Of a DNA stretch of 64,000 bases, positions 1 through 64,000 are shown one piece after another. Under the pieces are notes generated by a model. The model made no database searches. It saw nothing but the letters and a program-made list of their open reading frames with translations, and was not told the origin of the DNA. The stretch spans positions 236,716,001 through 236,780,000 of the forward strand of contig OZ024743.1 in NCBI GenBank assembly GCA_964016885.1, given 5' to 3'. The number at the start of each line of letters is the position of its first letter. The first letter of the stretch is position 1. Source of the stretch: Eledone cirrhosa. Its lineage: Eukaryota. The translations under genes were made by a program, and so were the position numbers.

Positions 1-495
1 AAATATACAAGTTTTCATAAGAATATTCTTGAAACGGCTATACTTCACCGACTAAAACATCTCCGGAATTGTGACCTCTCATCCTAAAGATTCGACTCCA
101 GTGAATGTCACCATTCATTTTAAAATTAACTTAAAATATCGGATTGTCTCCCTTGTCTTGCTCGATTAGACTTAATTATTAAGCTAATGTTTGTCTCCTC
201 ATTACGGGTGTAAGTTTAACTAATCAAAATATTTGGCTCATTACGTTAATTATTAAGTTATCTAATTAGTTAAATAGATTTATTGCTTTTCTATAAAGTT
301 TATATTTAAATACACTCATGAGCGTGATTTGGCTGATATTTCTGGCAGGACGGGCGACTATGTAGAATCTCCATAGTTGAGCTAGAGTTAAATAACAACT
401 GGAGAGTTCATCACATGGAACGGGCCTCCGTCTGTCTCGACAATGAGTGTTCAGTTGTCTGACTACAACAGTTCACTCGCGAAATTAAGGTAAAC

Positions 496-576
496 CTTCT
501 TCTTCTTCTTCTTCTTCTTCTTCTTCTTCTTCTTCTTCTTCTTCTTCTTCTTCTTCTTCTTCTTCTTCTTCTTCTT
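496..576. repeat. (CTT)n microsatellite
   Basis: Pure CTT run directly before the satellite array; it explains the poly-R ORF 411..629. Confidence 0.98.
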
Positions 577-3500
577 GTGTCAAGTTTAGCTATGTTTACG
601 GAGACAGTCAGAAAAATCCACAGTCTCATGTTTAGCGATGTCTACAGCGACAGCCAGAGACAGCATCAGTGTCATGTTTAGCTATGTCTACCTCGACAGC
701 AAGAGACAGAGACAGTCTCATGTTTAGCTATGTATTCCTCGACACCCAGAGACAGCCACAGTCTGATGTTTAGCTCTGTCTACCTCGAAAGCCAAACACA
801 GCCACAGTGTAAGGTTTAGCTATGTCTACGTCGAAAGCAAGAGAGAAGGACAGTGTCATGTTTAGCTTTGTTTACCTCGAAGCCAGAGACAGTCACACTC
901 TCATGTTTAGCTATATCTACCACGACAGCAAGAGACAGCAACAGTGTCAAGTTTAGCTATATTTACCTCGACAGCAAGACACAGCCACAGTGTCATGCTT
1001 AGCTATATCTACCTCGACAGCCAGAGACAGCCACAGTCTCATGTTTAGCTTTGTCTACCTCGACAGCAAGAGACAGCCACAGTCTCATGTTTAGCTATAT
1101 TTACCACGACATCCAGAGACAGCCACAGTGTTATGTTTAGCTATGTATACCTCGACAACCAGAGACAGCCACAGTATCATGTTTAGATATGTCCACCTCG
1201 ACAGCAAGAGACAGTGACAGTCTCATGTTTAGCTATGTCTACCTCGACACACAGAGACAACCACAGTCTGATGTTTAGCTATGTCTACCTCGACAGCCAG
1301 CGACAGAAACAGTCTCATATTTAGCTATGTCTACCTCGACAGCCAGCGACAGAAACAGTCTCATATTTAGCTATGTCTACCTCGACAGCCTGACACAGCC
1401 CCAGTGTTAGGTTTAGCTATGTCTACCTCGACAGTAAGTGACAGGATAGTGTCATGTTTAGCTATGTTTACCTCGAAGCCAGAGACAGTCACAGTCTCAT
1501 GTTTAGCTATATCTACCACGACAGCAAGAAAGCCACAGTGTCTTGTTTAGCTAAGTCTACATCGACAGCCAGAAACAGCCAGAGTGTCATTTTTAGCTAT
1601 GTTTACCTCGACAGCAAGAGACAGCCACAGTCTCATATTTAGCTATGTCTACCTCGACAGCCAGAAACAGCCAGAGTCTTCTGTTTAGCTATGTCTACCT
1701 GGACATCCAGAGACTGCGACAGTGAGTGTCATATTTAGCTATGTCTACCTCGACAGCAAGAGACAGCTACAGTCTCATGTTTAGCTATGCTTACCACAAC
1801 AGTAAATGACAGCCGCAGTGTCATGTTTAGATATGTCCACCTCGACATCCAGAGACAGCCACAGTCTCATGTTTAGCTCTGTCTACCTCGACAGCAAGAG
1901 ACAGCCACAGTCTCACGTTTAGCTATCTCTACGTCGACAGCCAGCGACAGCCACATTGCCATGTTTTGCTATGTCTAACTCGACAGCCAGAGAGAGCCAC
2001 AGTGTCATGTTTAGTTATGTCTACCTCGAGAGCCAGAAACAGCCAGAGTCTTCTGTTTAGCTATGTCTACCTGGACATCCAGAGACTGCGACAGTGAGTG
2101 TCATATTTAGCTATGTCTACCTCGACAGCAAGAGACAGCTACAGTCTCATGTTTAGCTATGCTTACCACAACAGTAAATGACAGCCGCAGTGTCATGTTT
2201 AGATATGTCCACCTCGACATCCAGAGACAGCCACAGTCTCATGTTTAGCTCTGTCTACCTCGACAGCAAGAGACAGCCACAGTCTCACGTTTAGCTATCT
2301 CTACGTCGACAGCCAGCGACAGCCACATTGCCATGTTTTGCTATGTCTAACTCGACAGCCAGAGAGAGCCACAGTGTCATGTTTAGTTATGGCTACCTCG
2401 AGAGCAAGAGACAGCCACATTTTCATGTTTAGCTATGTTTACCACGACATCCAGAGACAGGCACAGTCTCATATTTAGCTATATCTACGTCAAAAGCCAG
2501 AGACAGCCACAGTGTCATGTTTAGCTATGTCTACCTCCACTACCAGAGACAGCCACAGCATCATGTTTGGCTATGTCTAACTCGATAGCCAAAGACAGCC
2601 ACAGTCTCATGATTAGCTATGTTTACCTCGACAGCCAGAGACAGCCACAGTCTCATGTTTAGCTATGTTTACCATGGCAGCCAGAGACAGTCACAGTGTC
2701 ATGTTTAGTTATGTAACTCGACAGCCAGAGACAGCGACAGTATCATGTTTAGCTATGTCTACCTCGACAGCCAGAGGCAGCCACAGTCTCATGTTTAGCT
2801 ATTTCTACCACGACACCAAGAGCCAGCTACAGGGTCACGTTTAGTTATGTTTATCTCGACAACAAGAGAAAGCCACAGTGTCATGTTTATCTATATCTAC
2901 GTCGACAGCCAGAGACAGCCACAGTGTCATGTTTAGCTATGTCTGCCTCAACAGCCAGAGAGTTACACAGTCTCATGTTTAGCTATATCTAACACGACAG
3001 CAGAGAGCCACAGTGTCATGTTCAGCTATGTCTACCTCGACAGCAAGAGACAGCAACAGTGTCAAGTTTAGCTATGTAAACGTAGACATTCATAGAAATC
3101 CACAGTCTCATGTTTAGCGATGTCTACCGCGACAGCCAGAGACAACATCATTGTCATGTTTAGCTATGTCTACCTCGACAGCAAGAGACAGGGACAGTCT
3201 CATGTTTAGCTATGTATACCTCGACACCCAGAGACAGCCACAGTCTGATATTTAGCTCTGTCTACCTCGACAGCCAGACACAGCCACAGTGTAAGGTTTA
3301 GCTATGTCTACGTCGAAAGCAAGAGACAAGGACAGTGTCATGTTTAGCTTTGTTTACCTCGAAGCCAGAGACAGTAACCGTCTCATATTTAGCTATATCT
3401 ACCACGACAGCCAGAGAGAGCAACAGTGTCAAGTTTAGCTATACTTACCTCGACAGTAAAAGACGTCCACAGTGTCATGTTTAGCTATGTCCACCCCGAC

Positions 3501-4769
3501 AGCCAGAGACAGCCACTGTGTCATGTTTAGCTATGTCTACCTCGACAGCCAGAGACAGCCGCAGTCTCATGTTTAGATATGTCTACCTCGACAGCAAGAC
3601 ACAGCCACAGTCTCATGTTTAGCTATGTCTACCTTTACAGCCAGAGACTGTCACAGTGAGTGTCATGTTTAGCCATGTCTACCTCGTCAGCAAAAGACAG
3701 CCACAGTCTCATGTTTAGCTATGTTTACCTCGACAGTAAAAGACAGACACTGTGTCAGGTTTAGCTATGTCCACATTGACATCCAGAGACACCCACAGTC
3801 TCATGTTTAGCTATGTTTACTTCGGCATCTAGAAACAGCCACAGTGTCATGTTTAGCTATGTCTACGTCGACACCAAGAGACAGCCACAGTCTGATGTTT
3901 AGCTTTGTTTACCACGACATCCAGAGACAGTCACAGTATCATGTTTAGCTATGTATAACTTTACAGCAAGAGACAGCCACAGTCTCATGTTTAGCTATGT
4001 CCACCACGACGACAAGAGATAGCCACAGTGTCATTTTTAGATATGTCTACCTTAACAGCCAGAGACAGCCACAGTGAGTGTCATATTTAGCTATGTTTAC
4101 CTCGACAGTAAGAGACAACCACAGTCTCATGTTTAGCTATGTTTACCTCGACATAAAAGACAGACACAGTGTCATGTTTAGCTATGTCTACCTCGACAGC
4201 CAGAGACAGCCACAGTCTCATGATTAGCTATGTCTACCTCGACAGCCAGAGACAGCCACAGTGTAATGTTTAGATATGTATACCTCGACAACCAGAGACA
4301 GCCACAGTCTCATATTTATCTATGTCTATGTCGACAGCAAGAGACAGGGAAGTCTTATGTTTAGCTATGTCTACCACGACAGCAAGAGACAGACACAATG
4401 TCATGTTTAGTTATGTCTAGCTCGACAATAAGAGACAGCCACAGTGTCATGTTTAGCTATGTCTACCTCGACACAAGAGACAGCCACAGTGTCATGATTA
4501 GCTATGTCTACCTCGAAAGCAAGAGACAGCCACAGTCTCAGGTCTAGCTATATCTAAGTCGAAAGCCAGAGACAGCCACAGTCTCATGTTCAGCTATGTC
4601 TACCACGACAGCAAGAGACAGCTACAGTGTTATGTTTAGCTATGTTTATCTCGACAACAAGAGATATCCACAGTGGCATGTTTAGCAATGTCTACCTCGA
4701 AAGACAGAGCCAGCCACAGTATCATGTTTAGCTATGTTTACCTCGGCAGCCAGAGACACCCACAGTCTC
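577..4769 (+). repeat. 46-bp satellite array, forward-orientation arm
   Basis: Consensus TGTTTAGCTATGTCTACCTCGACAGC(A/C)AGAGACAGCCACAGT(C/G)TCA; successive monomers start at 675 and 721 (period 46). Confidence 0.97.
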
Positions 4770-7700
4770 TTGCTGTCGAGGTGGACATAGCTAAACATGA
4801 TACTGTGGCTGTCTCTGTTTGTCGAGGTATACATAGCTAAACATAACACTGTGGCTGTCTCTGGATGTCGTGGTAAATATAGCTAAACATGAGATGGTGG
4901 CTGTCTCTTGCTGTCGAGGTAGACAAAGCTAAACATGAGACTGTGGCTGTCTCTGGCTGTCGAGGTAGATATAGCTAAGCATGACAATGTGGCTATCTCT
5001 TGCTGTCGTGGTAGACATAGCTAAATATGACACTGTGCCTGTCTCTTTCTGTCGAGTTAGACATAGCTAAACATATCACTGTGGCTGTTTCTGGCTGTCG
5101 AGGTAGACATAGCTAAACATGTGACTGTGGCTGTCTCTGGCTGTCGTGGTAGACATAGCTAAATATGAAAATGTGGCTGTCTCTGGTTATCGAGGTAGAC
5201 ATAGCTAAACGTGACACTGTGGCTGTCTCTTGCTGTCGAGGTATACATAGCTAAACATGACACTGTGGCTGTCTCTGGCTGTTGAGGTAAACATAGCTAA
5301 ACACGAGACTGTGGCTGTCTTTTACTGTCGAGATAAAGATAGCTAAACGTGACTCTGTGGCTGTCTCTTGTTGTCGAGGTAGACATAACTAAACCTGACA
5401 CTGTGGCTGTCTCTGGTTGTCAGAGTAGACATCGCTAAACATGACACTGTGGCTGTCTGTTGCTTTCGTGGTAGACATAGCTAAACATGACACTGTGGCT
5501 GTCTGTTGCTTTCGAGGTAGACATAGCTAAACATGACACTGTGGCTGTCTCTTGCTGTCGAGGTAGACATCGCTAAACATGACACTGATGCTGTCTCTTG
5601 CTTTCGTGGTAGACATAGCTAAACATGACACTGTCCCTGCCTCTTGCTGTCGAGGTAGACATCGCTAAACATGACACTGTGGCTGTCTCTAGTTGTCGAG
5701 GTAGACATAGCTAAATATGAGACTGTCCCTGTCTCTTGCTGTCAAGGTAGACATAGCTAAACATGACACTGTGGCTGTCTCTAGTTGTCGAGGTAGACAT
5801 AGCTAAACATGACACTGTGGCTGTCTCTAGTTGTCGAGGTAGACATAGCTAAATATGAGACTGTCCCTGTCTCTTGCTGTCAAGGTAGACATAGCTAAAC
5901 ATGACACTGTGGCTGTCTCTAGTTGTCGAGGTAGACATAGCTAAACATGACACTGTGGCTGTCTCTGGCTGTCGAGGTAGACATATCTAAACATGATACT
6001 GTGGCTGTCTCTGGTTGTCGAGGTAGACATAGCTAAACGTGACACTGTGGCTGTCACTTGCTGTCGAGGTAGACATAGCTAAACATGACACTGTGGCTAT
6101 CTATGGCTGTCGATGTTGACATGGCTAAACATGACACTGTGGCTGTCTCTGGCTGTCGAGGTAGAGATAGCTAAACATGACACTGATGCTGTCTCTGGCT
6201 GTCGTGGTAGACATCGCTAAACATGAGACTGTGGATTTCTCTGACTGTCGGGGTAGACATAGCTAAACTTGACACTGTTGCTGTCTCTTGCTGTCGAGTT
6301 AGACATAGCTGAACATGACACTGTGGCTGTCTCTAATTGTCGAGGTAGACATCGCTAAACATGACACTGTGGCTCTCTGTTGTCGTGTTAGATATAGCTA
6401 AACATGAGACTATGGCCGTCTCTGGGTGTCGATGTAGACATAGCTAAACACTAGGCTGTCCTTCTCTGTTACTGTCGACGTGGACAAAGCTAAACATGAG
6501 ACTGTGGCTGTCTCTTGCTGTCGTGGTAGACATAGATAAACCTGACACTGTGGCTGTCTCTGGCTGTCGAGGTAGACATATCTAAACATGATACTGTGGC
6601 TGTCTCTGCTCTCGAGGTATACATAGCTAAACATGACACTGTGGCTGTGTCCGGCTGTCGAGCTACACATAGCGAAACGTGAGACTGTCGCTGTCTCTGA
6701 CTGTCGAGGTAGACATGGATAAACATGACACTGATGCTGTCTCTGGCTGTCGTGGTAGACATAGCTAAATATGAGACTGTGGCTGTCTCTGGTTGTCGAG
6801 GTAGACATAGCTAAACATGAGACTGTAGCTGTCTCTGGCTGTCGAGGTAGACATAGCTAAACATGACACTGTGGCTGTCTCTTGCTGTCGTGGTAGACAT
6901 ATCTAAACATGAGACTGTGGCTGTCTCTTGCTGTCGAGATAGACATAGCTAAACATGAGACTGTGGCTGTCTCATGCTGTCGAGGCGGACATAACTAAAC
7001 CTGAGACTGTCCCTGTCTCTTGCTGTCGAGGTAGACCATGCTAAACATGACACTGTGGCTGTCTCTGGGTGTCGAGGTAGACATAGCTAAACATGACACT
7101 GTGGCTGTCTCTGGTTGTCGAGGTAGACATCGCTAAATATGAGACTGTGGCTCTCTTGCTGTCGTGGTAGATATAGCTAAACATGAGACTGTGGGCGTCT
7201 CTGGCTGTCGATGTAGACATAGCTAAACATGAGACCGTCCCTGTATCTTGCTGGCGATGTAGACGTATCTAAACATGAGACTGTGGCTGTCTTTGGCTCT
7301 TGAAATAAACCTCGTTAAGCATTACACTGTGGCTCTCTCTGGCTGCCGAGATAGACAGAGGTAAACATGAGACTGTGGCTGTCTATTGCTGTCGATGTAG
7401 ACATAGCTAAACATGACACTGTGGCTGTTTCTAGCTGCTGAGGTAAACATAGCTAAACATGACACTGTGGATATCTCTTGGTGTCGAGGTAGACATAGCT
7501 ATACATGACACTGTGGCTGTCTCTGGCTGTCTCGGTAGACATAGCTATACATGACGCTGTGGCTGTCTCTGGCTGTCTCGGTAGATATCGCTAAACATGT
7601 CACTGTGGCTGTCTTTGGCTTTCGAGTTAGACATAGATAAACATGACACTGATGCTGTCTCTTGCTGTCGTGGTAGGCATCGCTAAACTTGACGCTGTGG

Positions 7701-10700
7701 CTGTCTCTGGCTTCGAGATAAACATAGCTAAACTTGACACCGTTGCTCTCTCTTGCTGTCAAGGTAGATAGCTGAACATGACACTGTGGCTGTCTCTTGC
7801 TGTCGAGGTAGACATAGCTAAACCTGAGACTGTCCCTGTCTCTTGTTGTCGTGGTAGATATTTCTAATCATGGGACTGTGGCTGTCTCTAGTTGTCGAGG
7901 TAGACATAGCCAAATATGAGACTGTCCCTGTTACTTGCTGTCGAGGTAGACATAGCTAAACATGACACTGTGGCTGTCTCTTGCTGTCGAGGTGGACATA
8001 GCTAAATATGACACTGTGTCTGTCCCTCGCTGTCAAGGTATACAGAGCAAAACATGTCACTGTGGCTGTCTCTTGCTGTCAAGGTAGACATAGCTAAACA
8101 TGACAATGTGGCTGTGTCTGGCTGACGAGGTAAACAAAGCTAAACATGACACTGTGTCTGGCTCTTGTTGTCGAGGTAGACATAGATAAACATGACACTG
8201 TCGCTGTCTCTGGCTGTCAAGGTAAACATAGCTGAACATGAGACTGTGGCTGTCTCTGGCTGTCGAGGTAGACATAGCTAAACATGACACTGATGATGTC
8301 TCTTGCTCCCTGGTATACATAACTAAACATGAGACTGTGGCTGTCTCTGGTTATAGGGGTAGACATAGCTAAATGTTACACTGTGGCTGTCTCTTGCTGT
8401 CGAGGTAGACATAGCTAAACATGACACTGTGGCTATCTAAGTCTGTCAATTTTGACATAGCTAAACATGACACTGATGCTGTCTCTGGCTGTCTAGGTAG
8501 ACATAGCTAAACTTGACACTGATGCTGTCTCTGGCTGTGGTGGTAGACATTGCTAAATATGAGATTGTGGATTTCTCTGGCTGTCGACGTTTACATAGCT
8601 AAACTTGACACTGTTTCTGTCTCTTGCTGTCGAGGTAGACATAGCTGAACATGACACTGTGGCTGTCTCTAATTGTCGAGGTAGACATAGCTAAACATGA
8701 CACTGTGGCTCTCTGCTGTCGTGTTAGACATAGATAAACATGACACTGTCGCTGTCTCTGGCTGTCAAGGTAAACATAGCTGAACATGAGACTGTGGCTG
8801 TCTCTTGCCGTCGAGGTAGACATAGCTAAACGTGACACTGTGGCTGTCTCTGGCTGTCGAGGTAGACATATCTAAATATGATACTGTCGCTCTCTCTTGC
8901 TGTCGAGTTGGACGTAGCTAAACATGTCACTGGCTGTCTCTGGCTGTCGAGCTACACATAGCGAAACATGAGACTGTCGCTGTCTCTGGCTGTCGAAGTA
9001 GACATGGATAACATGACAGTGATGCTGTCTCTGGCTGTCGTGGTAGACATAGTTAAATATGAGACTGTGACTGTCTCTGGTTGTCGAGGTAGATATAGCT
9101 AAACGTGACACTGCGGCTGTCTCTTGCTGCCGAGGGATACATAGCTAAACATGACACTGTGGCTCTCTCTGGCTTTCGTAGTAGACATAGCTAAACATGA
9201 CACTGTGGCTGTCTCTGGCTGTTGTGGTAAACATAGCTAAACTTGACACTGTTGCTGTCTTTTGCTGTCGAGGTAGACATAGCTGAACATGACACTGTGA
9301 CTGTCTCTAGCTGCGGAGGTAGACATAGCTAAACATGAGACTGAGGCTGTCTCTGCATGTCGATGTGGACATAGCTAAACATGAGATTTTGGCTGTCTCT
9401 GCATGTCGATGTGGACATAGCTAAACATGAGACTGTGGCTGTCTCTGGCTGTCGAGGTAGACATAGCTAAACATGACACTGTGCCTGTCTCTTGCTGTCG
9501 AGGTAGACTTAGCTAAACATGACACTGTGGCTGTCTCTGGTTGTCGAGGTAGACATAGCTAAATATGAGACTGTGGCTCTCTTACTCTCGTGGTAGACAT
9601 AGCTAAACATGAGACTGAGGCTGTCTCTTGCTGTCGAGATAGACATAGCTAAACATGACCCTGTGGCTGTCTCTAGCTGTCGAGGTAAACATAGCTAAAC
9701 ATGAGACTGTGGCTGTCTCTGGCTGTCGTGGTAGACATAGGTAAACATAGCACTGGGGCTGTCTCTTGCTGTCCTGGTAGACATCGCTAAACATGGCACT
9801 GTGGCTGTCTCTGGTTGTCGAGGTAGACATCGCTAAACATGGCAGTGTGGCAGTCTCTAGTTGTCGAGGTAGAGATAGCTAAATATGAGACTGTGGCTCT
9901 CTTGCTGTCGTGGTTGATATAGCTAAACATGAGACCGTCCCTGTCTCTTGCTGGCGATGTAGACATAGCTAAACATGAGACTGTGGCTGTCTTTGGCTCT
10001 TGAAATAAACCTAGCTAAGCATTACACTGTGGCTGTCTATGGCTGCCGAGATAGACATAGGTAAACATGAGACTGTGGCTGTCTATTGCCTTCGTGGTAG
10101 ACATAGCTAAACATGACACTGTGGCTGTCTCTAGCTGCCGAGGTAAACATAGCTAAACATAAGATTGTGTCGGTCTCTGCCTGTTGAGGTGGACATAGCT
10201 AAACCTGACACTGTGGCTGTCTTTTACTGTCGAGGTAAACATAGCTAAACATGAGACTGTGGCTGTCTCTTGCTTTCGAGGTAGACATAGATAAACCTGA
10301 CACTGTGTCTGTCTCTAGTTGTCGAGGTAGACATAGCTAAATATGAGCCTGTCCCTGTCTCTTGCTGTCGAGGTAGACATAGCTAAACATGACACTGTGG
10401 CTGTCTCTGGTTGTCGAGGTAGACATAACTAAACATGACACTGTGGCTGACTCTTGCTGTCGAGGTAGACATAGCTATACATGACACTGTGGCTGTCTCT
10501 GGCTGTCTCGGAAAATGTAGCTAAACATGTCACTTTGGCTGTCACTGGCTGTCGTGGTAGACATAGCTAAACATGACACTTTGGCCATCTCTTGCTTTCG
10601 AGGTAGACATGGCTAAACATGACACTGTGGCTGTCTCTGGCTGTCGAGGTAGACATAGCTAAACTTGACACTGTGGCTTTCACTGGCTGTCGAGGTAGAC

Positions 10701-13700
10701 ATAGTTAAACATGACACTGTGGCTGTCTCTGACTTCGAGGTAAATATAGCTAAACATAACACTGTCGCTGTCTCATGCTTTCCAGGTAGACATAGCTAAA
10801 CATGACACTGCGGCTTTGTCTGGCTGTCGAGGTAGACAGAGCTAAACATCAGACTGTGGCTGTCTATGGCTCTCGAGGTAGACATAGCTAAACATGAGCC
10901 TGTCCCTCTCTCTTGCTGTCAATGTAGACATAGCTGAACATGACACTGTGGCTGTCTCTTGCTGTCGTGGTAGACATAGCTGAACATGACACTGTGCCTG
11001 TCTTATGCTGTCGTGGTAGACATAGCTAAACATGACACTGTGGCTGTCTCTAGATGTCGAGGTAAACATAGCTAAACACGAGACTGTGGCTGTCTCTTGT
11101 TGTCGAGGTAGACATAGATAAACCTGACACTGTGACTGTCATTGGCTCTCGAGGTAGACATGGCTAAACATGAGACTGTGGCTCTCTATGGCTGTCGAGG
11201 TAGACATAGCTAATCATGAGACTGGCTGTTTCTGGCTTTCGAGGTAAAGATAGCTAAACATGACACTGTGGCTGTCTCTTGCTGTCGTGGTAGACATAGC
11301 TAAACATGAGACTGTGACAGTCTCTGTTTGTCGTGGTAGACATAGCTAAACGGGAAACTGTGGCTTGTCTTGCTGTCGAGGTAGACAGAGCTAAACATCA
11401 GACTGGGGCTGTCTGGCGGTCGAGGTAGACATAGCTAAACATGAGCCTGTCCTTCTCTCTTGCTGTCGTGGTAGATATAGCTAAACCTGAGACTGTCCCT
11501 GTCTCTTGCTGTTGAGGTAGACATAGCTAAACATGATACTGTGGCTGACTCTGACTTCGAGGTAAACATAGCTAAACATAACACTGTCGCTGCTCTTGCT
11601 TTCGAGGTAGACATAGCTAAACATGACACTGCGGCTTTGTCTGGCTGTCGAGGTAGACAGAGCTAAACATCAGACTGTGGCTGTCTCTGGCTGTCGAGGT
11701 AGACATAGCTAAACATGAGACTGTCCCTCTCTCTTGCTGTCAATCTAGACATAGCTAAACATCACACTGTGGCTGTCTCTTGCTGTCGTGGTAGACATAG
11801 CTGAACATGACACTGTGCCTGTCTTATGCTGTCGTGGTAGACAGCTAAACATGACACTGTGGCCGTCGCTAGATGTCGAGGTAAACATGGCTAAACATGA
11901 GACTGTGGCTGTCTCTTGTTGTCGAGGTAGACATAGATAAACCTGACACTGTAGCTGTCATTGGCTCTCGAGGTAGACATAGCTAAACATGGGACTGTGG
12001 CTCTCTATGGCTGTCGAGGTAGACATAGCTAATCATGAGACTGTGGCTGTTTCTGGCTGTCGAGGTAAAGATAGCTAAACATGACACTGTGGCTGTCTCT
12101 TGCTGTCGAGGTAGACATAGCTAAACATGACACTGTGGCTGTCTCTGGCTGTCGAGCTAGACATAGATAAACATGACACTGGTGCTGTCTCTTGCTCTCG
12201 TGGTAGACATAGCTAAACATGAGACTGTGCCATTCTCTGTTTGTCGAGATAGACATAGCTAAACGTGAAACTGTGGCTTTTTTGCTGTCGAGGTAGACAG
12301 AGCTAAACATGAGCCTGTCCCTCTCGCTTGCTGTCGTCGTAGACATAGCTAAACATGAGACTGTGGCTGTCTTTGGCTCTTGAAATAAACCTAACTAAGC
12401 ATTACACTGTGGCTATCTATGGCTGCCGAGATAGACATAGGTAAACATGAGACTGTGGCTGTCTATTGCCTTCGTGGTAGACATAGCTAAACATGACACT
12501 GTGGCTGTCTCTGGTTGTGGAGGTAGATATAGCTAAACGTGACACTTTGGCCATCTCTTGCTTTCGAGGTAGACATGGCTAAACATGTCACTGTGGCTGT
12601 CTCTGGCTGTCGAGGTAGACATAGCTAAACTTGACACTGTGGCTTTCACTGGCTGTCGAGGTAGACATAGTTAAACATGACACTATGGCTGTCTCTGACT
12701 TCGAGGTAAATATAGCTAAACATAACACTGTCGCTGTCTCATGCTTTCGAGGTAGACATAGCTAAACATGACACTGCGGCTTTGTCTGGCTGTCGAGGTA
12801 GACAGAGCTAAACATCAGACTGTGGCTGTCTATGGCTCTCGAGGTAGACATAGCTAAACATGAGACTGTGGCTGTCTTTGGCTCTTGAAGTAAACCTGGC
12901 TAAGCATTACACTGTGGCTGTCTCTGGCTGCCGAGATAGACATAGGTAAACATGAGACTGTGGCTGTCTATTGCTGTCGGGGTAGACATAGCTAAACATG
13001 ACACTGTGGATGTCTTTAGCTGCCGAGGTAAACATAGCTAAACATGAGATTGCGGCTGTCTCTGGCTGTCTAAGTAGACATAGCTAAACTTGACACTGAT
13101 GCTGTCTCTGGCTGTCGTGGTAGACATCGCTAAACATGAGACTGTGGATTTCTCTGACTGTCGACATTTACATAGCTAAACTTGACACTGTTTCTGTTTC
13201 TTGCTGTCGAGGTAGACATAACTGAACATGACACTGTGGCTGTCTCTAATTATCGAGGTAGACATCGCTAAACATGACACTGTGGCTCTCTGTTGTCGTG
13301 TTAGGAATAGATAAACATGACACTGTCGCTGTCTCTTGCTGTCGAGTTAGACATAGCTAAACATGTCACTGGCTGTCTCTGGCTGTCGAGCTACACATAG
13401 CTAAACATGACACTGTGGCTGTCTCTTGCTGTCGAGTTAAACATAGCTAAACATGACACTGTGGCTGTCTCTGGCTGTCGAGCTACACATAGCTAAAGAT
13501 GAGACTATGGCTGTCTCTTGTTGTCGAGGTAGGCATAGATAAACCTGACACTGTGGCTGTCATTGGCTCTCGAGATAGACATAGCTAAACATGGGATTGT
13601 GGCTCTCTATGGCTGTCGAGGTAGACATAGCTAATCATGAGACTGTGGCTGTTTCTGGCTGTCGAGGTAAAGATAGCTAAACATGACACTGTGGCTGTCT

Positions 13701-16700
13701 CTGGCTGTCGAGCTACACATAGCTAAACATGAGACTGTGGCTGTCTCTGGCTGTCGAGCTAGACATAGATAAACATGACACTGATGCTGTCTGTTGCTCT
13801 CGTGGTAGACATAGCTAAACATGAGACTGTGACAGTCTCTGTTTGTCGAGATAGACATAGCTAAACGTGAAACTGTGGCTTTTCTTGCTCTCGAGGTAGA
13901 CAGAGCTAAACATGAGCCTGTCCCTCTCTCTTGCTGTCGAGGTAGACATAGCTAAACATGACACTGTGGCTGTCTCTAGCTGTCTAGGTAAACATAGCTA
14001 AACATCAGACTGTGGCTGTCTCTGGCTGTCGAGGTAGACATAGTTAAACCTGAGACTGTCCCTGTCTCTGCTGTCGAGGTAGACATAGCTAAACACGACA
14101 CTGGGGCTGTCTCTGGTTGTCGAGGGAGACATCGCTAAACATGACACTGTGGCTGTCTATGGCTGTCGAGGTAGACATAGTTAAATATGAGACTGTGGCA
14201 CACTTGCTGTCGTCGTAGACATAGCTTAAGATGAGACTGTGGCTGTCTCTGGCTGTCGAGGTAGACATAGTTAAATATGAGACTGTGGCTCTCTTGCTGT
14301 CGTCGTAGACATAGCTTAACATGAGACTGTGGCTGTCTCTGGCTGTCGAGGTAGACATAGTTAAATATGAGACTGTGGCTCTCTTGCTGTCGTCGTAGAC
14401 ATAGCTTAACATGAGACTGTGGCTGTCTTTGGCTCTTGAAGTAAACCTAGCTAAGCATTACACTGTGGCTGTCTCTGGCTGCCGAGATAGACGTAGGTAA
14501 ACATGTGACTGTGGCTGTCTATTGCTGTCGGGGTAGACATAGCTAAACATGACACTGTGGATGTCTCTAGCTGCCGAGGTAAACATAGCTAAACATGAGA
14601 TTGCGGCTGTCTCTGCCTGTCGAGGTATACATAGCTAAACATAACACTGTGGCTGTCTTTTACTGTCGAGGTAAACATAGCTAATCATGAGACTGTTGCT
14701 GTCTCTTGCTGTCGAGGTAGATATAGATACACCTGACACTGTGGCTGTCTCTGGGTGTCGAAATAGACATAGCTAAACATGACACTGTGGCTGTCTCTAG
14801 TTGTTGAGGTAGACATAGCTAAACATGAGCCTGTCCCTCTCTCTTGTTGTCGAGGTAGACATAGCTAAACATGACACTGTGGCTGTCTCTTGCTGTTGAG
14901 GTAGACATAGCTAAACATGACACTGTGTCTGTCTCTGGCTGTCAGGGTAGACATAGCTAAACATGACACTGTGGCTGTCTCTTGCTGTCGAGGTAGACAT
15001 AGCTAAACATGAAACTGTGGCTGTCTATTGCTGTTGTGGTAGACATAGCTAAACCTGAGACTGTCCCTGTCTGTTGCTGTTGAGGTAGACATTGCTAAAC
15101 ATGACACTGTCGCTGTCTCTGGCTGTCGAGGTAGACATAGCTAAACATGATACTGTGGATGTCTATTGCTGTCGGGGTAGACATAGCTAAACATGACACT
15201 GTGGATGTCTTTAGCTGCCGAGGTAAACATAGCTAAACATGAGATTGCGGCTGTCTCTGGCTGTCTAGGTAGACATAGCTAAACTTGACACTGATGCTGT
15301 CTCTGGCTGTCGTGGTAGACATCGCTAAACATGAGACTGTGGATTTCTCTGACTGTCGACGTTTACATAGCTAAACTTGACACTGTTTCTGTTTCTTGCT
15401 GTCGAGGTAGACATAACTGAACATTACACTGTGGCTGTCTCTAATTGTCGAGGTAGACATCGCTAAACATGACACTGTGGCTCTCTGTTGTCGTGTTAGG
15501 AATAGATAAACATGACACTGTCGCTGTCTCTTGCTGTCGAGTTAGACATAGCTAAACATGTCACTGGCTGTCTCTGGCTGTCGAGCTACACATAGCTAAA
15601 CATGACACTGTGGCTGTCTCTTGCTGTCGAGTTAAACATAGCTAAACATGACACTGTGGCTGTCGCTAGATGTCGAGGTAAACGTAGCTAAACATGAGAC
15701 TGTGGCTGTCTCTTGTTGTCGAGGTAGACATAGATAAACCTGACACTGTGGCTGTCATTGGCTCTCGAGGTAGACATGGCTAAACATGGGACTGTGGCTC
15801 TCTATGGCTGTCGAGGTAGACATAGCTAATCATGAGACTGTGGCTGTTTCTGGCTGTCGAGGTAAAGATAGCTAAACATGACACTGTGGCTGTCTCTTGC
15901 TGTCGAGGTAGACATAGCTAAACATGACACTGTGGCTGTCTCTGGCTGTCGAGCTAGACATAGATAAACATGACACTGATGCTGTCTCTTGCTCTCGTGG
16001 TTGACATAGCTAAACATGAGACTGTGACATTCTCTGTTTGTCGAGATAGACATAGCTAAACGTGAAACTGTGGCTTTTCTTGCTGTCGAGGTAGACAGAG
16101 CTAAACATGAGCCTGTCCCTCTCTCTTGCTGTCGAGGTAGACATAGCTAAACATGACACTGTGGCTGTCTCTAGCTGTCTAGGTAAACATAGCTAAACAT
16201 CAGACTGTGGCTGTCTCTGGCTGTCGAGGTAGACATAGTTAAACCTGAGACTGTCCCTGTCTCTGCTGTCGAGGTAGACATAGCTAAACACGACACTGGG
16301 GCTGTCTCTGGTTGTCGAGGGAGACATAGCTTAACATGAGACTGTGGCTGTCTTTGGCTCTTGAAGTAAACCTAGCTAAGCATTACACTGTGGCTGTCTC
16401 TGGCTGCCGAGATAGACGTAGGTAAACATGAGACTGTGGCTGTCTATTGCTGTCGGGGTAGACATAGCTAAACATGACACTGTGGATGTCTCTAGCTGCC
16501 GAGGTAAACATAGCTAAACATGAGATTGCGGCTGTCTCTGCCTGTCGAGGTATACATAGCTAAACATGACACTGTGGCTGTCTTTTACTGTCGAGGTAAA
16601 CATAGCTAATCATGAGGCTGTTGCAGTCTCTTGCTGTCGAGGTAGATATAGATAAACCTGACGCTGTGGCTGTCTCTGGGTGTCGAAGTAGACATAGCTA

Positions 16701-19700
16701 AACATGACACTGTGGCTGTCTCTAGTTGTTGAGGTAGACATAGCTAAACATGAGCCTGTCCCTCTCTCTTGTTGTCGAGGTAGACATAGCTAAACATGAC
16801 ACTGTGGCTGTCTCTTGCTGTTGAGGTAGACATAGCTAAACATGACACTGTGTCTGTCTCTGGCTGTCAGGGTAGACATAGCTAAACATGACACTGTGGC
16901 TGTCTCTTGCTGTCGAGGTAGACATAGCTAAACATGACACTGTGGCTGTCTATTGCTGTTGTGGTAGACATAGCTAAACCTGAGACTGTCCCTGTCTGTT
17001 GCTGTTGAGGTAGACATTGCTAAACATGACACTGTCGCTGTCTCTGGCTGTCGAGGTAGACATAGCTAAACATGATACTGTGGATGTCTATTGCTGTCGG
17101 GGTAGACATAGCTAAACATGACACTGTGGATGTCTTTAGCTGCCGAGGTAAACATAGCTAAACATGAGATTGCGGCTGTCTCTGGCTGTCTAGGTAGACA
17201 TAGCTAAACTTGACACTGTTTCTGTTTCTTGCTGTCGAGGTAGACATAACTGAACATGACACTGTGGCTGTCTCTAATTGTCGAGGTAGACATCGCTAAA
17301 CATGACACTGTGGCTCTCTGCTGTCGTGTTAGGAATAGATAAACATGACACTGTCGCTGTCTCTTGCTGTCGAGTTAGACATAGCTAAACATGTCACTGG
17401 CTGTCTCTGGCTGTCGAGCTACACATAGCTAAACATGACACTGTGGCTGTCTCTTGCTGTCGAGGTAGACATAGCTAAACATGACACTGTGGCTGTCTCT
17501 GGCTGTCGAGCTACACATAGCTAAACATGAGACTGTGGCTGTCTCTTGTTGTCGAGGTAGACATAGATAAACCTGACACTGTGGCTGTCATTGGCTCTCG
17601 AGGTAGACATAGCTAAACATGGGACTGTGGCTCTCTATGGCTGTCGAGGTAGACATAGCTAATCATGAGACTGTGGCTGTTTCTGGCTGTCGAGGTAAAG
17701 ATAGCTAAACATGACACTGTGGCTGTCTCTTGTTGTCGAGGTAGACATAGCTAAACATGACACTGTGGCTGTCTCTGGCTGTCGAGCTACACATAGCAAA
17801 ACATGAGACTCTGGCTGTCTCTGGCTGTCGAGCTAGACATAGATAAACATGACACTGATGCTGTCTGTTGCTCTCGTGGTAGACATAGCTAAACATGAGA
17901 CTGTGACAGTCTCTGTTTGTCGAGATAGACATAGCTAAACGTGAAACTGTGGCTTTTCTTGCTCTCGAGGTAGACAGAGCTAAACATGAGCCTGTCCCTC
18001 TCTCTTGCTGTCGAGGTAGACATAGCTAAACATGATACTGTGGCTGTCTCTAGCTGTCTAGGTAAACATAGCTAAACATCAGACTGTGGCTGTCTCTGGC
18101 TGTCGAGGTAGACATAGTTAAACCTGAGACTGTCCCTGTCTCTGCTGTCGAGGTAGACATAGCTAAACACGACACTGGGGCTGTCTCTGGTTGTCGAGGG
18201 AGACATCGCTAAACATGACACTGTGGCTGTCTATGGCTGTCGAGGTAGACATAGTTAAATATGAGACTGTGGCACTCTTGCTGTCGTCGTAGACATAGCT
18301 TAACATGAGACTGTGGCTGTCTTTGGCTCTTGAAGTAAACCTAGCTAAGCATTACACTGTGGCTGTCTCTGGCTGCCGAGATAGACGTAGGTAAACATGA
18401 GACTGTGGCTGTCTATTGCTGTCGGGGTAGACATAGCTAAACATGACACTGTGGATGTCTCTAGCTGCCGAGGTAAACATAGCTAAACATGAGATTGCGG
18501 CTGTCTCTGCCTGTCGAGGTATACATAGCTAAACATGACACTGTGGCTGTCTTTTACTGTCAAGGTAAACATAGCTAAACATGAGACTGTTGCTGTCTCT
18601 TGCTGTCGAGGTAGATATAGATAAACCTGACACTGTGGCTGTCTCTGGGTGTCGAAGTAGACATAGCTAAACATGACACTGTGGCTGTCTCTAGTTGTTG
18701 AGGTAGACATAGCTAAACATGAGCCTGTCCCTCTCTCTTGTTGTCGAGGTAGACATAGCTAAACATGACACTGTGGCTGTCTCTTGCTGTTGACGTAGAC
18801 ATAGCTAAACATGACACTGTGTCTGTCTCTGGCTGTCAGGGTAGACATAGCTAAACATGACACTGTGGCTGTCTCTTGCTGTCGAGGTAGACATAGCTAA
18901 ACATGACACTGTGGCTGTCTATTGCTGTTGTGGTAGACATAGCTAAACCTGAGACTGTCCCTGTCTGTTGCTGTTGAGGTAGACATTGCTAAACATGCCA
19001 CTGTCGCTGTCTCTGGCTGTCGAGGTAGACATAGCTAAACATGATACTGTGGATGTCTCTGGCACTCGAGGTAGACATAGCTAAACATGAGACTGTGGCT
19101 CTCTATGGCTGTCGAGGTAGACATAGCTAATCATGAGACTGTGGCTGTCTCTGGCTGTCGAGGTAAACATAGCTAAACATGAGACTGTGGCTGTCTCTTG
19201 CTGTTGAGGTAGACATAGCTAAACATGACACTGATGCTGCCTCTTGCTCTCGTGGTAGACATAGCTAAACATGAGACTGTGGCTGTCTCTTGCTGTTGAG
19301 GTAGACATAGCTAAACATGACACTGTGGCTGTCTCTGGCTGTCAAGGTAGACATAGCTGAACATGACACTGTGGCTGTCTCTTGCTGTCGTGGAAGACAT
19401 AGCTAAACATGACACTGTGCCCATCTCTAGTTGTCGAGGTAGACATAGCTAAATATGCGACTCTCCCTGTCTCTTGCTGTCGAGGTAGACATCGCTAACC
19501 ACGACACTGGGTCTGTCTCTAGATGTCAAGGTAGACATATCAAAACATGAAACTGTGGCTGTCTCTGGCTGTCGAGGTAGACATAGCTAAACATAAGACT
19601 GTCCCTCTCTCTTGCTGTCGAGGTAGACATAGCTAAACATGACACTGTGTCTGCCTCTGGTTGTCGAGGTAGACATAGCTACACATGACACTGTGGCTAT

Positions 19701-21070
19701 CTCTGGATGTCGTGGTAAACATAGCTAAACATGACACTGTGGCTGTCTCTTGCACTCGAGGTATACATAGCTATACATGACACTGTGGCTGTCTCTGGAT
19801 GTCGTGGGAAACATATCTAAACGTGAGACTGTGGCTGTCTCTTGCTCTCGAGGTAGACATAGCTAAACATGACACTGTGGCTATCTCTGCCTGTTGAGCT
19901 ACACATAGCTAAACATGAGACTGTGGCTGTCTCTGGCTGTCGAGCTAGACATAGATAAACATGACACTGATGTTGTCTCTTGCTCTTGTGGTAGACATAG
20001 CTAAACATGAGAGTGTGACAGTCTCTGTTTGTCGATGTAGACATAGCTAAACGTGACACTGTGGCTTCTCTTGCTTTCGAGGTAGTCATAGCTAAACTTG
20101 ACACTGTGGCTGTCTCTGGCTGTCGAGGTAGACATAGATAAACATGATACTGTGGCTGTCTCTGGCTGTCGAGGTATACATAGCTAAACATGAGACTGTG
20201 TCTGTCTCTAGTTGCCGGGGTATACATAGCTAAACATGAGGCTGTGGCTGTCTCTGGCTGTCGAGGTAGACATAGCTAAACATGACACTGTGTCTGTCTC
20301 TAGTTGCCGGGGTATACATAGCTAAACATGACACTGTGTCTGTCTCTAGTTGCCGGGGCATACATAGCTTAACATGAGGCTGTGGCTGTCTCTGGCTGTC
20401 GAGGTAGACATAGCTAAACATGACACTGTGGCTGTCCCTGGCTCTCGAGGTATACATAGCTTAACATGACACTGTGGCTGTCTCTAGTTGCCGTGGTAGA
20501 CATAGCTAAACATGAGGCTGTGGCTGTCTCTGGCTCTCGAGGTATACATAGCTTAACATGACACTGTGGCTGTCTCTAGTTGCCGTGGTAGACATAGCTA
20601 AACATGACACTGTGGCTGTCTCTGGCTGTCGAAGTAGACATAGCTAAACATGGCACTGTGGCTGTCTCTTGCTGTCGAGGTAGACATATCTAAACATGAG
20701 ACTGTGGCTGTCTTTTGCTGTCGAGTTAGACATAGCTAAACATGAGACTGTGGCTGTCTTTTGCTGTCGTGGTAGACATAGCTAAACATGACACTTTGGC
20801 TGTCTCTTGCTGTCGAGGTAGACATAGCAAAACATGACACTGTGGCTGTCTCTAGCTGCCATGGTAAACATAGCTAAACATGAGACTGTGGCTGTCTCTG
20901 GCTGTCGAAGTAGACATAGCTAAACATGGCACTGTGGCTGTCTCTTGCTGTCGTGGTAGACATAGCTAAACATGAGACTGTCCCTGTCTCTTGCTCTCGA
21001 GGTAGACATAGCTAAACATGATGTAATGACATAGCTAGACATGAAACACCGTGGCTGTTTCTGGCTGTCA
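4765..21070 (-). repeat. 46-bp satellite array, inverted arm (~16.3 kb) with higher-order structure
   Basis: Reverse complement of the same monomer (TGAGACTGTGGCTGTCTCTTGCTGTCGAGGTAGACATAGCTAAACA); degenerates at ~21020-21070. Confidence 0.97.
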
Positions 21071-21232
21071 GAAAATTATATACAGAAAGCTGATATTTCT
21101 GCCACGTCAGAAAGTTTTGAGGCGAAAGCATTTACGTTGTTGAAATTCAATATTATCCGTGTCATGAATTCTATTATTGTGCTGTCTCTTATATTGTAAA
21201 CCTATTAACTCCGCCTGAGAAATGTACACACA

Positions 21233-21408
21233 GGTTTAGCCAAATGGTTAAGGGGCTTGTTTTACAATCTATATATATATCCCTTTACGGTCTGAGTTCA
21301 AATCCTATCGAGGTTAACTTTGCCTCATATCCTTACGGGGTCGATAAAATAAAGTACCAGTAATGCACTGGTTAATTGCTAGCCTTGTCCCAAAAGTAAA
21401 AACAATTA
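21233..21408 (+). mobile_element. tRNA-derived SINE
   Basis: A-box-like TAGCCAAATGG (21237), B-box GTTCAAATC (21296), body GTTAACTTTGCC...GGGGTCGATAAAATAAAGTACCAGT; two further copies in the window. Confidence 0.75.
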
Positions 21409-21498
21409 TATATATATATATGTATATATATAAATAACATTATATATAATGTTATTTATATATATACATATATATATATATAATTGTTTTTACTTTTG
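21391..21498. repeat. perfect 108-bp AT-rich palindrome
   Basis: CAAAAGTAAAAACAATTA...AACAT-TATATATA-ATGTT...TAATTGTTTTTACTTTTG, centre 21444/21445, no spacer. Confidence 0.92.
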
Positions 21499-21764
21499 AT
21501 CTCGGGAATTTTACCCGCCTTAGATAGAGATTATATATATATATATATATATTTCGTTTCTGAATTTGTTTAGCAAGATTCTTTATCTGAAAACGTGTGT
21601 TGAAACCGATATTGTTATACTTTGGGAGGGTCATGTTGCCAATAAGAAACACACGCACCAGCTATTTCACTTCAATTTATTATAATAATTTATAAATTTA
21701 GGAATTTATAAATTTCTGGTTGGTTGGTTGGTTGGTTCCACAACCAGATGGTTGTTTATATATT

Positions 21765-21807
21765 ATCAAAGTTCTTTCGTCACACATTCTTTGACCTCTT
21801 CAGTGAC
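21765..21807 (-). ncRNA. minimal type-I hammerhead ribozyme-like motif (Penelope-like element type)
   Basis: Minus strand GTCA-CTGAAGA-G-GTCA...TGAC-GAAA-GAAC-TT-TGAT: core motifs, 4-bp stem II, 4-bp stem I, tiny stem III. Confidence 0.5.
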
Positions 21808-21987
21808 TGGGGATTCTTTTCTTTTTTTGTTTTTGTGCCTCTCCTTTGTTCTGTCCTACGCCATCTTGTTTCCTGTGTGTGTGTTGTGTGCTCAGTCTGC
21901 GCATGCGCCACATCCGTGTGTCTGTGTGTGTTTATACCATTACATATATACATCAATAACATTATATATATATACTATATATATATA

Positions 21988-22023
<36 letters not shown>

Positions 22024-22050
22024 AATAACACTACATATATATATATATAA

Positions 22051-22182
22051 ATAATTGTTTCTACTTTTGGCACAAGGCCAGCAATTATCCTAGTGTATTA
22101 CGGGTACTTTATTTTATCGACTCCCGTAAGGATGAAAGGTAAAGTTAACCTCGGCGGTATTTGAACTCAGACCGTAAAGGGA
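22051..22182 (-). mobile_element. SINE copy (5'-truncated), inverted relative to 21281-21408
   Basis: Reverse complement CCCTTTACGGTCTGAGTTCAAATACCGCCGAGGTTAACTTTACC...CAAAAGTAGAAACAATTAT aligns with 21281-21408. Confidence 0.8.
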
Positions 22183-22195
22183 CTTAACTATGCTG

Positions 22196-22298
22196 GAACA
22201 ATAGCTGCGCAGAATATATAGTATATAGAACATTAGCTGCGTAGAATAGATAGTATATAGAACATTAGCTGTGTAGAATATATAGTATATAGAACATT
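22196..22298. repeat. 32-bp tandem repeat x3
   Basis: GAACATTAGCTGCGTAGAATATATAGTATATA units; copies at 22228 and 22260. Confidence 0.85.
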
Positions 22299-23530
22299 AC
22301 TCCCACCCCACTACCACTACCACCCCTTCTCCCACCCCACGACCACTACCACCCTCACTCCCACCCCACTACCACAACCACCCCTACTCCCACCCTACTA
22401 CCACTACCACCCTCACTCCCACCCCACTACCACAACCACCCCTACTACCACTACCACCCCTACTCCCACCCTACTACCACTACCACCCCTACTCCCACCC
22501 CACTACCACTACCACCTCTACTCCCACTCCCACTCCCACTCCCACTCCCACTACGACCCCTACTCCCACTACACTACCACAACCACCCCTACTCCCAGCC
22601 CACTACCACTCACACTACCACCCCTACTCCCACACCGCTACCACCCCTACTCCCACTACACTACCACTACCACCCCTACTCCAACCCCACTACCACTACC
22701 ACCCCTACTCTCACTCCCACTACCACTACCACCCCTACTCCCACTACCACCATACTCCCACTACACTACCATTACCACCCCTACTCCCACTACCACTACC
22801 ACCCCTACTCCCACCCCACTACCACTACCACCCCTACTCCCACTACCACTACCACCCCTACTCCCACTACCACTACCACCCCTACTCCCACACCGCTACA
22901 ACCCCTACTCCCACCCACATACAACCCCTACTCCCACTACACTACCACTACCACCCCTACTCCCACCCCACTACCACTACCACCCCTACTCCCACTACCA
23001 CTACTACCCCTACTCCCACTACACTACCACCCCTACTCCCATTACCACTACTACCCCTACTCCCACTACACTACCACCCCTACTCCCACTACCACTACGA
23101 CCCCTACTCCCACCCCACTACCACTACCACCCCTACTCCCACTACACTACCATTACCACCCCTACTCCCACTACCACTACCACTCCTACTCCCACACCGC
23201 TACCACCCCTACTCCCACCCACACTACCACCCCTACTCCCACTACCACTACCACCCCTACTCCCACTACACTACCACTACCACCCCTACTCCCACCTCAC
23301 TACCACTACCACCCCTACTCCCACTACACTACCACTACCACCCTACTCCCACTACACTACCACTACCACCATACTCCCACTACACTACCATTACCACCCC
23401 TACTCCCACTACCACTACCACCCCTACTTCCACCCCACTACCACTACCACCCTACTCCCACCCCACTACCACCCCTACACAACCCCACTACCTCTACCCC
23501 CCTCACCACCTCTCTCCCCCCATCCCCCAT
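22298..23530. repeat. C/A-rich minisatellite (CTACCACCCCTACTCCCACTACCA-like)
   Basis: ~1.2 kb built from CCACTA, CCCCTA and CTCCCA hexamers; almost no G on the + strand. Confidence 0.92.
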
Positions 23531-23546
23531 CTCTCTCTCTCACTCT

Positions 23547-23595
<49 letters not shown>

Positions 23596-23743
23596 GTAAT
23601 AATAATAAATTTGAAGACTAAAATCTAAAGAGGGCTCGATAAGGATAAATATATATCAAATATATAAGAACCGTAGAGCAAATATTTTCAGAAGATTCCG
23701 TTAAGGGTGAAAGCAACGATTCTTTGCTTAAACTTGAATCTGT

Positions 23744-23851
<108 letters not shown>

Positions 23852-23975
23852 CTGGTGTTGGATGCTTAAAGCGTCCGTATGCGGTAGGCCGTTTGAGCAC
23901 TCGATGCTCTCATAGAGCAGAGTATGATATCACAGAAAAAAAGAGAATCAGTGTTCCGACGAATGGAATTTATTG

Positions 23976-24071
23976 GGCATATTACGATCGTTTCTCTGGC
24001 GACCAACTCTAGGCACGATCGATGTGATGATTGAACCTGACTCTGAAAATCGCAAGGTCATCAGATACGTC
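23976..24071 (-). ncRNA. type-I hammerhead ribozyme motif (left-arm copy)
   Basis: Minus strand GACGTAT-CTGATGA-long stem II-GAAA-CGATCG-TA-ATATGCC. Confidence 0.65.
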
Positions 24072-24116
24072 TTGATTTTTCGAAGCAGATTAGGAAAATC
24101 TGCTTCGTAAAATCAA

Positions 24117-24212
24117 GACGTATCTGAGGACCTTGCAATTTTCAGAGTCAGGTTCAATCATCACATCGATCGTGCCTAGAGTTGGTCGCCAGAGAAACGA
24201 TCGTAATATGTC
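24117..24212 (+). ncRNA. type-I hammerhead ribozyme motif (right-arm copy)
   Basis: Stem I GACGTAT/ATATGTC (7 bp), core CTGAGGA (24124) and GAAA (24194), palindromic stem III ACGATCGT, GUA cleavage triplet. Confidence 0.7.
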
Positions 24213-24255
24213 CAATAAATTCCATTCGTCGGAACACTGATTCTCTTTTTTTCTG

Positions 24256-24340
<85 letters not shown>

Positions 24341-24495
24341 GAAACACACAGATACATGCGGACACACACATATACATGAATGCATCCACACCCAACCGTG
24401 AGTTAAGGGTGCCAACTTCACCGATGTTGCTCAATGAATGACTGGGACAGACCAATAGTGTTGAACTAGACTGAACCAGTATCAGAGTTAAAAAT

Positions 24496-24817
24496 ACATT
24501 ATGAAGAGAGAAGAAACATTTAGATATAATTAGTAATAAAATGTATCATACCTAAACTGCTCCTAGATTCCTCGACTACGTAGTTTCGTGGCATAAACAA
24601 AAACAATACATCATAAAGATATAGAGTCCCTGCGAGGTCTAGTAAAATGAGGTATCCTCTTGATAAGTCGGCAGACCTCGCAGGGACTATATATCTTTAT
24701 GAGGTATTGTTTTTGTTTATGCCACGAAACTACGTAGTCGAGGAATCTAGGAGCAGTTTAGGTATGATACATTTTATTACTAATTATATCTAAATGTTTC
24801 TTCTCTCTTCATAATGT
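24496..24817. repeat. 145-bp inverted repeat with 32-nt spacer
   Basis: Arms 24496-24640 and 24673-24817; 2 mismatches counted by eye. Confidence 0.95.
24655..24744 (+). ncRNA. type-I hammerhead ribozyme motif with U3-A8 core variant
   Basis: Stem I TCCTC/GAGGA, core TTGATAA (24660) and GAAA (24726), stem II GT-c-GGCA...TGCC-AC with inner ACCTC/GAGGT, palindromic stem III ACTACGTAGT, GUC triplet. Confidence 0.65.
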
Positions 24818-25447
24818 GTGTATATATATATATATATATATATCGGCGTTCAACAAACGAACAAACAAAAGATTAACTACGGAAATTAAAATGTCTTCTG
24901 AAACAAGAATATATATATATTCACACACACACATATACATACATATACATACACACACATACACACATACACACATACACACATACACACACACATACAC
25001 ACATACACATACACAATTACACAAATACACACACATAGACACACACATACATACACACATACACATACACACACATACACACACTGACACACACACACAT
25101 ATACACACTCACACACATTCACACATACACACACTCACACACATACACACACATTCATGTTATATCTATATTCCCCAAGGTTAGTGACCGTTAATAGAGA
25201 GAAGTGTTAATGTGATGTGTCGTCTGCCATATCATAAATCTATTAACTCAGACTCTTGTTGGTCTATTCCAGTCAGTCTATTCTCTTCTTATTATTGTAG
25301 AATAGATTTTATAGAGGAGGTTATTTGTATAAAAGTATTGTCTGTGCAAGAGATGTCAACATGAATGGACCTATTATTTTTATCTAAAGACATTTTTTTC
25401 CAATTCCATCCCACCCGTCCCCTTAATCTATTTCATTTCTCATTCTA

Positions 25448-25483
25448 TCTTCTGATGAAGGACTAGTGTCTGAAACGTTAAGA
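25448..25483 (+). ncRNA. minimal type-I hammerhead ribozyme motif (Penelope-like element type)
   Basis: TCTT-CTGATGA-A-GGAC-TAGT-GTCT-GAAA-CG-TT-AAGA; palindromic ACGT in stem III; (TA)n follows ~95 nt later. Confidence 0.65.
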
Positions 25484-25574
25484 CCCTCTTCCTGCTATAT
25501 CAAGCGTTAACCTAATATATACCTTCCATTTACTGTACCGATTGTGTGGTTATTTCTGTTTACCTTTTACATAC

Positions 25575-25667
<93 letters not shown>

Positions 25668-25696
25668 TATTCACATAAACAAATATATATATGCAG

Positions 25697-25759
<63 letters not shown>

Positions 25760-26079
25760 TAATACAAACAAACTCAGATATATGTGTAAGTCGCCATTTT
25801 ACAACAGAAATGAAGTGAATTGTTGGTGATTTTCCCCCAGTATATTTTTAAACAGCTGCCGAGTTATCTTTTCAAATTTGTTAATTCTAAAGAAAAAATC
25901 ATTGAAGATGGAAAGAATTACACTTGAGACGAATAAGTAAAAGATTAGAATTGTCTAATAAGATTTGCAACCATTTAAACTATGTCTCCGAGCGACAAAT
26001 TATTCAAACTTGAAATATTTTGTTTAAAGAACTCTGGCAACCGCATGGAATATATTACAAATTATATAAAAATGGTTTC

Positions 26080-26185
26080 TAATTTAGACACCAATGTTCA
26101 GGGAGAGGAAAGCCAATTAATTCTGATCTAGTATTGACTGATACTTTATTTTATCGACTCAGGAAATATGAAAGGTAAAGTTGAC
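26080..26185 (-). mobile_element. degenerate SINE copy
   Basis: TACTTTATTTTATCGACTC...ATGAAAGGTAAAGTTGAC matches the 22051-22182 copy. Confidence 0.65.
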
Positions 26186-26189
26186 ATAG

Positions 26190-26583
26190 AGTCACTCCAG
26201 GTAGAGCCACTACTTCTCCAAATTGGGAGATTACAGCTCTGATACTATGGACATGTGGTTAGAATATCTCAGGAAAGAATCACTGGACAGATTTTACGGG
26301 CAAAACCAACTGACAGGAGACCCAGGGGTAGACCCAGTGCAAGATGGTTGGATAACATACATGGGCTTGGCTGGTCTCGCTTGGGGGTCCAGCTGGATCA
26401 GTTGGAGATGGTTGTTTCTGACAGGACCCACTGGAGGGAGTGTTTAAGGACTCTGTCCCCACGACTCTCTCAAGAAGAAGAAGAAGAAGAAGAAGAAGAA
26501 GGGGGAGGAGGAGGAGGGGGGGGGAAGAAGAAGAAGAAGAAGAAGAAGAAGAAGAAGAAGAAGAAGAAGAAGAAGAAGAAGAA
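26190..26583 (+). mobile_element. 3' end of RTE-clade LINE with (GAA)n tail
   Basis: Translates as VEPLLLQIGRLQL*YYGHVVRISQERITGQILRAKPTDRRPRGRPSARWLDNI...DRTHWRECL, matching the RTE C-terminal GHV.R...RPRGRP..RW.D motif, and ends in (GAA)n. Confidence 0.8.
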
Positions 26584-26796
26584 ATACCGCAAAGTATTTT
26601 GTCTGATGTTCTAATACTTCTGCCAATTAACCAAGCGGTGTTTCATAATCTTGGCATACCATCCAGTGTATATAAATTCCAGCTTTGACATGACTGTGAA
26701 TTCTTTAGTTTTAGTCAAAGACAAGGAAGCTAAAGACAATGTGGTTAAATGCCCCTCCTCCCACCACTACCACCACTACCTCCATCACATATTCTA
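26584..26796 (-). mobile_element. degenerate R4/Dong-like (RLE-type) LINE fragment, downstream part: zinc knuckle and RH region
   Basis: Minus-strand translation with frameshifts: RICDGG..FNHIVFSFLV/LTKT/IHSHVKAGIYIHWMVCQDYETP...EHQ, resembling CRxC..ETIxHIVSGCxxLAxxEYxxRHxxVxxYIHWxxC...WYEH. Confidence 0.7.
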
Positions 26797-26990
26797 GCCG
26801 GCGGATTGGATTATTTTCCGCCGTTTACACGGGGCCTCCCCGAAGGAAGCTAGTTGGCGGCGTGTTGTCGTCGCGTCGACCAAGCTACTCCACGCTGCCG
26901 TTCGGGCGTCGTCATCGGCGGCTGGATTCCCCTGCAGCCAAACGGGTCGGAGGCGGCCAACTGGGCACGCCTTAAAGGCGGAACACGCAT

Positions 26991-27062
26991 CGGAGGCGGA
27001 GGGCGGAGCGGAGGCGGAGGGCGGAGCGGAGGCGGAGGGCGGAGCGGAGGCGGAGGGCGGGC
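26991..27062. repeat. 18-bp G-rich repeat (GGAGGCGGAGGGCGGAGC) x~4 in IGS unit 1
   Basis: Direct; absent from unit 2. Confidence 0.9.
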
Positions 27063-27228
27063 GTTAACGTGCAGGCGGGGCGGACGAGTTCTAGACGGCA
27101 TGTCGTTCGAGGCGGAGACATCCAACATAGCATAGGGTAAGCCGGCACGTACCCGTCTTGAAAACGGAATATTCACGACTCTCAACGGGTAGCATCCGGA
27201 ATCGTTTTCTTCGAGCTCGCCCGATCAA

Positions 27229-27262
27229 GCTTACCCTATATAATAGACAGGACCCCCTGGCC
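27229..27262 (-). promoter_or_regulatory. putative Pol I spacer promoter (+1 ~27237)
   Basis: Minus strand GGCCAGGGGGTCCTGTCTATTATATAGGGTAA, identical to the motif ahead of the 5'ETS; TATATAGGG-type initiator. Confidence 0.65.
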
Positions 27263-27846
27263 AGGCTGCAAAACCCGTACTCGTTGGTATTCCCCGCAGG
27301 CGTTTCGCAACCCTACGGGTCGGCGGCGGTTCCGCGTCGCCGGCGAGTTGCGAACTTTCTCGCGATCGAAGCGGGAAGACGAATAAAGGAACGTTTGCCG
27401 GGTTCGAGGCGGAAGACGGAAGGCGTCGTGTCGCGTCGGGGAACTTCGCCTCGCGTCACGTATACACGCCTCTTGCCGTCTGTCTTTCCCGGCAGCTACT
27501 CGTAAAAGTACGGGTCGGCGCCGGAACCGCCTAGCCGGCGGATTGGATTTCTTTCTGCCGTCTACACGGGGCCTCCCCGAAGGAAGCTAGCTGGCGGCGT
27601 GTTGTCGTCGCGTCGACCAAGCTACAACAGGCCGCCGTCCGGGCGTTGTCATCGGCTGGATTCCCCTGCAGCCACACGGCTCAGAGGCGGCCATCTGGGC
27701 ACGCCTTAACAACGGAACACGCATCGGAGGCGGAGACATCCGACATCACATAGGGTAAGCCGGCACGTACCCGTCTTGAAAACGGAATATTCACGACTCT
27801 CAATGGGTAGCACCCGGAATCGTTTTCTTCGAGCTCGTCCGATCAA

Positions 27847-27880
27847 GCTTACCCTATATAATAGACAGGACCCCCTGGCC
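27847..27880 (-). promoter_or_regulatory. putative Pol I spacer promoter (+1 ~27855)
   Basis: Same motif as 27229-27262 and 44104-44135. Confidence 0.65.
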
Positions 27881-28185
27881 GAGTAAGCATCGCCATAGCC
27901 GATCGTATTCCCCGCTACCAACTCGCAACCCTACGGGTCGGCGGCGGATCCGCCTCGACGGCGGATTGATTACTTTCTAGCGATCGAAGCGGGAAGGCGT
28001 GGACGAATAAAGGAACGTTTGCCGGGTTCTAGGCGGAAGACGGAAGGCGTGTGTCGCGTCGCGTAACTTCGCCTCGCGTAGCCTATACACGCCGTCATGC
28101 CGTCTGTCTTTCCCGGCAGCTACTCGTAAAAGTACGGGTCGGCGGCGGAACCGCCTAGACGGCGGAATGGATTTCTTTCCGCCGT

Positions 28186-28545
28186 CTACACGTAAAACAT
28201 AACTTGGAAGACGGACGACGGATGGGCGGCTTGTATCACACACAGACACACACATACACCACACAGAGGCCGGCTACACGTAAAACATAACTTGGAAGAC
28301 GGACGACGGATGGGCGGCTTGTATCACACACAGACACACACACACACCACACAGAGGCCGGCTACACGTAAAACATAACTTGGAAGACGGACGACGGATG
28401 GGCGGCGACGACGTGTAACACACAGACACACACACACACACAGACCGCCTACACGTAAAACATAACTTGGAAGACGGACGACGGATGGGCGGCGACTACG
28501 TGTAACACACAGAGATACGCAAAACTAATCAACTCGGAAGACGGA
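28186..28545. repeat. ~88-bp IGS subrepeat x4 downstream of 28S
   Basis: CTACACGTAAAACATAACTTGGAAGACGGACGACGGATGGGCGGC at 28186, 28274, 28362 and 28449. Confidence 0.93.
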
Positions 28546-28924
28546 TCGGCGGCACTCGAACCAAGGCTGTGTCGCATTCACCGTGGACTCTCTTTTTTCG
28601 ATGCTAATCGACTTTGAGGGTCGTTGGCGCAACCTGGCAAACGAGCGGCGAGCGAGATCGTCGTAAAAGTTGGCGCGCGGAAAGTGGTTGGTGGTTGGTG
28701 GTTTGCAGTAGCAGCGGCGGAACTGTTAAAAGAATGGGCTAAGGCCCGCACGGACGGACGGAGCGGACTTGTTTGTATGTCGTCGTCGTTGTTGCTACGC
28801 TAACCCGTCGAAAGAAAGCCGCGTCATTGCTCCAACCCGGTAGCTGCTGCTGCTATCTCTCGTTCGTTCGTTCCTTAGCCGCTTTCGAATTTCTTCTTTT
28901 TTTGTTCTTTTGCCTGCCGCCTCG

Positions 28925-29477
28925 GTGGGCGGATCGTGTCGTTCGTGAGAAGAGACTCAATAGATCGCAGTGTGGTAGCTGCTCTACTAAGCACGTCACT
29001 CCGAACGGCAAGTCGAGTCGTATACAAGCGATCCTTTTCGTCTCGATCTCTTTCGACAAATCGAACGGACGACGACGACGACGAATCGTCGTAATCGTCA
29101 CAGAATGGCAATTCCGCTGACGCTGCCGCCGACGACGACGCGCACCCCGAAAAGGGAAGCGACTTCGCCGAACGGACGGCAATCGCCAAACTAAGGCATG
29201 CGCCTTAAGAAGGTTGAGACGCTTTCGAAAAACAACTCGGGTCCGGCTACGGTTCCGGCTTAGAGGCGTTCAGCCGTTATCGCTCAGAGGCAGCCTGGCA
29301 CTACCGCTCTATCGAGCGAGCGCGCAAACCGTTGCTCTGATCCCGCGGTTCCTCTCGTACTGGACGGGATAGCCGTAGCCGAGTTGACGTTGCCGGCGGC
29401 GACGCCGACCGCAGCCGCCTTCGAGAAGGTGGCTGTAGCCGCCACCACCGCCGCCTACACGCAATGCATCGGTAGGA

Positions 29478-29514
<37 letters not shown>

Positions 29515-29566
29515 AACGTTCCTTGTTAGTGGGTGAACAATCCAACGCTTTGCTAATTCTGCTTCG

Positions 29567-29604
<38 letters not shown>

Positions 29605-29627
29605 GACGTCGCTGCGAACGCTTAGCC

Positions 29628-29670
<43 letters not shown>

Positions 29671-30208
29671 CGGCGGACGCATAGCTCGCCGCTATTCGGA
29701 AAGGATCGATGGGCCACGCTTTCGCGGTCCGTATTCGTACTGAAAATCGAGATCGAGTGAGCTTTTGCCCGTTTGCTCAACGTGTGGTTTCCGTCCACGC
29801 TGAGCTCGCCTTGGGACACCTGCGTTACCCTTTGACAGACGTACCGCCCCAGTCAAACTCCCCGACCGACACTGTTCTCGACTAAGGGTCGCGCATCGGC
29901 TGCGTCGGCGCACAACGTGTGCGCGCGCGACATGCACCGCACGCTTCGCACCAGATAAATGAACCACCGCTCGGCGACGGCCCCGTCCCTTCTCAATCGA
30001 GTGAGCAAAGAAACTACGGAAGTGGCGGTTTTTCATCGACGCAAACGCGCACGGTACCCGACAGACGGCGAACGCCGCCGCAAAGCCGCCGCAAAGCCGC
30101 CGCAAAGCCGCCGCAAAGCCGCAAGCGACCCGCAAACGACGCTGCCGCCTGCCGAGAGACGCAAGATTGCTCCCGCCTATGCTACGCCTACCGTGTGCCC
30201 TCACAAAA

Positions 30209-30248
<40 letters not shown>

Positions 30249-30364
30249 CGATCCGTCCAAGCCCGTTCCCTTGCTGTGGTTTCGCTAGACAGTAGATAGG
30301 GACAGTGGGAATCTCGTTGATCCGTTCATGCGCGTCACTAATTAGATGACGAAGCATTTGGCTA
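28925..30364 (-). rRNA. 28S rRNA, 3' part (downstream of R2 insertion)
   Basis: Sense strand starts TAGCCAAATGCTTCGTCATCTAATTAG; contains CAGAAAAGTTACCACAGGGATAACTGGCTTG, GGTTTAGACCGTCGTGAGACAGGTTAG and the sarcin-ricin loop AGTACGAGAGGAAC; terminal CTGCGATCTATTGA near 28960. The 3' end is approximate. Confidence 0.95.
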
Positions 30365-31024
30365 TTTTAGCTAGCATTTAACAAGTGCTTTTTTCAAAGC
30401 ACGAGACGCTTTTCCCTATTTTTATATGTGGGTGGTCCCACGGCCAACGCCATTTAGCTCAATATGGCATGAATGGTGTGCCGATGTCAATCCGGTAGGT
30501 ACCGACCGCAGTTCAAACCGCTCACCGGCCGTGGCAGAATTATCATGTCACGCCGACCGCAATTCGATCCGCCATCTGTCAATCCAGTATTTAAAACCCA
30601 ATAAACTAAAATAAGGTGGTCGTGCAGCGCTCGACCACCCCAAAAAAAAGAAAAAAAAATGAGACCGCTCCACGAGACCCAAGTTTCCCACTCTCCTATT
30701 CAACATTCAATTAATAAGTTTTAATAACCAACAAAATAACAAAAATAAAAACACAGACGCGTAACCCTGCAACGGGGGGTAAAGGGCGTGCTAACGTGAA
30801 CCCACCACGAACGCCCGGACTCGCGGAGCCGGCGGAGTCGTCTTACTTCTCCTTCACTCGGATTTTCTATCCGACCGCTTACCGGGTTAGTTTAGTTAAT
30901 CGGAATTAGGAAGAGTGGACCCGGGCTCTAACGCGCGCGCAAAAAAAAAGAAAAAAAAAATCCGAGGCAATCATCCCCCGAACCCAGTATGGGCCCATAC
31001 AAGAGGGGAGCAGACGACAATCAG

Positions 31025-34000
31025 TCAAAGCGAGAGGGAGGGCTCCCAGCCGACCCTCCAGCCAAGGCGCATGGATTCGTCCGCTATCAGTTGGCACAGC
31101 TGGTCATGCCGGGCCAGTCGCTTTCTCTTGAGAAGAGGGCACTGGCCACTGATATGGGCGATTGTCTCCGCGGCCGTTCCACAACGTCGGCAGGTCTTAT
31201 CACCGCGACCGCCTCTCGCCAAGCATTCCCGGGTGGGAAACGTATTAGTTCGCAATTTGAGACAACTCAAAAAGGTCCCCTCAGAAACCACACCCGGGCG
31301 GAGCAACCAATCGTTGCCGATTCGGTCACCCCGGAACGACCCCGCACACGCCCCCTGGACGGGCTGGGAGGCCCAGGCCTCGGCGGCCTGCCGTCCAAGA
31401 TCGGGCGCGTACGTGGACGTGCCCGGCGGGACCGGAGGCAGCCCATAACGTAACGCTATCTCGCTGTTCCGCGTAGCGAGGCCCGCCGATTCCGCCATGA
31501 GACGAACCGCGTCATAACGAGAGACTAGCAAACAGAGATTCTTACGAATCACGATGGATGGGATTAACTTCGCCAAATGGCAAAGACCCAATCCACCGTC
31601 CCGCTTGCTACAGTACAAGAAGGAAACCGAGGTCGACACATGCAGATGCATAATCCTACGTGTTCCCGCGCGAATCGCCGCGTCTAGCTCCTCGAGTTTA
31701 ATCCGGCTAGGCATCACCTGCACCAGACTGTAAAACAATCTAGGCAGGTAATACTGTTGTAGCAGATGGAATTTCTGCTGGGGCTTCAGTGGAGCACAGC
31801 AAATCTTATCGACACACTGTGACACCCGCTCCACCGAAACTTTCAACTCGAGGTTTGACCACGGGCCGACACTAACACCTAAGTAAGAGCATTTCTCTGC
31901 AGGGTCGATTCTCAAGAGCTGAATACCATCAATCTCAGGGGCGGAGTCCGTGTTGACCAAGAAAGACTTCCCCCACGCTTTAATCGAGAAGAAGGCGCAT
32001 TTGGAGACATTCACTGCTAGCCCCATCTCCCGGTAGAAAGACACACACCTGTCAACTAGGCGCTGCATCTCCACCGAAGAGCCGGACACCAGAGCATTGT
32101 CATCCGCGTACGCCAAACTCGACAAACCCAACTCTCCAATTCATAAGCCACAGTCGTTGGATAAAGCGTCCAACAGCGGATCAGTGGCAATGTTGAAGAG
32201 AAGGGGCGAGAGGGCATCTCCTTGCCGTACTCCTCGCCTGATCGAGATGGCTCTGCTCGTTTCCTCTCCGACCGAGAATTTTGTGACACAGCCCTCGTAC
32301 AGACCTCTCACGACTTCGACCATGTGTTCGTGAAATCCAAGTCTTCTCATGCCCGCAAACACGAGTGAGTGCGGGACAGTATCGAAGGCCTTGGCAAGGT
32401 CCAAGAAGGCCACGTTCAACTGCCGAATCCTCGATCGAGCTAGCCCACCCCTAGTGCGAGCGATTAGTTGCCGCAGTAAAAATAAATTCTCACTGCAGCC
32501 GTCCGCATTAATGAACCCTCGTTGAGCCGGGTTCAGGGGTGTTACCTGAAGCATTCTTTTAGAGAGAATCCTGGTGTATAGACGATACACGGCAGAGCAT
32601 ATCGTCAGGGGTCTCCAATTTGAAATGTCGATCGGACCGTCCATCTTTTTGCGAATGAGGACTGACCTTCCTTGCTTTTCAAGATATCGGGAACTCTCCC
32701 GGCTAGCAGCAAACAGTTAAATAGGTTCACTAGAGTTGCAGGGTCGATTGCGCGTACCTGTTGGGGCGTGATTCCGTCGGGCCTCGGAGCCGAATGCGGA
32801 TCCATACACCTACGCGCACCCACAACTTCGGACACGGTGAACGGCCGCAAAAGCGACTCATTATTCACCACCTCCGTTGCGGGATACGCGCTAAGATCCA
32901 CATCTGGTCCAGGGACGGAGAATCTCTCTTCGTAAGCAGACGCGATGTCCGCCATCGGGACAGGACACACCCCCTGCATCTCTTCGCCTAAAATTACTGT
33001 AAGGAGCTTCTTCCTGTCTCGGTCATACAAAAACTGGTAGCGAGCGTAGAGCAGACTCTTTTCACTCTTTCTACCAGTTTTCTTATAGGGCCTTTTAAAT
33101 CTACTCTTTTTCCGTGTATTTCGCGCTCTACCACGCCCTCTGCTCGAGCGCACATTGTTCACCCATTCGTCGACAAACCCGGCGAACGCATCCCAGCTCT
33201 CATCCGTGATCTCATCACAAAATGTGACAAGACACTCGGCAAAAGCGGCGGACCATCGAGAGCGCCCAGGCTCCACCGCCTCGCCAAACAAGTTCCTCCA
33301 ATCGTTATCAGAGGCAACCGGGATGGACGCTCCACTCGGCTGGCTAGGCGGCCGTCTCTCTAACGACCCTGCAGAACGGGTAGGGGACTGTTCACAGTGT
33401 TTTTTTCTATTCCTTAGATCGCTCCTCTTCGAACTAATCTGTTTCACAGTCTTTCCGGGCAGGAAAGGAGCGATCCCAAGATTGACACGACGACACCCCG
33501 CCTTAAGAAGCTCGTCCTCCTTTTCGAGAAGGATCGAAACCTCCTGCTCGGACCAACAACCACGACCAACCCGGGTGCGGGGCTGCCCAGCCCTCTCGCG
33601 AGAGGCTGCAGCAGCACGAGAGGCACGCTTCTTTCCGATCTCCTCCGCGTGTTTCGCGATCCTGCGGCGATTGGCAACCACTGGATGACGATGCCTCTCG
33701 TGCTGTGATCTTCCTGCGACCGTACGGAAGGCACGGTCGCACTCTCCGTACCAGTGGATCAAGTCCGAGACGGCGGGAATATCGTCCCATCTCCTGCCCG
33801 TACATCGGCCCACGTGCACCCGGAACGAATGCAGATGACAACTTTCCCTACCGCATTTGCTACACCTAAAAACTGCCTTTCGCTCATGACAGCGAAGCAA
33901 ATGCTCCGCCCAACCAGACGGGCCCGAGAAATGACGCGAACAGCACGAACAAAACAAAACTACGCTCTTACAAGGAATCTCGAGACAGTCCTCCCCCGCG

Positions 34001-34353
34001 ACCGTTGGCCCAACCTCACATACAAATTCCACGGGGTCGCGCGCGAGCCACGACGGCAGTTGCTTGCCTTTCAAGACCAAAGCGTGGGTTGGGTACTCCA
34101 GAGTAAATTTATCGGGTGTATCCCTACGGACTAGTATAGTCGGTATCTGAATCCTCCGGTAGGTCAAATCCAGTGAGCCGGCGCTCTTACGAGGAACATG
34201 GCCCGGCTCTTTGCCAGTCCTCGGAGACAGTTGCCAATCGCAGAGGGCCATTACAGAACGCTGCGACAGGCCGAAGGGACCTATCCCATTCCCTCCGGCC
34301 ACTGGTTTTTCGGCCCCCAGCTGCCGTTTGGAATTCAAAATATGTGTCATCAT
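31025..34353 (-). pseudogene. disrupted R2 ORF (ZF-ZF-ZF-Myb-RT-CCHC; endonuclease missing)
   Basis: CSCC..HLLRCH, CSKC..HVGRC, YGEC..HERHRH, WSEQE...KTVKQISSKR, APRPDG, NWRPLTI, QRGF, LDLAKAFDTV, GVRQGDALSPLLFN, YADD, YLG, CRRC..ETIAHISGQC, RHD. Frameshift ~32678, in-frame TGA at 32141-32143, ends at GWEPSLSL*. Confidence 0.93.
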
Positions 34354-34519
34354 AATTTAGGCACCAATTAGTTCGTCTTAATGTGGCCGACTAACCGAGA
34401 ATGGTAAAACCTGCCGAGTCAACCCTGACCACCGCAAAAAAAAAAAGGAAAAGCGGGGCGGAGCTGCCTCTCTCGTACAGCTCAAAACCACGGACTTAAG
34501 CTCTCTTCCCACGTCAAGG

Positions 34520-34603
34520 GGTACCTGTAGAGCGCCGCGTCTCGGGCGGCGTCCGGTGCGCTCTCGGCGGCCCTGGAAAATCCGGGTCCGTAACGATTCG
34601 CAG
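34520..34603 (+). other. inverted 84-bp copy of 28S segment 35683-35766 inside the R2 5' junction
   Basis: Reverse complement of 35683-35766 with one mismatch. Confidence 0.95.
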
Positions 34604-34664
34604 AGGTCAACCCTGACCACCGCAAAAAAAAAAAAGGAAAAGAGGGGCGGAAAAAAGGAAAAGC

Positions 34665-34707
34665 GTTACTCCCGCCGTTTACCCGCGCTTGGTTGAATTT
34701 CTTCACT

Positions 34708-34739
<32 letters not shown>

Positions 34740-36723
34740 CGCGTCTATGCGGCTCGGCCGGCTACGCGATGCTCTGTTTTAATTAGACAGTCGGATTCCC
34801 CCGGTCCGTACCAGTTCCGAGTTGACCGTTCGCCGCCGGCCGAACGCCTGCCGCGCGTCTCGGCAACCGCCCTCCTCCTCGCGAAGAAGAAAGAAAGAAG
34901 CTACCGACGCGCCAACGAGCCCGAAGCCGTGTCGCTCCACGGTGTCCCGGGCGTGGAGCCGTGTTGTTCGCGCCCACTACGCATCGAACGTCGCAAAAAG
35001 CGACCGAAACGCCGCTCGCCAACGCCAAGCTAGCGCCTCTCCAAGCCCCCCGTTTCCGACCGACAAAAACGAAGAAAACGAAGAAAAAAAGACGACGACG
35101 ACGCGCGAGCCGCCGGCACTGCGACGAACAGTAAGGAAAGAAAAAAAAACGAAAGAACAAAACAAAAGCGAGCAGAAAACGAAAAAAACAAACCGCCCTT
35201 ACGGGCGACAAGCCTCTCCTGTCTGCTACGCCTTCATCCCTCCTCCGCGGTAATCTTTCAACAACCCCGTCCGCTCCCGCGCGACCAACCCGCAGCCGCC
35301 GCCGCCTTCTTCCTCTCTCTCTCCTCGCCGCCAACCGAAAGAAAGGCAAGGAAAAACGAAACGAACGCAACGAAACGGGCGCAAACCGGCCACCCGACCG
35401 ACGCTCGAACGTCGAGTCCGACGCCAACGCTACAGTCCCGTACCGGTTCACCGCTTCGCGTACAGACGTGCCGCGCGACCGATCCCGAGTTTTTGGAAAA
35501 AAACAAGACGGCCGACAGGCCGACACACACACGGCCCGACCGACCCGGTCCTCGGAGACAATCCTTCTTCCGAAGGTACGGATCCATTTTGCCGACTTCC
35601 CTTACCTACATTGGCGCTATCGACGAGAGGCTGTACACCTTGGAGACCTGCTGCGGATGGTGGGTACGGACCGACTCGAGAGCTGCGAATCGTTACGGAC
35701 CCGGATTTTCCAGGGCCGCCGAGAGCGCACCGGACGCCGCCTGAGACGCGGCGCTCTACAGGTACCATATCCGTATCTCCGGACGAGCCGATTCCACGGA
35801 CGCGGTTCTTTACGAAGAAGAGAGAACTCTTCCCGGGGCTCCCGGCAACGTCTCCGGGCTCGCTTGCGTTGCCGCTGCTTCGCCCGACCGCCGGCTTCGA
35901 TGACGCGACGACGCGTTAAATTCCACCGACGGACGAGCACTCTCCGAGTTCGGGTTCGGGAATATTAACCCGATTCCCTTTCGATGCAAGGCCGGCCGTA
36001 ACAAAAACAGAGAAGAAAATAAAAAACGAATTTTTCAAAATCATTCTCTTTCTCGACAACGGATCCGGCGCCTTTAGTACAAGCTTTCGCCCGCTTCTTA
36101 GGACCGACTGACCCGTGCTCGACCGCCGTTGGCACGGAACCCTTCTCCACTTCGGTCTTCGAAGGTCTCGTTCGAATATTTTCTACTACCACCGAGATCT
36201 GCACCCGCGGTCGGCTTCACACGGGCTCACGCCCGCGGCTTCCGTGCACGCCGCGGCGCCTTCCTACTCGACCAGGCATCGAAGAAAGTTACGTCGTGTC
36301 ACCTTTTTTCGCCTATCGCCTGGCCGGTCCGGCATCGGTCGCTCGCTCCAGCGCCATCCATTTTCGGGGCCGGTCGATTCGGCAGGTAAGTTGTTACACA
36401 CTCCTGAGCGGATTCCGACTTCCGTGGCCACCGTCCTGCTGTCTATATCGACCGACACCCTTTCGGGGATCTAATGGGCGAAGCGTAGGGCACCTTAGCC
36501 GGACGTTCGGTTCATCCCACATCACCAGTTCTGCTTACCAAAAGTGGCCCACTTGGCACCGTGCATTCGTCGCCGAGACGGCGGCCGCCTCCGATCGGGA
36601 GAGAGAGCGGCCCGTTTCGCTCGTTCCGAGTTCGAGAGTAGATCGAGGCCGTCAACGTCCCCGGGGCCTCCAGTCGTTCGCTTTACCGGACGGAATTGCG
36701 TGTCGTTCTGTCTGCTGCTGGCG

Positions 36724-36766
<43 letters not shown>

Positions 36767-38272
36767 CGGCTCGATTGGTCTTTCGCCCCTACACCCGGTT
36801 CCGACGATCGATTTGCACGTCAGAGGCGCTTCAGACTTCCACCAGAGTTTCCTCTGGCTTCGTCCCGACCGGGCGTGGATCGCCATCTTTCGGGTCCCCG
36901 GCCGCCTGCTACACCTGAGTCGGAGCGCGCCGCGCCGGCGGCCCGAAAGCCGCCACGCGACGCGCACACCCGACCCGGGAACGATGCTTCGAAACGCCTA
37001 CGACGGCGCGGAAAAAAAGAAGAAAAAAAACAACAGCGACACCACCCGAAGGCCATGCCGCATGCCGTCAATTCAACCAGCCCCTAACGCCGCCGTCGAC
37101 GACGCGTCACGTTCTCGCTTTCACTTCGCCGTCGGAGTTCGTTAAATTCGATTTCTTTCGCTCCAACGACTCGCAACCGACTGGGACTCCTCGATCCGTG
37201 TTTCAAGACGGGTCGGGTAGGTTGCCGATGCTCGTCGCAGACCTGCAGCAGCGGACGGCTCGCGATCCTCGTCCGCCCAGCGACCCGCTCCCTCCTGCTC
37301 CGCAAAGAGAGCAAAAGAGAAAAAGCAAACGGGGCGAGCGAACGAGGCGGCCGCTTTCTCGAAAGCCGATCAGACATTTTAAGGATATTAAAAAACCAAC
37401 CTAAGCATATACGAACGGCGCTGCGGCTGATAAAGGAACACGCGCGTTTGTCCCGTCCCCGCCTGTTAGCCGTGCCTGGGACGATGAATAAAAACCACTG
37501 CCGAGCGACGGGCCCGGTCGAGAGAAGCGCTGTTTTCGGAAACCCGCTTCGAAAGCGAACCGGGATGGTTCGTTTTCTAGGCGGGACGCCGCTCTGCGAC
37601 CTGCGGACACCGCGCGCCATCCAGCCTGACGGGAACGGGTCGCGACGACGGATCGAAGGGGAAATGCGTCCGATGCCGGCACCCCGCGAATCGTAACGCC
37701 GGCGAGGCGATCGGCGGTCGACTCGTCGAAACGAGATACCGCCGCCGACGCGATCGCCGACGACAACGGCGCCTTAAAACAGCAGCGGACTGAGTCCCCT
37801 CGCGATCGCGGTGAACGATCCTACCCGTTTAACCCCTGGGCGGTTTCACGGTCTCTTGAACTCTCTCTCCAAAGTTCTTTTCAACTTTCCCTCGCGGTAC
37901 TTGTCGGCTATCGGACTCGTTCCGGTATTTAGCCTTGGATGGAGCTTACCACCCGCTTTGGGCTGCGTTCCCAAGCAGCCCGACTCTCGAGCCGAAGAAA
38001 GAGACACTGTCGATCGCCGCTGGCTCCGAATGGGCCTGGCACCCGCTTTGGGCAGCCCCGATCGAGGGGACTCCGAATCTAGCCGGGCGAAACGAACGAC
38101 CGTGTACGACCCTTGTGCCACAGCTCTCGACGACCTGCTTGCGGACGACGAGATTCAGCGTTGGGCTCCTCCCAGTTCACTCGCCGTTACTAAGGGAATC
38201 CCGGTTGGTTTCTTTTCCTCCGCTTAGCGATATGCTTAAGTTCGGCGGGTAGTCGCGTCCGAGTCGAGGGCA
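34665..38272 (-). rRNA. 28S rRNA, 5' part
   Basis: ACCCGCCGAACTTAAGCATATC, GGAAAAGAAACCAAC, CCCGTCTTGAAACACGGA, GTTTCCCTCAGGATAGC, TTCTGCCCAGTGCTCTGAATGTC, ending GGCGGGAGTAAC. Confidence 0.96.
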
Positions 38273-38856
38273 GCTATTCGCATACGCCGAATACGCTGAA
38301 TACGAAGAACGAGGACGGTAAGAAGGCGGCGTCGATAAAGAAGAGACTGGCGATATAGAGTGGGCGCCAATGCGGAATGTGGAAAAGACAAGAGAAATGG
38401 GAAAAAAGAGGCGGCATCGAAATCGTTTCTCGTCGGCCGACACGAACGCTTTGTTTTTGGCGACTCGCAGAGCGAACGCCGGCCGACGAACAACGACCGC
38501 GCCTGTGTTACTGCGTTTCTTTTTACCCTTCTCGTCTTCCCTTCTTCTAAATCTTTCTCTTTCCGTGCGACGATCTCCGAAGCGAACGACGAGAAATAAA
38601 GAAAAATAACGACGAAAAGTGTTAGTTCTTATTTCAATACGGGAGACGGAGCGTTCCGCGAGCGACGACTCTCGCTTCTTCTGCGACTCCCGACTTCCCG
38701 CTGTTACCATGACGCAAAAGAGAAGAGAAAAAGAAAAAAACTGCGCTTCGCTAAGGCGGCAGCGGCAGCGCAAAAGGCGGATGTTTCTCTCTTTCTCTCT
38801 CACTCTCGTGAGCGGGCGGCGCATGGCGAAACAGCAGACATCGCGATTGTATCGTG
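38273..38856 (-). other. ITS2
   Basis: Position between 5.8S and 28S. Confidence 0.85.
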
Positions 38857-39018
38857 ACCGCCTCTCGACCGGACGGGGCCCCGGGACGATGGAATCCCGG
38901 GGCCGCAATGTGCGTTCGAGGTGTCGATGTTCACTGAGTCCTGCAATTCGCATCAGTTCACGCGGATAGCCGCGCTCTTCATCGACGGACGAGCCGAGTG
39001 ATCCCCCGTCCAGGGTTT
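38857..39018 (-). rRNA. 5.8S rRNA
   Basis: GGATCACTCGGCTCGTCCGTCGATGAAGAGCGCGGCTA...GAATTGCAGGAC...GAACATCGACACCTCGAACGCACATTGCGGCCCCGGG. Confidence 0.96.
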
Positions 39019-39523
39019 TGTCATTTTTAAACGAAAACGAAAACGAAAAAAAAAAACACGGTAAAAAGAACGCGAAAGCATAGAAACCAACGGTAGACGA
39101 TGGCGGAGGCGGCGACAGCGACGATATTCACGGGACGTTTTCACGTTCGTTGCGCGCTGCGGTCTCTGCTGGCTGCCTTGCTGCTTCCGCGGGCGAGGTG
39201 AAGAAAATAAAAAGCGCACGTCGAAAAAATACGTTCTCTCGGATACGAAATCGAACAATGCGCGATGTTATCGGCCGAGCGCCGTGCTGGCGCCGGCAAA
39301 AGAAAAATAACGGTAGGAGCGGTTTAGGCGGCGGTAGACGCGCAGTAAGCGATATTGGCGGCGATTTCGCAAACGGCGCTCGCTCCATTTAACGGGTTAC
39401 GCCGTCCGCTAGGCGTCTCCAGATGACGAACCCGACCGTTGTTGTCGTGATCACCGAAGAACGAAAATATAAAAAGGCGGCTTTCGTTGGCGGCGTCGGC
39501 AATAAACGATATTGGATACGCGG
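39019..39523 (-). other. ITS1
   Basis: Position between 18S and 5.8S. Confidence 0.85.
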
Positions 39524-39581
<58 letters not shown>

Positions 39582-39724
39582 AGCGATCGGGTTCGGTCGT
39601 CTTCTCCGGGCCATCAGAGAGCGCACCGACGACGGCAACGAACCGACCTGACGGCCGAATCGAAACGCCGCCGCACGGCCTGCGAACTCGTCGGCCAGAT
39701 CCGAGGACCTCACCGGACCGTTCG

Positions 39725-39767
<43 letters not shown>

Positions 39768-40476
39768 GATCGACGCGGGCTGATGACCCGCGCCTACCGG
39801 GAATTCCTCGTTCACGGGGTTGGTTCCAGGCCCCGATCCCTATCACGGGAGGTGGTTCAGAGGTTTCCCGACCCTCTCGGGCCGGGGGAGTGGCACCCGC
39901 TGTTACCTCCAGTGTAGCGCGCGTGCGGCCCCGGACATCTAAGGGCATCACAGACCTGTTATCGCTCCGCCTCGTGCGGCTTTCTGCCGCCCGTCTCTCT
40001 AAGAAGCGCTGCGTTCGCCAACCGACTGGCTCGGACGCGACGACGTGCCGACGCCGGGGCTGTTCGCGCCGGTCCCCCCCTCCCGAGCCCGAAAAACCGA
40101 CCGCCGCCTCCGCCAGCGCTGCCTTCATTCCTCCATTCCGCAAGCGAACTCGCGAAAGAAGAAGACGACGACGACGCGACGACGACGGCAACGGCAACGG
40201 AAGCCCGAGCTCGAAGAAAAAGGGAAAAAAACCGAACGCAGGACAGCTTACCGACGACGGCTTCGGCGCCGCCACGCTACCGGAAAAGCACTAATCGACG
40301 CGCTAGTTAGCAGGCCGGAGTCTCGTTCGTTATGGGAATCAACCAGACGGATCGCTCCACCAACTAAGAACGGCCATGCACCACCACCCACCGAATCGAG
40401 AAAGAGCTATCGATCTGTCAATCCTACCGGTGTCCGGACCGGGTGAGTTTTCCCGTGTTGAGTCAAATTAAGCCGC

Positions 40477-40522
<46 letters not shown>

Positions 40523-42384
40523 TGTGTTGCAACCATGCTCCCCCCGGAACCGACTATGGTTTCCCGCGCAGGCTCCCCGCCGGGTCATCGAAGCGAACGC
40601 CGGCGGAGCGCCAGTCGGCATCGTTTACGGTCGGAACTACGACGGTATCTGATCGTCTTCGAACCTCCGACTTTCGCTCTTGATCGAGGAAAACGTGCTT
40701 GCCACACGCCGTCGCTGCAGTGCGTCTTGCGACGATCCAAGAATTTCACCTCTAACGTCGCAATACGAGTGGCCCCGATCGCTCCCTTCGATCATTGCCT
40801 CGTCGTGAACGGAGACCGACGGATGACGCGCGGACGAGGCCATTTTCCATCATTCCATGCTTTTCGTATGCAAGCCGGTGCGGCTCGCTCTGAGCACTCT
40901 AATTTTTTCATAGTGAACGTACCGGCCGCCTCGGACACTCGGTAAAGAGCACCCTCGGAGGAACCGTGCGGATCGGCGGCGAAACGGAACGACGCGCGAC
41001 GACAAAACGGCGGCCGCAGGAAAGCGACGCGCCGAGACGACACGACGACGAAACCGGTCACGCCGTCGTATCCAACCCTGGCGACGAACCTCTCCTTTCG
41101 AAAAGAAAAAGGCAAGCGCGCAGAGAGAGAAAAACAAAACCGCGAGGTGAACGCGCGACCGCGGCGAGGTGACGGCACGACGACGTAAGAACCTCTGAAA
41201 AGCCAAGCGAAACGAACTCCAAGCCCTGACCGGAGCGCGGCGACGAAAACGAGAGGCGAACGGCAAACGCCCGCGATAAAGCAAAGCGCCGTCGTCGCAT
41301 CGTCCCCGATCGCGCAAAGGAAAATAGGCAAGAAGAAAGCAAGAAGCGAGGTAAGAAGGTAAAAACGCGACGTCCGCACCGTGACGCCGAGCGGCGATGC
41401 ACGCAGAGCTCTGCGGCCCGACCGCGCACGCACCGGCGAATAGGGCCGGGAGTGCGAACGGACGACCGAAGTCGACGCGCGGCGCGCGAACGACAACGGC
41501 GCCGTCGCCCCGAACGCGCTGACGACGCAGCGCGCTTTCGAGACCCGAATTCTGACTACGAGCTTTTCAAACGCAACAATTTTAATATACGCTACCGGAG
41601 CTGGAATTACCGCGGCTGCTGGCACCAGACTTGCCCTCCGGTCGATCCTCGTTAACGGATTTGAAGTGTACTCATTCCGACCGCGGGGCCTCGACAGAGT
41701 CCCGCGTCGTTATTTTTCGTCACTACCTCCCCGTGCCGGGAGTGGGTAATTTGCGCGCCTGCTGCCTTCGTTGGATGTGGTAGCCGTTTCGCATGCTCCC
41801 TCTCCGGAATCGAACCCTGATTCCCCGTTACCCGTTGCCACCACGGTCGGCACTTACCGGGCCGTCGACAGTTGATAGGGCGGACTCGCGGGGGACCCGT
41901 CGCGCGAAGGCCAGAAGCGATTCTAAGCCCGTGCGATCGTACTGACAGTTATCCAGAGTCACCAAAGTCGAATTGATGCGCGACGCCGCGCAACCGCACG
42001 CAGCGAACTGCGAACGGCGCTGACGGCATCTGACGCGTCGTCGGTCTCAGTCTAATATTTGCGCCGCGACCAATGCGAAGGCCAACCGTGTCGACGCGAT
42101 CTGTTGGGACCGCGTGGGAAGACGGAACGACGACAGCGACGAACGCTGAGCGCGTTTGTAACCCGACTCCCGGGTGCGACCTGCGATCGCGGCCTCAGTT
42201 GCATGTATTAGCTCTAGAATTGCCACAGTTATCCACTCTCCTCACGGTGAGGAATACGGTCCCGAGGATTAGGTCCGGTTCCTGAGCCATTCGCGGTTTC
42301 ACCATTCGTTTACGGCATGAACTTACACTTGCATGGCTTAAGCTTTGAGACAAGCATATGACTACTGGCAGGATCAACCAGGTA
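39524..42384 (-). rRNA. 18S rRNA (2861 nt, expanded)
   Basis: Starts TACCTGGTTGATCCTGCCAGT and ends GTAGGTGAACCTGCGGAAGGATCATTA; GTGCCAGCAGCCGCGGTAA and TTGTACACACCGCCCGTC are present. Confidence 0.98.
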
Positions 42385-44110
42385 TCTTCCGCACGAAATA
42401 CAAAACGACGACCGAGAACAGAAGCGCATGGAGGCGGCAGCAGCGAATTTCGTCTCGTCTCGTTGTAGGCGGAATGAGAAAACGTAACAAAAAAAAAAAA
42501 AACGGAAATGTCGGCAACCGGTCCACGAGCCGGTGGAGGTAAGAAACGAAGAGAAAAGAAGAAGGACGCAGCGCGGCGCGTTTGGCGGCATTTACTCATC
42601 ATCTCTCCCAGATCATCTCCTCTCCCAGCGACGTCGTCGACAAAACGGGCGTATACGAAATCAATCGCCCGCCGACTGCCGGCCAATCGTTTAGTCTTCT
42701 TCCTCCTCCTCGGCGGCGGCGGCGGCGATGAAGGAAAAGAAAAGAAACAAACGAAAACGAGCTCGCAAGACGGTTTACAATCCGATGGCATCGCACGAAG
42801 CCGCTTTCGGAAGCGTTTCCCTGGGCGTAAGTGCGAGCTGAGGCGTGATGCCGGGGCGGCAGCAGCATGCGGCGTCGAAGAAGAGGAGAGAGACAAGTAG
42901 GCGGCTGCGGCGCCCTCCGCTTTCGATTCAACAGCTGCTGTCGCCGTTACTGCGACGGAAAAAGAAATCGGTTCGACATGGCTGCGGAATGCGGTCAACG
43001 GAAGAGAGTTAGGAAGACGACGACGCGAAAAGCGCCGCTGCGTAACCTAACGGCTAGGTATGCCGGGGAAAACTTGAACGACGCCGACCCGATAAAGGCA
43101 GCGGCGCAAGCAGGGACACCCGGACTTGATGCCAGTGTCCCTTCGGGAGGGACGACGCCGCTCTCTTTCATAGATATCGCGTCGCCGTTGGCAAAACGAG
43201 GGTAGCTACGGCTATACCCAAGCCCGCCGCGGCAGTGGCGATGCAACGCGAGGTCAGCGGCATGACCTGACCGGGTCCACGACGAAAAGCCGAACCCTTC
43301 GTCGCAGCAAGGAAGAGTGACGCGCGTCGTCGCCGTCGTAGATCGTCGTCAAACGCATTGCAGGGCATTTAGGCGTTGCTCCTACATTAAAATGACGGCT
43401 ATTACGACGGACGCGTACCTACTGCTGTGACGGAAAGGCGGTTCGGAAGGCGGATAATCGTCGAGGCCGAGGGTCGGCGAGCGAACGAAAAAAAAAAGAG
43501 GCGAGGAGGAAGCGAGGGCGTTCGGCGAAAAGGTTTCAGATTTTTACGCCGACCGGGCGGGAAGGCGTTCGTTTTTTGGCGTCAACCGAGGAGTAATTTG
43601 CGTTGCTCCAGCGGTAACGAACGTCTTCTATCGTGGGTCCGGTCGGGCGATGGCGGCGGTCTGGAAAGGCAATTCTTTTGCCGCGACGGAAGCGCAATCG
43701 AAAGGCGGATCACGAAATGCGGCTAGCCGTCGAAAAGGGAAAAAAAAAAAGAATAGGCGAGGAGAAGGCGGCGCGAGGAGGTTCGGCGAAAAAGGCTTTC
43801 AGACTTTTACGTCGCCCGGACGGGAAGGCGCTCGTTGTTGGCGTCAACCTAGGAGTAATTTGCGTTGCTCCAGCGGTAACGAACGTCTTCTATCGTGGGT
43901 CCGGTCGGGCGGCGGCGGCGGCGGTCTGTAAAGGCAATAATTCGTCGATGGCGGCGGGCACGGGCTGTAACGTGAGGGCGGGTCGTGGACGAGGACGACA
44001 TCGCATATAGGGTATCCGAACACGCCTAACCCGTAACCTACGCAGTAAACCGAAAGCTGCAACGGCTAGCACCCTTCCGTTCACTAAGCTCGTCCGACCG
44101 AGGTTACCCT
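42385..44110 (-). other. 5' external transcribed spacer
   Basis: Lies between the putative Pol I start and 18S; contains a ~155-bp duplication. Confidence 0.7.
43520..43938. repeat. ~155-bp direct repeat x2 in 5'ETS (43520-43672, 43781-43938)
   Basis: Shared GGAGTAATTTGCGTTGCTCCAGCGGTAACGAACGTCTTCTATCGTGGGTCCGGTCGGGCG. Confidence 0.92.
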
Positions 44111-44135
44111 ATATAATAGACAGGACCCCCTGGCC
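44104..44135 (-). promoter_or_regulatory. putative rDNA gene promoter / Pol I start (+1 ~44110)
   Basis: TATTATATAGGGTAA initiator; homology with the IGS repeats stops exactly downstream of this motif. Confidence 0.7.
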
Positions 44136-44501
44136 GAGCTGCATCCTCCGCAATCGTTGATAATCCCCCAAGGGCGATCCGCCGGCCACGGGTCGGCTGC
44201 GGAACCGCCTAGACGGCGGGTTGGCTTCGGTCCCGCTGTCGATGCGGGACCTAGAATGGCTAGAGAGATAGAAGGAGGCGTGTCGTCGGCGAAGCTACAC
44301 CACTTCGCCGTTCGGGCGTCGTCGTCGGCTGGATTCCCCTGCAGCCACCACGGGTCGGACGCGGCCGACTCGGCACGCATCAACGGCGGAACGTTTACCG
44401 GGTACGAGGCGGAAGGCGGAAGGCGTCGTGTCGCGTGTACACGCCGTCTTGCCGCATCTCTTTCCCGGCAGCTACTCGCAAACGTACGGGTCGGCGGCGG
44501 A

Positions 44502-45070
44502 TTGAGTATTATTTCATAAAATACTTTTGGTGGTTTCCTTTGTGGAAGCTGGGAACTTGTGCTACAATTAAGAATCCTTCTCGTCATACACTTCAGTTAT
44601 ACACTTTTCAGCCAATGTTTTGAAGTTTTCCAGTCAACTTCCTCCTTATTCATTCTTTTCAGTTATTGCCAAACGTTTCATCATGACATTCTGGTAATCT
44701 GTTTTTAGTTTAGATTTTAGCTTCATCGCCACTTCTGTCGTTCACCCACATTTTTTCATTTTCTTACTATCTGTCAATTCAGCATCTGTTTTGTATTGGT
44801 TTATTTGAAGATGAAACCAATTTCTTATTTTATTCATGCTTCGTAGCCATTTGTATCAACACTCTATTATTCTTTACTAGGTATTTTTGTAGTTCTACAG
44901 TGGTTATTTTATATTAGGTTTCTAGTTGCATAAGGCACCTGCCTCACTATATTCGTAATAAATATAATGTTTTTACATCTGATGTTGGGTGGTTTAATCT
45001 AAATCTATTAATTTTATTTTTTGTTTAGTCTAAGATAAGTGTCAAGTTAAGAATATTAGAAATGTAGCTT
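44502..45070 (-). mobile_element. degenerate R4/Dong-like LINE fragment, upstream part (post-RT region)
   Basis: Minus-strand translation: NRFRLNHPTSDVKTLYLLRI**GRCLMQLET*YKITTVELQKYL...LKSKLKTDYQNVMMKR...EVDWKTSKHWLKSV*LKCMT/EGFLIVAQVPSFHKGNHQKYFMK, resembling HP..D..RLY..R..GGRGL and WL....LK.ETEG...AAQDQ motifs. Confidence 0.75.
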
Positions 45071-48000
45071 ATTATAGACAGCTACAGTATTAACAATTCT
45101 GTCTAAGTCTAAAGTCTGTCTTATTATAGACAGCTACAGTATTGATTAGTCTGTCTAAGTCTAAAGTCTGTCTTATTATAGACAGCTACAGTATTGATTA
45201 GTCTGTCTAAGTCTAAAGTCTGTCTTGTTATAGACAGCTACAGTATTGACAATTCTCTCTAAGTCTAAAGTCTGTCTTGTTATAGACAGTTACAGTATTG
45301 ATTAGTCTGTCTAAGTCTAAAGTCTGTCTTATTATAGACAGCTACAGTATTGACAATTCTGTCTAAGTCTAAAGTCTGTCTTGTTATAGACAGCTACAGT
45401 ATTGATTAATCTGTCTAAGTCTAAAGTCTGTCTTGTTATAGACAGCTACAGTATTGATTAGTCTGTCTAAGTCTAAAGTCTGTCTTGTTATAGACAGCTA
45501 CAGTATTGATTAGTCTGTCTAAGTCTAAAGTCTGTCTTATAGACAGCTACAGTATTGACAATTCTGTCTAAATCTAAAGTCTGTCTTGAAATAGACAGCT
45601 ACAGTATTGATTAGTTAGTCTAAATCTAAAGTCTGTCTTGTTATAGACAGCTACAGTATTTATTAGTCTGTCTAAGTTTAAAGTCTTTCTTATTATAGAC
45701 AGCTACAGTATTGATTAGTCAGTCTAAGTCTAAAGTCTGTCTTATTATAGGCAGCTACAGTATTGACAATTGTGTCTAAGTCTAAAGTCTGTCTTGTTAT
45801 AGACAGCTACAGTATTGATTAATCTGTCTAAGTCTAAAGTCTGTCTTGTTATAGACAGCTACAGTATTGATTAGTCTGTCTAAGTCTAAAGTCTGTCTTG
45901 TTATAGACAGTTACAGTATTGATTAGTCTGTCTAAGTCTAAAGTCTGTCTTATTATAGACAGCTACAGTATTGACAATTCTGTCTAAGTCTAAAGTCTGT
46001 CTTATTATAGACAGCTACAGTACTGATTAGTCTGTCTAAGTCTAAAGTCTGTCTTGTTATAGACAGCTACAGTACTGATTAGTCTGTCTAAGTCTAAAGT
46101 ATGTCTTGTTATAGACAGCTACAGCATTGATTAGTCTGTCTAAGTCTAAAGTCTGTCTTATTATAGACAGCTACAGTATTGATTAGTCTGTCTAAGTCTA
46201 AAGTCTGTCTTATTATAGACAGTGACAGTACTGATTAGTCCGTCTAAGTCTAAAGTCTGTCTTATTATAGACAGCTACAGTATTGACAATTCTGTCTAAG
46301 TCTAAAGTCTGTCTTATTATAGACAGCTACAGTACTGATTAGTCTGTCTAAGTCTAAAGTCTGTCTTGTTATAGACAGCTACAGTACTGATTAGTCTGTC
46401 TAAGTCTAAAGTATGTCTTGTTATAGACAGCTACAGCATTGATTAGTCTGTCTAAGTCTAAAGTGTGTCTTATTATAGACAGCTACAGTATTGATTAGTC
46501 TGTCTAAGTCTAAAGTCTGTCTTATTATAGACAGTGACAGTACTGATTAGTCCGTCTAAGTCTAAAGTCTGTCTTATTATAGACAGCTACAGTATTGACA
46601 ATTCTGTCTAAGTCTAAAGTCTGTCTTGTTACAGACAGCTACAGTATAGATTAGTCTGTCTAAGTCTAAAGTCTGTCTTGTTATAGACAGCTACAGTATT
46701 GATTAGTCTGTCTAAGTTTAAAGTCTTCCTTATTATAGACAGCTACAGTACTGATTAGTCTGTCTAAGTCTAAAGTCTGTCTTATTATAGACAGCTACAG
46801 TATTGATTAGTCTGTTTAAGTCTAAAGTCTGCCTTAATATAGACAGCTACAGTACTGATTAGTCTGTCTAATTCTAAAGTATGTCTTGTTATAGACAGCT
46901 ACAGTATTGATTAGTCTGTCTAAGTCTAAAGTCTGTCTTATTATAGACAGCTACAGTATTGATTAGTCAGTCTAAGTCTAAAGTCTGTCTTATTATAGAG
47001 GGCTACAGTATTGACAATTCTGTCTAAGTCTAAAGTCTGTCTTGTTATAGACAGCCACAGTATTGATTAGTCTGTCTAAGTCTAAAGTCTGTCTTATTAT
47101 AGACAGCTACAGTATTGATTAGTCAGTCTAAGTCTAAAGTCTGTCTTATTATAGACAGCTACAGTATTGACAATTCTGTCTAAGTCTAAAGTTAGTGTTA
47201 TTATAGACAGCTACATTATTGATTAGTCTGTCTAAGTCTAAAGTATGTCTTGTTATAGACAGTTACAGTATTGATTAGTCTGTCTAAGTCTAAAGTCTGT
47301 CTTATTAGAGACCGCTACAGTATTGACAATAATGTCTAAGTCTAAAGTTTGTCTTATTATAGACAGCTACAGTACTGATTAGTCTGTCTAAGTCTAAAGT
47401 CTGTCTTGTTATAGACAAATACAGTATTGATTAGTCTGTCTAAGTCTAAAGTATTGGCTTATTATAGACAGCTACAGTATTGACAATTCTGTCTAAGTCT
47501 AAAGTCTATATTATTATAGACAGCTACAGTACTAATTAGTCTGTCTAATTCTAAAGTCTGTCTTGTTATAGACAGCTACAGTACTGATTAGTCTGTCTAA
47601 GTCTAAAGTCTGTCTTATTATAGACAGCTATAGTATTGACAATTCTGTCTAAGTCTAAAGCCTGTCTTGTTATAGACAGCTACAGTATTGATTAGTCTGT
47701 CTAAGTCTAAAGTCTGTCTTGTTATAGACAGCTACAGTATTGATTAGTCTGTCTAAGTCTAAAGTCTGTCTTGTAGACAGTTACAGTATTGATTAGTCTG
47801 TCTAAGTCTAAAGTCTGTCTTGTTATAGACAGTTACAGTATTGATTAGTCTGTCTAAGTCAAAAGTCTGTCTTGTAGACAGTAACAGTATTGATTAGTCT
47901 GTCTAAGTCTAAAGTCTGTCTTGTTATAGACAGCTACAGTATTGATTAGTCTGTCGAAGTCTAAAGTCTGTCTTGTTATAGACAGCTACAGTATTGATTA

Positions 48001-51000
48001 GTCTGTCGAAGTCTAAAGTCTGTCTTATTATAGACAGCTACAGTATTGATTAGTCTGTCTAAGTCTAAAGTCTGTCTTGTTATAGACAGCTACAGTATTG
48101 ATTAGTCTGTCGAAGTCTAAAGTCTGTCTTATTATAGACAGCTACAGTATTGATTAGTCTGTCTAAGTCTAAAGTCTGTCTTGTTATAGACAGCTACAGT
48201 ATTGATTAGTCTGTCTAAGTCTAAAGTCTGTCATGTTATAGACAGCTACAGTATTGACAATTCTGTCTAAGTCTAAAGTCTGTCTTATTATAGACAGCTA
48301 CAGTACTGATTAGTCTGTCTAAGTCTAAAGTATGTCTTGTTATAGACAGCTACAGCATTGATTAGTCTGTCTAAGTCTAAAGTCTGTCTTATTATAGACA
48401 GCTACAGTATTGATTAGTCTGTCTAAGTCTAAAGTCTGTCTTATTATAGACAGTGACAGTACTGATTAGTCCGTCTAAGTCTAAAGTCTGTCTTATTATA
48501 GACAGCTACAGTATTGACAATTCTGTCTAAGTCTAAAGTCTGTCTTGTTATAGACAGCTACAGTATTGATTAATCTGTCTAAGTCTAAAGTCTGTCTTGT
48601 TATAGACAGCTACAGTATTGATTAGTCTGTCTAAGTCTAAAGTCTGTCTTGTTATAGACAGTTACAGTATTGATTAGTCTGTCTAAGTCTAAAGTCTGTC
48701 TTATTATAGACAGCTACAGTATTGATTAGTCTGTCTAAGTCTAAAGTCTGTCTTATTATAGACAGCTACAGTACTGATTAGTCTGTCTAAGTCTAAAGTC
48801 TGTCTTGTTATAGACAGCTACAGTACTGATTAGTCTGTCTAAGTCTAAAGTATGTCTTGTTATAGACAGCTACAGCATTGATTAGTCTGTCTAAGTCTAA
48901 AGTCTGTCTTATTATAGACAGCTACAGTATTGATTAGTCTGTCTAAGTCTAAAGTCTGTCTTATTATAGACAGTGACAGTACTGATTAGTCCGTCTAAGT
49001 CTAAAGTCTGTCTTATTATAGACAGCTACAGTATTGACAATTCTGTCTAAGTCTAAAGTCTGTCTTGTTACAGACAGCTACAGTATAGATTAGTCTGTCT
49101 AAGTCTAAAGTCTGTCTTGTTATAGACAGCTACAGTATTGATTAGTCTGTCTAAGTTTAAAGTCTTCCTTATTATAGACAGCTACAGTACTGATTAGTCT
49201 GTCTAAGTCTAAAGTCTGTCTTATTATAGACAGCTACAGTATTGATTAGTCTGTTTAAGTCTAAAGTCTGCCTTAATATAGACAGCTACAGTACTGATTA
49301 GTCTGTCTAATTCTAAAGTATGTCTTGTTATAGACAGCTACAGTATTGATTAGTCTGTCTAAGTCTAAAGTCTGTCTTGTTATTGACAGCTACAGTATTG
49401 ATTAGTCAGTCTAAGTCTAAAGTCTGTCTTATTATAGAGGGCTACAGTATTGACAATTCTGTCTAAGTCTAAAGTCTGTCTTGTTATAGACAGCCACAGT
49501 ATTGATTAGTCTGTCTAAGTCTAAAGTCTGTCTTATTATAGACAGCTACAGTATTGATTAGTCAGTCTAAGTCTAAAGTCTGTCTTATTATAGACAGCTA
49601 CAGTATTGACAATTCTGTCTAAGTCTAAAGTTAGTGTTATTATAGACAGCTACATTATTGATTAGTCTGTCTAAGTCTAAAGTATGTCTTGTTATAGACA
49701 GTTACAGTATTGATTAGTCTGTCTAAGTCTAAAGTCTGTCTTATTAGAGACCGCTACAGTATTGACAATAATGTCTAAGTCTAAAGTTTGTCTTATTATA
49801 GACAGCTACAGTACTGATTAGTCTGTCTAAGTCTAAAGTCTGTCTTGTTATAGACAAATACAGTATTGATTAGTCTGTCTAAGTCTAAAGTATTGGCTTA
49901 TTATAGACAGCTACAGTATTGACAATTCTGTCTAAGTCTAAAGTCTATATTATTATAGACAGCTACAGTACTAATTAGTCTGTCTAATTCTAAAGTCTGT
50001 CTTGTTATAGACAGCTACAGTACTGATTAGTCTGTCTAAGTCTAAAGTCTGTCTTATTATAGACAGCTATAGTATTGACAATTCTGTCTAAGTCTAAAGC
50101 CTGTCTTGTTATAGACAGCTACAGTATTGATTAGTCTGTCTAAGTCTAAAGTCTGTCTTGTTATAGACAGCTACAGTATTGATTAGTCTGTCTAAGTCTA
50201 AAGTCTGTCTTGTAGACAGTTACAGTATTGATTAGTCTGTCTAAGTCTAAAGTCTGTCTTGTTATAGACAGTTACAGTATTGATTAGTCTGTCTAAGTCA
50301 AAAGTCTGTCTTGTAGACAGTTACAGTATTGATTAGTCTGTCTAAGTCTAAAGTCTATCTTGTTATAGACAGCTACAGTATTGATTAGTCTGTCGAAGTC
50401 TAAAGTCTGTCTTATTATAGACAGCTACAGTATTGATTAGTCTGTCTAAGTCTAAAGTCTGTCTTGTTATAGACAGCTACAGTATTGATTAGTATGTCTA
50501 AGTCTAAAGTCTGTCTTATTATAGACAGCTACAGTATTGACAATTCTGTGTAAGTCTAAAGTCTGTCTTATTATAGACAGCTACAGTACTGATTAGTCTG
50601 TCTAAGTCTAAAGTCTGTGTTATTATAGACAGCTACAGTATTGACAATTCTCTCTAAGTCTAAAGTCTGTCTTATTATAGACAGCTACAGTATTGATTAG
50701 TCCGTCTAAGTCTAAAGTCTGTCTTATTATAGACAGTGACAGTACTGATTAGTCCGTCTAAGTCTAAAGTCTGTCTTATTATAGACGGCTACAGTATTGA
50801 CAATTCTCTCTAAGTCTAAAGTCTGTCTTATTATAGACAGCTACAGTATTGATTAGTCTGTCTAAGTCTAAAGTCTGTCTTGTTATAGACAGCTACAGTA
50901 TTGATTAGTCTGTCTAAGTCTAAAGTCTGTCTTGTTATAGACAGTTACAGTATTGATTAGTCTGTCTAAGTCAAAAGTCTGTCTTGTAGACAGTTACAGT

Positions 51001-54000
51001 ATTGATTAGTCTGTCTAAGTCTAAAGTCTGTCTTGCTATAGACAGCTACAGTATTGACAATTCTGTCTAAGTCTAAAGTATGTCTTATTATAGACAGCTA
51101 CATTGTTGATTAGTCTGTCTAAGTCTAAAGTATGTCTTATTATAGACAGCTACAGTACTGATTAGGCTGTCTAAGTCTAAAGTCTGTCTTGTTATAGACG
51201 GCTACAGTATTGACAATTCTGTCTAAGTCTAAAGTCTGTCTTATTATAGACAGCTACAGTATTGATTAGTCTATCTAAGTCTAAAGTCTGTCTTGTTATA
51301 GACAGCTCCAGTATTGATTAGTCTGTCTAAGTCTAAAATCTGTCTTGTTATAGACAGCTACAGTATTGATTAGTCTGTCTAAGTCTAAAGTCTGTCTTGT
51401 TATAGACAGCTACAGTATTGATTAGTCTGTCGAAGTCTAAAGTCTGTCTTGTTATGGACAGCTACAGTATTGATTAGTCTGTCTAAGTCTAAAGTCTGTC
51501 TTGTTATAGACAGCTACAGTATTGATTAGTCTGTCTAAGTCTAAAGTCTGTCTTATTATAGACAGCTACAGTATTGACAATTCTGTGTAAGTCTAAAGTC
51601 TGTCTTATTATAGACAGCTACAGTACTGATTAGTCTGTCTAAGTCTAAAGTCTGTTTTGTTATAGACAACTACAGTATTGATTAGTCTGTCTAAGTCTAA
51701 AGTCTGTCTTATTATAGACAGCTACAGTACTGATTAGTCTGTCTAAGTCTAAAGTCTGTCTTATTATAGACAGCTACAGTAATGATTAGTCTATCTAAGT
51801 CTAAAGTCAGTCTTGTTATAGACAGCTACAGTACTGATTAGTCTGTCTAAGTCGAAAGTCTGTCTTGTTATGGACAGCTACAGTATTGATTAGTCTGTCT
51901 AAGTCTAAAGTCTGTCTTGTTATAGACAGCTACAGTATTGATTAGTCTGTCTAAGTCTAAAGTCTGTCTTATTATAGACAGCTACAGTATTGACAATTCT
52001 GTGTAAGTCTAAAGTCTGTCTTATTATAGACAGCTACAGTACTGATTAGTCTGTCTAAGTCTAAAGTCTGTTTTGTTATAGACAACTACAGTATTGATTA
52101 GTCTGTCTAAGTCTAAAGTCTGTCTTATTATAGACAGCTACAGTACTGATTAGTCTGTCTAAGTCTAAAGTCTGTCTTATTATAGACGGCTACAGTATTG
52201 ACAATTCTCTCTAAGTCTAAAGTCTGTCTTATTATAGACAGCTACAGTATTGATTAGTCTGTTTAAGTCTAAAGTCTGTCTTATTATAGACAGCTACAGT
52301 ACTGATTAGTCTGTCTAAATCTAAAGTATGTCTTGTTATAGACAGCTACAGCATTGATTAGTCTGTCTAAGTCTAAAGTCTGTCTTATTATAGACAGCTA
52401 CATTATTGATTAGTCTGTCTAAGTCTAAAGTCTGTCTTATTATAGACAGTGACAGGACTGATTAGTCCGTCTAAGTCTAAAGTCTGTCTTATTATAGACA
52501 GCTACAGTATTGACAATTCTGTCTAAGTCTAAAGTCTGTCTTGTTATAGACAGCTACAGTATTGATTAGTCTGTCTAAGTCTAACGTCTGTCTTATTATA
52601 GACAGCTACAGTATTGACAATTCTGTCTAAGTCTAAAGTCTGTCTTGTTATAGACAGCTACTGTATTGATTAGTCTGACTAAGTCTAAAGTCTGTCTTAT
52701 TATAGACAGCTACAGCATTGATAATTCTGTCTCAGTCTGAAGTCCGTCTTGTTATAGACAGCTACAGTATTGATTAGTCTGTCTAAGTCTAAAGTCTGTC
52801 TTATTATAGACAGCTACAGTATTGACAATTCTGTCTAAGTCTAAAGTCTGTCTTGTTATAGACAGCTACAGTATTGATTAGCCTGTCTAAGTTTAAAGTC
52901 TTTCTTATTATAGACAGCTACAGTACTAACTAGTCTGTCTATGTCTAAAGTCTGTCTTATTATAGAAAGCTACAGTATTGACAATTCTGTCTAAGTCTAA
53001 AGTCTGTCTTGTTATAGACAGCTACAGTATTGATTAGTCTGTCTAAGTCTAAAGTCTGTCTTATTATAGACAGCTACAGTATTGATTAGTCTGTTTCAGT
53101 CTAAAGTCTGCCTTAATATAGACAGCTACAGTACTGATTAGTCTGTCTAAGTCTAAAGTCTGTCTTGTTATACACAGCTACAGTATTGATTAGTCAGTCT
53201 AAGTCTAAAGTCTGTCTTATTATAGACAGATAGAGTATTGATTAGTCAGTCTAAGTCTAAAGTCTGTCTTATTATAGACAGCTACAGTATTGACAATTCT
53301 GTCTATGTCTAAAGTCTGTCTTGTTATAGACAGCTACAGTATTGACAATTCTGTCTAAGTCTAAAGTCTATTTTATTATAGACAGCTACAGTACTGATTA
53401 GTCTGTCTAAGTCTAAAGTGTGTCTTGTTATAGACAGTTACAGTATTGATTAGTCTGTCTAAGTCTAAAGTCTGTCTTATTATAGACCGCTACAGTATTG
53501 ACAATAATGTCTAAGTCTAAAGTCTGTCTTATTATAGACAGCTACAGTACTGATTAGTCTGTCTAAGTCTAAAGTCTGTCTTGTTATAGACAGCTACAGT
53601 ATTGATTAGTTGTCTAAGTCTAAAGTCTGTCTTATTATAGACGGCTACAGTATTGACAATTCTCTCTAAGTCTAAAGTCTGTCTTATTATAGACAGCTAC
53701 AGTATTGATTAGTCTGTTTAAGTCTAAAGTCTGTCTTATTATAGACAGCTACAGTACTGATTAGTCTGTCTAAATCTAAAGTATGTCTTGTTATAGACAG
53801 CTACAGCATTGATTAGTCTGTCTAAGTCTAAAGTCTGTCTTATTATAGACAGCTACATTATTGATTAGTCTGTCTAAGTCTAAAGTCTGTCTTATTATAG
53901 ACAGTGACAGGACTGATTAGTCCGTCTAAGTCTAAAGTCTGTCTTATTATAGACAGCTACAGTATTGACAATTCTGTCTAAGTCTAAAGTCTGTCTTGTT

Positions 54001-57000
54001 ATAGACAGCTACAGTATTGATTAGTCTGTCTAAGTCTAAAGTCTGTCTTATTATAGACAGCTACAGTATTGACAATTCTGTCTAAGTCTAAAGTCTGTCT
54101 TGTTATAGACAGCTACTGTATTGATTAGTCTGACTAAGTCTAAAGTCTGTCTTATTATAGACAGCTACAGCATTGATAATTCTGTCTCAGTCTGAAGTCC
54201 GTCTTGTTATAGACAGCTACAGTATTGATTAGTCTGTCTAAGTCTAAAGTCTGTCTTATTATAGACAGCTACAGTATTGACAATTCTGTCTAAGTCTAAA
54301 GTCTGTCTTGTTATAGACAGCTACAGTATTGATTAGCCTGTCTAAGTTTAAAGTCTTTCTTATTATAGACAGCTACAGTACTGATTAGTCTGTCTATGTC
54401 TAAAGTCTGTCTTATTATAGAAAGCTACAGTATTGACAATTCTGTCTAAGTCTAAAGTCTGTCTTGTTATAGACAGCTACAGTATTGATTAGTCTGTCTA
54501 AGTCTAAAGTCTGTCTTATTATAGACAGCTACAGTATTGATTAGTCTGTTTCAGTCTAAAGTCTGCCTTAATATAGACAGCTACAGTACTGATTAGTCTG
54601 TCTAAGTCTAAAGTCTGTCTTGTTATACACAGCTACAGTATTGATTAGTCAGTCTAAGTCTAAAGTCTGTCTTATTATAGACAGATAGAGTATTGATTAG
54701 TCAGTCTAAGTCTAAAGTCTGTCTTATTATAGACAGCTACAGTATTGACAATTCTGTCTATGTCTAAAGTCTGTCTTGTTATAGACAGCTACAGTATTGA
54801 CAATTCTGTCTAAGTCTAAAGTCTATTTTATTATAGACAGCTACAGTACTGATTAGTCTGTCTAAGTCTAAAGTGTGTCTTGTTATAGACAGTTACAGTA
54901 TTGATTAGTCTGTCTAAGTCTAAAGTCTGTCTTATTATAGACCGCTACAGTATTGACAATAATGTCTAAGTCTAAAGTCTGTCTTATTATAGACAGCTAC
55001 AGTACTGATTAGTCTGTCTAAGTCTAAAGTCTGTCTTGTTATAGACAGCTACAGTATTGATTAGTTGTCTAAGTCTAAAGTCTGTCTTGTTATAGACAGC
55101 TACAGTATTGATTAGTCTGTCTAAGTCTAAAGTCTGTCTTGTTATAGACAGCTACAGTATTGATTAGTCTGTCTAAGTCTAAAGTCTGTCTTGTTATAGA
55201 CAGTTACAGTATTGATTAGTCTGTCTAAGTCAAAAGTCTGTCTTGTAGTCAGTTACAGTATTGATTAGTCTGTCTAAGTCTAAAGTCTGTCTTGCTATAG
55301 ACAGCTACAGTATTGACAATTCTGTCTAAGTCTAAAGTATGTCTTATTATAGACAGCTACATTGTTGATTAGTCTGTCTAAGTCTAAAGTATGTCTTATT
55401 ATAGACAGCTACAGTACTGATTAGTCTGTCTAAGTCTAAAGTCTGTCTTGTTATAGACGGCTACAGTATTGACAATTCTGTCTAAGTCTAAAGTCTGTCT
55501 TATTATAGACAGCTACAGTATTGATTAGTCTATCTAAGTCTAAAGTATGTCTTGTTATAGACAGCTCCAGTATTGATTAGTCTGTCTAAGTCTAAAATCT
55601 GTCTTGTTATAGACAGCTACAGTATTGATTAGTCTGTCTAAGTCTAAAGTCTGTCTTGTTATAGACAGCTACACTATTGATTAGTCTGTCGAAGTCTAAA
55701 GTCTGTCTTGTTATGGACAGCTACAGTATTGATTAGTCTGTCTAAGTCTAAAGTCTGTCTTGTTATAGACAGCTACAGTATTGATTAGTCTGTCTAAGTC
55801 TAAAGTCTGTCTTATTATAGACAGCTACAGTATTGACAATTCTGTGTAAGTCTAAAGTCTGTCTTATTATAGACAGCTACAGTACTGATTAGTCTGTCTA
55901 AGTCTAAAGTCTGTTTTGTTATAGACAACTACAGTATTGATTAGTCTGTCTAAGTCTAAAGTCTGTCTTATTATAGACAGCTACAGTACTGATTAGTCTG
56001 TCTAAGTCTAAAGTCTGTCTTATTATAGACGGCTACAGTATTGACAATTCTCTCTAAGTCTAAAGTCTGTCTTATTATAGACAGCTACAGTATTGATTAG
56101 TCTGTTTAAGTCTAAAGTCTGTCTTATTATAGACAGCTACAGTACTGATTAGTCTGTCTAAATCTAAAGTATGTCTTGTTATAGACAGCTACAGCATTGA
56201 TTAGTCTGTCTAAGTCTAAAGTCTGTCTTATTATAGACAGCTACAGTATTGATTAGTCTGTCTAAGTCTAAAGTCTGTCTTATTATAGACAGTGACAGGA
56301 CTGATTAGTCCGTCTAAGTCTAAAGTCTGTCTTATTATAGACAGCTACAGTATTGACAATTCTGTCTAAGTCTAAAGTCTGTCTTGTTATAGACAGCTAC
56401 AGTATTGATTAGTCTGTCTAAGTCTAAAGTCTGTCTTATTATAGACAGCTACAGTATTGACAATTCTGTCTAAGTCTAAAGTCTGTCTTGTTATAGACAG
56501 CTACAGTATTGATTAGTCTGACTAAGTCTAAAGTCTGTCTTATTATAGACAGCTACAGCATTGATAATTCTGTCTCAGTCTGAAGTCCGTCTTGTTATAG
56601 ACAGCTACAGTATTGATTAGTCTGTCTAAGTCTAAAGTCTGTCTTATTATAGACAGCTACAGTATTGACAATTCTGTCTAAGTCTAAAGTCTGTCTTGTT
56701 ATAGACAGCTACAGTATTGATTAGCCTGTCTAAGTTTAAAGTCTTTCTTATTATAGACAGCTACAGTACTGATTAGTCTGTCTATGTCTAAAGTCTGTCT
56801 TATTATAGAAAGCTACAGTATTGACAATTCTGTCTAAGTCTAAAGTCTGTCTTGTTATAGACAGCTACAGTATTGATTAGTCTGTCTAAGTCTAAAGTCT
56901 GTCTTATTATAGACAGCTACAGTATTGATTAGTCTGTTTCAGTCTAAAGTCTGCCTTAATATAGACAGCTACAGTACTGATTAGTCTGTCTAAGTCTAAA

Positions 57001-60000
57001 GTCTGTCTTGTTATACACAGCTACAGTATTGATTAGTCTGTCTAAGTCTAAAGTCTGTCTTATTATAGACAGATAGAGTATTGATTAGTCAGTCTAAGTC
57101 TAAAGTCTGTCTTATTATAGACAGCTACAGTATTGACAATTCTGTCTATGTCTAAAGTCTGTCTTGTTATAGACAGCTACAGTATTGACAATTCTGTCTA
57201 AGTCTAAAGTCTATTTTATTATAGACAGCTACAGTACTGATTAGTCTGTCTAAGTCTAAAGTCTGTCTTGTTATAGACAGTTACAGTATTGATTAGTCTG
57301 TCTAAGTCTAAAGTCTGTCTTATTATAGACCGCTACAGTATTGACAATAATGTCTAAGTCTAAAGCCTGTCTTATTATAGACAGCTACAGTACTGATTAG
57401 TCTGTCTAAGTCTAAAGTCTGTCTTGTTATAGACAGCTACAGTATTGATTAGTCTGTCTAAGTCTAAAGTCTGTCTTGTTATAGACAGTTACAGTATTGA
57501 TTAGTCTGTCTAAGTCTAAAGTCTGTCTTGTTATAGACAGCTACAGTATTGATTAGTCTGTCTAAGTCTAAAGTCTGTCTTGTTATAGACAGCTACAGTA
57601 TTGATTAGTTGTCTAAGTCTAAAGTCTGTCTTGTTATAGACAGCTACAGTATTAATTAGTCTGTCTAAGTCTAAAGTCTGTCTTGTTATAGACAGCTACA
57701 GTATTGATTAGTCTGTCTAAGTCTAAAGTCTGTCTTGTTATAGACAGTTACAGTATTGATTAGTCTGTCTAAGTCAAAAGTCTGTCTTGTAGACAGTTAC
57801 AGTATTGATTAGTCTGTCTAAGTCTAAAGTCTGTCTTGCTATAGACAGCTACAGTATTGACAATTCTGTCTAAGTCTAAAGTATGTCTTATTATAGACAG
57901 CTACATTGTTGATTAGTCTGTCTAAGTCTAAAGTATGTCTTATTATAGACAGCTACAGTACTGATTAGTCTGTCTAAGTCTAAAGTCTGTCTTGTTATAG
58001 ACGGCTACAGTATTGACAATTCTGTCTAAGTCTAAAGTCTGTCTTATTATAGACAGCTACAGTATTGATTAGTCTATCTAAGTCTAAAGTCTGTCTTGTT
58101 ATAGACAGCTCCAGTATTGATTAGTCTGTCTAAGTCTAAAATCTGTCTTGTTATAGACAGCTACAGTATTGATTAGTCTGTCTAAGTCTAAAGTCTGTCT
58201 TGTTATAGACAGCTACAGTATTGATTAGTCTGTCGAAGTCTAAAGTCTGTCTTGTTATGGACAGCTACAGTATTGATTAGTCTGTCTAAGTCTAAAGTCT
58301 GTCTTGTTATAGACAGCTACAGTATTGATTAGTCTGTCTAAGTCTAAAGTCTGTCTTATTATAGACAGCTACAGTATTGACAATTCTGTGTAAGTCTAAA
58401 GTCTGTCTTATTATAGACAGCTACAGTACTGATTAGTCTGTCTAAGTCTAAAGTCTGTTTTGTTATAGACAGCTACAGTACTGATTAGTCTGTCTAAGTC
58501 GAAAGTCTGTCTTGTTATAGACAACTACACTATTGATTAGTCTGTCTAAGTCTAAAGTCTGTCTTGTTATAGACAGCTACAGTATTGATTAGTCTTTCTA
58601 AGTTTAAAGTCTTTCTTATTATAGACAGCTACAGTATTGATTAGTCTGTCTAAGTCTAAAGTCTGTCTTATTATAGACAGCTACAGTATTGACAATTCTC
58701 TCTAAGTCTAAAGTCTGTCTTATTATAGACAGCTACAGTACTGATTAGTCTGTCTAAGTCTAAAGTATGTCTTGTTATAGACAGCTACAGCATTAATTAG
58801 TCTGTCTAAGTCTAAAGTCTGTCTTATTATAGACAGCTACAGTACTGATTAGTCTGTCTAAGTCTAAAGTCTGTCTTGTTATAGACAGCTACAGTATTGA
58901 TTAGTCTGTCTAAGTCTAAAGTCTGTCTTGTTATAGACAGCTACAGTATTGATTAGTTGTCTAAGTCTAAAGTCTGTCTTGTTATAGACAGCTACAGTAT
59001 TGATTAGTCTGTCTAAGTCTAAAGTCTGTCTTGTTATAGACAGCTACAGTATTGATTAGTCTGTCTAAGTCTAAAGTCTGTCTTGTTATAGACAGTTACA
59101 GTATTGATTACTCTGTCTAAGTCAAAAGTCTGTCTTGTAGACAGTTACAGTATTGATTAGTCTGTCTAAGTCTAAAGTCTGTCTTGCTATAGACAGTTAC
59201 AGTATTGACAATTCTGTCTAAGTCTAAAGTATGTCTTATTATAGACAGCTACATTGTTGATTAGTCTGTCTAAGTCTAAAGTATGTCTTATTATAGACAG
59301 CTACTGTACTGATTAGTCTGTCTACGTCTAAAGTCTGTCTTGTTATAGACGGCTACAGTATTGACAATTCTGTCTAAGTCTAAAGTCTGTCTTATTATAG
59401 ACAGCTACAGTATTGATTAGTCTATCTAAGTCTAAAGTCTGTCTTGTTATAGACAGCTCCAGTATTGATTAGTCTGTCTAAGTCTAAAATCTGTCTTGTT
59501 ATAGACAGCTACAGTATTGATTAGTCTGTCTTGTTATAGACAGCTACAGTATTGATTAGTCTGTCTAAGTCTAAAGTCTGTCTTATTATAGACAGCTACA
59601 GTATTGACAATTCTGTGTAAGTCTAAAGTCTGTCTTATTATAGACAGCTGCAGTACTGATTAGTCTGTCTAAGTCTAAAGTCTGTTTTGTTATAGACAAC
59701 TACAGTATTGATTAGTCTGTCTAAGTCTAAAGTCTGTCTTATTATAGACAGCTACAGTACTGATTAATCTGTCTAAGTCTAAAGTCTGTCTTATTATAGA
59801 CAGCTACAGTAATGATTAGTCTGTCTAAGTCTAAAGTCAGTCTTGTTATAGACAGCTACAGTACTGATTAGTCTATCTAAGTCGAAAGTCTGTCTTGTTA
59901 TAGACAACTACACTATTGATTAGTCTGTCTAAGTCTACAGTCTGTCTTGTTATAGACAGCTACAGTATTGATTAGTCTTTCTAAGTTTAAAGTCTTTCTT

Positions 60001-63000
60001 ATTATAGACAGCTACAGTACTGATTAGTCTGTCTAAGTCTAAAGTCTGTCTTATTATAGACAGCTACAGTATTGACAATTCTCTCTAAGTCTAAAGTCTG
60101 TCTTATTATAGACAGCTACAGTACTGATTAGTCTGTCTAAGTCTAAAGTATGTCTTGTTATAGACAGCTACAGCATTGATTAGTCTGTCTAAGTCTAAAG
60201 TCTGTCTTGTTATAGACAGCTACAGTATTGATTAGTCTGTCTAAGTCTAAAATCTGTCTTGTTATAGACAGCTACAGTATTGATTAGTCTGTCTAAGTCT
60301 AAAGTCTGTCTTGTTATAGACAGCTACAGTATTGATTAGTCTGTCGAAGTCTAAAGTCTGTCTTGTTATGGACAGCTACAGTATTGATTAGTCTGTCTAA
60401 GTCTAAAGTCTGTCTTGTTATAGACAGCTACAGTATTGATTAGTCTGTCTAAGTTTAAAGTCTTTCTTATTATAGACAGCTACAGTACTGATTAGTCTGT
60501 CTATGTCTAAAGTCTGTCTTATTATAGACAGCTACAGTATTGACAATTCTCTCTAAGTCTAAAGTCTGTCTTATTATAGACAGCTACAGTATTGATTAGT
60601 CTGTTTCAGTCTAAAGTCTGCCTTAATATAGACAGCTACAGTACTGATTAGTCTGTCTAAGTCTAAAGTCTGTCTTGTTATACACAGCTACAGTATTGAT
60701 TAGTCTGTCTAAGTCTAAAGTCTGTCTTATTATAGACAGCTAGAGTATTGATTAGTCAGTCTAAGTCTAAAGTCTGTCTTGTTATAGACAGCTACACTAT
60801 TGACAATTCTGTCTATGTCTAAAGTATGTGTTGTTATAGACAGTTACAGTATTGATTAGTCTGTCTAAGTCTAAAGTCTGTCTTATTATAGACAGCTACA
60901 GTATTGACAATTCTGTCTAAGTCTAAAGTCTATATTATTATAGACAGCTACAGTACTGATTAGTCTGTCTAATTCTAAAGTCTGTCTTGTTATAGACAGC
61001 TACAGTACTGATTAGTCTGTCTAAGTCTAAAGCCTGTCTTGTTATAGACAGCTACAGTATTGATTAGTCTGTCTAAGTCTAAAGTCTGTCTTGTTATAGA
61101 CAGCTACAGTATTGATTAGTCTGTCTAAGTCTAAAGTCTGTCTTGTTATAGACAGCTACAGTATTGATTCGTTGTCTAATTCTAAAGTCTGTCTTGTTAT
61201 AGACAGCTACAGTATTGATTAGTCTGTCTAAGTCTAAAGTCTGTCTTGCTATAGACAGCTACAGTATTGACAATTCTGTCTAAGTCTAAAGTATGTCTTA
61301 TTATAGACAGCTACATTGTTGATTAGTCTGTCTAAGTCTAAAGTATGTCTTATTATAGACAGCTACGGTACTGATTAGTCTGTCTAAGTCTAAAGTCTGT
61401 CTTGTTATAGACAGCTACAGTATTGACAATTCTGTCTAAGTCTAAAGTCTGTCTTATTATAGACAGCTACAGTATTGATTAGTCTATCTAAGTCTAAAGT
61501 CTGTCTTGTTATAGACAGCTCCAGTATTGATTAGTCTGTCTAATTCTAAAGTCTGTCTTGTTATAGACAGCTACAGTACTGATTAGTCTGTCTAAGTCTA
61601 AAGTCTGACTTGTTATAGACAGCTACAGCATTGATTAGTCTGTGTAAGTCTAAAGTCTGTCTTATCATAGACAGCTACAGTACTTATTAGTCTGTCTAAG
61701 TCTAAAGTCTGTCTTATTATAGACAGCTACAGTATTGAGAATTCTGTCTAAGTCTAAAGTCTGTCTTGTTATAGAGGGCTACAGTATTGATTAGTCTGTC
61801 TAAGTCTAAAGTCTGTCTTGTTATAGACAACTACAGTATTGATTAGTCTGTCTAAGTCTAAAGTCTGTCTTATTATAGACAGCTACAGTATTGACAATTC
61901 TGTCTAAGTCTAAAGTCTGTCTTGTTATAGACAGCTACAGTATTGATTAGTCTGTCTAAGTCTAAAGTCTGTCTTATTATAGACAGCTACAGCATTGATA
62001 ATTCTGTCTCAGTCTGAAGTCCGTCTTGTTATAGACAGCTACAGTATTGATTAGTCTGTCTAAGTCTAAAGTCTGTCTTATTATAGACAGCTACAGTATT
62101 GACAATTCTGTCTAACTCTAAAGTCTGTCTTGTTATAGACAGCTACAGTATTGATTAGTCTGTCTAAGTTTAAAGTCTTTCTTATTATAGACAGCTACAA
62201 TACTGATTAGTCTGTCTATGTCTAAAGTCTGTCTTATTATAGACAGCTACAGTATTGACAATTCTCTCTAAGTCTAAAGTCTGTCTTATTATAGACAGCT
62301 ACAGTATTGATTAGTCTGTTTCAGTCTAAAGTCTGCCTTAATATAGACAGCTACAGTACTGATTAGTCTGTCTAAGTCTAAAGTCTGTCTTGTTATACAC
62401 AGCTACAGTATTGATTAGTCTGTCTAAGTCTAAAGTCTGGCTTATTATAGACAGCTACAGTACTGATTAGTCTGTCTAAGTCTAAAGTCTGTCTTGTTAT
62501 AGACAGCTACAGTATTGATTAGTCTGTCTAAGTTTAAAGTCTTCCTTATTATAGACAGCTACAGTATTGACAATTCTCTCTAAGTCTAAAGTCTGTCTTA
62601 TTATAGACAGCTACAGTATTGATTAGTCTGTTTAAGTCTAAAGTCTGCCTTAATATAGACAGCTACAGTACTGATTAGTCTGTCTAAGTCTAAAGTATGT
62701 CTTGTTATAGACAGCTACAGTATTGATTAGTCTGTCTAAGTCTACAGTCTGTCTTATTATAGACAGCTACAGTATTGACAATTCTGTCTAAGTCTAAAGT
62801 CAGTGTTATTATAGACAGCTACATTATTGATTATTCTGTCTAAGTCTAAAGTATGTGTTGTTATAGACAGTTACAGTATTGATTAGTCTGTCTAAGTCTA
62901 AAGTCTGTCTTATTATAGACAGCTACAGTATTGACAATTCTGTCTAAGTCTAAAGTCTATATTATTATAGACAGCTACAGTACTGATTAGTCTGTCTAAT

Positions 63001-64000
63001 TCTAAAGTCTGTCTTGTTATAGACAGCTACAGTACTGATTAGTCTGTCTAAGTCTAAAGCCTGTCTTGTTATAGACAGCTACAGTATTGATTAGTCTGTC
63101 TAAGTCTAAAGTCTGTCTTGTTATAGACAGCTACAGTATTGATTAGTCTGTCTAAGTCTAAAGTCTGTCTTGTTATAGACAGCTACAGTATTGATTCGTT
63201 GTCTAATTCTAAAGTCTGTCTTGTTATAGACAGCTACAGTATTGATTAGTCTGTCTAAGTCTAAAGTCTGTCTTGTTATAGACAGCTACAGTATTGATTA
63301 GTCTGTCTAAGTCAAAAGTCTGTCTTGTAGACAGTTACAGTATTGATTAGTCTGTCTAAGTCTAAAGTCTGTCTTGTTATTGACAGCTACAGTATTGATT
63401 AGTCTGTCGAAGTCTAAAGTCTGTCTTATTATAGACAGCTACAGTATTGATTAGTCTGTCTAAGTCTAAAGTCTGTCTTGTTATAGACAGCTACAGTATT
63501 GATTAGTCTGTCGAAGTCTAAAGTCTGTCTTGTTATGGACAGCTACAGTATTGATTAGGCTGTCTAAGTCTAAAGTCTGTCTTGTTATAGACAGCTACAG
63601 TATTGATTAGTCTGTCTAAGTCTAAAGTCTGTCTTGTTATAGACAGCTACAGTATTGATTAGTCTGTCTAAGTCTAAAGTCTGTCATGTTATAGACAGCT
63701 ACAGTATTGATTAGTCTGTCTAAGTCTAAAGTCTGTCTTATTATAGACAGCTACAGTATTGACAATTCTGTGTAAGTCTAAAGTCTGTCTTATTATAGAC
63801 AGCTACAGTACTGATTAGTCTGTCTAAGTCTAAAGTCTGTCTTGTTATAGACAACTACAGTATTGATTAGTCTATCTAAGTCTAAAGTCTGTCTTATTAT
63901 AGACAGCTACAGTATTGACAATTCTGTCTAAGTCTAAAGTCTGTCTTATTATAGACAGCTACAGTACTGATTAGTCTGTCTAAGTCTAAAGTCTGTCTTG
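45062..64000. repeat. 52-bp satellite array (>18.9 kb, runs off the window)
   Basis: GTCTAAGTCTAAAGTCTGTCTT(A/G)TTATAGACAGCTACAGTA(T/C)TGATTAGTCT; monomers at 45101 and 45153; frequent variant TGACAATTCT. Confidence 0.98.

Follow-up and report, generated by a model that had tools for sequence, protein, structure and literature searches.

A solitary ribosomal DNA repeat inside a fossil LINE of Eledone cirrhosa, and dispersed rDNA units whose ends close in the array

An rDNA repeat with a decayed R2 element

The window, meaning the whole 64-kb stretch of DNA analyzed here, corresponds to positions 236716001-236780000 of contig C4 in a 3.0-Gb assembly. It contains a GC-rich, rDNA-derived segment (26794-44501) set in AT-rich flanks, beyond which lies a large satellite array on each side: a 46-bp array at 577-21021, with a strand flip at ~4765, and a 52-bp array at 45068-64000. 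Its expanded rRNA genes and its repeats would suit a coleoid cephalopod. The rDNA repeat is on the minus strand and measures 17,708 nt, which is one array period minus 5 nt. Rfam matches on the same strand place an 18S rRNA gene, expanded to 2.86 kb, at 39524-42384, a 5.8S gene at 38859-39017, and an R2-interrupted 28S gene at 28929-38272. Downstream of the 28S gene are 88-bp tandem repeats (28181-28493) and minus-strand spacer subrepeats of ~620 bp (26794-28192). A promoter- or start-site-like motif, present once per spacer subrepeat, is found on the minus strand at 44104-44126, with two further promoter-like motifs in the spacer subrepeats at 27231-27253 and 27849-27871. Presuming that the motif corresponds to starts of the TATATA-G type, we take the Pol I start site to lie near 44109. 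The spacer of the unit is short, having three promoter-like motifs in total compared with 9-47 in array-like regions. As in an rDNA orphon, a single 18S-5.8S-28S unit is bounded by non-rDNA sequence on both sides within the 64 kb.

The 28S gene is interrupted at the canonical site by a decayed R2 retrotransposon of 4,300 nt (30365-34664, minus strand), and 16 nt of the upstream 28S are missing at the insertion. The element combines N-terminal zinc fingers, RT and CCHC domains, and similarity to R2 proteins with the canonical 28S position, which places it in the R2 clade. Its best PDB matches are R2 proteins (E 3.6e-53), and its ORF, broken by a frameshift and stops, has two N-terminal zinc-finger-like motifs. 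Within the 5' junction lies an inverted copy of 28S positions 35683-35766 (34520-34603, 84 nt, plus strand, 98.8% identity). Because R2 splits the 28S gene, working 28S rRNA is unlikely to be produced, and the unit is likely a pseudogene. The element carries 13 private changes in 948 columns, a count obtained with a different number of rows than the 28S count given below. These changes are spread evenly across codon positions, which weakly suggests that decay of the R2 copy had set in before the unit departed from the array.

Insertion within the zinc knuckle of a fossil LINE

On both sides, the rDNA adjoins remnants of one LINE, also on the minus strand. The remnant upstream of the insertion (44502-45067) extends from the RT thumb/linker to just before the CCHC knuckle, has 70-78% identity to paralogs and is ended by the 52-bp satellite. 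The downstream remnant (26637-26793) holds the rest of the knuckle, with 68-74% identity to paralogs over longer matches. The host fossil thus amounts to 0.7 kb only, comprising just the linker and the knuckle. A preliminary description, drawn from the letters of the window, had reported a whole 17.7-kb rDNA unit in the zinc-knuckle region of a LINE, and the unit at 26794-44501 on the minus strand is as it described, with the flank peptides it quoted present at both sides. Three corrections apply. The left flank, given as LINE from 26584 to 26796, is LINE from 26637 to 26793, but 26577-26636 belongs to a different repeat family outside the LINE remnant. The supposedly full promoter-to-IGS repeat does amount to one array period minus 5 nt, but its 28S gene holds an R2 element and its spacer is short.

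Each flank has a single copy at 100% identity in the assembly, together with many paralogs at 68-78%. Among the nine paralogous loci found with the right flank (L002-L010), the left flank also matched in seven (L002, L003, L006, L007, L008, L009, and L010), collinearly; two loci found through the left flank (L013 and L018) likewise match the right flank in collinear order. In all seven paralogous LINE copies measured pairwise, the two flanks adjoin within -11 to +13 nt, a spread (overlap of up to 11 nt, gap of up to 13 nt) that reflects the age of the LINE copies. In a multiple alignment, the target loss at the window is ~11-13 nt, and with it the CxxC knuckle has lost its first Cys codon. When the flanks are compared with P0076, an intact homologous protein, the match of the right one stops at residue 489 and that of the left one begins at residue 505. 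The window junctions have no target duplication, with 2 nt abutting. The proposals that the flanks were once contiguous in one LINE, that they would match one family collinearly, and that few nucleotides were lost without a clear target-site duplication (TSD) are thereby borne out, by the paralogs, by P0076, and by the junctions themselves. Flank adjacency, small loss, and the lack of a TSD also uphold the view of an orphan rDNA unit inserted at the DNA level. The window unit is a solitary rDNA repeat inside a fossil RLE-type LINE.

All eight full-length homologs of the host LINE that were scanned contain RT, a CX2CX7-8HX4C knuckle, and PD-(D/E) endonuclease motifs, and N-terminal zinc fingers are absent from all eight. 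This combination supports the assignment of the host element to the RLE-type LINEs. Lack of N-terminal zinc fingers is a feature of the R4/Dong clade. Membership of the host in the R4/Dong group is plausible, and protein searches returned no named R4/Dong protein among the matches. The knuckle spacing of the homologs agrees with that in the accessible text of PMC5678591.

Divergence and read support

In the 28S alignment of 1,690 columns, 11 substitutions are private to the window unit, compared with 0-2 in array-like units and up to 35 in the oldest orphan, so the events differ in age. Its divergence is 1.0-1.9% from array-like units, with 1.7% from the uninserted one among them; the host LINE is 26-30% diverged from its paralogs. 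The dispersed insertions are all much younger than the host LINE, and the window unit has escaped concerted evolution.

The preliminary description had called for reads across both junctions. The contig comparison covered the right one. In two of three contig runs, there are contigs that cover 44438-45067 without a mismatch, and those of the third include 30 nt on the rDNA side of the right junction; all three runs come from one sample, possibly the source of the assembly. A RAD run has almost no depth at the right junction. Among the contig matches listed, from that one sample, no empty-site contig was seen. As rDNA is hard to assemble, an array unit might have been joined erroneously into unique sequence, but the right junction is found in short-read contigs without mismatch, the unit has private substitutions of its own, and the flanks are collinear in the LINE family, unlike those of a chimera. 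We therefore regard mis-assembly as highly improbable. Separately, contig depths of ~3,100-4,400 versus 5-14, while not a copy number, hint that hundreds of array copies are absent from the assembly.

Closure of the ends in the array register

In other rDNA units, the last base of the window insert is followed by 5 nt and then by its first base, as seen for 122 of 123 anchor pairs, and independent high-depth public contigs continue at 44501 in the same way, with the 5-nt gap. Both ends of the window unit fall in spacer subrepeats, the opening point lying ~390 nt upstream of the presumed start site, so that closure for the window alone is established only in register. The chance of such in-register closure for this unit alone is ~1.4% for a 700-nt repeat and 5% for a 200-nt variant. 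A footprint of one period minus 5 nt, with the two ends neighbors in the tandem array, is what would be expected of an opened circle.

The unit ends in TC on its 5' side and in a hairpin plus CTAG on its 3' side, reminiscent of Helitrons, whose ends follow the pattern TC and CTRR. A Helitron-like element with defined ends is nonetheless scarcely credible, since CTAG is followed by A, target bases were lost, and none of the 12 other events described below has both ends, all of them starting elsewhere.

Dispersed rDNA events in the genome

The genome was searched with the 5' part of 18S and the 3' end of 28S, and copies were found on many contigs with these queries. Only the best 40 candidates were scored, so the number of events is a lower bound. 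We examined 26 regions around matches, merging copies with identical junctions; a further 12 rDNA-containing regions were unscorable. Exclusions comprised the C12 array (two regions) and C2:251 Mb, for assembly gaps, as well as four copies that are old and rearranged, four fragments, and, on C28 and C18, three tandem copies that have degenerated. Two 411-nt fragments elsewhere begin at the mature 18S 5' end and look like RNA copies.

In at least 13 dispersed events, the window unit included, the rDNA is long and collinear and the two ends can both be seen. The preliminary description had overlooked the at least 12 further events of this kind, as well as the 4.3-kb R2 element and the 5-nt closure. 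In nine of the 13, the ends close in the array within ~300 nt, and the opening points differ, being located in the spacer, 5'ETS, 18S, or 28S. The closing gap is 5 nt at the window (opened in the spacer), 9 nt at C4:352.06 Mb, 20 nt at C2:7.58 Mb (3' end of 28S), 49 nt at C3:366.05 Mb (promoter-proximal spacer), 68 nt at C2:166.89 Mb (5'ETS), 135-171 nt at C1:80.95 Mb, 242-278 nt at C4:153.43 Mb, about 280-290 nt at C6:69.59 Mb (mid-18S), and 289-302 nt at C2:114.07 Mb. The remaining four events fall outside the 300-nt limit: the gap is about 810 nt for the C25 event, 1120-1520 nt at C3:2.86 Mb, and about 2030 nt for the C10 event, and one end of the C2:170.23 Mb event lies inside R2. For four of the closures (20, 49, 68, and about 285 nt), each anchor is present only once in a unit. 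With a 300-nt threshold picked after the data were seen, the probability of at least four of 13 events closing under uniform ends is 2e-5 to 1.5e-4. A sign test (11 of 11 falling short of a period) was set aside as invalid, since subrepeats by construction give positive gaps.

A single site-specific cut, as by the R2 endonuclease, is rejected, since the units were opened at various points and never at the R2 site. A Helitron-like element was likewise discarded, given the target loss and the ends that differ among the 13 events.

The main rival to an opened circle is a linear array fragment, broken out or copied by template switching, that was captured at a break, with in-register ends arising from breaks clustered in the spacer. 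Nine of the 13 events start in the spacer, three event pairs start 1-22 nt apart (unit positions 193/196, 328/329, and 1426/1448), and the four events without closure would also be accounted for. However, this reading leaves unexplained the three units opened in 18S, 5'ETS, and 28S, which close within 20-290 nt over a length of 14-26 kb, as well as the spacer closures of 5 and 9 nt, which lie in two distinct registers. On balance, we hold capture of a linear fragment to be unlikely.

The R2 site is altered in every one of the 13 dispersed events, with R2-derived sequence in 12 and an 8-nt scar in one. This regularity, together with the 411-nt fragments resembling RNA copies, would suit a route in which Pol I read-through RNA is reverse-transcribed, for instance by the R2 protein, and then inserted. 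Against it, the window unit begins ~390 nt upstream of the presumed start site and retains 2 kb of downstream spacer, other units begin in mid-18S and wrap round the spacer in permuted order, and neither a TSD nor a tail is found; an RNA intermediate thus seems most improbable. At C25, a monomer and a dimer have common junctions and 3-kb flanks that are 99% identical, so that the number of units can change after landing and the circle behind the window unit may have been multimeric.

Target sites of the other events

Empty sites were sought at four of the 12 other events by way of paralogous repeats. At three of them, the flanks are young repeats and the empty site is found in seven of seven paralogs each, with target losses of 12-13, 109-121, and about 240-250 nt and microhomology that is either 2-5 nt or imperfect. 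For the fourth, C4t, no paralog spanning the site was found in five loci, the search having matched another repeat; its flanks translate as consecutive RT-like segments of a family that we take to be Penelope. An abutting duplication of more than 2 nt is seen at none of the 13 events, and homology to the array is lacking at 25 of 26 flanks, the other one having a weak match. Target loss in the absence of both duplication and flank homology fits end-joining rather than homologous integration or target-primed insertion. Contiguous flanks, small loss, microhomology only, and no TSD are as seen at targets of circle insertions.

These sites also bear on homology-driven ectopic recombination via the satellites or a target rDNA remnant, a route proposed for Lepidoptera in the accessible text of PMC10257491. 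The window unit does lie between two large satellite arrays. Yet both of its junctions are in a LINE devoid of rDNA homology, the LINE resumes beyond the insert, and target sequence was lost and not duplicated. As it is also contradicted at four reconstructed empty sites, ectopic recombination appears very unlikely.

Discussion

Taken together, the ends and target sites favor an rDNA circle that was opened once and end-joined into a chromosomal break as the probable origin of the window unit. This reading rests on end geometry, and no circle was observed. In such a scheme, recombination between neighboring array units would loop out a circle of one unit, or of several that later collapsed. One double-strand break in the spacer would linearize it, with 5 nt trimmed, and end-joining with 0-3 nt of microhomology would seal the linear rDNA into a germ-line break. 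The inserted unit would then leave concerted evolution and decay, and the LINE would be a passive landing site only.

A broader model can be put forward tentatively, and we would not expect it to hold in full: that rDNA circles reintegrate repeatedly in the germ line across the genome, opened preferentially just upstream of real or spacer promoters, with R2-marked units selectively ejected. In the C12 array, three of the four units seen with intact site context carry a 1.2-kb R2 derivative. Given that array units contain such a derivative and that R2 might be gained after landing, selective ejection is only one possibility. If the model is true, the array would rid itself of R2-hit units through circle loop-out; some ejected units would land elsewhere and occasionally re-expand, as a monomer and a dimer with the same junctions may illustrate, and the seeding of new rDNA loci would thereby be recorded at the sequence level.

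How rDNA arrays come to occupy new chromosomal positions is a long-standing question. One standard hypothesis is circle reintegration, presented without junction evidence in the accessible portions of PMC3225859, PMC10257491, and PMC3622299. This genome offers a natural series of differently aged events with resolved ends and empty sites. A simple test applies to any long-read assembly, namely whether the end pair of a dispersed unit closes in the array. The genome also calls for caution, as most of the 18S and 28S copies found in assemblies of this kind are orphans, decaying and hit by R2, and not working genes.

Dispersed members of tandem gene families are known as orphons (Childs 1981; Guimond and Moss 1999, via PMC3225859), and eccDNA integration has been proposed as their source (PMC3225859). 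Like orphons, the units described here are copies of a tandem gene outside its array; they differ from those in the accessible literature in comprising whole periods of the repeat whose junctions are resolved, with empty sites, end closure, and at least nine independent events. Circle-mediated insertions have been read from cyclic permutation in human segmental duplications (PMC7450558) and have been described at cattle KIT (PMC12722694) and as AB to BA insertions (bioRxiv 10.64898/2026.09.03.749254). As far as the accessible parts of these sources go, the rDNA insertions resemble them in an order permuted relative to the donor and in junctions with microhomology and small indels and no long homology. 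Unlike in those cases, the donor is the tandem rDNA array, which makes the circle junction seamless and leaves as sole footprint a pair of ends that are neighbors in the repeat.

For rDNA itself, PMC3622299 (2013) proposes that one or more units loop out and insert at a break and, in its accessible text, states that experimental evidence for reintegration at new sites is lacking. Likewise as far as their text was accessible, PMC10257491 (2023) could not separate circles from ectopic recombination, and PMC10666004 weighs reinsertion into the array itself and favors unequal exchange. In the portions of the literature accessible to us, circle reintegration is known for other DNA and is found for rDNA only as a hypothesis. 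Our literature search, with subscription papers, supplements, and older orphon papers largely outside its scope, found self-closing dispersed rDNA units unreported, and no paper on octopus rDNA loci. Relative to the rDNA-circle hypothesis, the dispersed copies of this genome occur as singletons or short repeats in decay and are not established as active new NORs.

The two retroelements also have known counterparts. R2 non-LTR retrotransposons occupy the canonical 28S site, have RT and CCHC domains, and have already been reported in molluscs (PMC5035012, PMC13188248); relative to the R2 elements in the accessible text of these reports, the window copy is decayed and its 5' junction is rearranged. 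RLE-type LINEs of the Dong/R4 group have a single RT-CCHC-RLE layout according to the text available from PMC5678591, as do the full-length homologs of the host LINE, and Dong-R4 elements are stated to be abundant in octopus genomes in the accessible text of PMC13282606 and PMC8967140. In the usual case involving RLE-type LINEs, the LINE lies inside rDNA; here the relation is reversed, and the LINE is the target of the rDNA.

Sequences bordering the host LINE and start points of dispersed rDNA units

In the window, the fossil host LINE that carries the lone rDNA repeat adjoins the 3' end of another LINE (26174-26583, plus strand), which ends in a GAA-rich tail and which we take to be RTE-like. 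Further out, a 46-bp satellite (577-21021) switches strand at ~4765 and is followed by a C-rich repeat of 6/29/47 bp (22299-23503).

Comparison of the dispersed units, that is, the rDNA insertions outside arrays with both ends visible, revealed that 9 of 13 start at a spacer position that lies upstream of a promoter-like motif. Independent events share near-identical start points, at unit positions 193/196, 281, 328/329, and 1426/1448. The shared positions and the spacer clustering possibly reflect break hot spots, with weak statistics.

Other rDNA-derived repeats in the genome

On C4 (352.06-352.16 Mb), an orphan rDNA unit and its flanks are present in three copies as a tandem segmental repeat of 39-40 kb. 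A degenerate, strongly shortened rDNA-derived unit is found on C28 (124.72-124.95 Mb) and C18 (6.72 Mb; loci L082, L083, and L084), with at least seven repeats at a period of 30-40 kb, and contains an amplified 170-bp ETS piece.

Smaller pieces derive from the 18S gene. Two fragments of 411 nt each (L078, C6:98.23 Mb; L079, C3:291.16 Mb) begin at the mature 5' end and terminate at the identical position, and in this look like RNA-derived copies. At several loci (C1748, C11:37.84 Mb, C4:288.69 Mb, and C1:133.55 Mb), one 18S piece of 230-290 nt recurs as adjacent inverted pairs; these may represent a fold-back or MITE-like repeat of 18S origin.

R2 elements in the rDNA units

A second R2 lineage (L043, C2:166.887-166.892 Mb; L088) shares ~65% identity with the window R2 across the RT region. 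The element, 4,965 nt long with an uninterrupted frame of 1,214 codons, resides in an rDNA unit near-identical to the array.

In most assembled rDNA units, the R2 site is occupied by an internally deleted R2 derivative of 1.15-1.37 kb (C12:25.04-25.18 Mb, C25, C4:352 Mb, C2:7.58 Mb, C3, and C6; L026-L058, L071-L072, and L096); these units include three of the C12 tandem array. At C2:251 Mb, the derivative is nested together with a second-lineage R2. Judging from sequence divergence, the derivative is an old non-autonomous family, because its copies differ by up to 25%. It resembles the SIDEs of Drosophila.

Follow-up and report, generated by a model that had tools for sequence, protein, structure and literature searches.

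Organisation of the rDNA insert and its flanks

The window, a 64,000-nt stretch of Eledone cirrhosa DNA that was analysed as a whole, contains one complete 45S ribosomal DNA unit, which sits between two satellite arrays, each flank leading into a different satellite. The unit and its immediate surroundings consist of the following features:

26584..26793, no strand: left flank, 39% GC, following a LINE-like 3' end with an AAG tail
26794..44501, minus: single complete 45S rDNA unit including an R2 element, 17,708 nt, with ends 5 nt apart in spacer-repeat phase
26794..27530, minus: spacer repeat copy A, 737 nt, starting at the left junction, with a promoter-like motif at 27232
27531..28154, minus: spacer repeat copy B, 624 nt, with a promoter-like motif at 27850
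28155..28521, minus: beginning of a third spacer copy, followed by an 88-nt repeat (3.6 copies) located downstream of 28S
28929..38272, minus: 28S rRNA gene, Rfam model positions 1-3401, interrupted by R2
30365..34664, minus: R2 retrotransposon in 28S, 5' limit approximate
38859..39017, minus: 5.8S rRNA gene
39524..42384, minus: 18S rRNA gene, 2,861 nt with large expansions
42385..44104, minus: predicted 5' external transcribed spacer (ETS), differing from the major array type of the public contigs by indels and about 4% substitutions
44105..44135, minus: promoter-like motif with the core TATATAGGG, third exact copy, putative gene promoter
44209..44501, minus: shortened promoter-proximal spacer copy, 293 nt, terminating at the right junction
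44515..45067, no strand: right flank, leading into a 52-nt satellite (31% GC over 44502-45067)

No further rDNA was detected in the window, which covers 26.8 kb to the left and 19.5 kb to the right of the insert. At this scale the unit is array-derived rDNA outside a tandem array, as rDNA orphons are. No clear target-site duplication was found at the insert (at most 1-2 nt, a possible TT), and the comparison of the flanks with the spacer revealed neither homology nor a long common sequence. The idea that the flanks are two halves of one coding element was rejected, as they hold no common ORF or Pfam match. A motif comparable to the promoter-like one is named a putative promoter in a passage of PMC2590618; the exact scan of metagenome contigs for the motif gave 0 matches. 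The spacer repeats have periods of 737 and 624 nt. The closing junction of a circle could lie in the shortened copy at 44209-44501.

The 28S gene picks up at model position 2280, which we take to be the usual R2 insertion site, directly after the five A of the R2 3' junction. Four ORF pieces were compared with Pfam, which placed the reverse transcriptase domain RVT_1 in two of the three pieces of the R2 ORF, and 51 relatives, one of them named R2, are 25-40% identical along residues 60-1037. The ORF carries a frameshift near 32675 and a stop at 32143, and after a further stop at 31027 the last ~115 residues of the relatives have no in-frame match, the C-terminus being out of frame. Judged from these lesions, the element is a broken copy whose ORF is not intact through the C-terminal endonuclease. 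The sequence-only reading had the R2 already dead before insertion, which lacks support, because a neutral decay of 0.8% (95% range 0.02-4.6%) is compatible with the single stop codon in ~2,970 sites and could postdate the insertion.

Phase of the two ends and the scar at the right junction

It had been claimed that the two ends of the insert lie in the same phase of the spacer repeat and that joining them restores the repeat minus about 5 nt, and the formal alignment agrees with both points. The last bases of the insert (44388-44501) fall on 27388-27525 and 28012-28149, while the first bases, from 26794, fall on 27531 and 28155 onward, so that exactly 5 nt (ACCGC) are missing against both internal spacer copies. 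Over its 114 nt, the right-end segment shares just 74% identity with the internal copies and has a 25-nt deletion. The first internal copy of the motif given in the sequence-only reading begins at 27493, not at 27495, and has one mismatch to it. A match within 5 nt is expected by chance in 1.6% of cases for two unrelated breaks that both fall within repeats (4.9% with three motif variants), in 0.8% over the non-coding part and in 0.2% over the whole unit, all under simple uniform nulls set up after the pattern was noticed.

The right junction carries what appears to be a repair scar, with the following elements:

26799..26805, plus: microhomology of 7 nt that lies 5 nt inside the left end and repeats exactly the final 7 nt of the insert (44495-44501)
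26806..26816, plus: likely filler template, at edit distance 2, with no equally good place elsewhere in the insert on either strand
44502..44514, plus: probable templated filler of 13 nt (11 A/T), a near copy of 26806-26816

An exact repeat of 10 nt starts at 26799 and 44495. The 13-nt tract is at edit distance 2 from the continuation of copy A and 4 to 6 from the other three copies, and 26806-26816 is the sole place in the insert at a distance of 2 or less. Only 2 of 13,593 13-mers of the flanks score equally well, one of which is the tract itself. The null probability of the scar is 0.0001-0.002 for lengths of 10-16 nt and 0.027 for 20 nt, the length having been picked after looking. The copy is imperfect, with two extra letters and exact tracts of 3 and 7 nt; a polymerase-theta templated insertion would be expected to share 3-30 identical nt with the DNA beside the break. 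No templated filler was found at the left junction (score 0; longest match 10 nt, within background).

Templated insertions of the direct-repeat type are described in part of PMC7165422 as short, AT-rich and primed at a microhomology within 15 nt. The tract studied here is likewise short and AT-rich, a direct near copy from beside the other end, and its priming microhomology (7 nt, 5 nt inside) lies within 15 nt of the break. It differs in its two extra letters, in a primer whose 7 nt are many for a round that was aborted, and in a template located at the far end of a 17.7-kb insert. On this sequence evidence the scar looks like an aborted polymerase-theta joining of the two insert ends, and because of this likeness both ends were likely free together. 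This suggests that the ends met at the time of insertion; it does not amount to a single break, because the ends of a linear piece can also anneal.

Array continuation and junction depth in public contigs

Four of the eight listed public runs were used, namely the contigs of X3 and X4 and the RAD runs X6 and X7; the other four were X1 and X2 (shares 0.17 and 0.16), X5 and X8. X3 and X4 are one sample, which may be the source of the assembly, and 623 identical nt point to the same species as the window. Past 44501, seven X3 and seven X4 contigs, among the rows listed, give the 5 missing nt and then the left-end sequence, with 22 of 25 letters (X3) and 21 of 25 (X4) identical to 26794 onward, counted by eye in those rows. 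A long unique spacer between the ends would have spoken against the sequence-only reading, and over the 30 visible letters of array continuation there is none. The ends of the insert are thus neighbours in the source array, as they are in insertions of extrachromosomal circular DNA (eccDNA).

The right junction is bridged by one contig in each run (709 and 685 nt), covering 44438-45060 with 0 differences, of which 64 nt belong to the insert and 559 nt lie beyond the junction. The X3 contig extends leftward with 11 letters unlike the window. The mean depths of the junction contigs, 145.5 and 95.9, amount to 3-4% of the depth over the ETS and to 13-23 times the median of seven low-depth contigs in each run; at face value they would imply many copies. 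However, the two-run arithmetic predicts a depth of 134 under inflation by abundant terminal words and of 106 under uniform depth, compared with the observed 145.5. The junction depth is therefore probably inflated by such words and does not fix the copy number; an estimate of ~20 junction copies was set aside as unproven. Probably, the insert unit exists in one or few copies. An empty site with contiguous flanks was not found among the loose-end rows listed in the public contigs.

In X3 the window differs from the high-depth ETS contigs at 37 of 863 nt, in X4 at 37 of 893 nt, and because of these differences the insert is not a collapsed copy of the main array. By sequence, the unit is distinct from the present major array type. 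Window-type ETS letters occur only at a depth of ~6 and in one of the two runs (X3), where a contig at depth 6.4 is without the major letter at 10 of the 11 sites among those listed in 42570-42612. At 42733 the window letter appears in 0 of 46 RAD reads, which have few distinct starts; the RAD runs X6 and X7, with starts at 42869 and 44375, contribute ~1 read or fewer to the junction bin and are uninformative there. The array differences lean towards G/C in the window (46 vs 31 in X3, p 0.11; 49 vs 30 in X4, p 0.04), which is not how a decaying copy should drift and counts against the captured-circle reading.

Origin of the insert and comparison with known systems

The best reading, to which we give a probability somewhat above even, is that the unit came from an rDNA circle that was opened once and captured at a chromosomal break. 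Passages of PMC3225859 describe circular multimers formed by rDNA and other tandem repeats. Recombination between repeats would excise a circle of one or more units, and a single break in the spacer motif, which lies 396 nt upstream of the gene promoter, would open this circle with the loss of 5 nt. The right end would then pair, 5 nt inside the left end, with the 7-nt microhomology and copy ~11-13 nt, as the observed scar suggests, which would constitute an aborted polymerase-theta re-closure. Finally, both ends would be joined to chromosomal DNA between the two satellites without a clear target duplication; if the circle had held several units, later shrinkage to one would leave the ends unchanged. 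Of the earlier proposal of a once-opened circle, the phase of the ends and the array running through that phase hold, and the scar adds to them, but the circle itself is not established, because identical ends would result if a chromosomal array broke and exchange followed, or if a single motif were the site of two cuts or stalls. Nor can it be proved from the insert alone, because a circle from a tandem array leaves no new junction. The term "monomeric" lacks support, because a multi-unit insert that shrinks later keeps the same ends.

Without a circle, the motif could be a preferred site of breakage or stalling, which we regard as unlikely. Either two cuts one unit apart released a linear piece, or a broken chromosome end invaded at the start of copy A via the 13-nt likeness, copied one unit and left at the same motif. 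The phase match is equally expected under this explanation, the likeness could be microhomology that was already there, short inverted repeats occur in the motif, variants of which stand at seven places in the spacer, and part of PMC3622299 proposes two routes for yeast, one of them through breaks at a fixed position in the spacer. However, the motif shows no stronger folding than shuffled sequences do (z +0.1 to -0.8 in all six windows across it), by which a strong hairpin at the break was rejected; copying would have to skip several equivalent motifs without stopping, and among the low-depth contigs listed no second flank is joined at 44501. One break accounts for phase and scar just as well if it occurred inside a chromosomal array, where the spacer took up a large block of satellites and flanks, or the array was split by a translocation, and recombination among units then left one unit between the junctions, perhaps in many tandem copies. 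The face-value depth of the junction contigs relative to the ETS and the flanks running into two different satellites agree with this, and the spacers of some butterflies hold satellite arrays of more than 15 kb, as stated in a passage of PMC10257491. We nevertheless consider it rather improbable: either the block must measure 45 kb or more, or the exchange must have taken two steps; the 26.8 kb to the left and 19.5 kb to the right hold no second unit, and the ETS letters of the window are confined to the low-depth X3 sequence and absent from the 46 RAD reads with few distinct starts.

That two unrelated breaks coincided, or that the assembly collapsed or mis-joined an array, is very unlikely. 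Under the most permissive null, coincidence has a chance of up to 5%, the assembly may have been made from the sample of these runs, and read support covers the right junction only; yet contigs of two runs contain that junction, collapse cannot yield the phase match and the unit is not of the major type, and no long sequence shared by flank and spacer was there to mislead the assembler. Hardly credible, in our view, is the movement of the unit in trans by a Helitron-type rolling-circle transposase through cryptic spacer ends. The minus strand of the insert begins with TC after A and ends with CTAG, as in Helitron1 (Helraiser, part of PMC4778049), there is no target duplication, and a 7-bp hairpin (z -3.8) lies close to the CTAG end; random breakage with a loss of 0-10 nt would produce such ends in 0.03-0.11% of cases, a figure not corrected for hindsight. 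In contrast to Helraiser insertions, as that part of the source presents them, the base following CTAG is A instead of T (target A-A, not A-T), the cargo is pure rDNA, and the hairpin (7-bp stem, 11-nt loop) ends 5 nt from the end, vs about 11. Moreover, Helraiser's own left terminal sequence is essential (same source), and the 13-nt likeness would have to be chance. A related, highly improbable idea is that the spacer motif is a dedicated opening site, at which a Helitron-like nickase reads TC and CTAG ends 5 nt apart in every spacer repeat. If this were true, whole rDNA units could peel out and re-insert at other sites as non-autonomous transposons, seeding new nucleolar organisers.

Like rDNA orphons, the insert is array-derived rDNA outside the array; orphons are mostly fragments, whereas here a full unit with promoter-like motifs is present. 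The insertion of circles into the germline is already known as a general process. In the parts seen of bioRxiv 10.1101/2022.06.22.497135 and 10.64898/2026.09.03.749254, circle insertions with permuted order are described, with short end homology of at least 5 bp in 23 of 82 human cases. The captured-circle reading shares with these germline eccDNA insertions a permuted insert, ends that are neighbours in the source and short homology at an end; those screens, as far as described there, kept non-repetitive sources with the new circle junction inside, whereas the source here is a tandem array. A base-level case of circle-mediated insertion of a whole 45S unit was not found in the main-text passages searched, and the passages covered of a human-assembly paper (bioRxiv 10.64898/2026.07.27.740875) and a review (PMC10946416) added none. 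The rDNA loci shift between chromosomes in many lineages, and re-integration of circles is a long-proposed route. In passages of PMC3622299 and PMC10257491, such relocation is a hypothesis, either not shown or inseparable from ectopic recombination. As in that proposed route, a whole rDNA unit lies at a new site beside satellites; here, in contrast, both junctions are at base level and the flanks are without spacer homology. With a complete unit whose two junctions are resolved, whose opening is in phase and which bears an apparent repair scar, the circle idea becomes testable, and capture of a circle with such a scar, if true, would link rDNA relocation to a named repair pathway.

Layout of the rDNA insert and its R2 element

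The insert forms a GC-rich block of 17,708 nt (26794-44501) with AT-rich DNA on both sides. No further rDNA or spacer sequence was present elsewhere within the 64,000-nt window. The main features are as follows:

577-21021, 46-nt satellite, left of the insert
28929-38272, minus strand, 28S rRNA gene (Rfam, full-length)
38859-39017, minus strand, 5.8S rRNA gene (Rfam, full-length)
39524-42384, minus strand, 18S rRNA gene (Rfam, full-length)
45068-64000, 52-nt satellite, right of the insert

The sequence is of animal origin, and its long 18S rRNA gene and flank repeats presumably resemble those of cephalopods. In the Rfam alignment, a base change at 29554, within the 28S gene, disrupts a consensus pair and may be a lesion or a lineage trait. 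A promoter-like motif occurs three times (27232, 27850 and 44105) facing the same way as the rRNA genes; a similar motif of stick insects is termed a putative spacer promoter in the available text of PMC2590618.

In the left flank, the 46-nt satellite is immediately preceded by a CTT tract (496-576) and flips strand at 4765/4766 (arrays 577-4766 and 4765-21021). It is followed by a C-rich, strand-biased repeat array of 1.2 kb (22298-23500), a 35-nt piece resembling which lies directly left of the insertion point (26752-26788). Two near-perfect palindromes, both 97% complementary, were also identified: 23927-24261 (165-nt arms, 5-nt loop) and 24489-24824 (152-nt arms, 32-nt loop).

The R2 element lies within the 28S gene, has a 3' junction with five A and encodes a reverse transcriptase; the element matches 51 relatives, one of them named R2. 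Its reading frame shifts near 32675 and is interrupted by a stop at 32143, and the C-terminus is out of frame. A single stop among about 2,970 sites is consistent with 0.8% neutral change (0.02-4.6%), so the death of R2 could postdate insertion; the claim of the sequence-only reading that the element was already dead at that time finds no support in either direction. The R2 5' region (34520-34603) carries an inverted 84-nt copy of 28S 35683-35766 (98.8% identical), flanked by two 46-nt direct repeats (34418-34462 and 34606-34651, 96%), an arrangement suggestive of template switching where the 5' junction formed.

Phase of the insert ends and the right junction

Joining the insert ends had been said to restore the spacer repeat minus about 5 nt, and alignment to both internal copies gave exactly 5 nt (ACCGC). 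The final 114 nt of the insert align with 27388-27525 and 28012-28149, and its first nucleotides align from 27531 and from 28155 onward. Under uniform nulls, the chance of such a phase match is 1.6% with both breaks confined to the repeats, 4.9% with motif variants counted and 0.2% over the whole unit.

One search found eight runs, four of which were aligned to 42400-45060; two of them, X3 and X4, are contigs from one sample. In seven contigs of each, the loose ends behind 44501 consist of the 5 missing nt and then left-end sequence (22/25 and 21/25 letters), which indicates that array-type spacer continues through this phase. Long unique spacer between the ends was absent from this visible continuation, which covers 30 letters only and may derive from spacer copies other than the promoter-proximal one. 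A single contig in each of X3 and X4 covered 44438-45060 with 0 differences; thus, the right junction is also present in data other than the assembly, of which the contig sample may be the source. Coverage of the two RAD runs (reads of two other samples) stops short of this junction.

The 7 nt with which the insert closes on the right are also found 5 nt inside its left end, and the match extends 3 nt into the right flank, giving a 10-nt exact repeat at 26799 and 44495. The adjoining 13 nt (44502-44514) differ from 26806-26816 by an edit distance of 2 and from the other spacer copies by 4-6, with no equally good place elsewhere in the insert; of 13,593 flank 13-mers, 2 reach this score, the tract itself among them. 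The nulls by tract length were 0.002 (10 nt), 0.0006 (16 nt) and 0.027 (20 nt). As the array consensus departs from the leftmost spacer copy (26794-27530) at exactly these letters, the insert's own left end appears to have been the template. The arrangement matches direct-repeat templated insertion as described in the accessible part of PMC7165422, where a resected end uses a microhomology lying within 15 nt to prime on its partner, and synthesis aborts after a short AT-rich tract has been copied. Judged from these alignments, 44502-44514 is likely a scar templated from the left end, but it could instead be part of the target.

Divergence from the main array and copy number

In the inferred 5' external transcribed spacer (ETS, 42385-44104), the window differs from the high-depth contigs at 37/863 nt (X3) and 37/893 nt (X4), with about 30 gap letters in addition. 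RAD reads carry the major, main-array type at 42733 in 46/46 cases, from few starts. Together, these results show that the unit is not a collapsed consensus of the main array, a candidate ruled out by the ETS differences. The differences skew to G/C on the window side, opposite to the expectation for a decaying copy, and the ancestor of the unit was therefore probably an older or minor array type.

Across 42400-44100, the divergence of about 4% comprises clustered changes and indels, whereas the right flank shows no difference over 559 nt. The segment 43557-43920 attracts contigs of very high depth as well as RAD reads, in the thousands, that fit only in part and have unrelated AT-rich ends; it is likely a dispersed repeat or SINE resembling the ETS. 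The same region contains a 200-nt duplication (43480-43673 and 43736-43938, 85%). Both X3 and X4 hold a low-depth 1.2-kb contig with a diverged promoter-region piece (on 43994-44272, 42 differences/279 nt), probably another, older rDNA orphan.

The right-junction contigs have mean depths of 145.5 and 95.9, the ETS about 3,300-3,700 and the low-depth contigs (n = 7 per run) medians of 6.3 and 7.6; at face value, the junction depth equals 13-23 copies. The between-run depth ratio was 1.52 for the junction contigs vs. 1.11 for the ETS (range 1.07-1.14, 9 pairs). Predicted junction depth was 134 for a low-depth flank with abundant terminal spacer words and 106 under a uniform model. At 10/11 listed sites in 42570-42612, the major letter is missing from an X3 contig with a depth of 6.4; X4 has no contig of this type there. 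A low copy number of the unit is likelier than many copies.

Origin of the insert and comparison with known systems

The best reading, which we consider somewhat probable, is that a circle of at least one rDNA unit was opened by a single break, its two ends would have attempted to re-close, and both would then have been joined into a chromosomal break. Tandem repeats are documented to form circular multimers (PMC3225859, in the part available). The earlier proposal of a captured monomeric circle with a dead R2 stands in part: the likely repair scar strengthens it, the state of R2 adds nothing, and a monomer is not required because later shrinkage leaves the ends unchanged.

Cuts or copy stalls at one spacer motif are an unlikely source: the motif has no stronger folding than shuffled sequences, but the ends of a linear piece can anneal as well. 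An array on a chromosome that broke and then underwent exchange or tandem duplication with a large block is similarly doubtful and, if anything, slightly less probable. We regard coincidence or artefact as very improbable. Helitron-like mobilisation, suggested by a hairpin together with ends reading TC and CTAG, is the least credible, since the A-T target rule, as given in the portion of PMC4778049 consulted, is violated.

According to the accessible portions of the sources, re-integration of rDNA circles is a hypothesis: up to 2013, yeast had given no evidence that they insert at new sites (PMC3622299), and in moths the circle route is inseparable from ectopic recombination (PMC10257491). Among the titles and abstracts listed in a literature search that took in few subscription journals and no supplements, none described a complete 45S unit whose ends are in phase. 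Permuted circle insertions are known in mammals and fish from the available text of two preprints (bioRxiv 10.1101/2022.06.22.497135; bioRxiv 10.64898/2026.09.03.749254). With its phase match confirmed, the insert would be a well-resolved new case of a known process.
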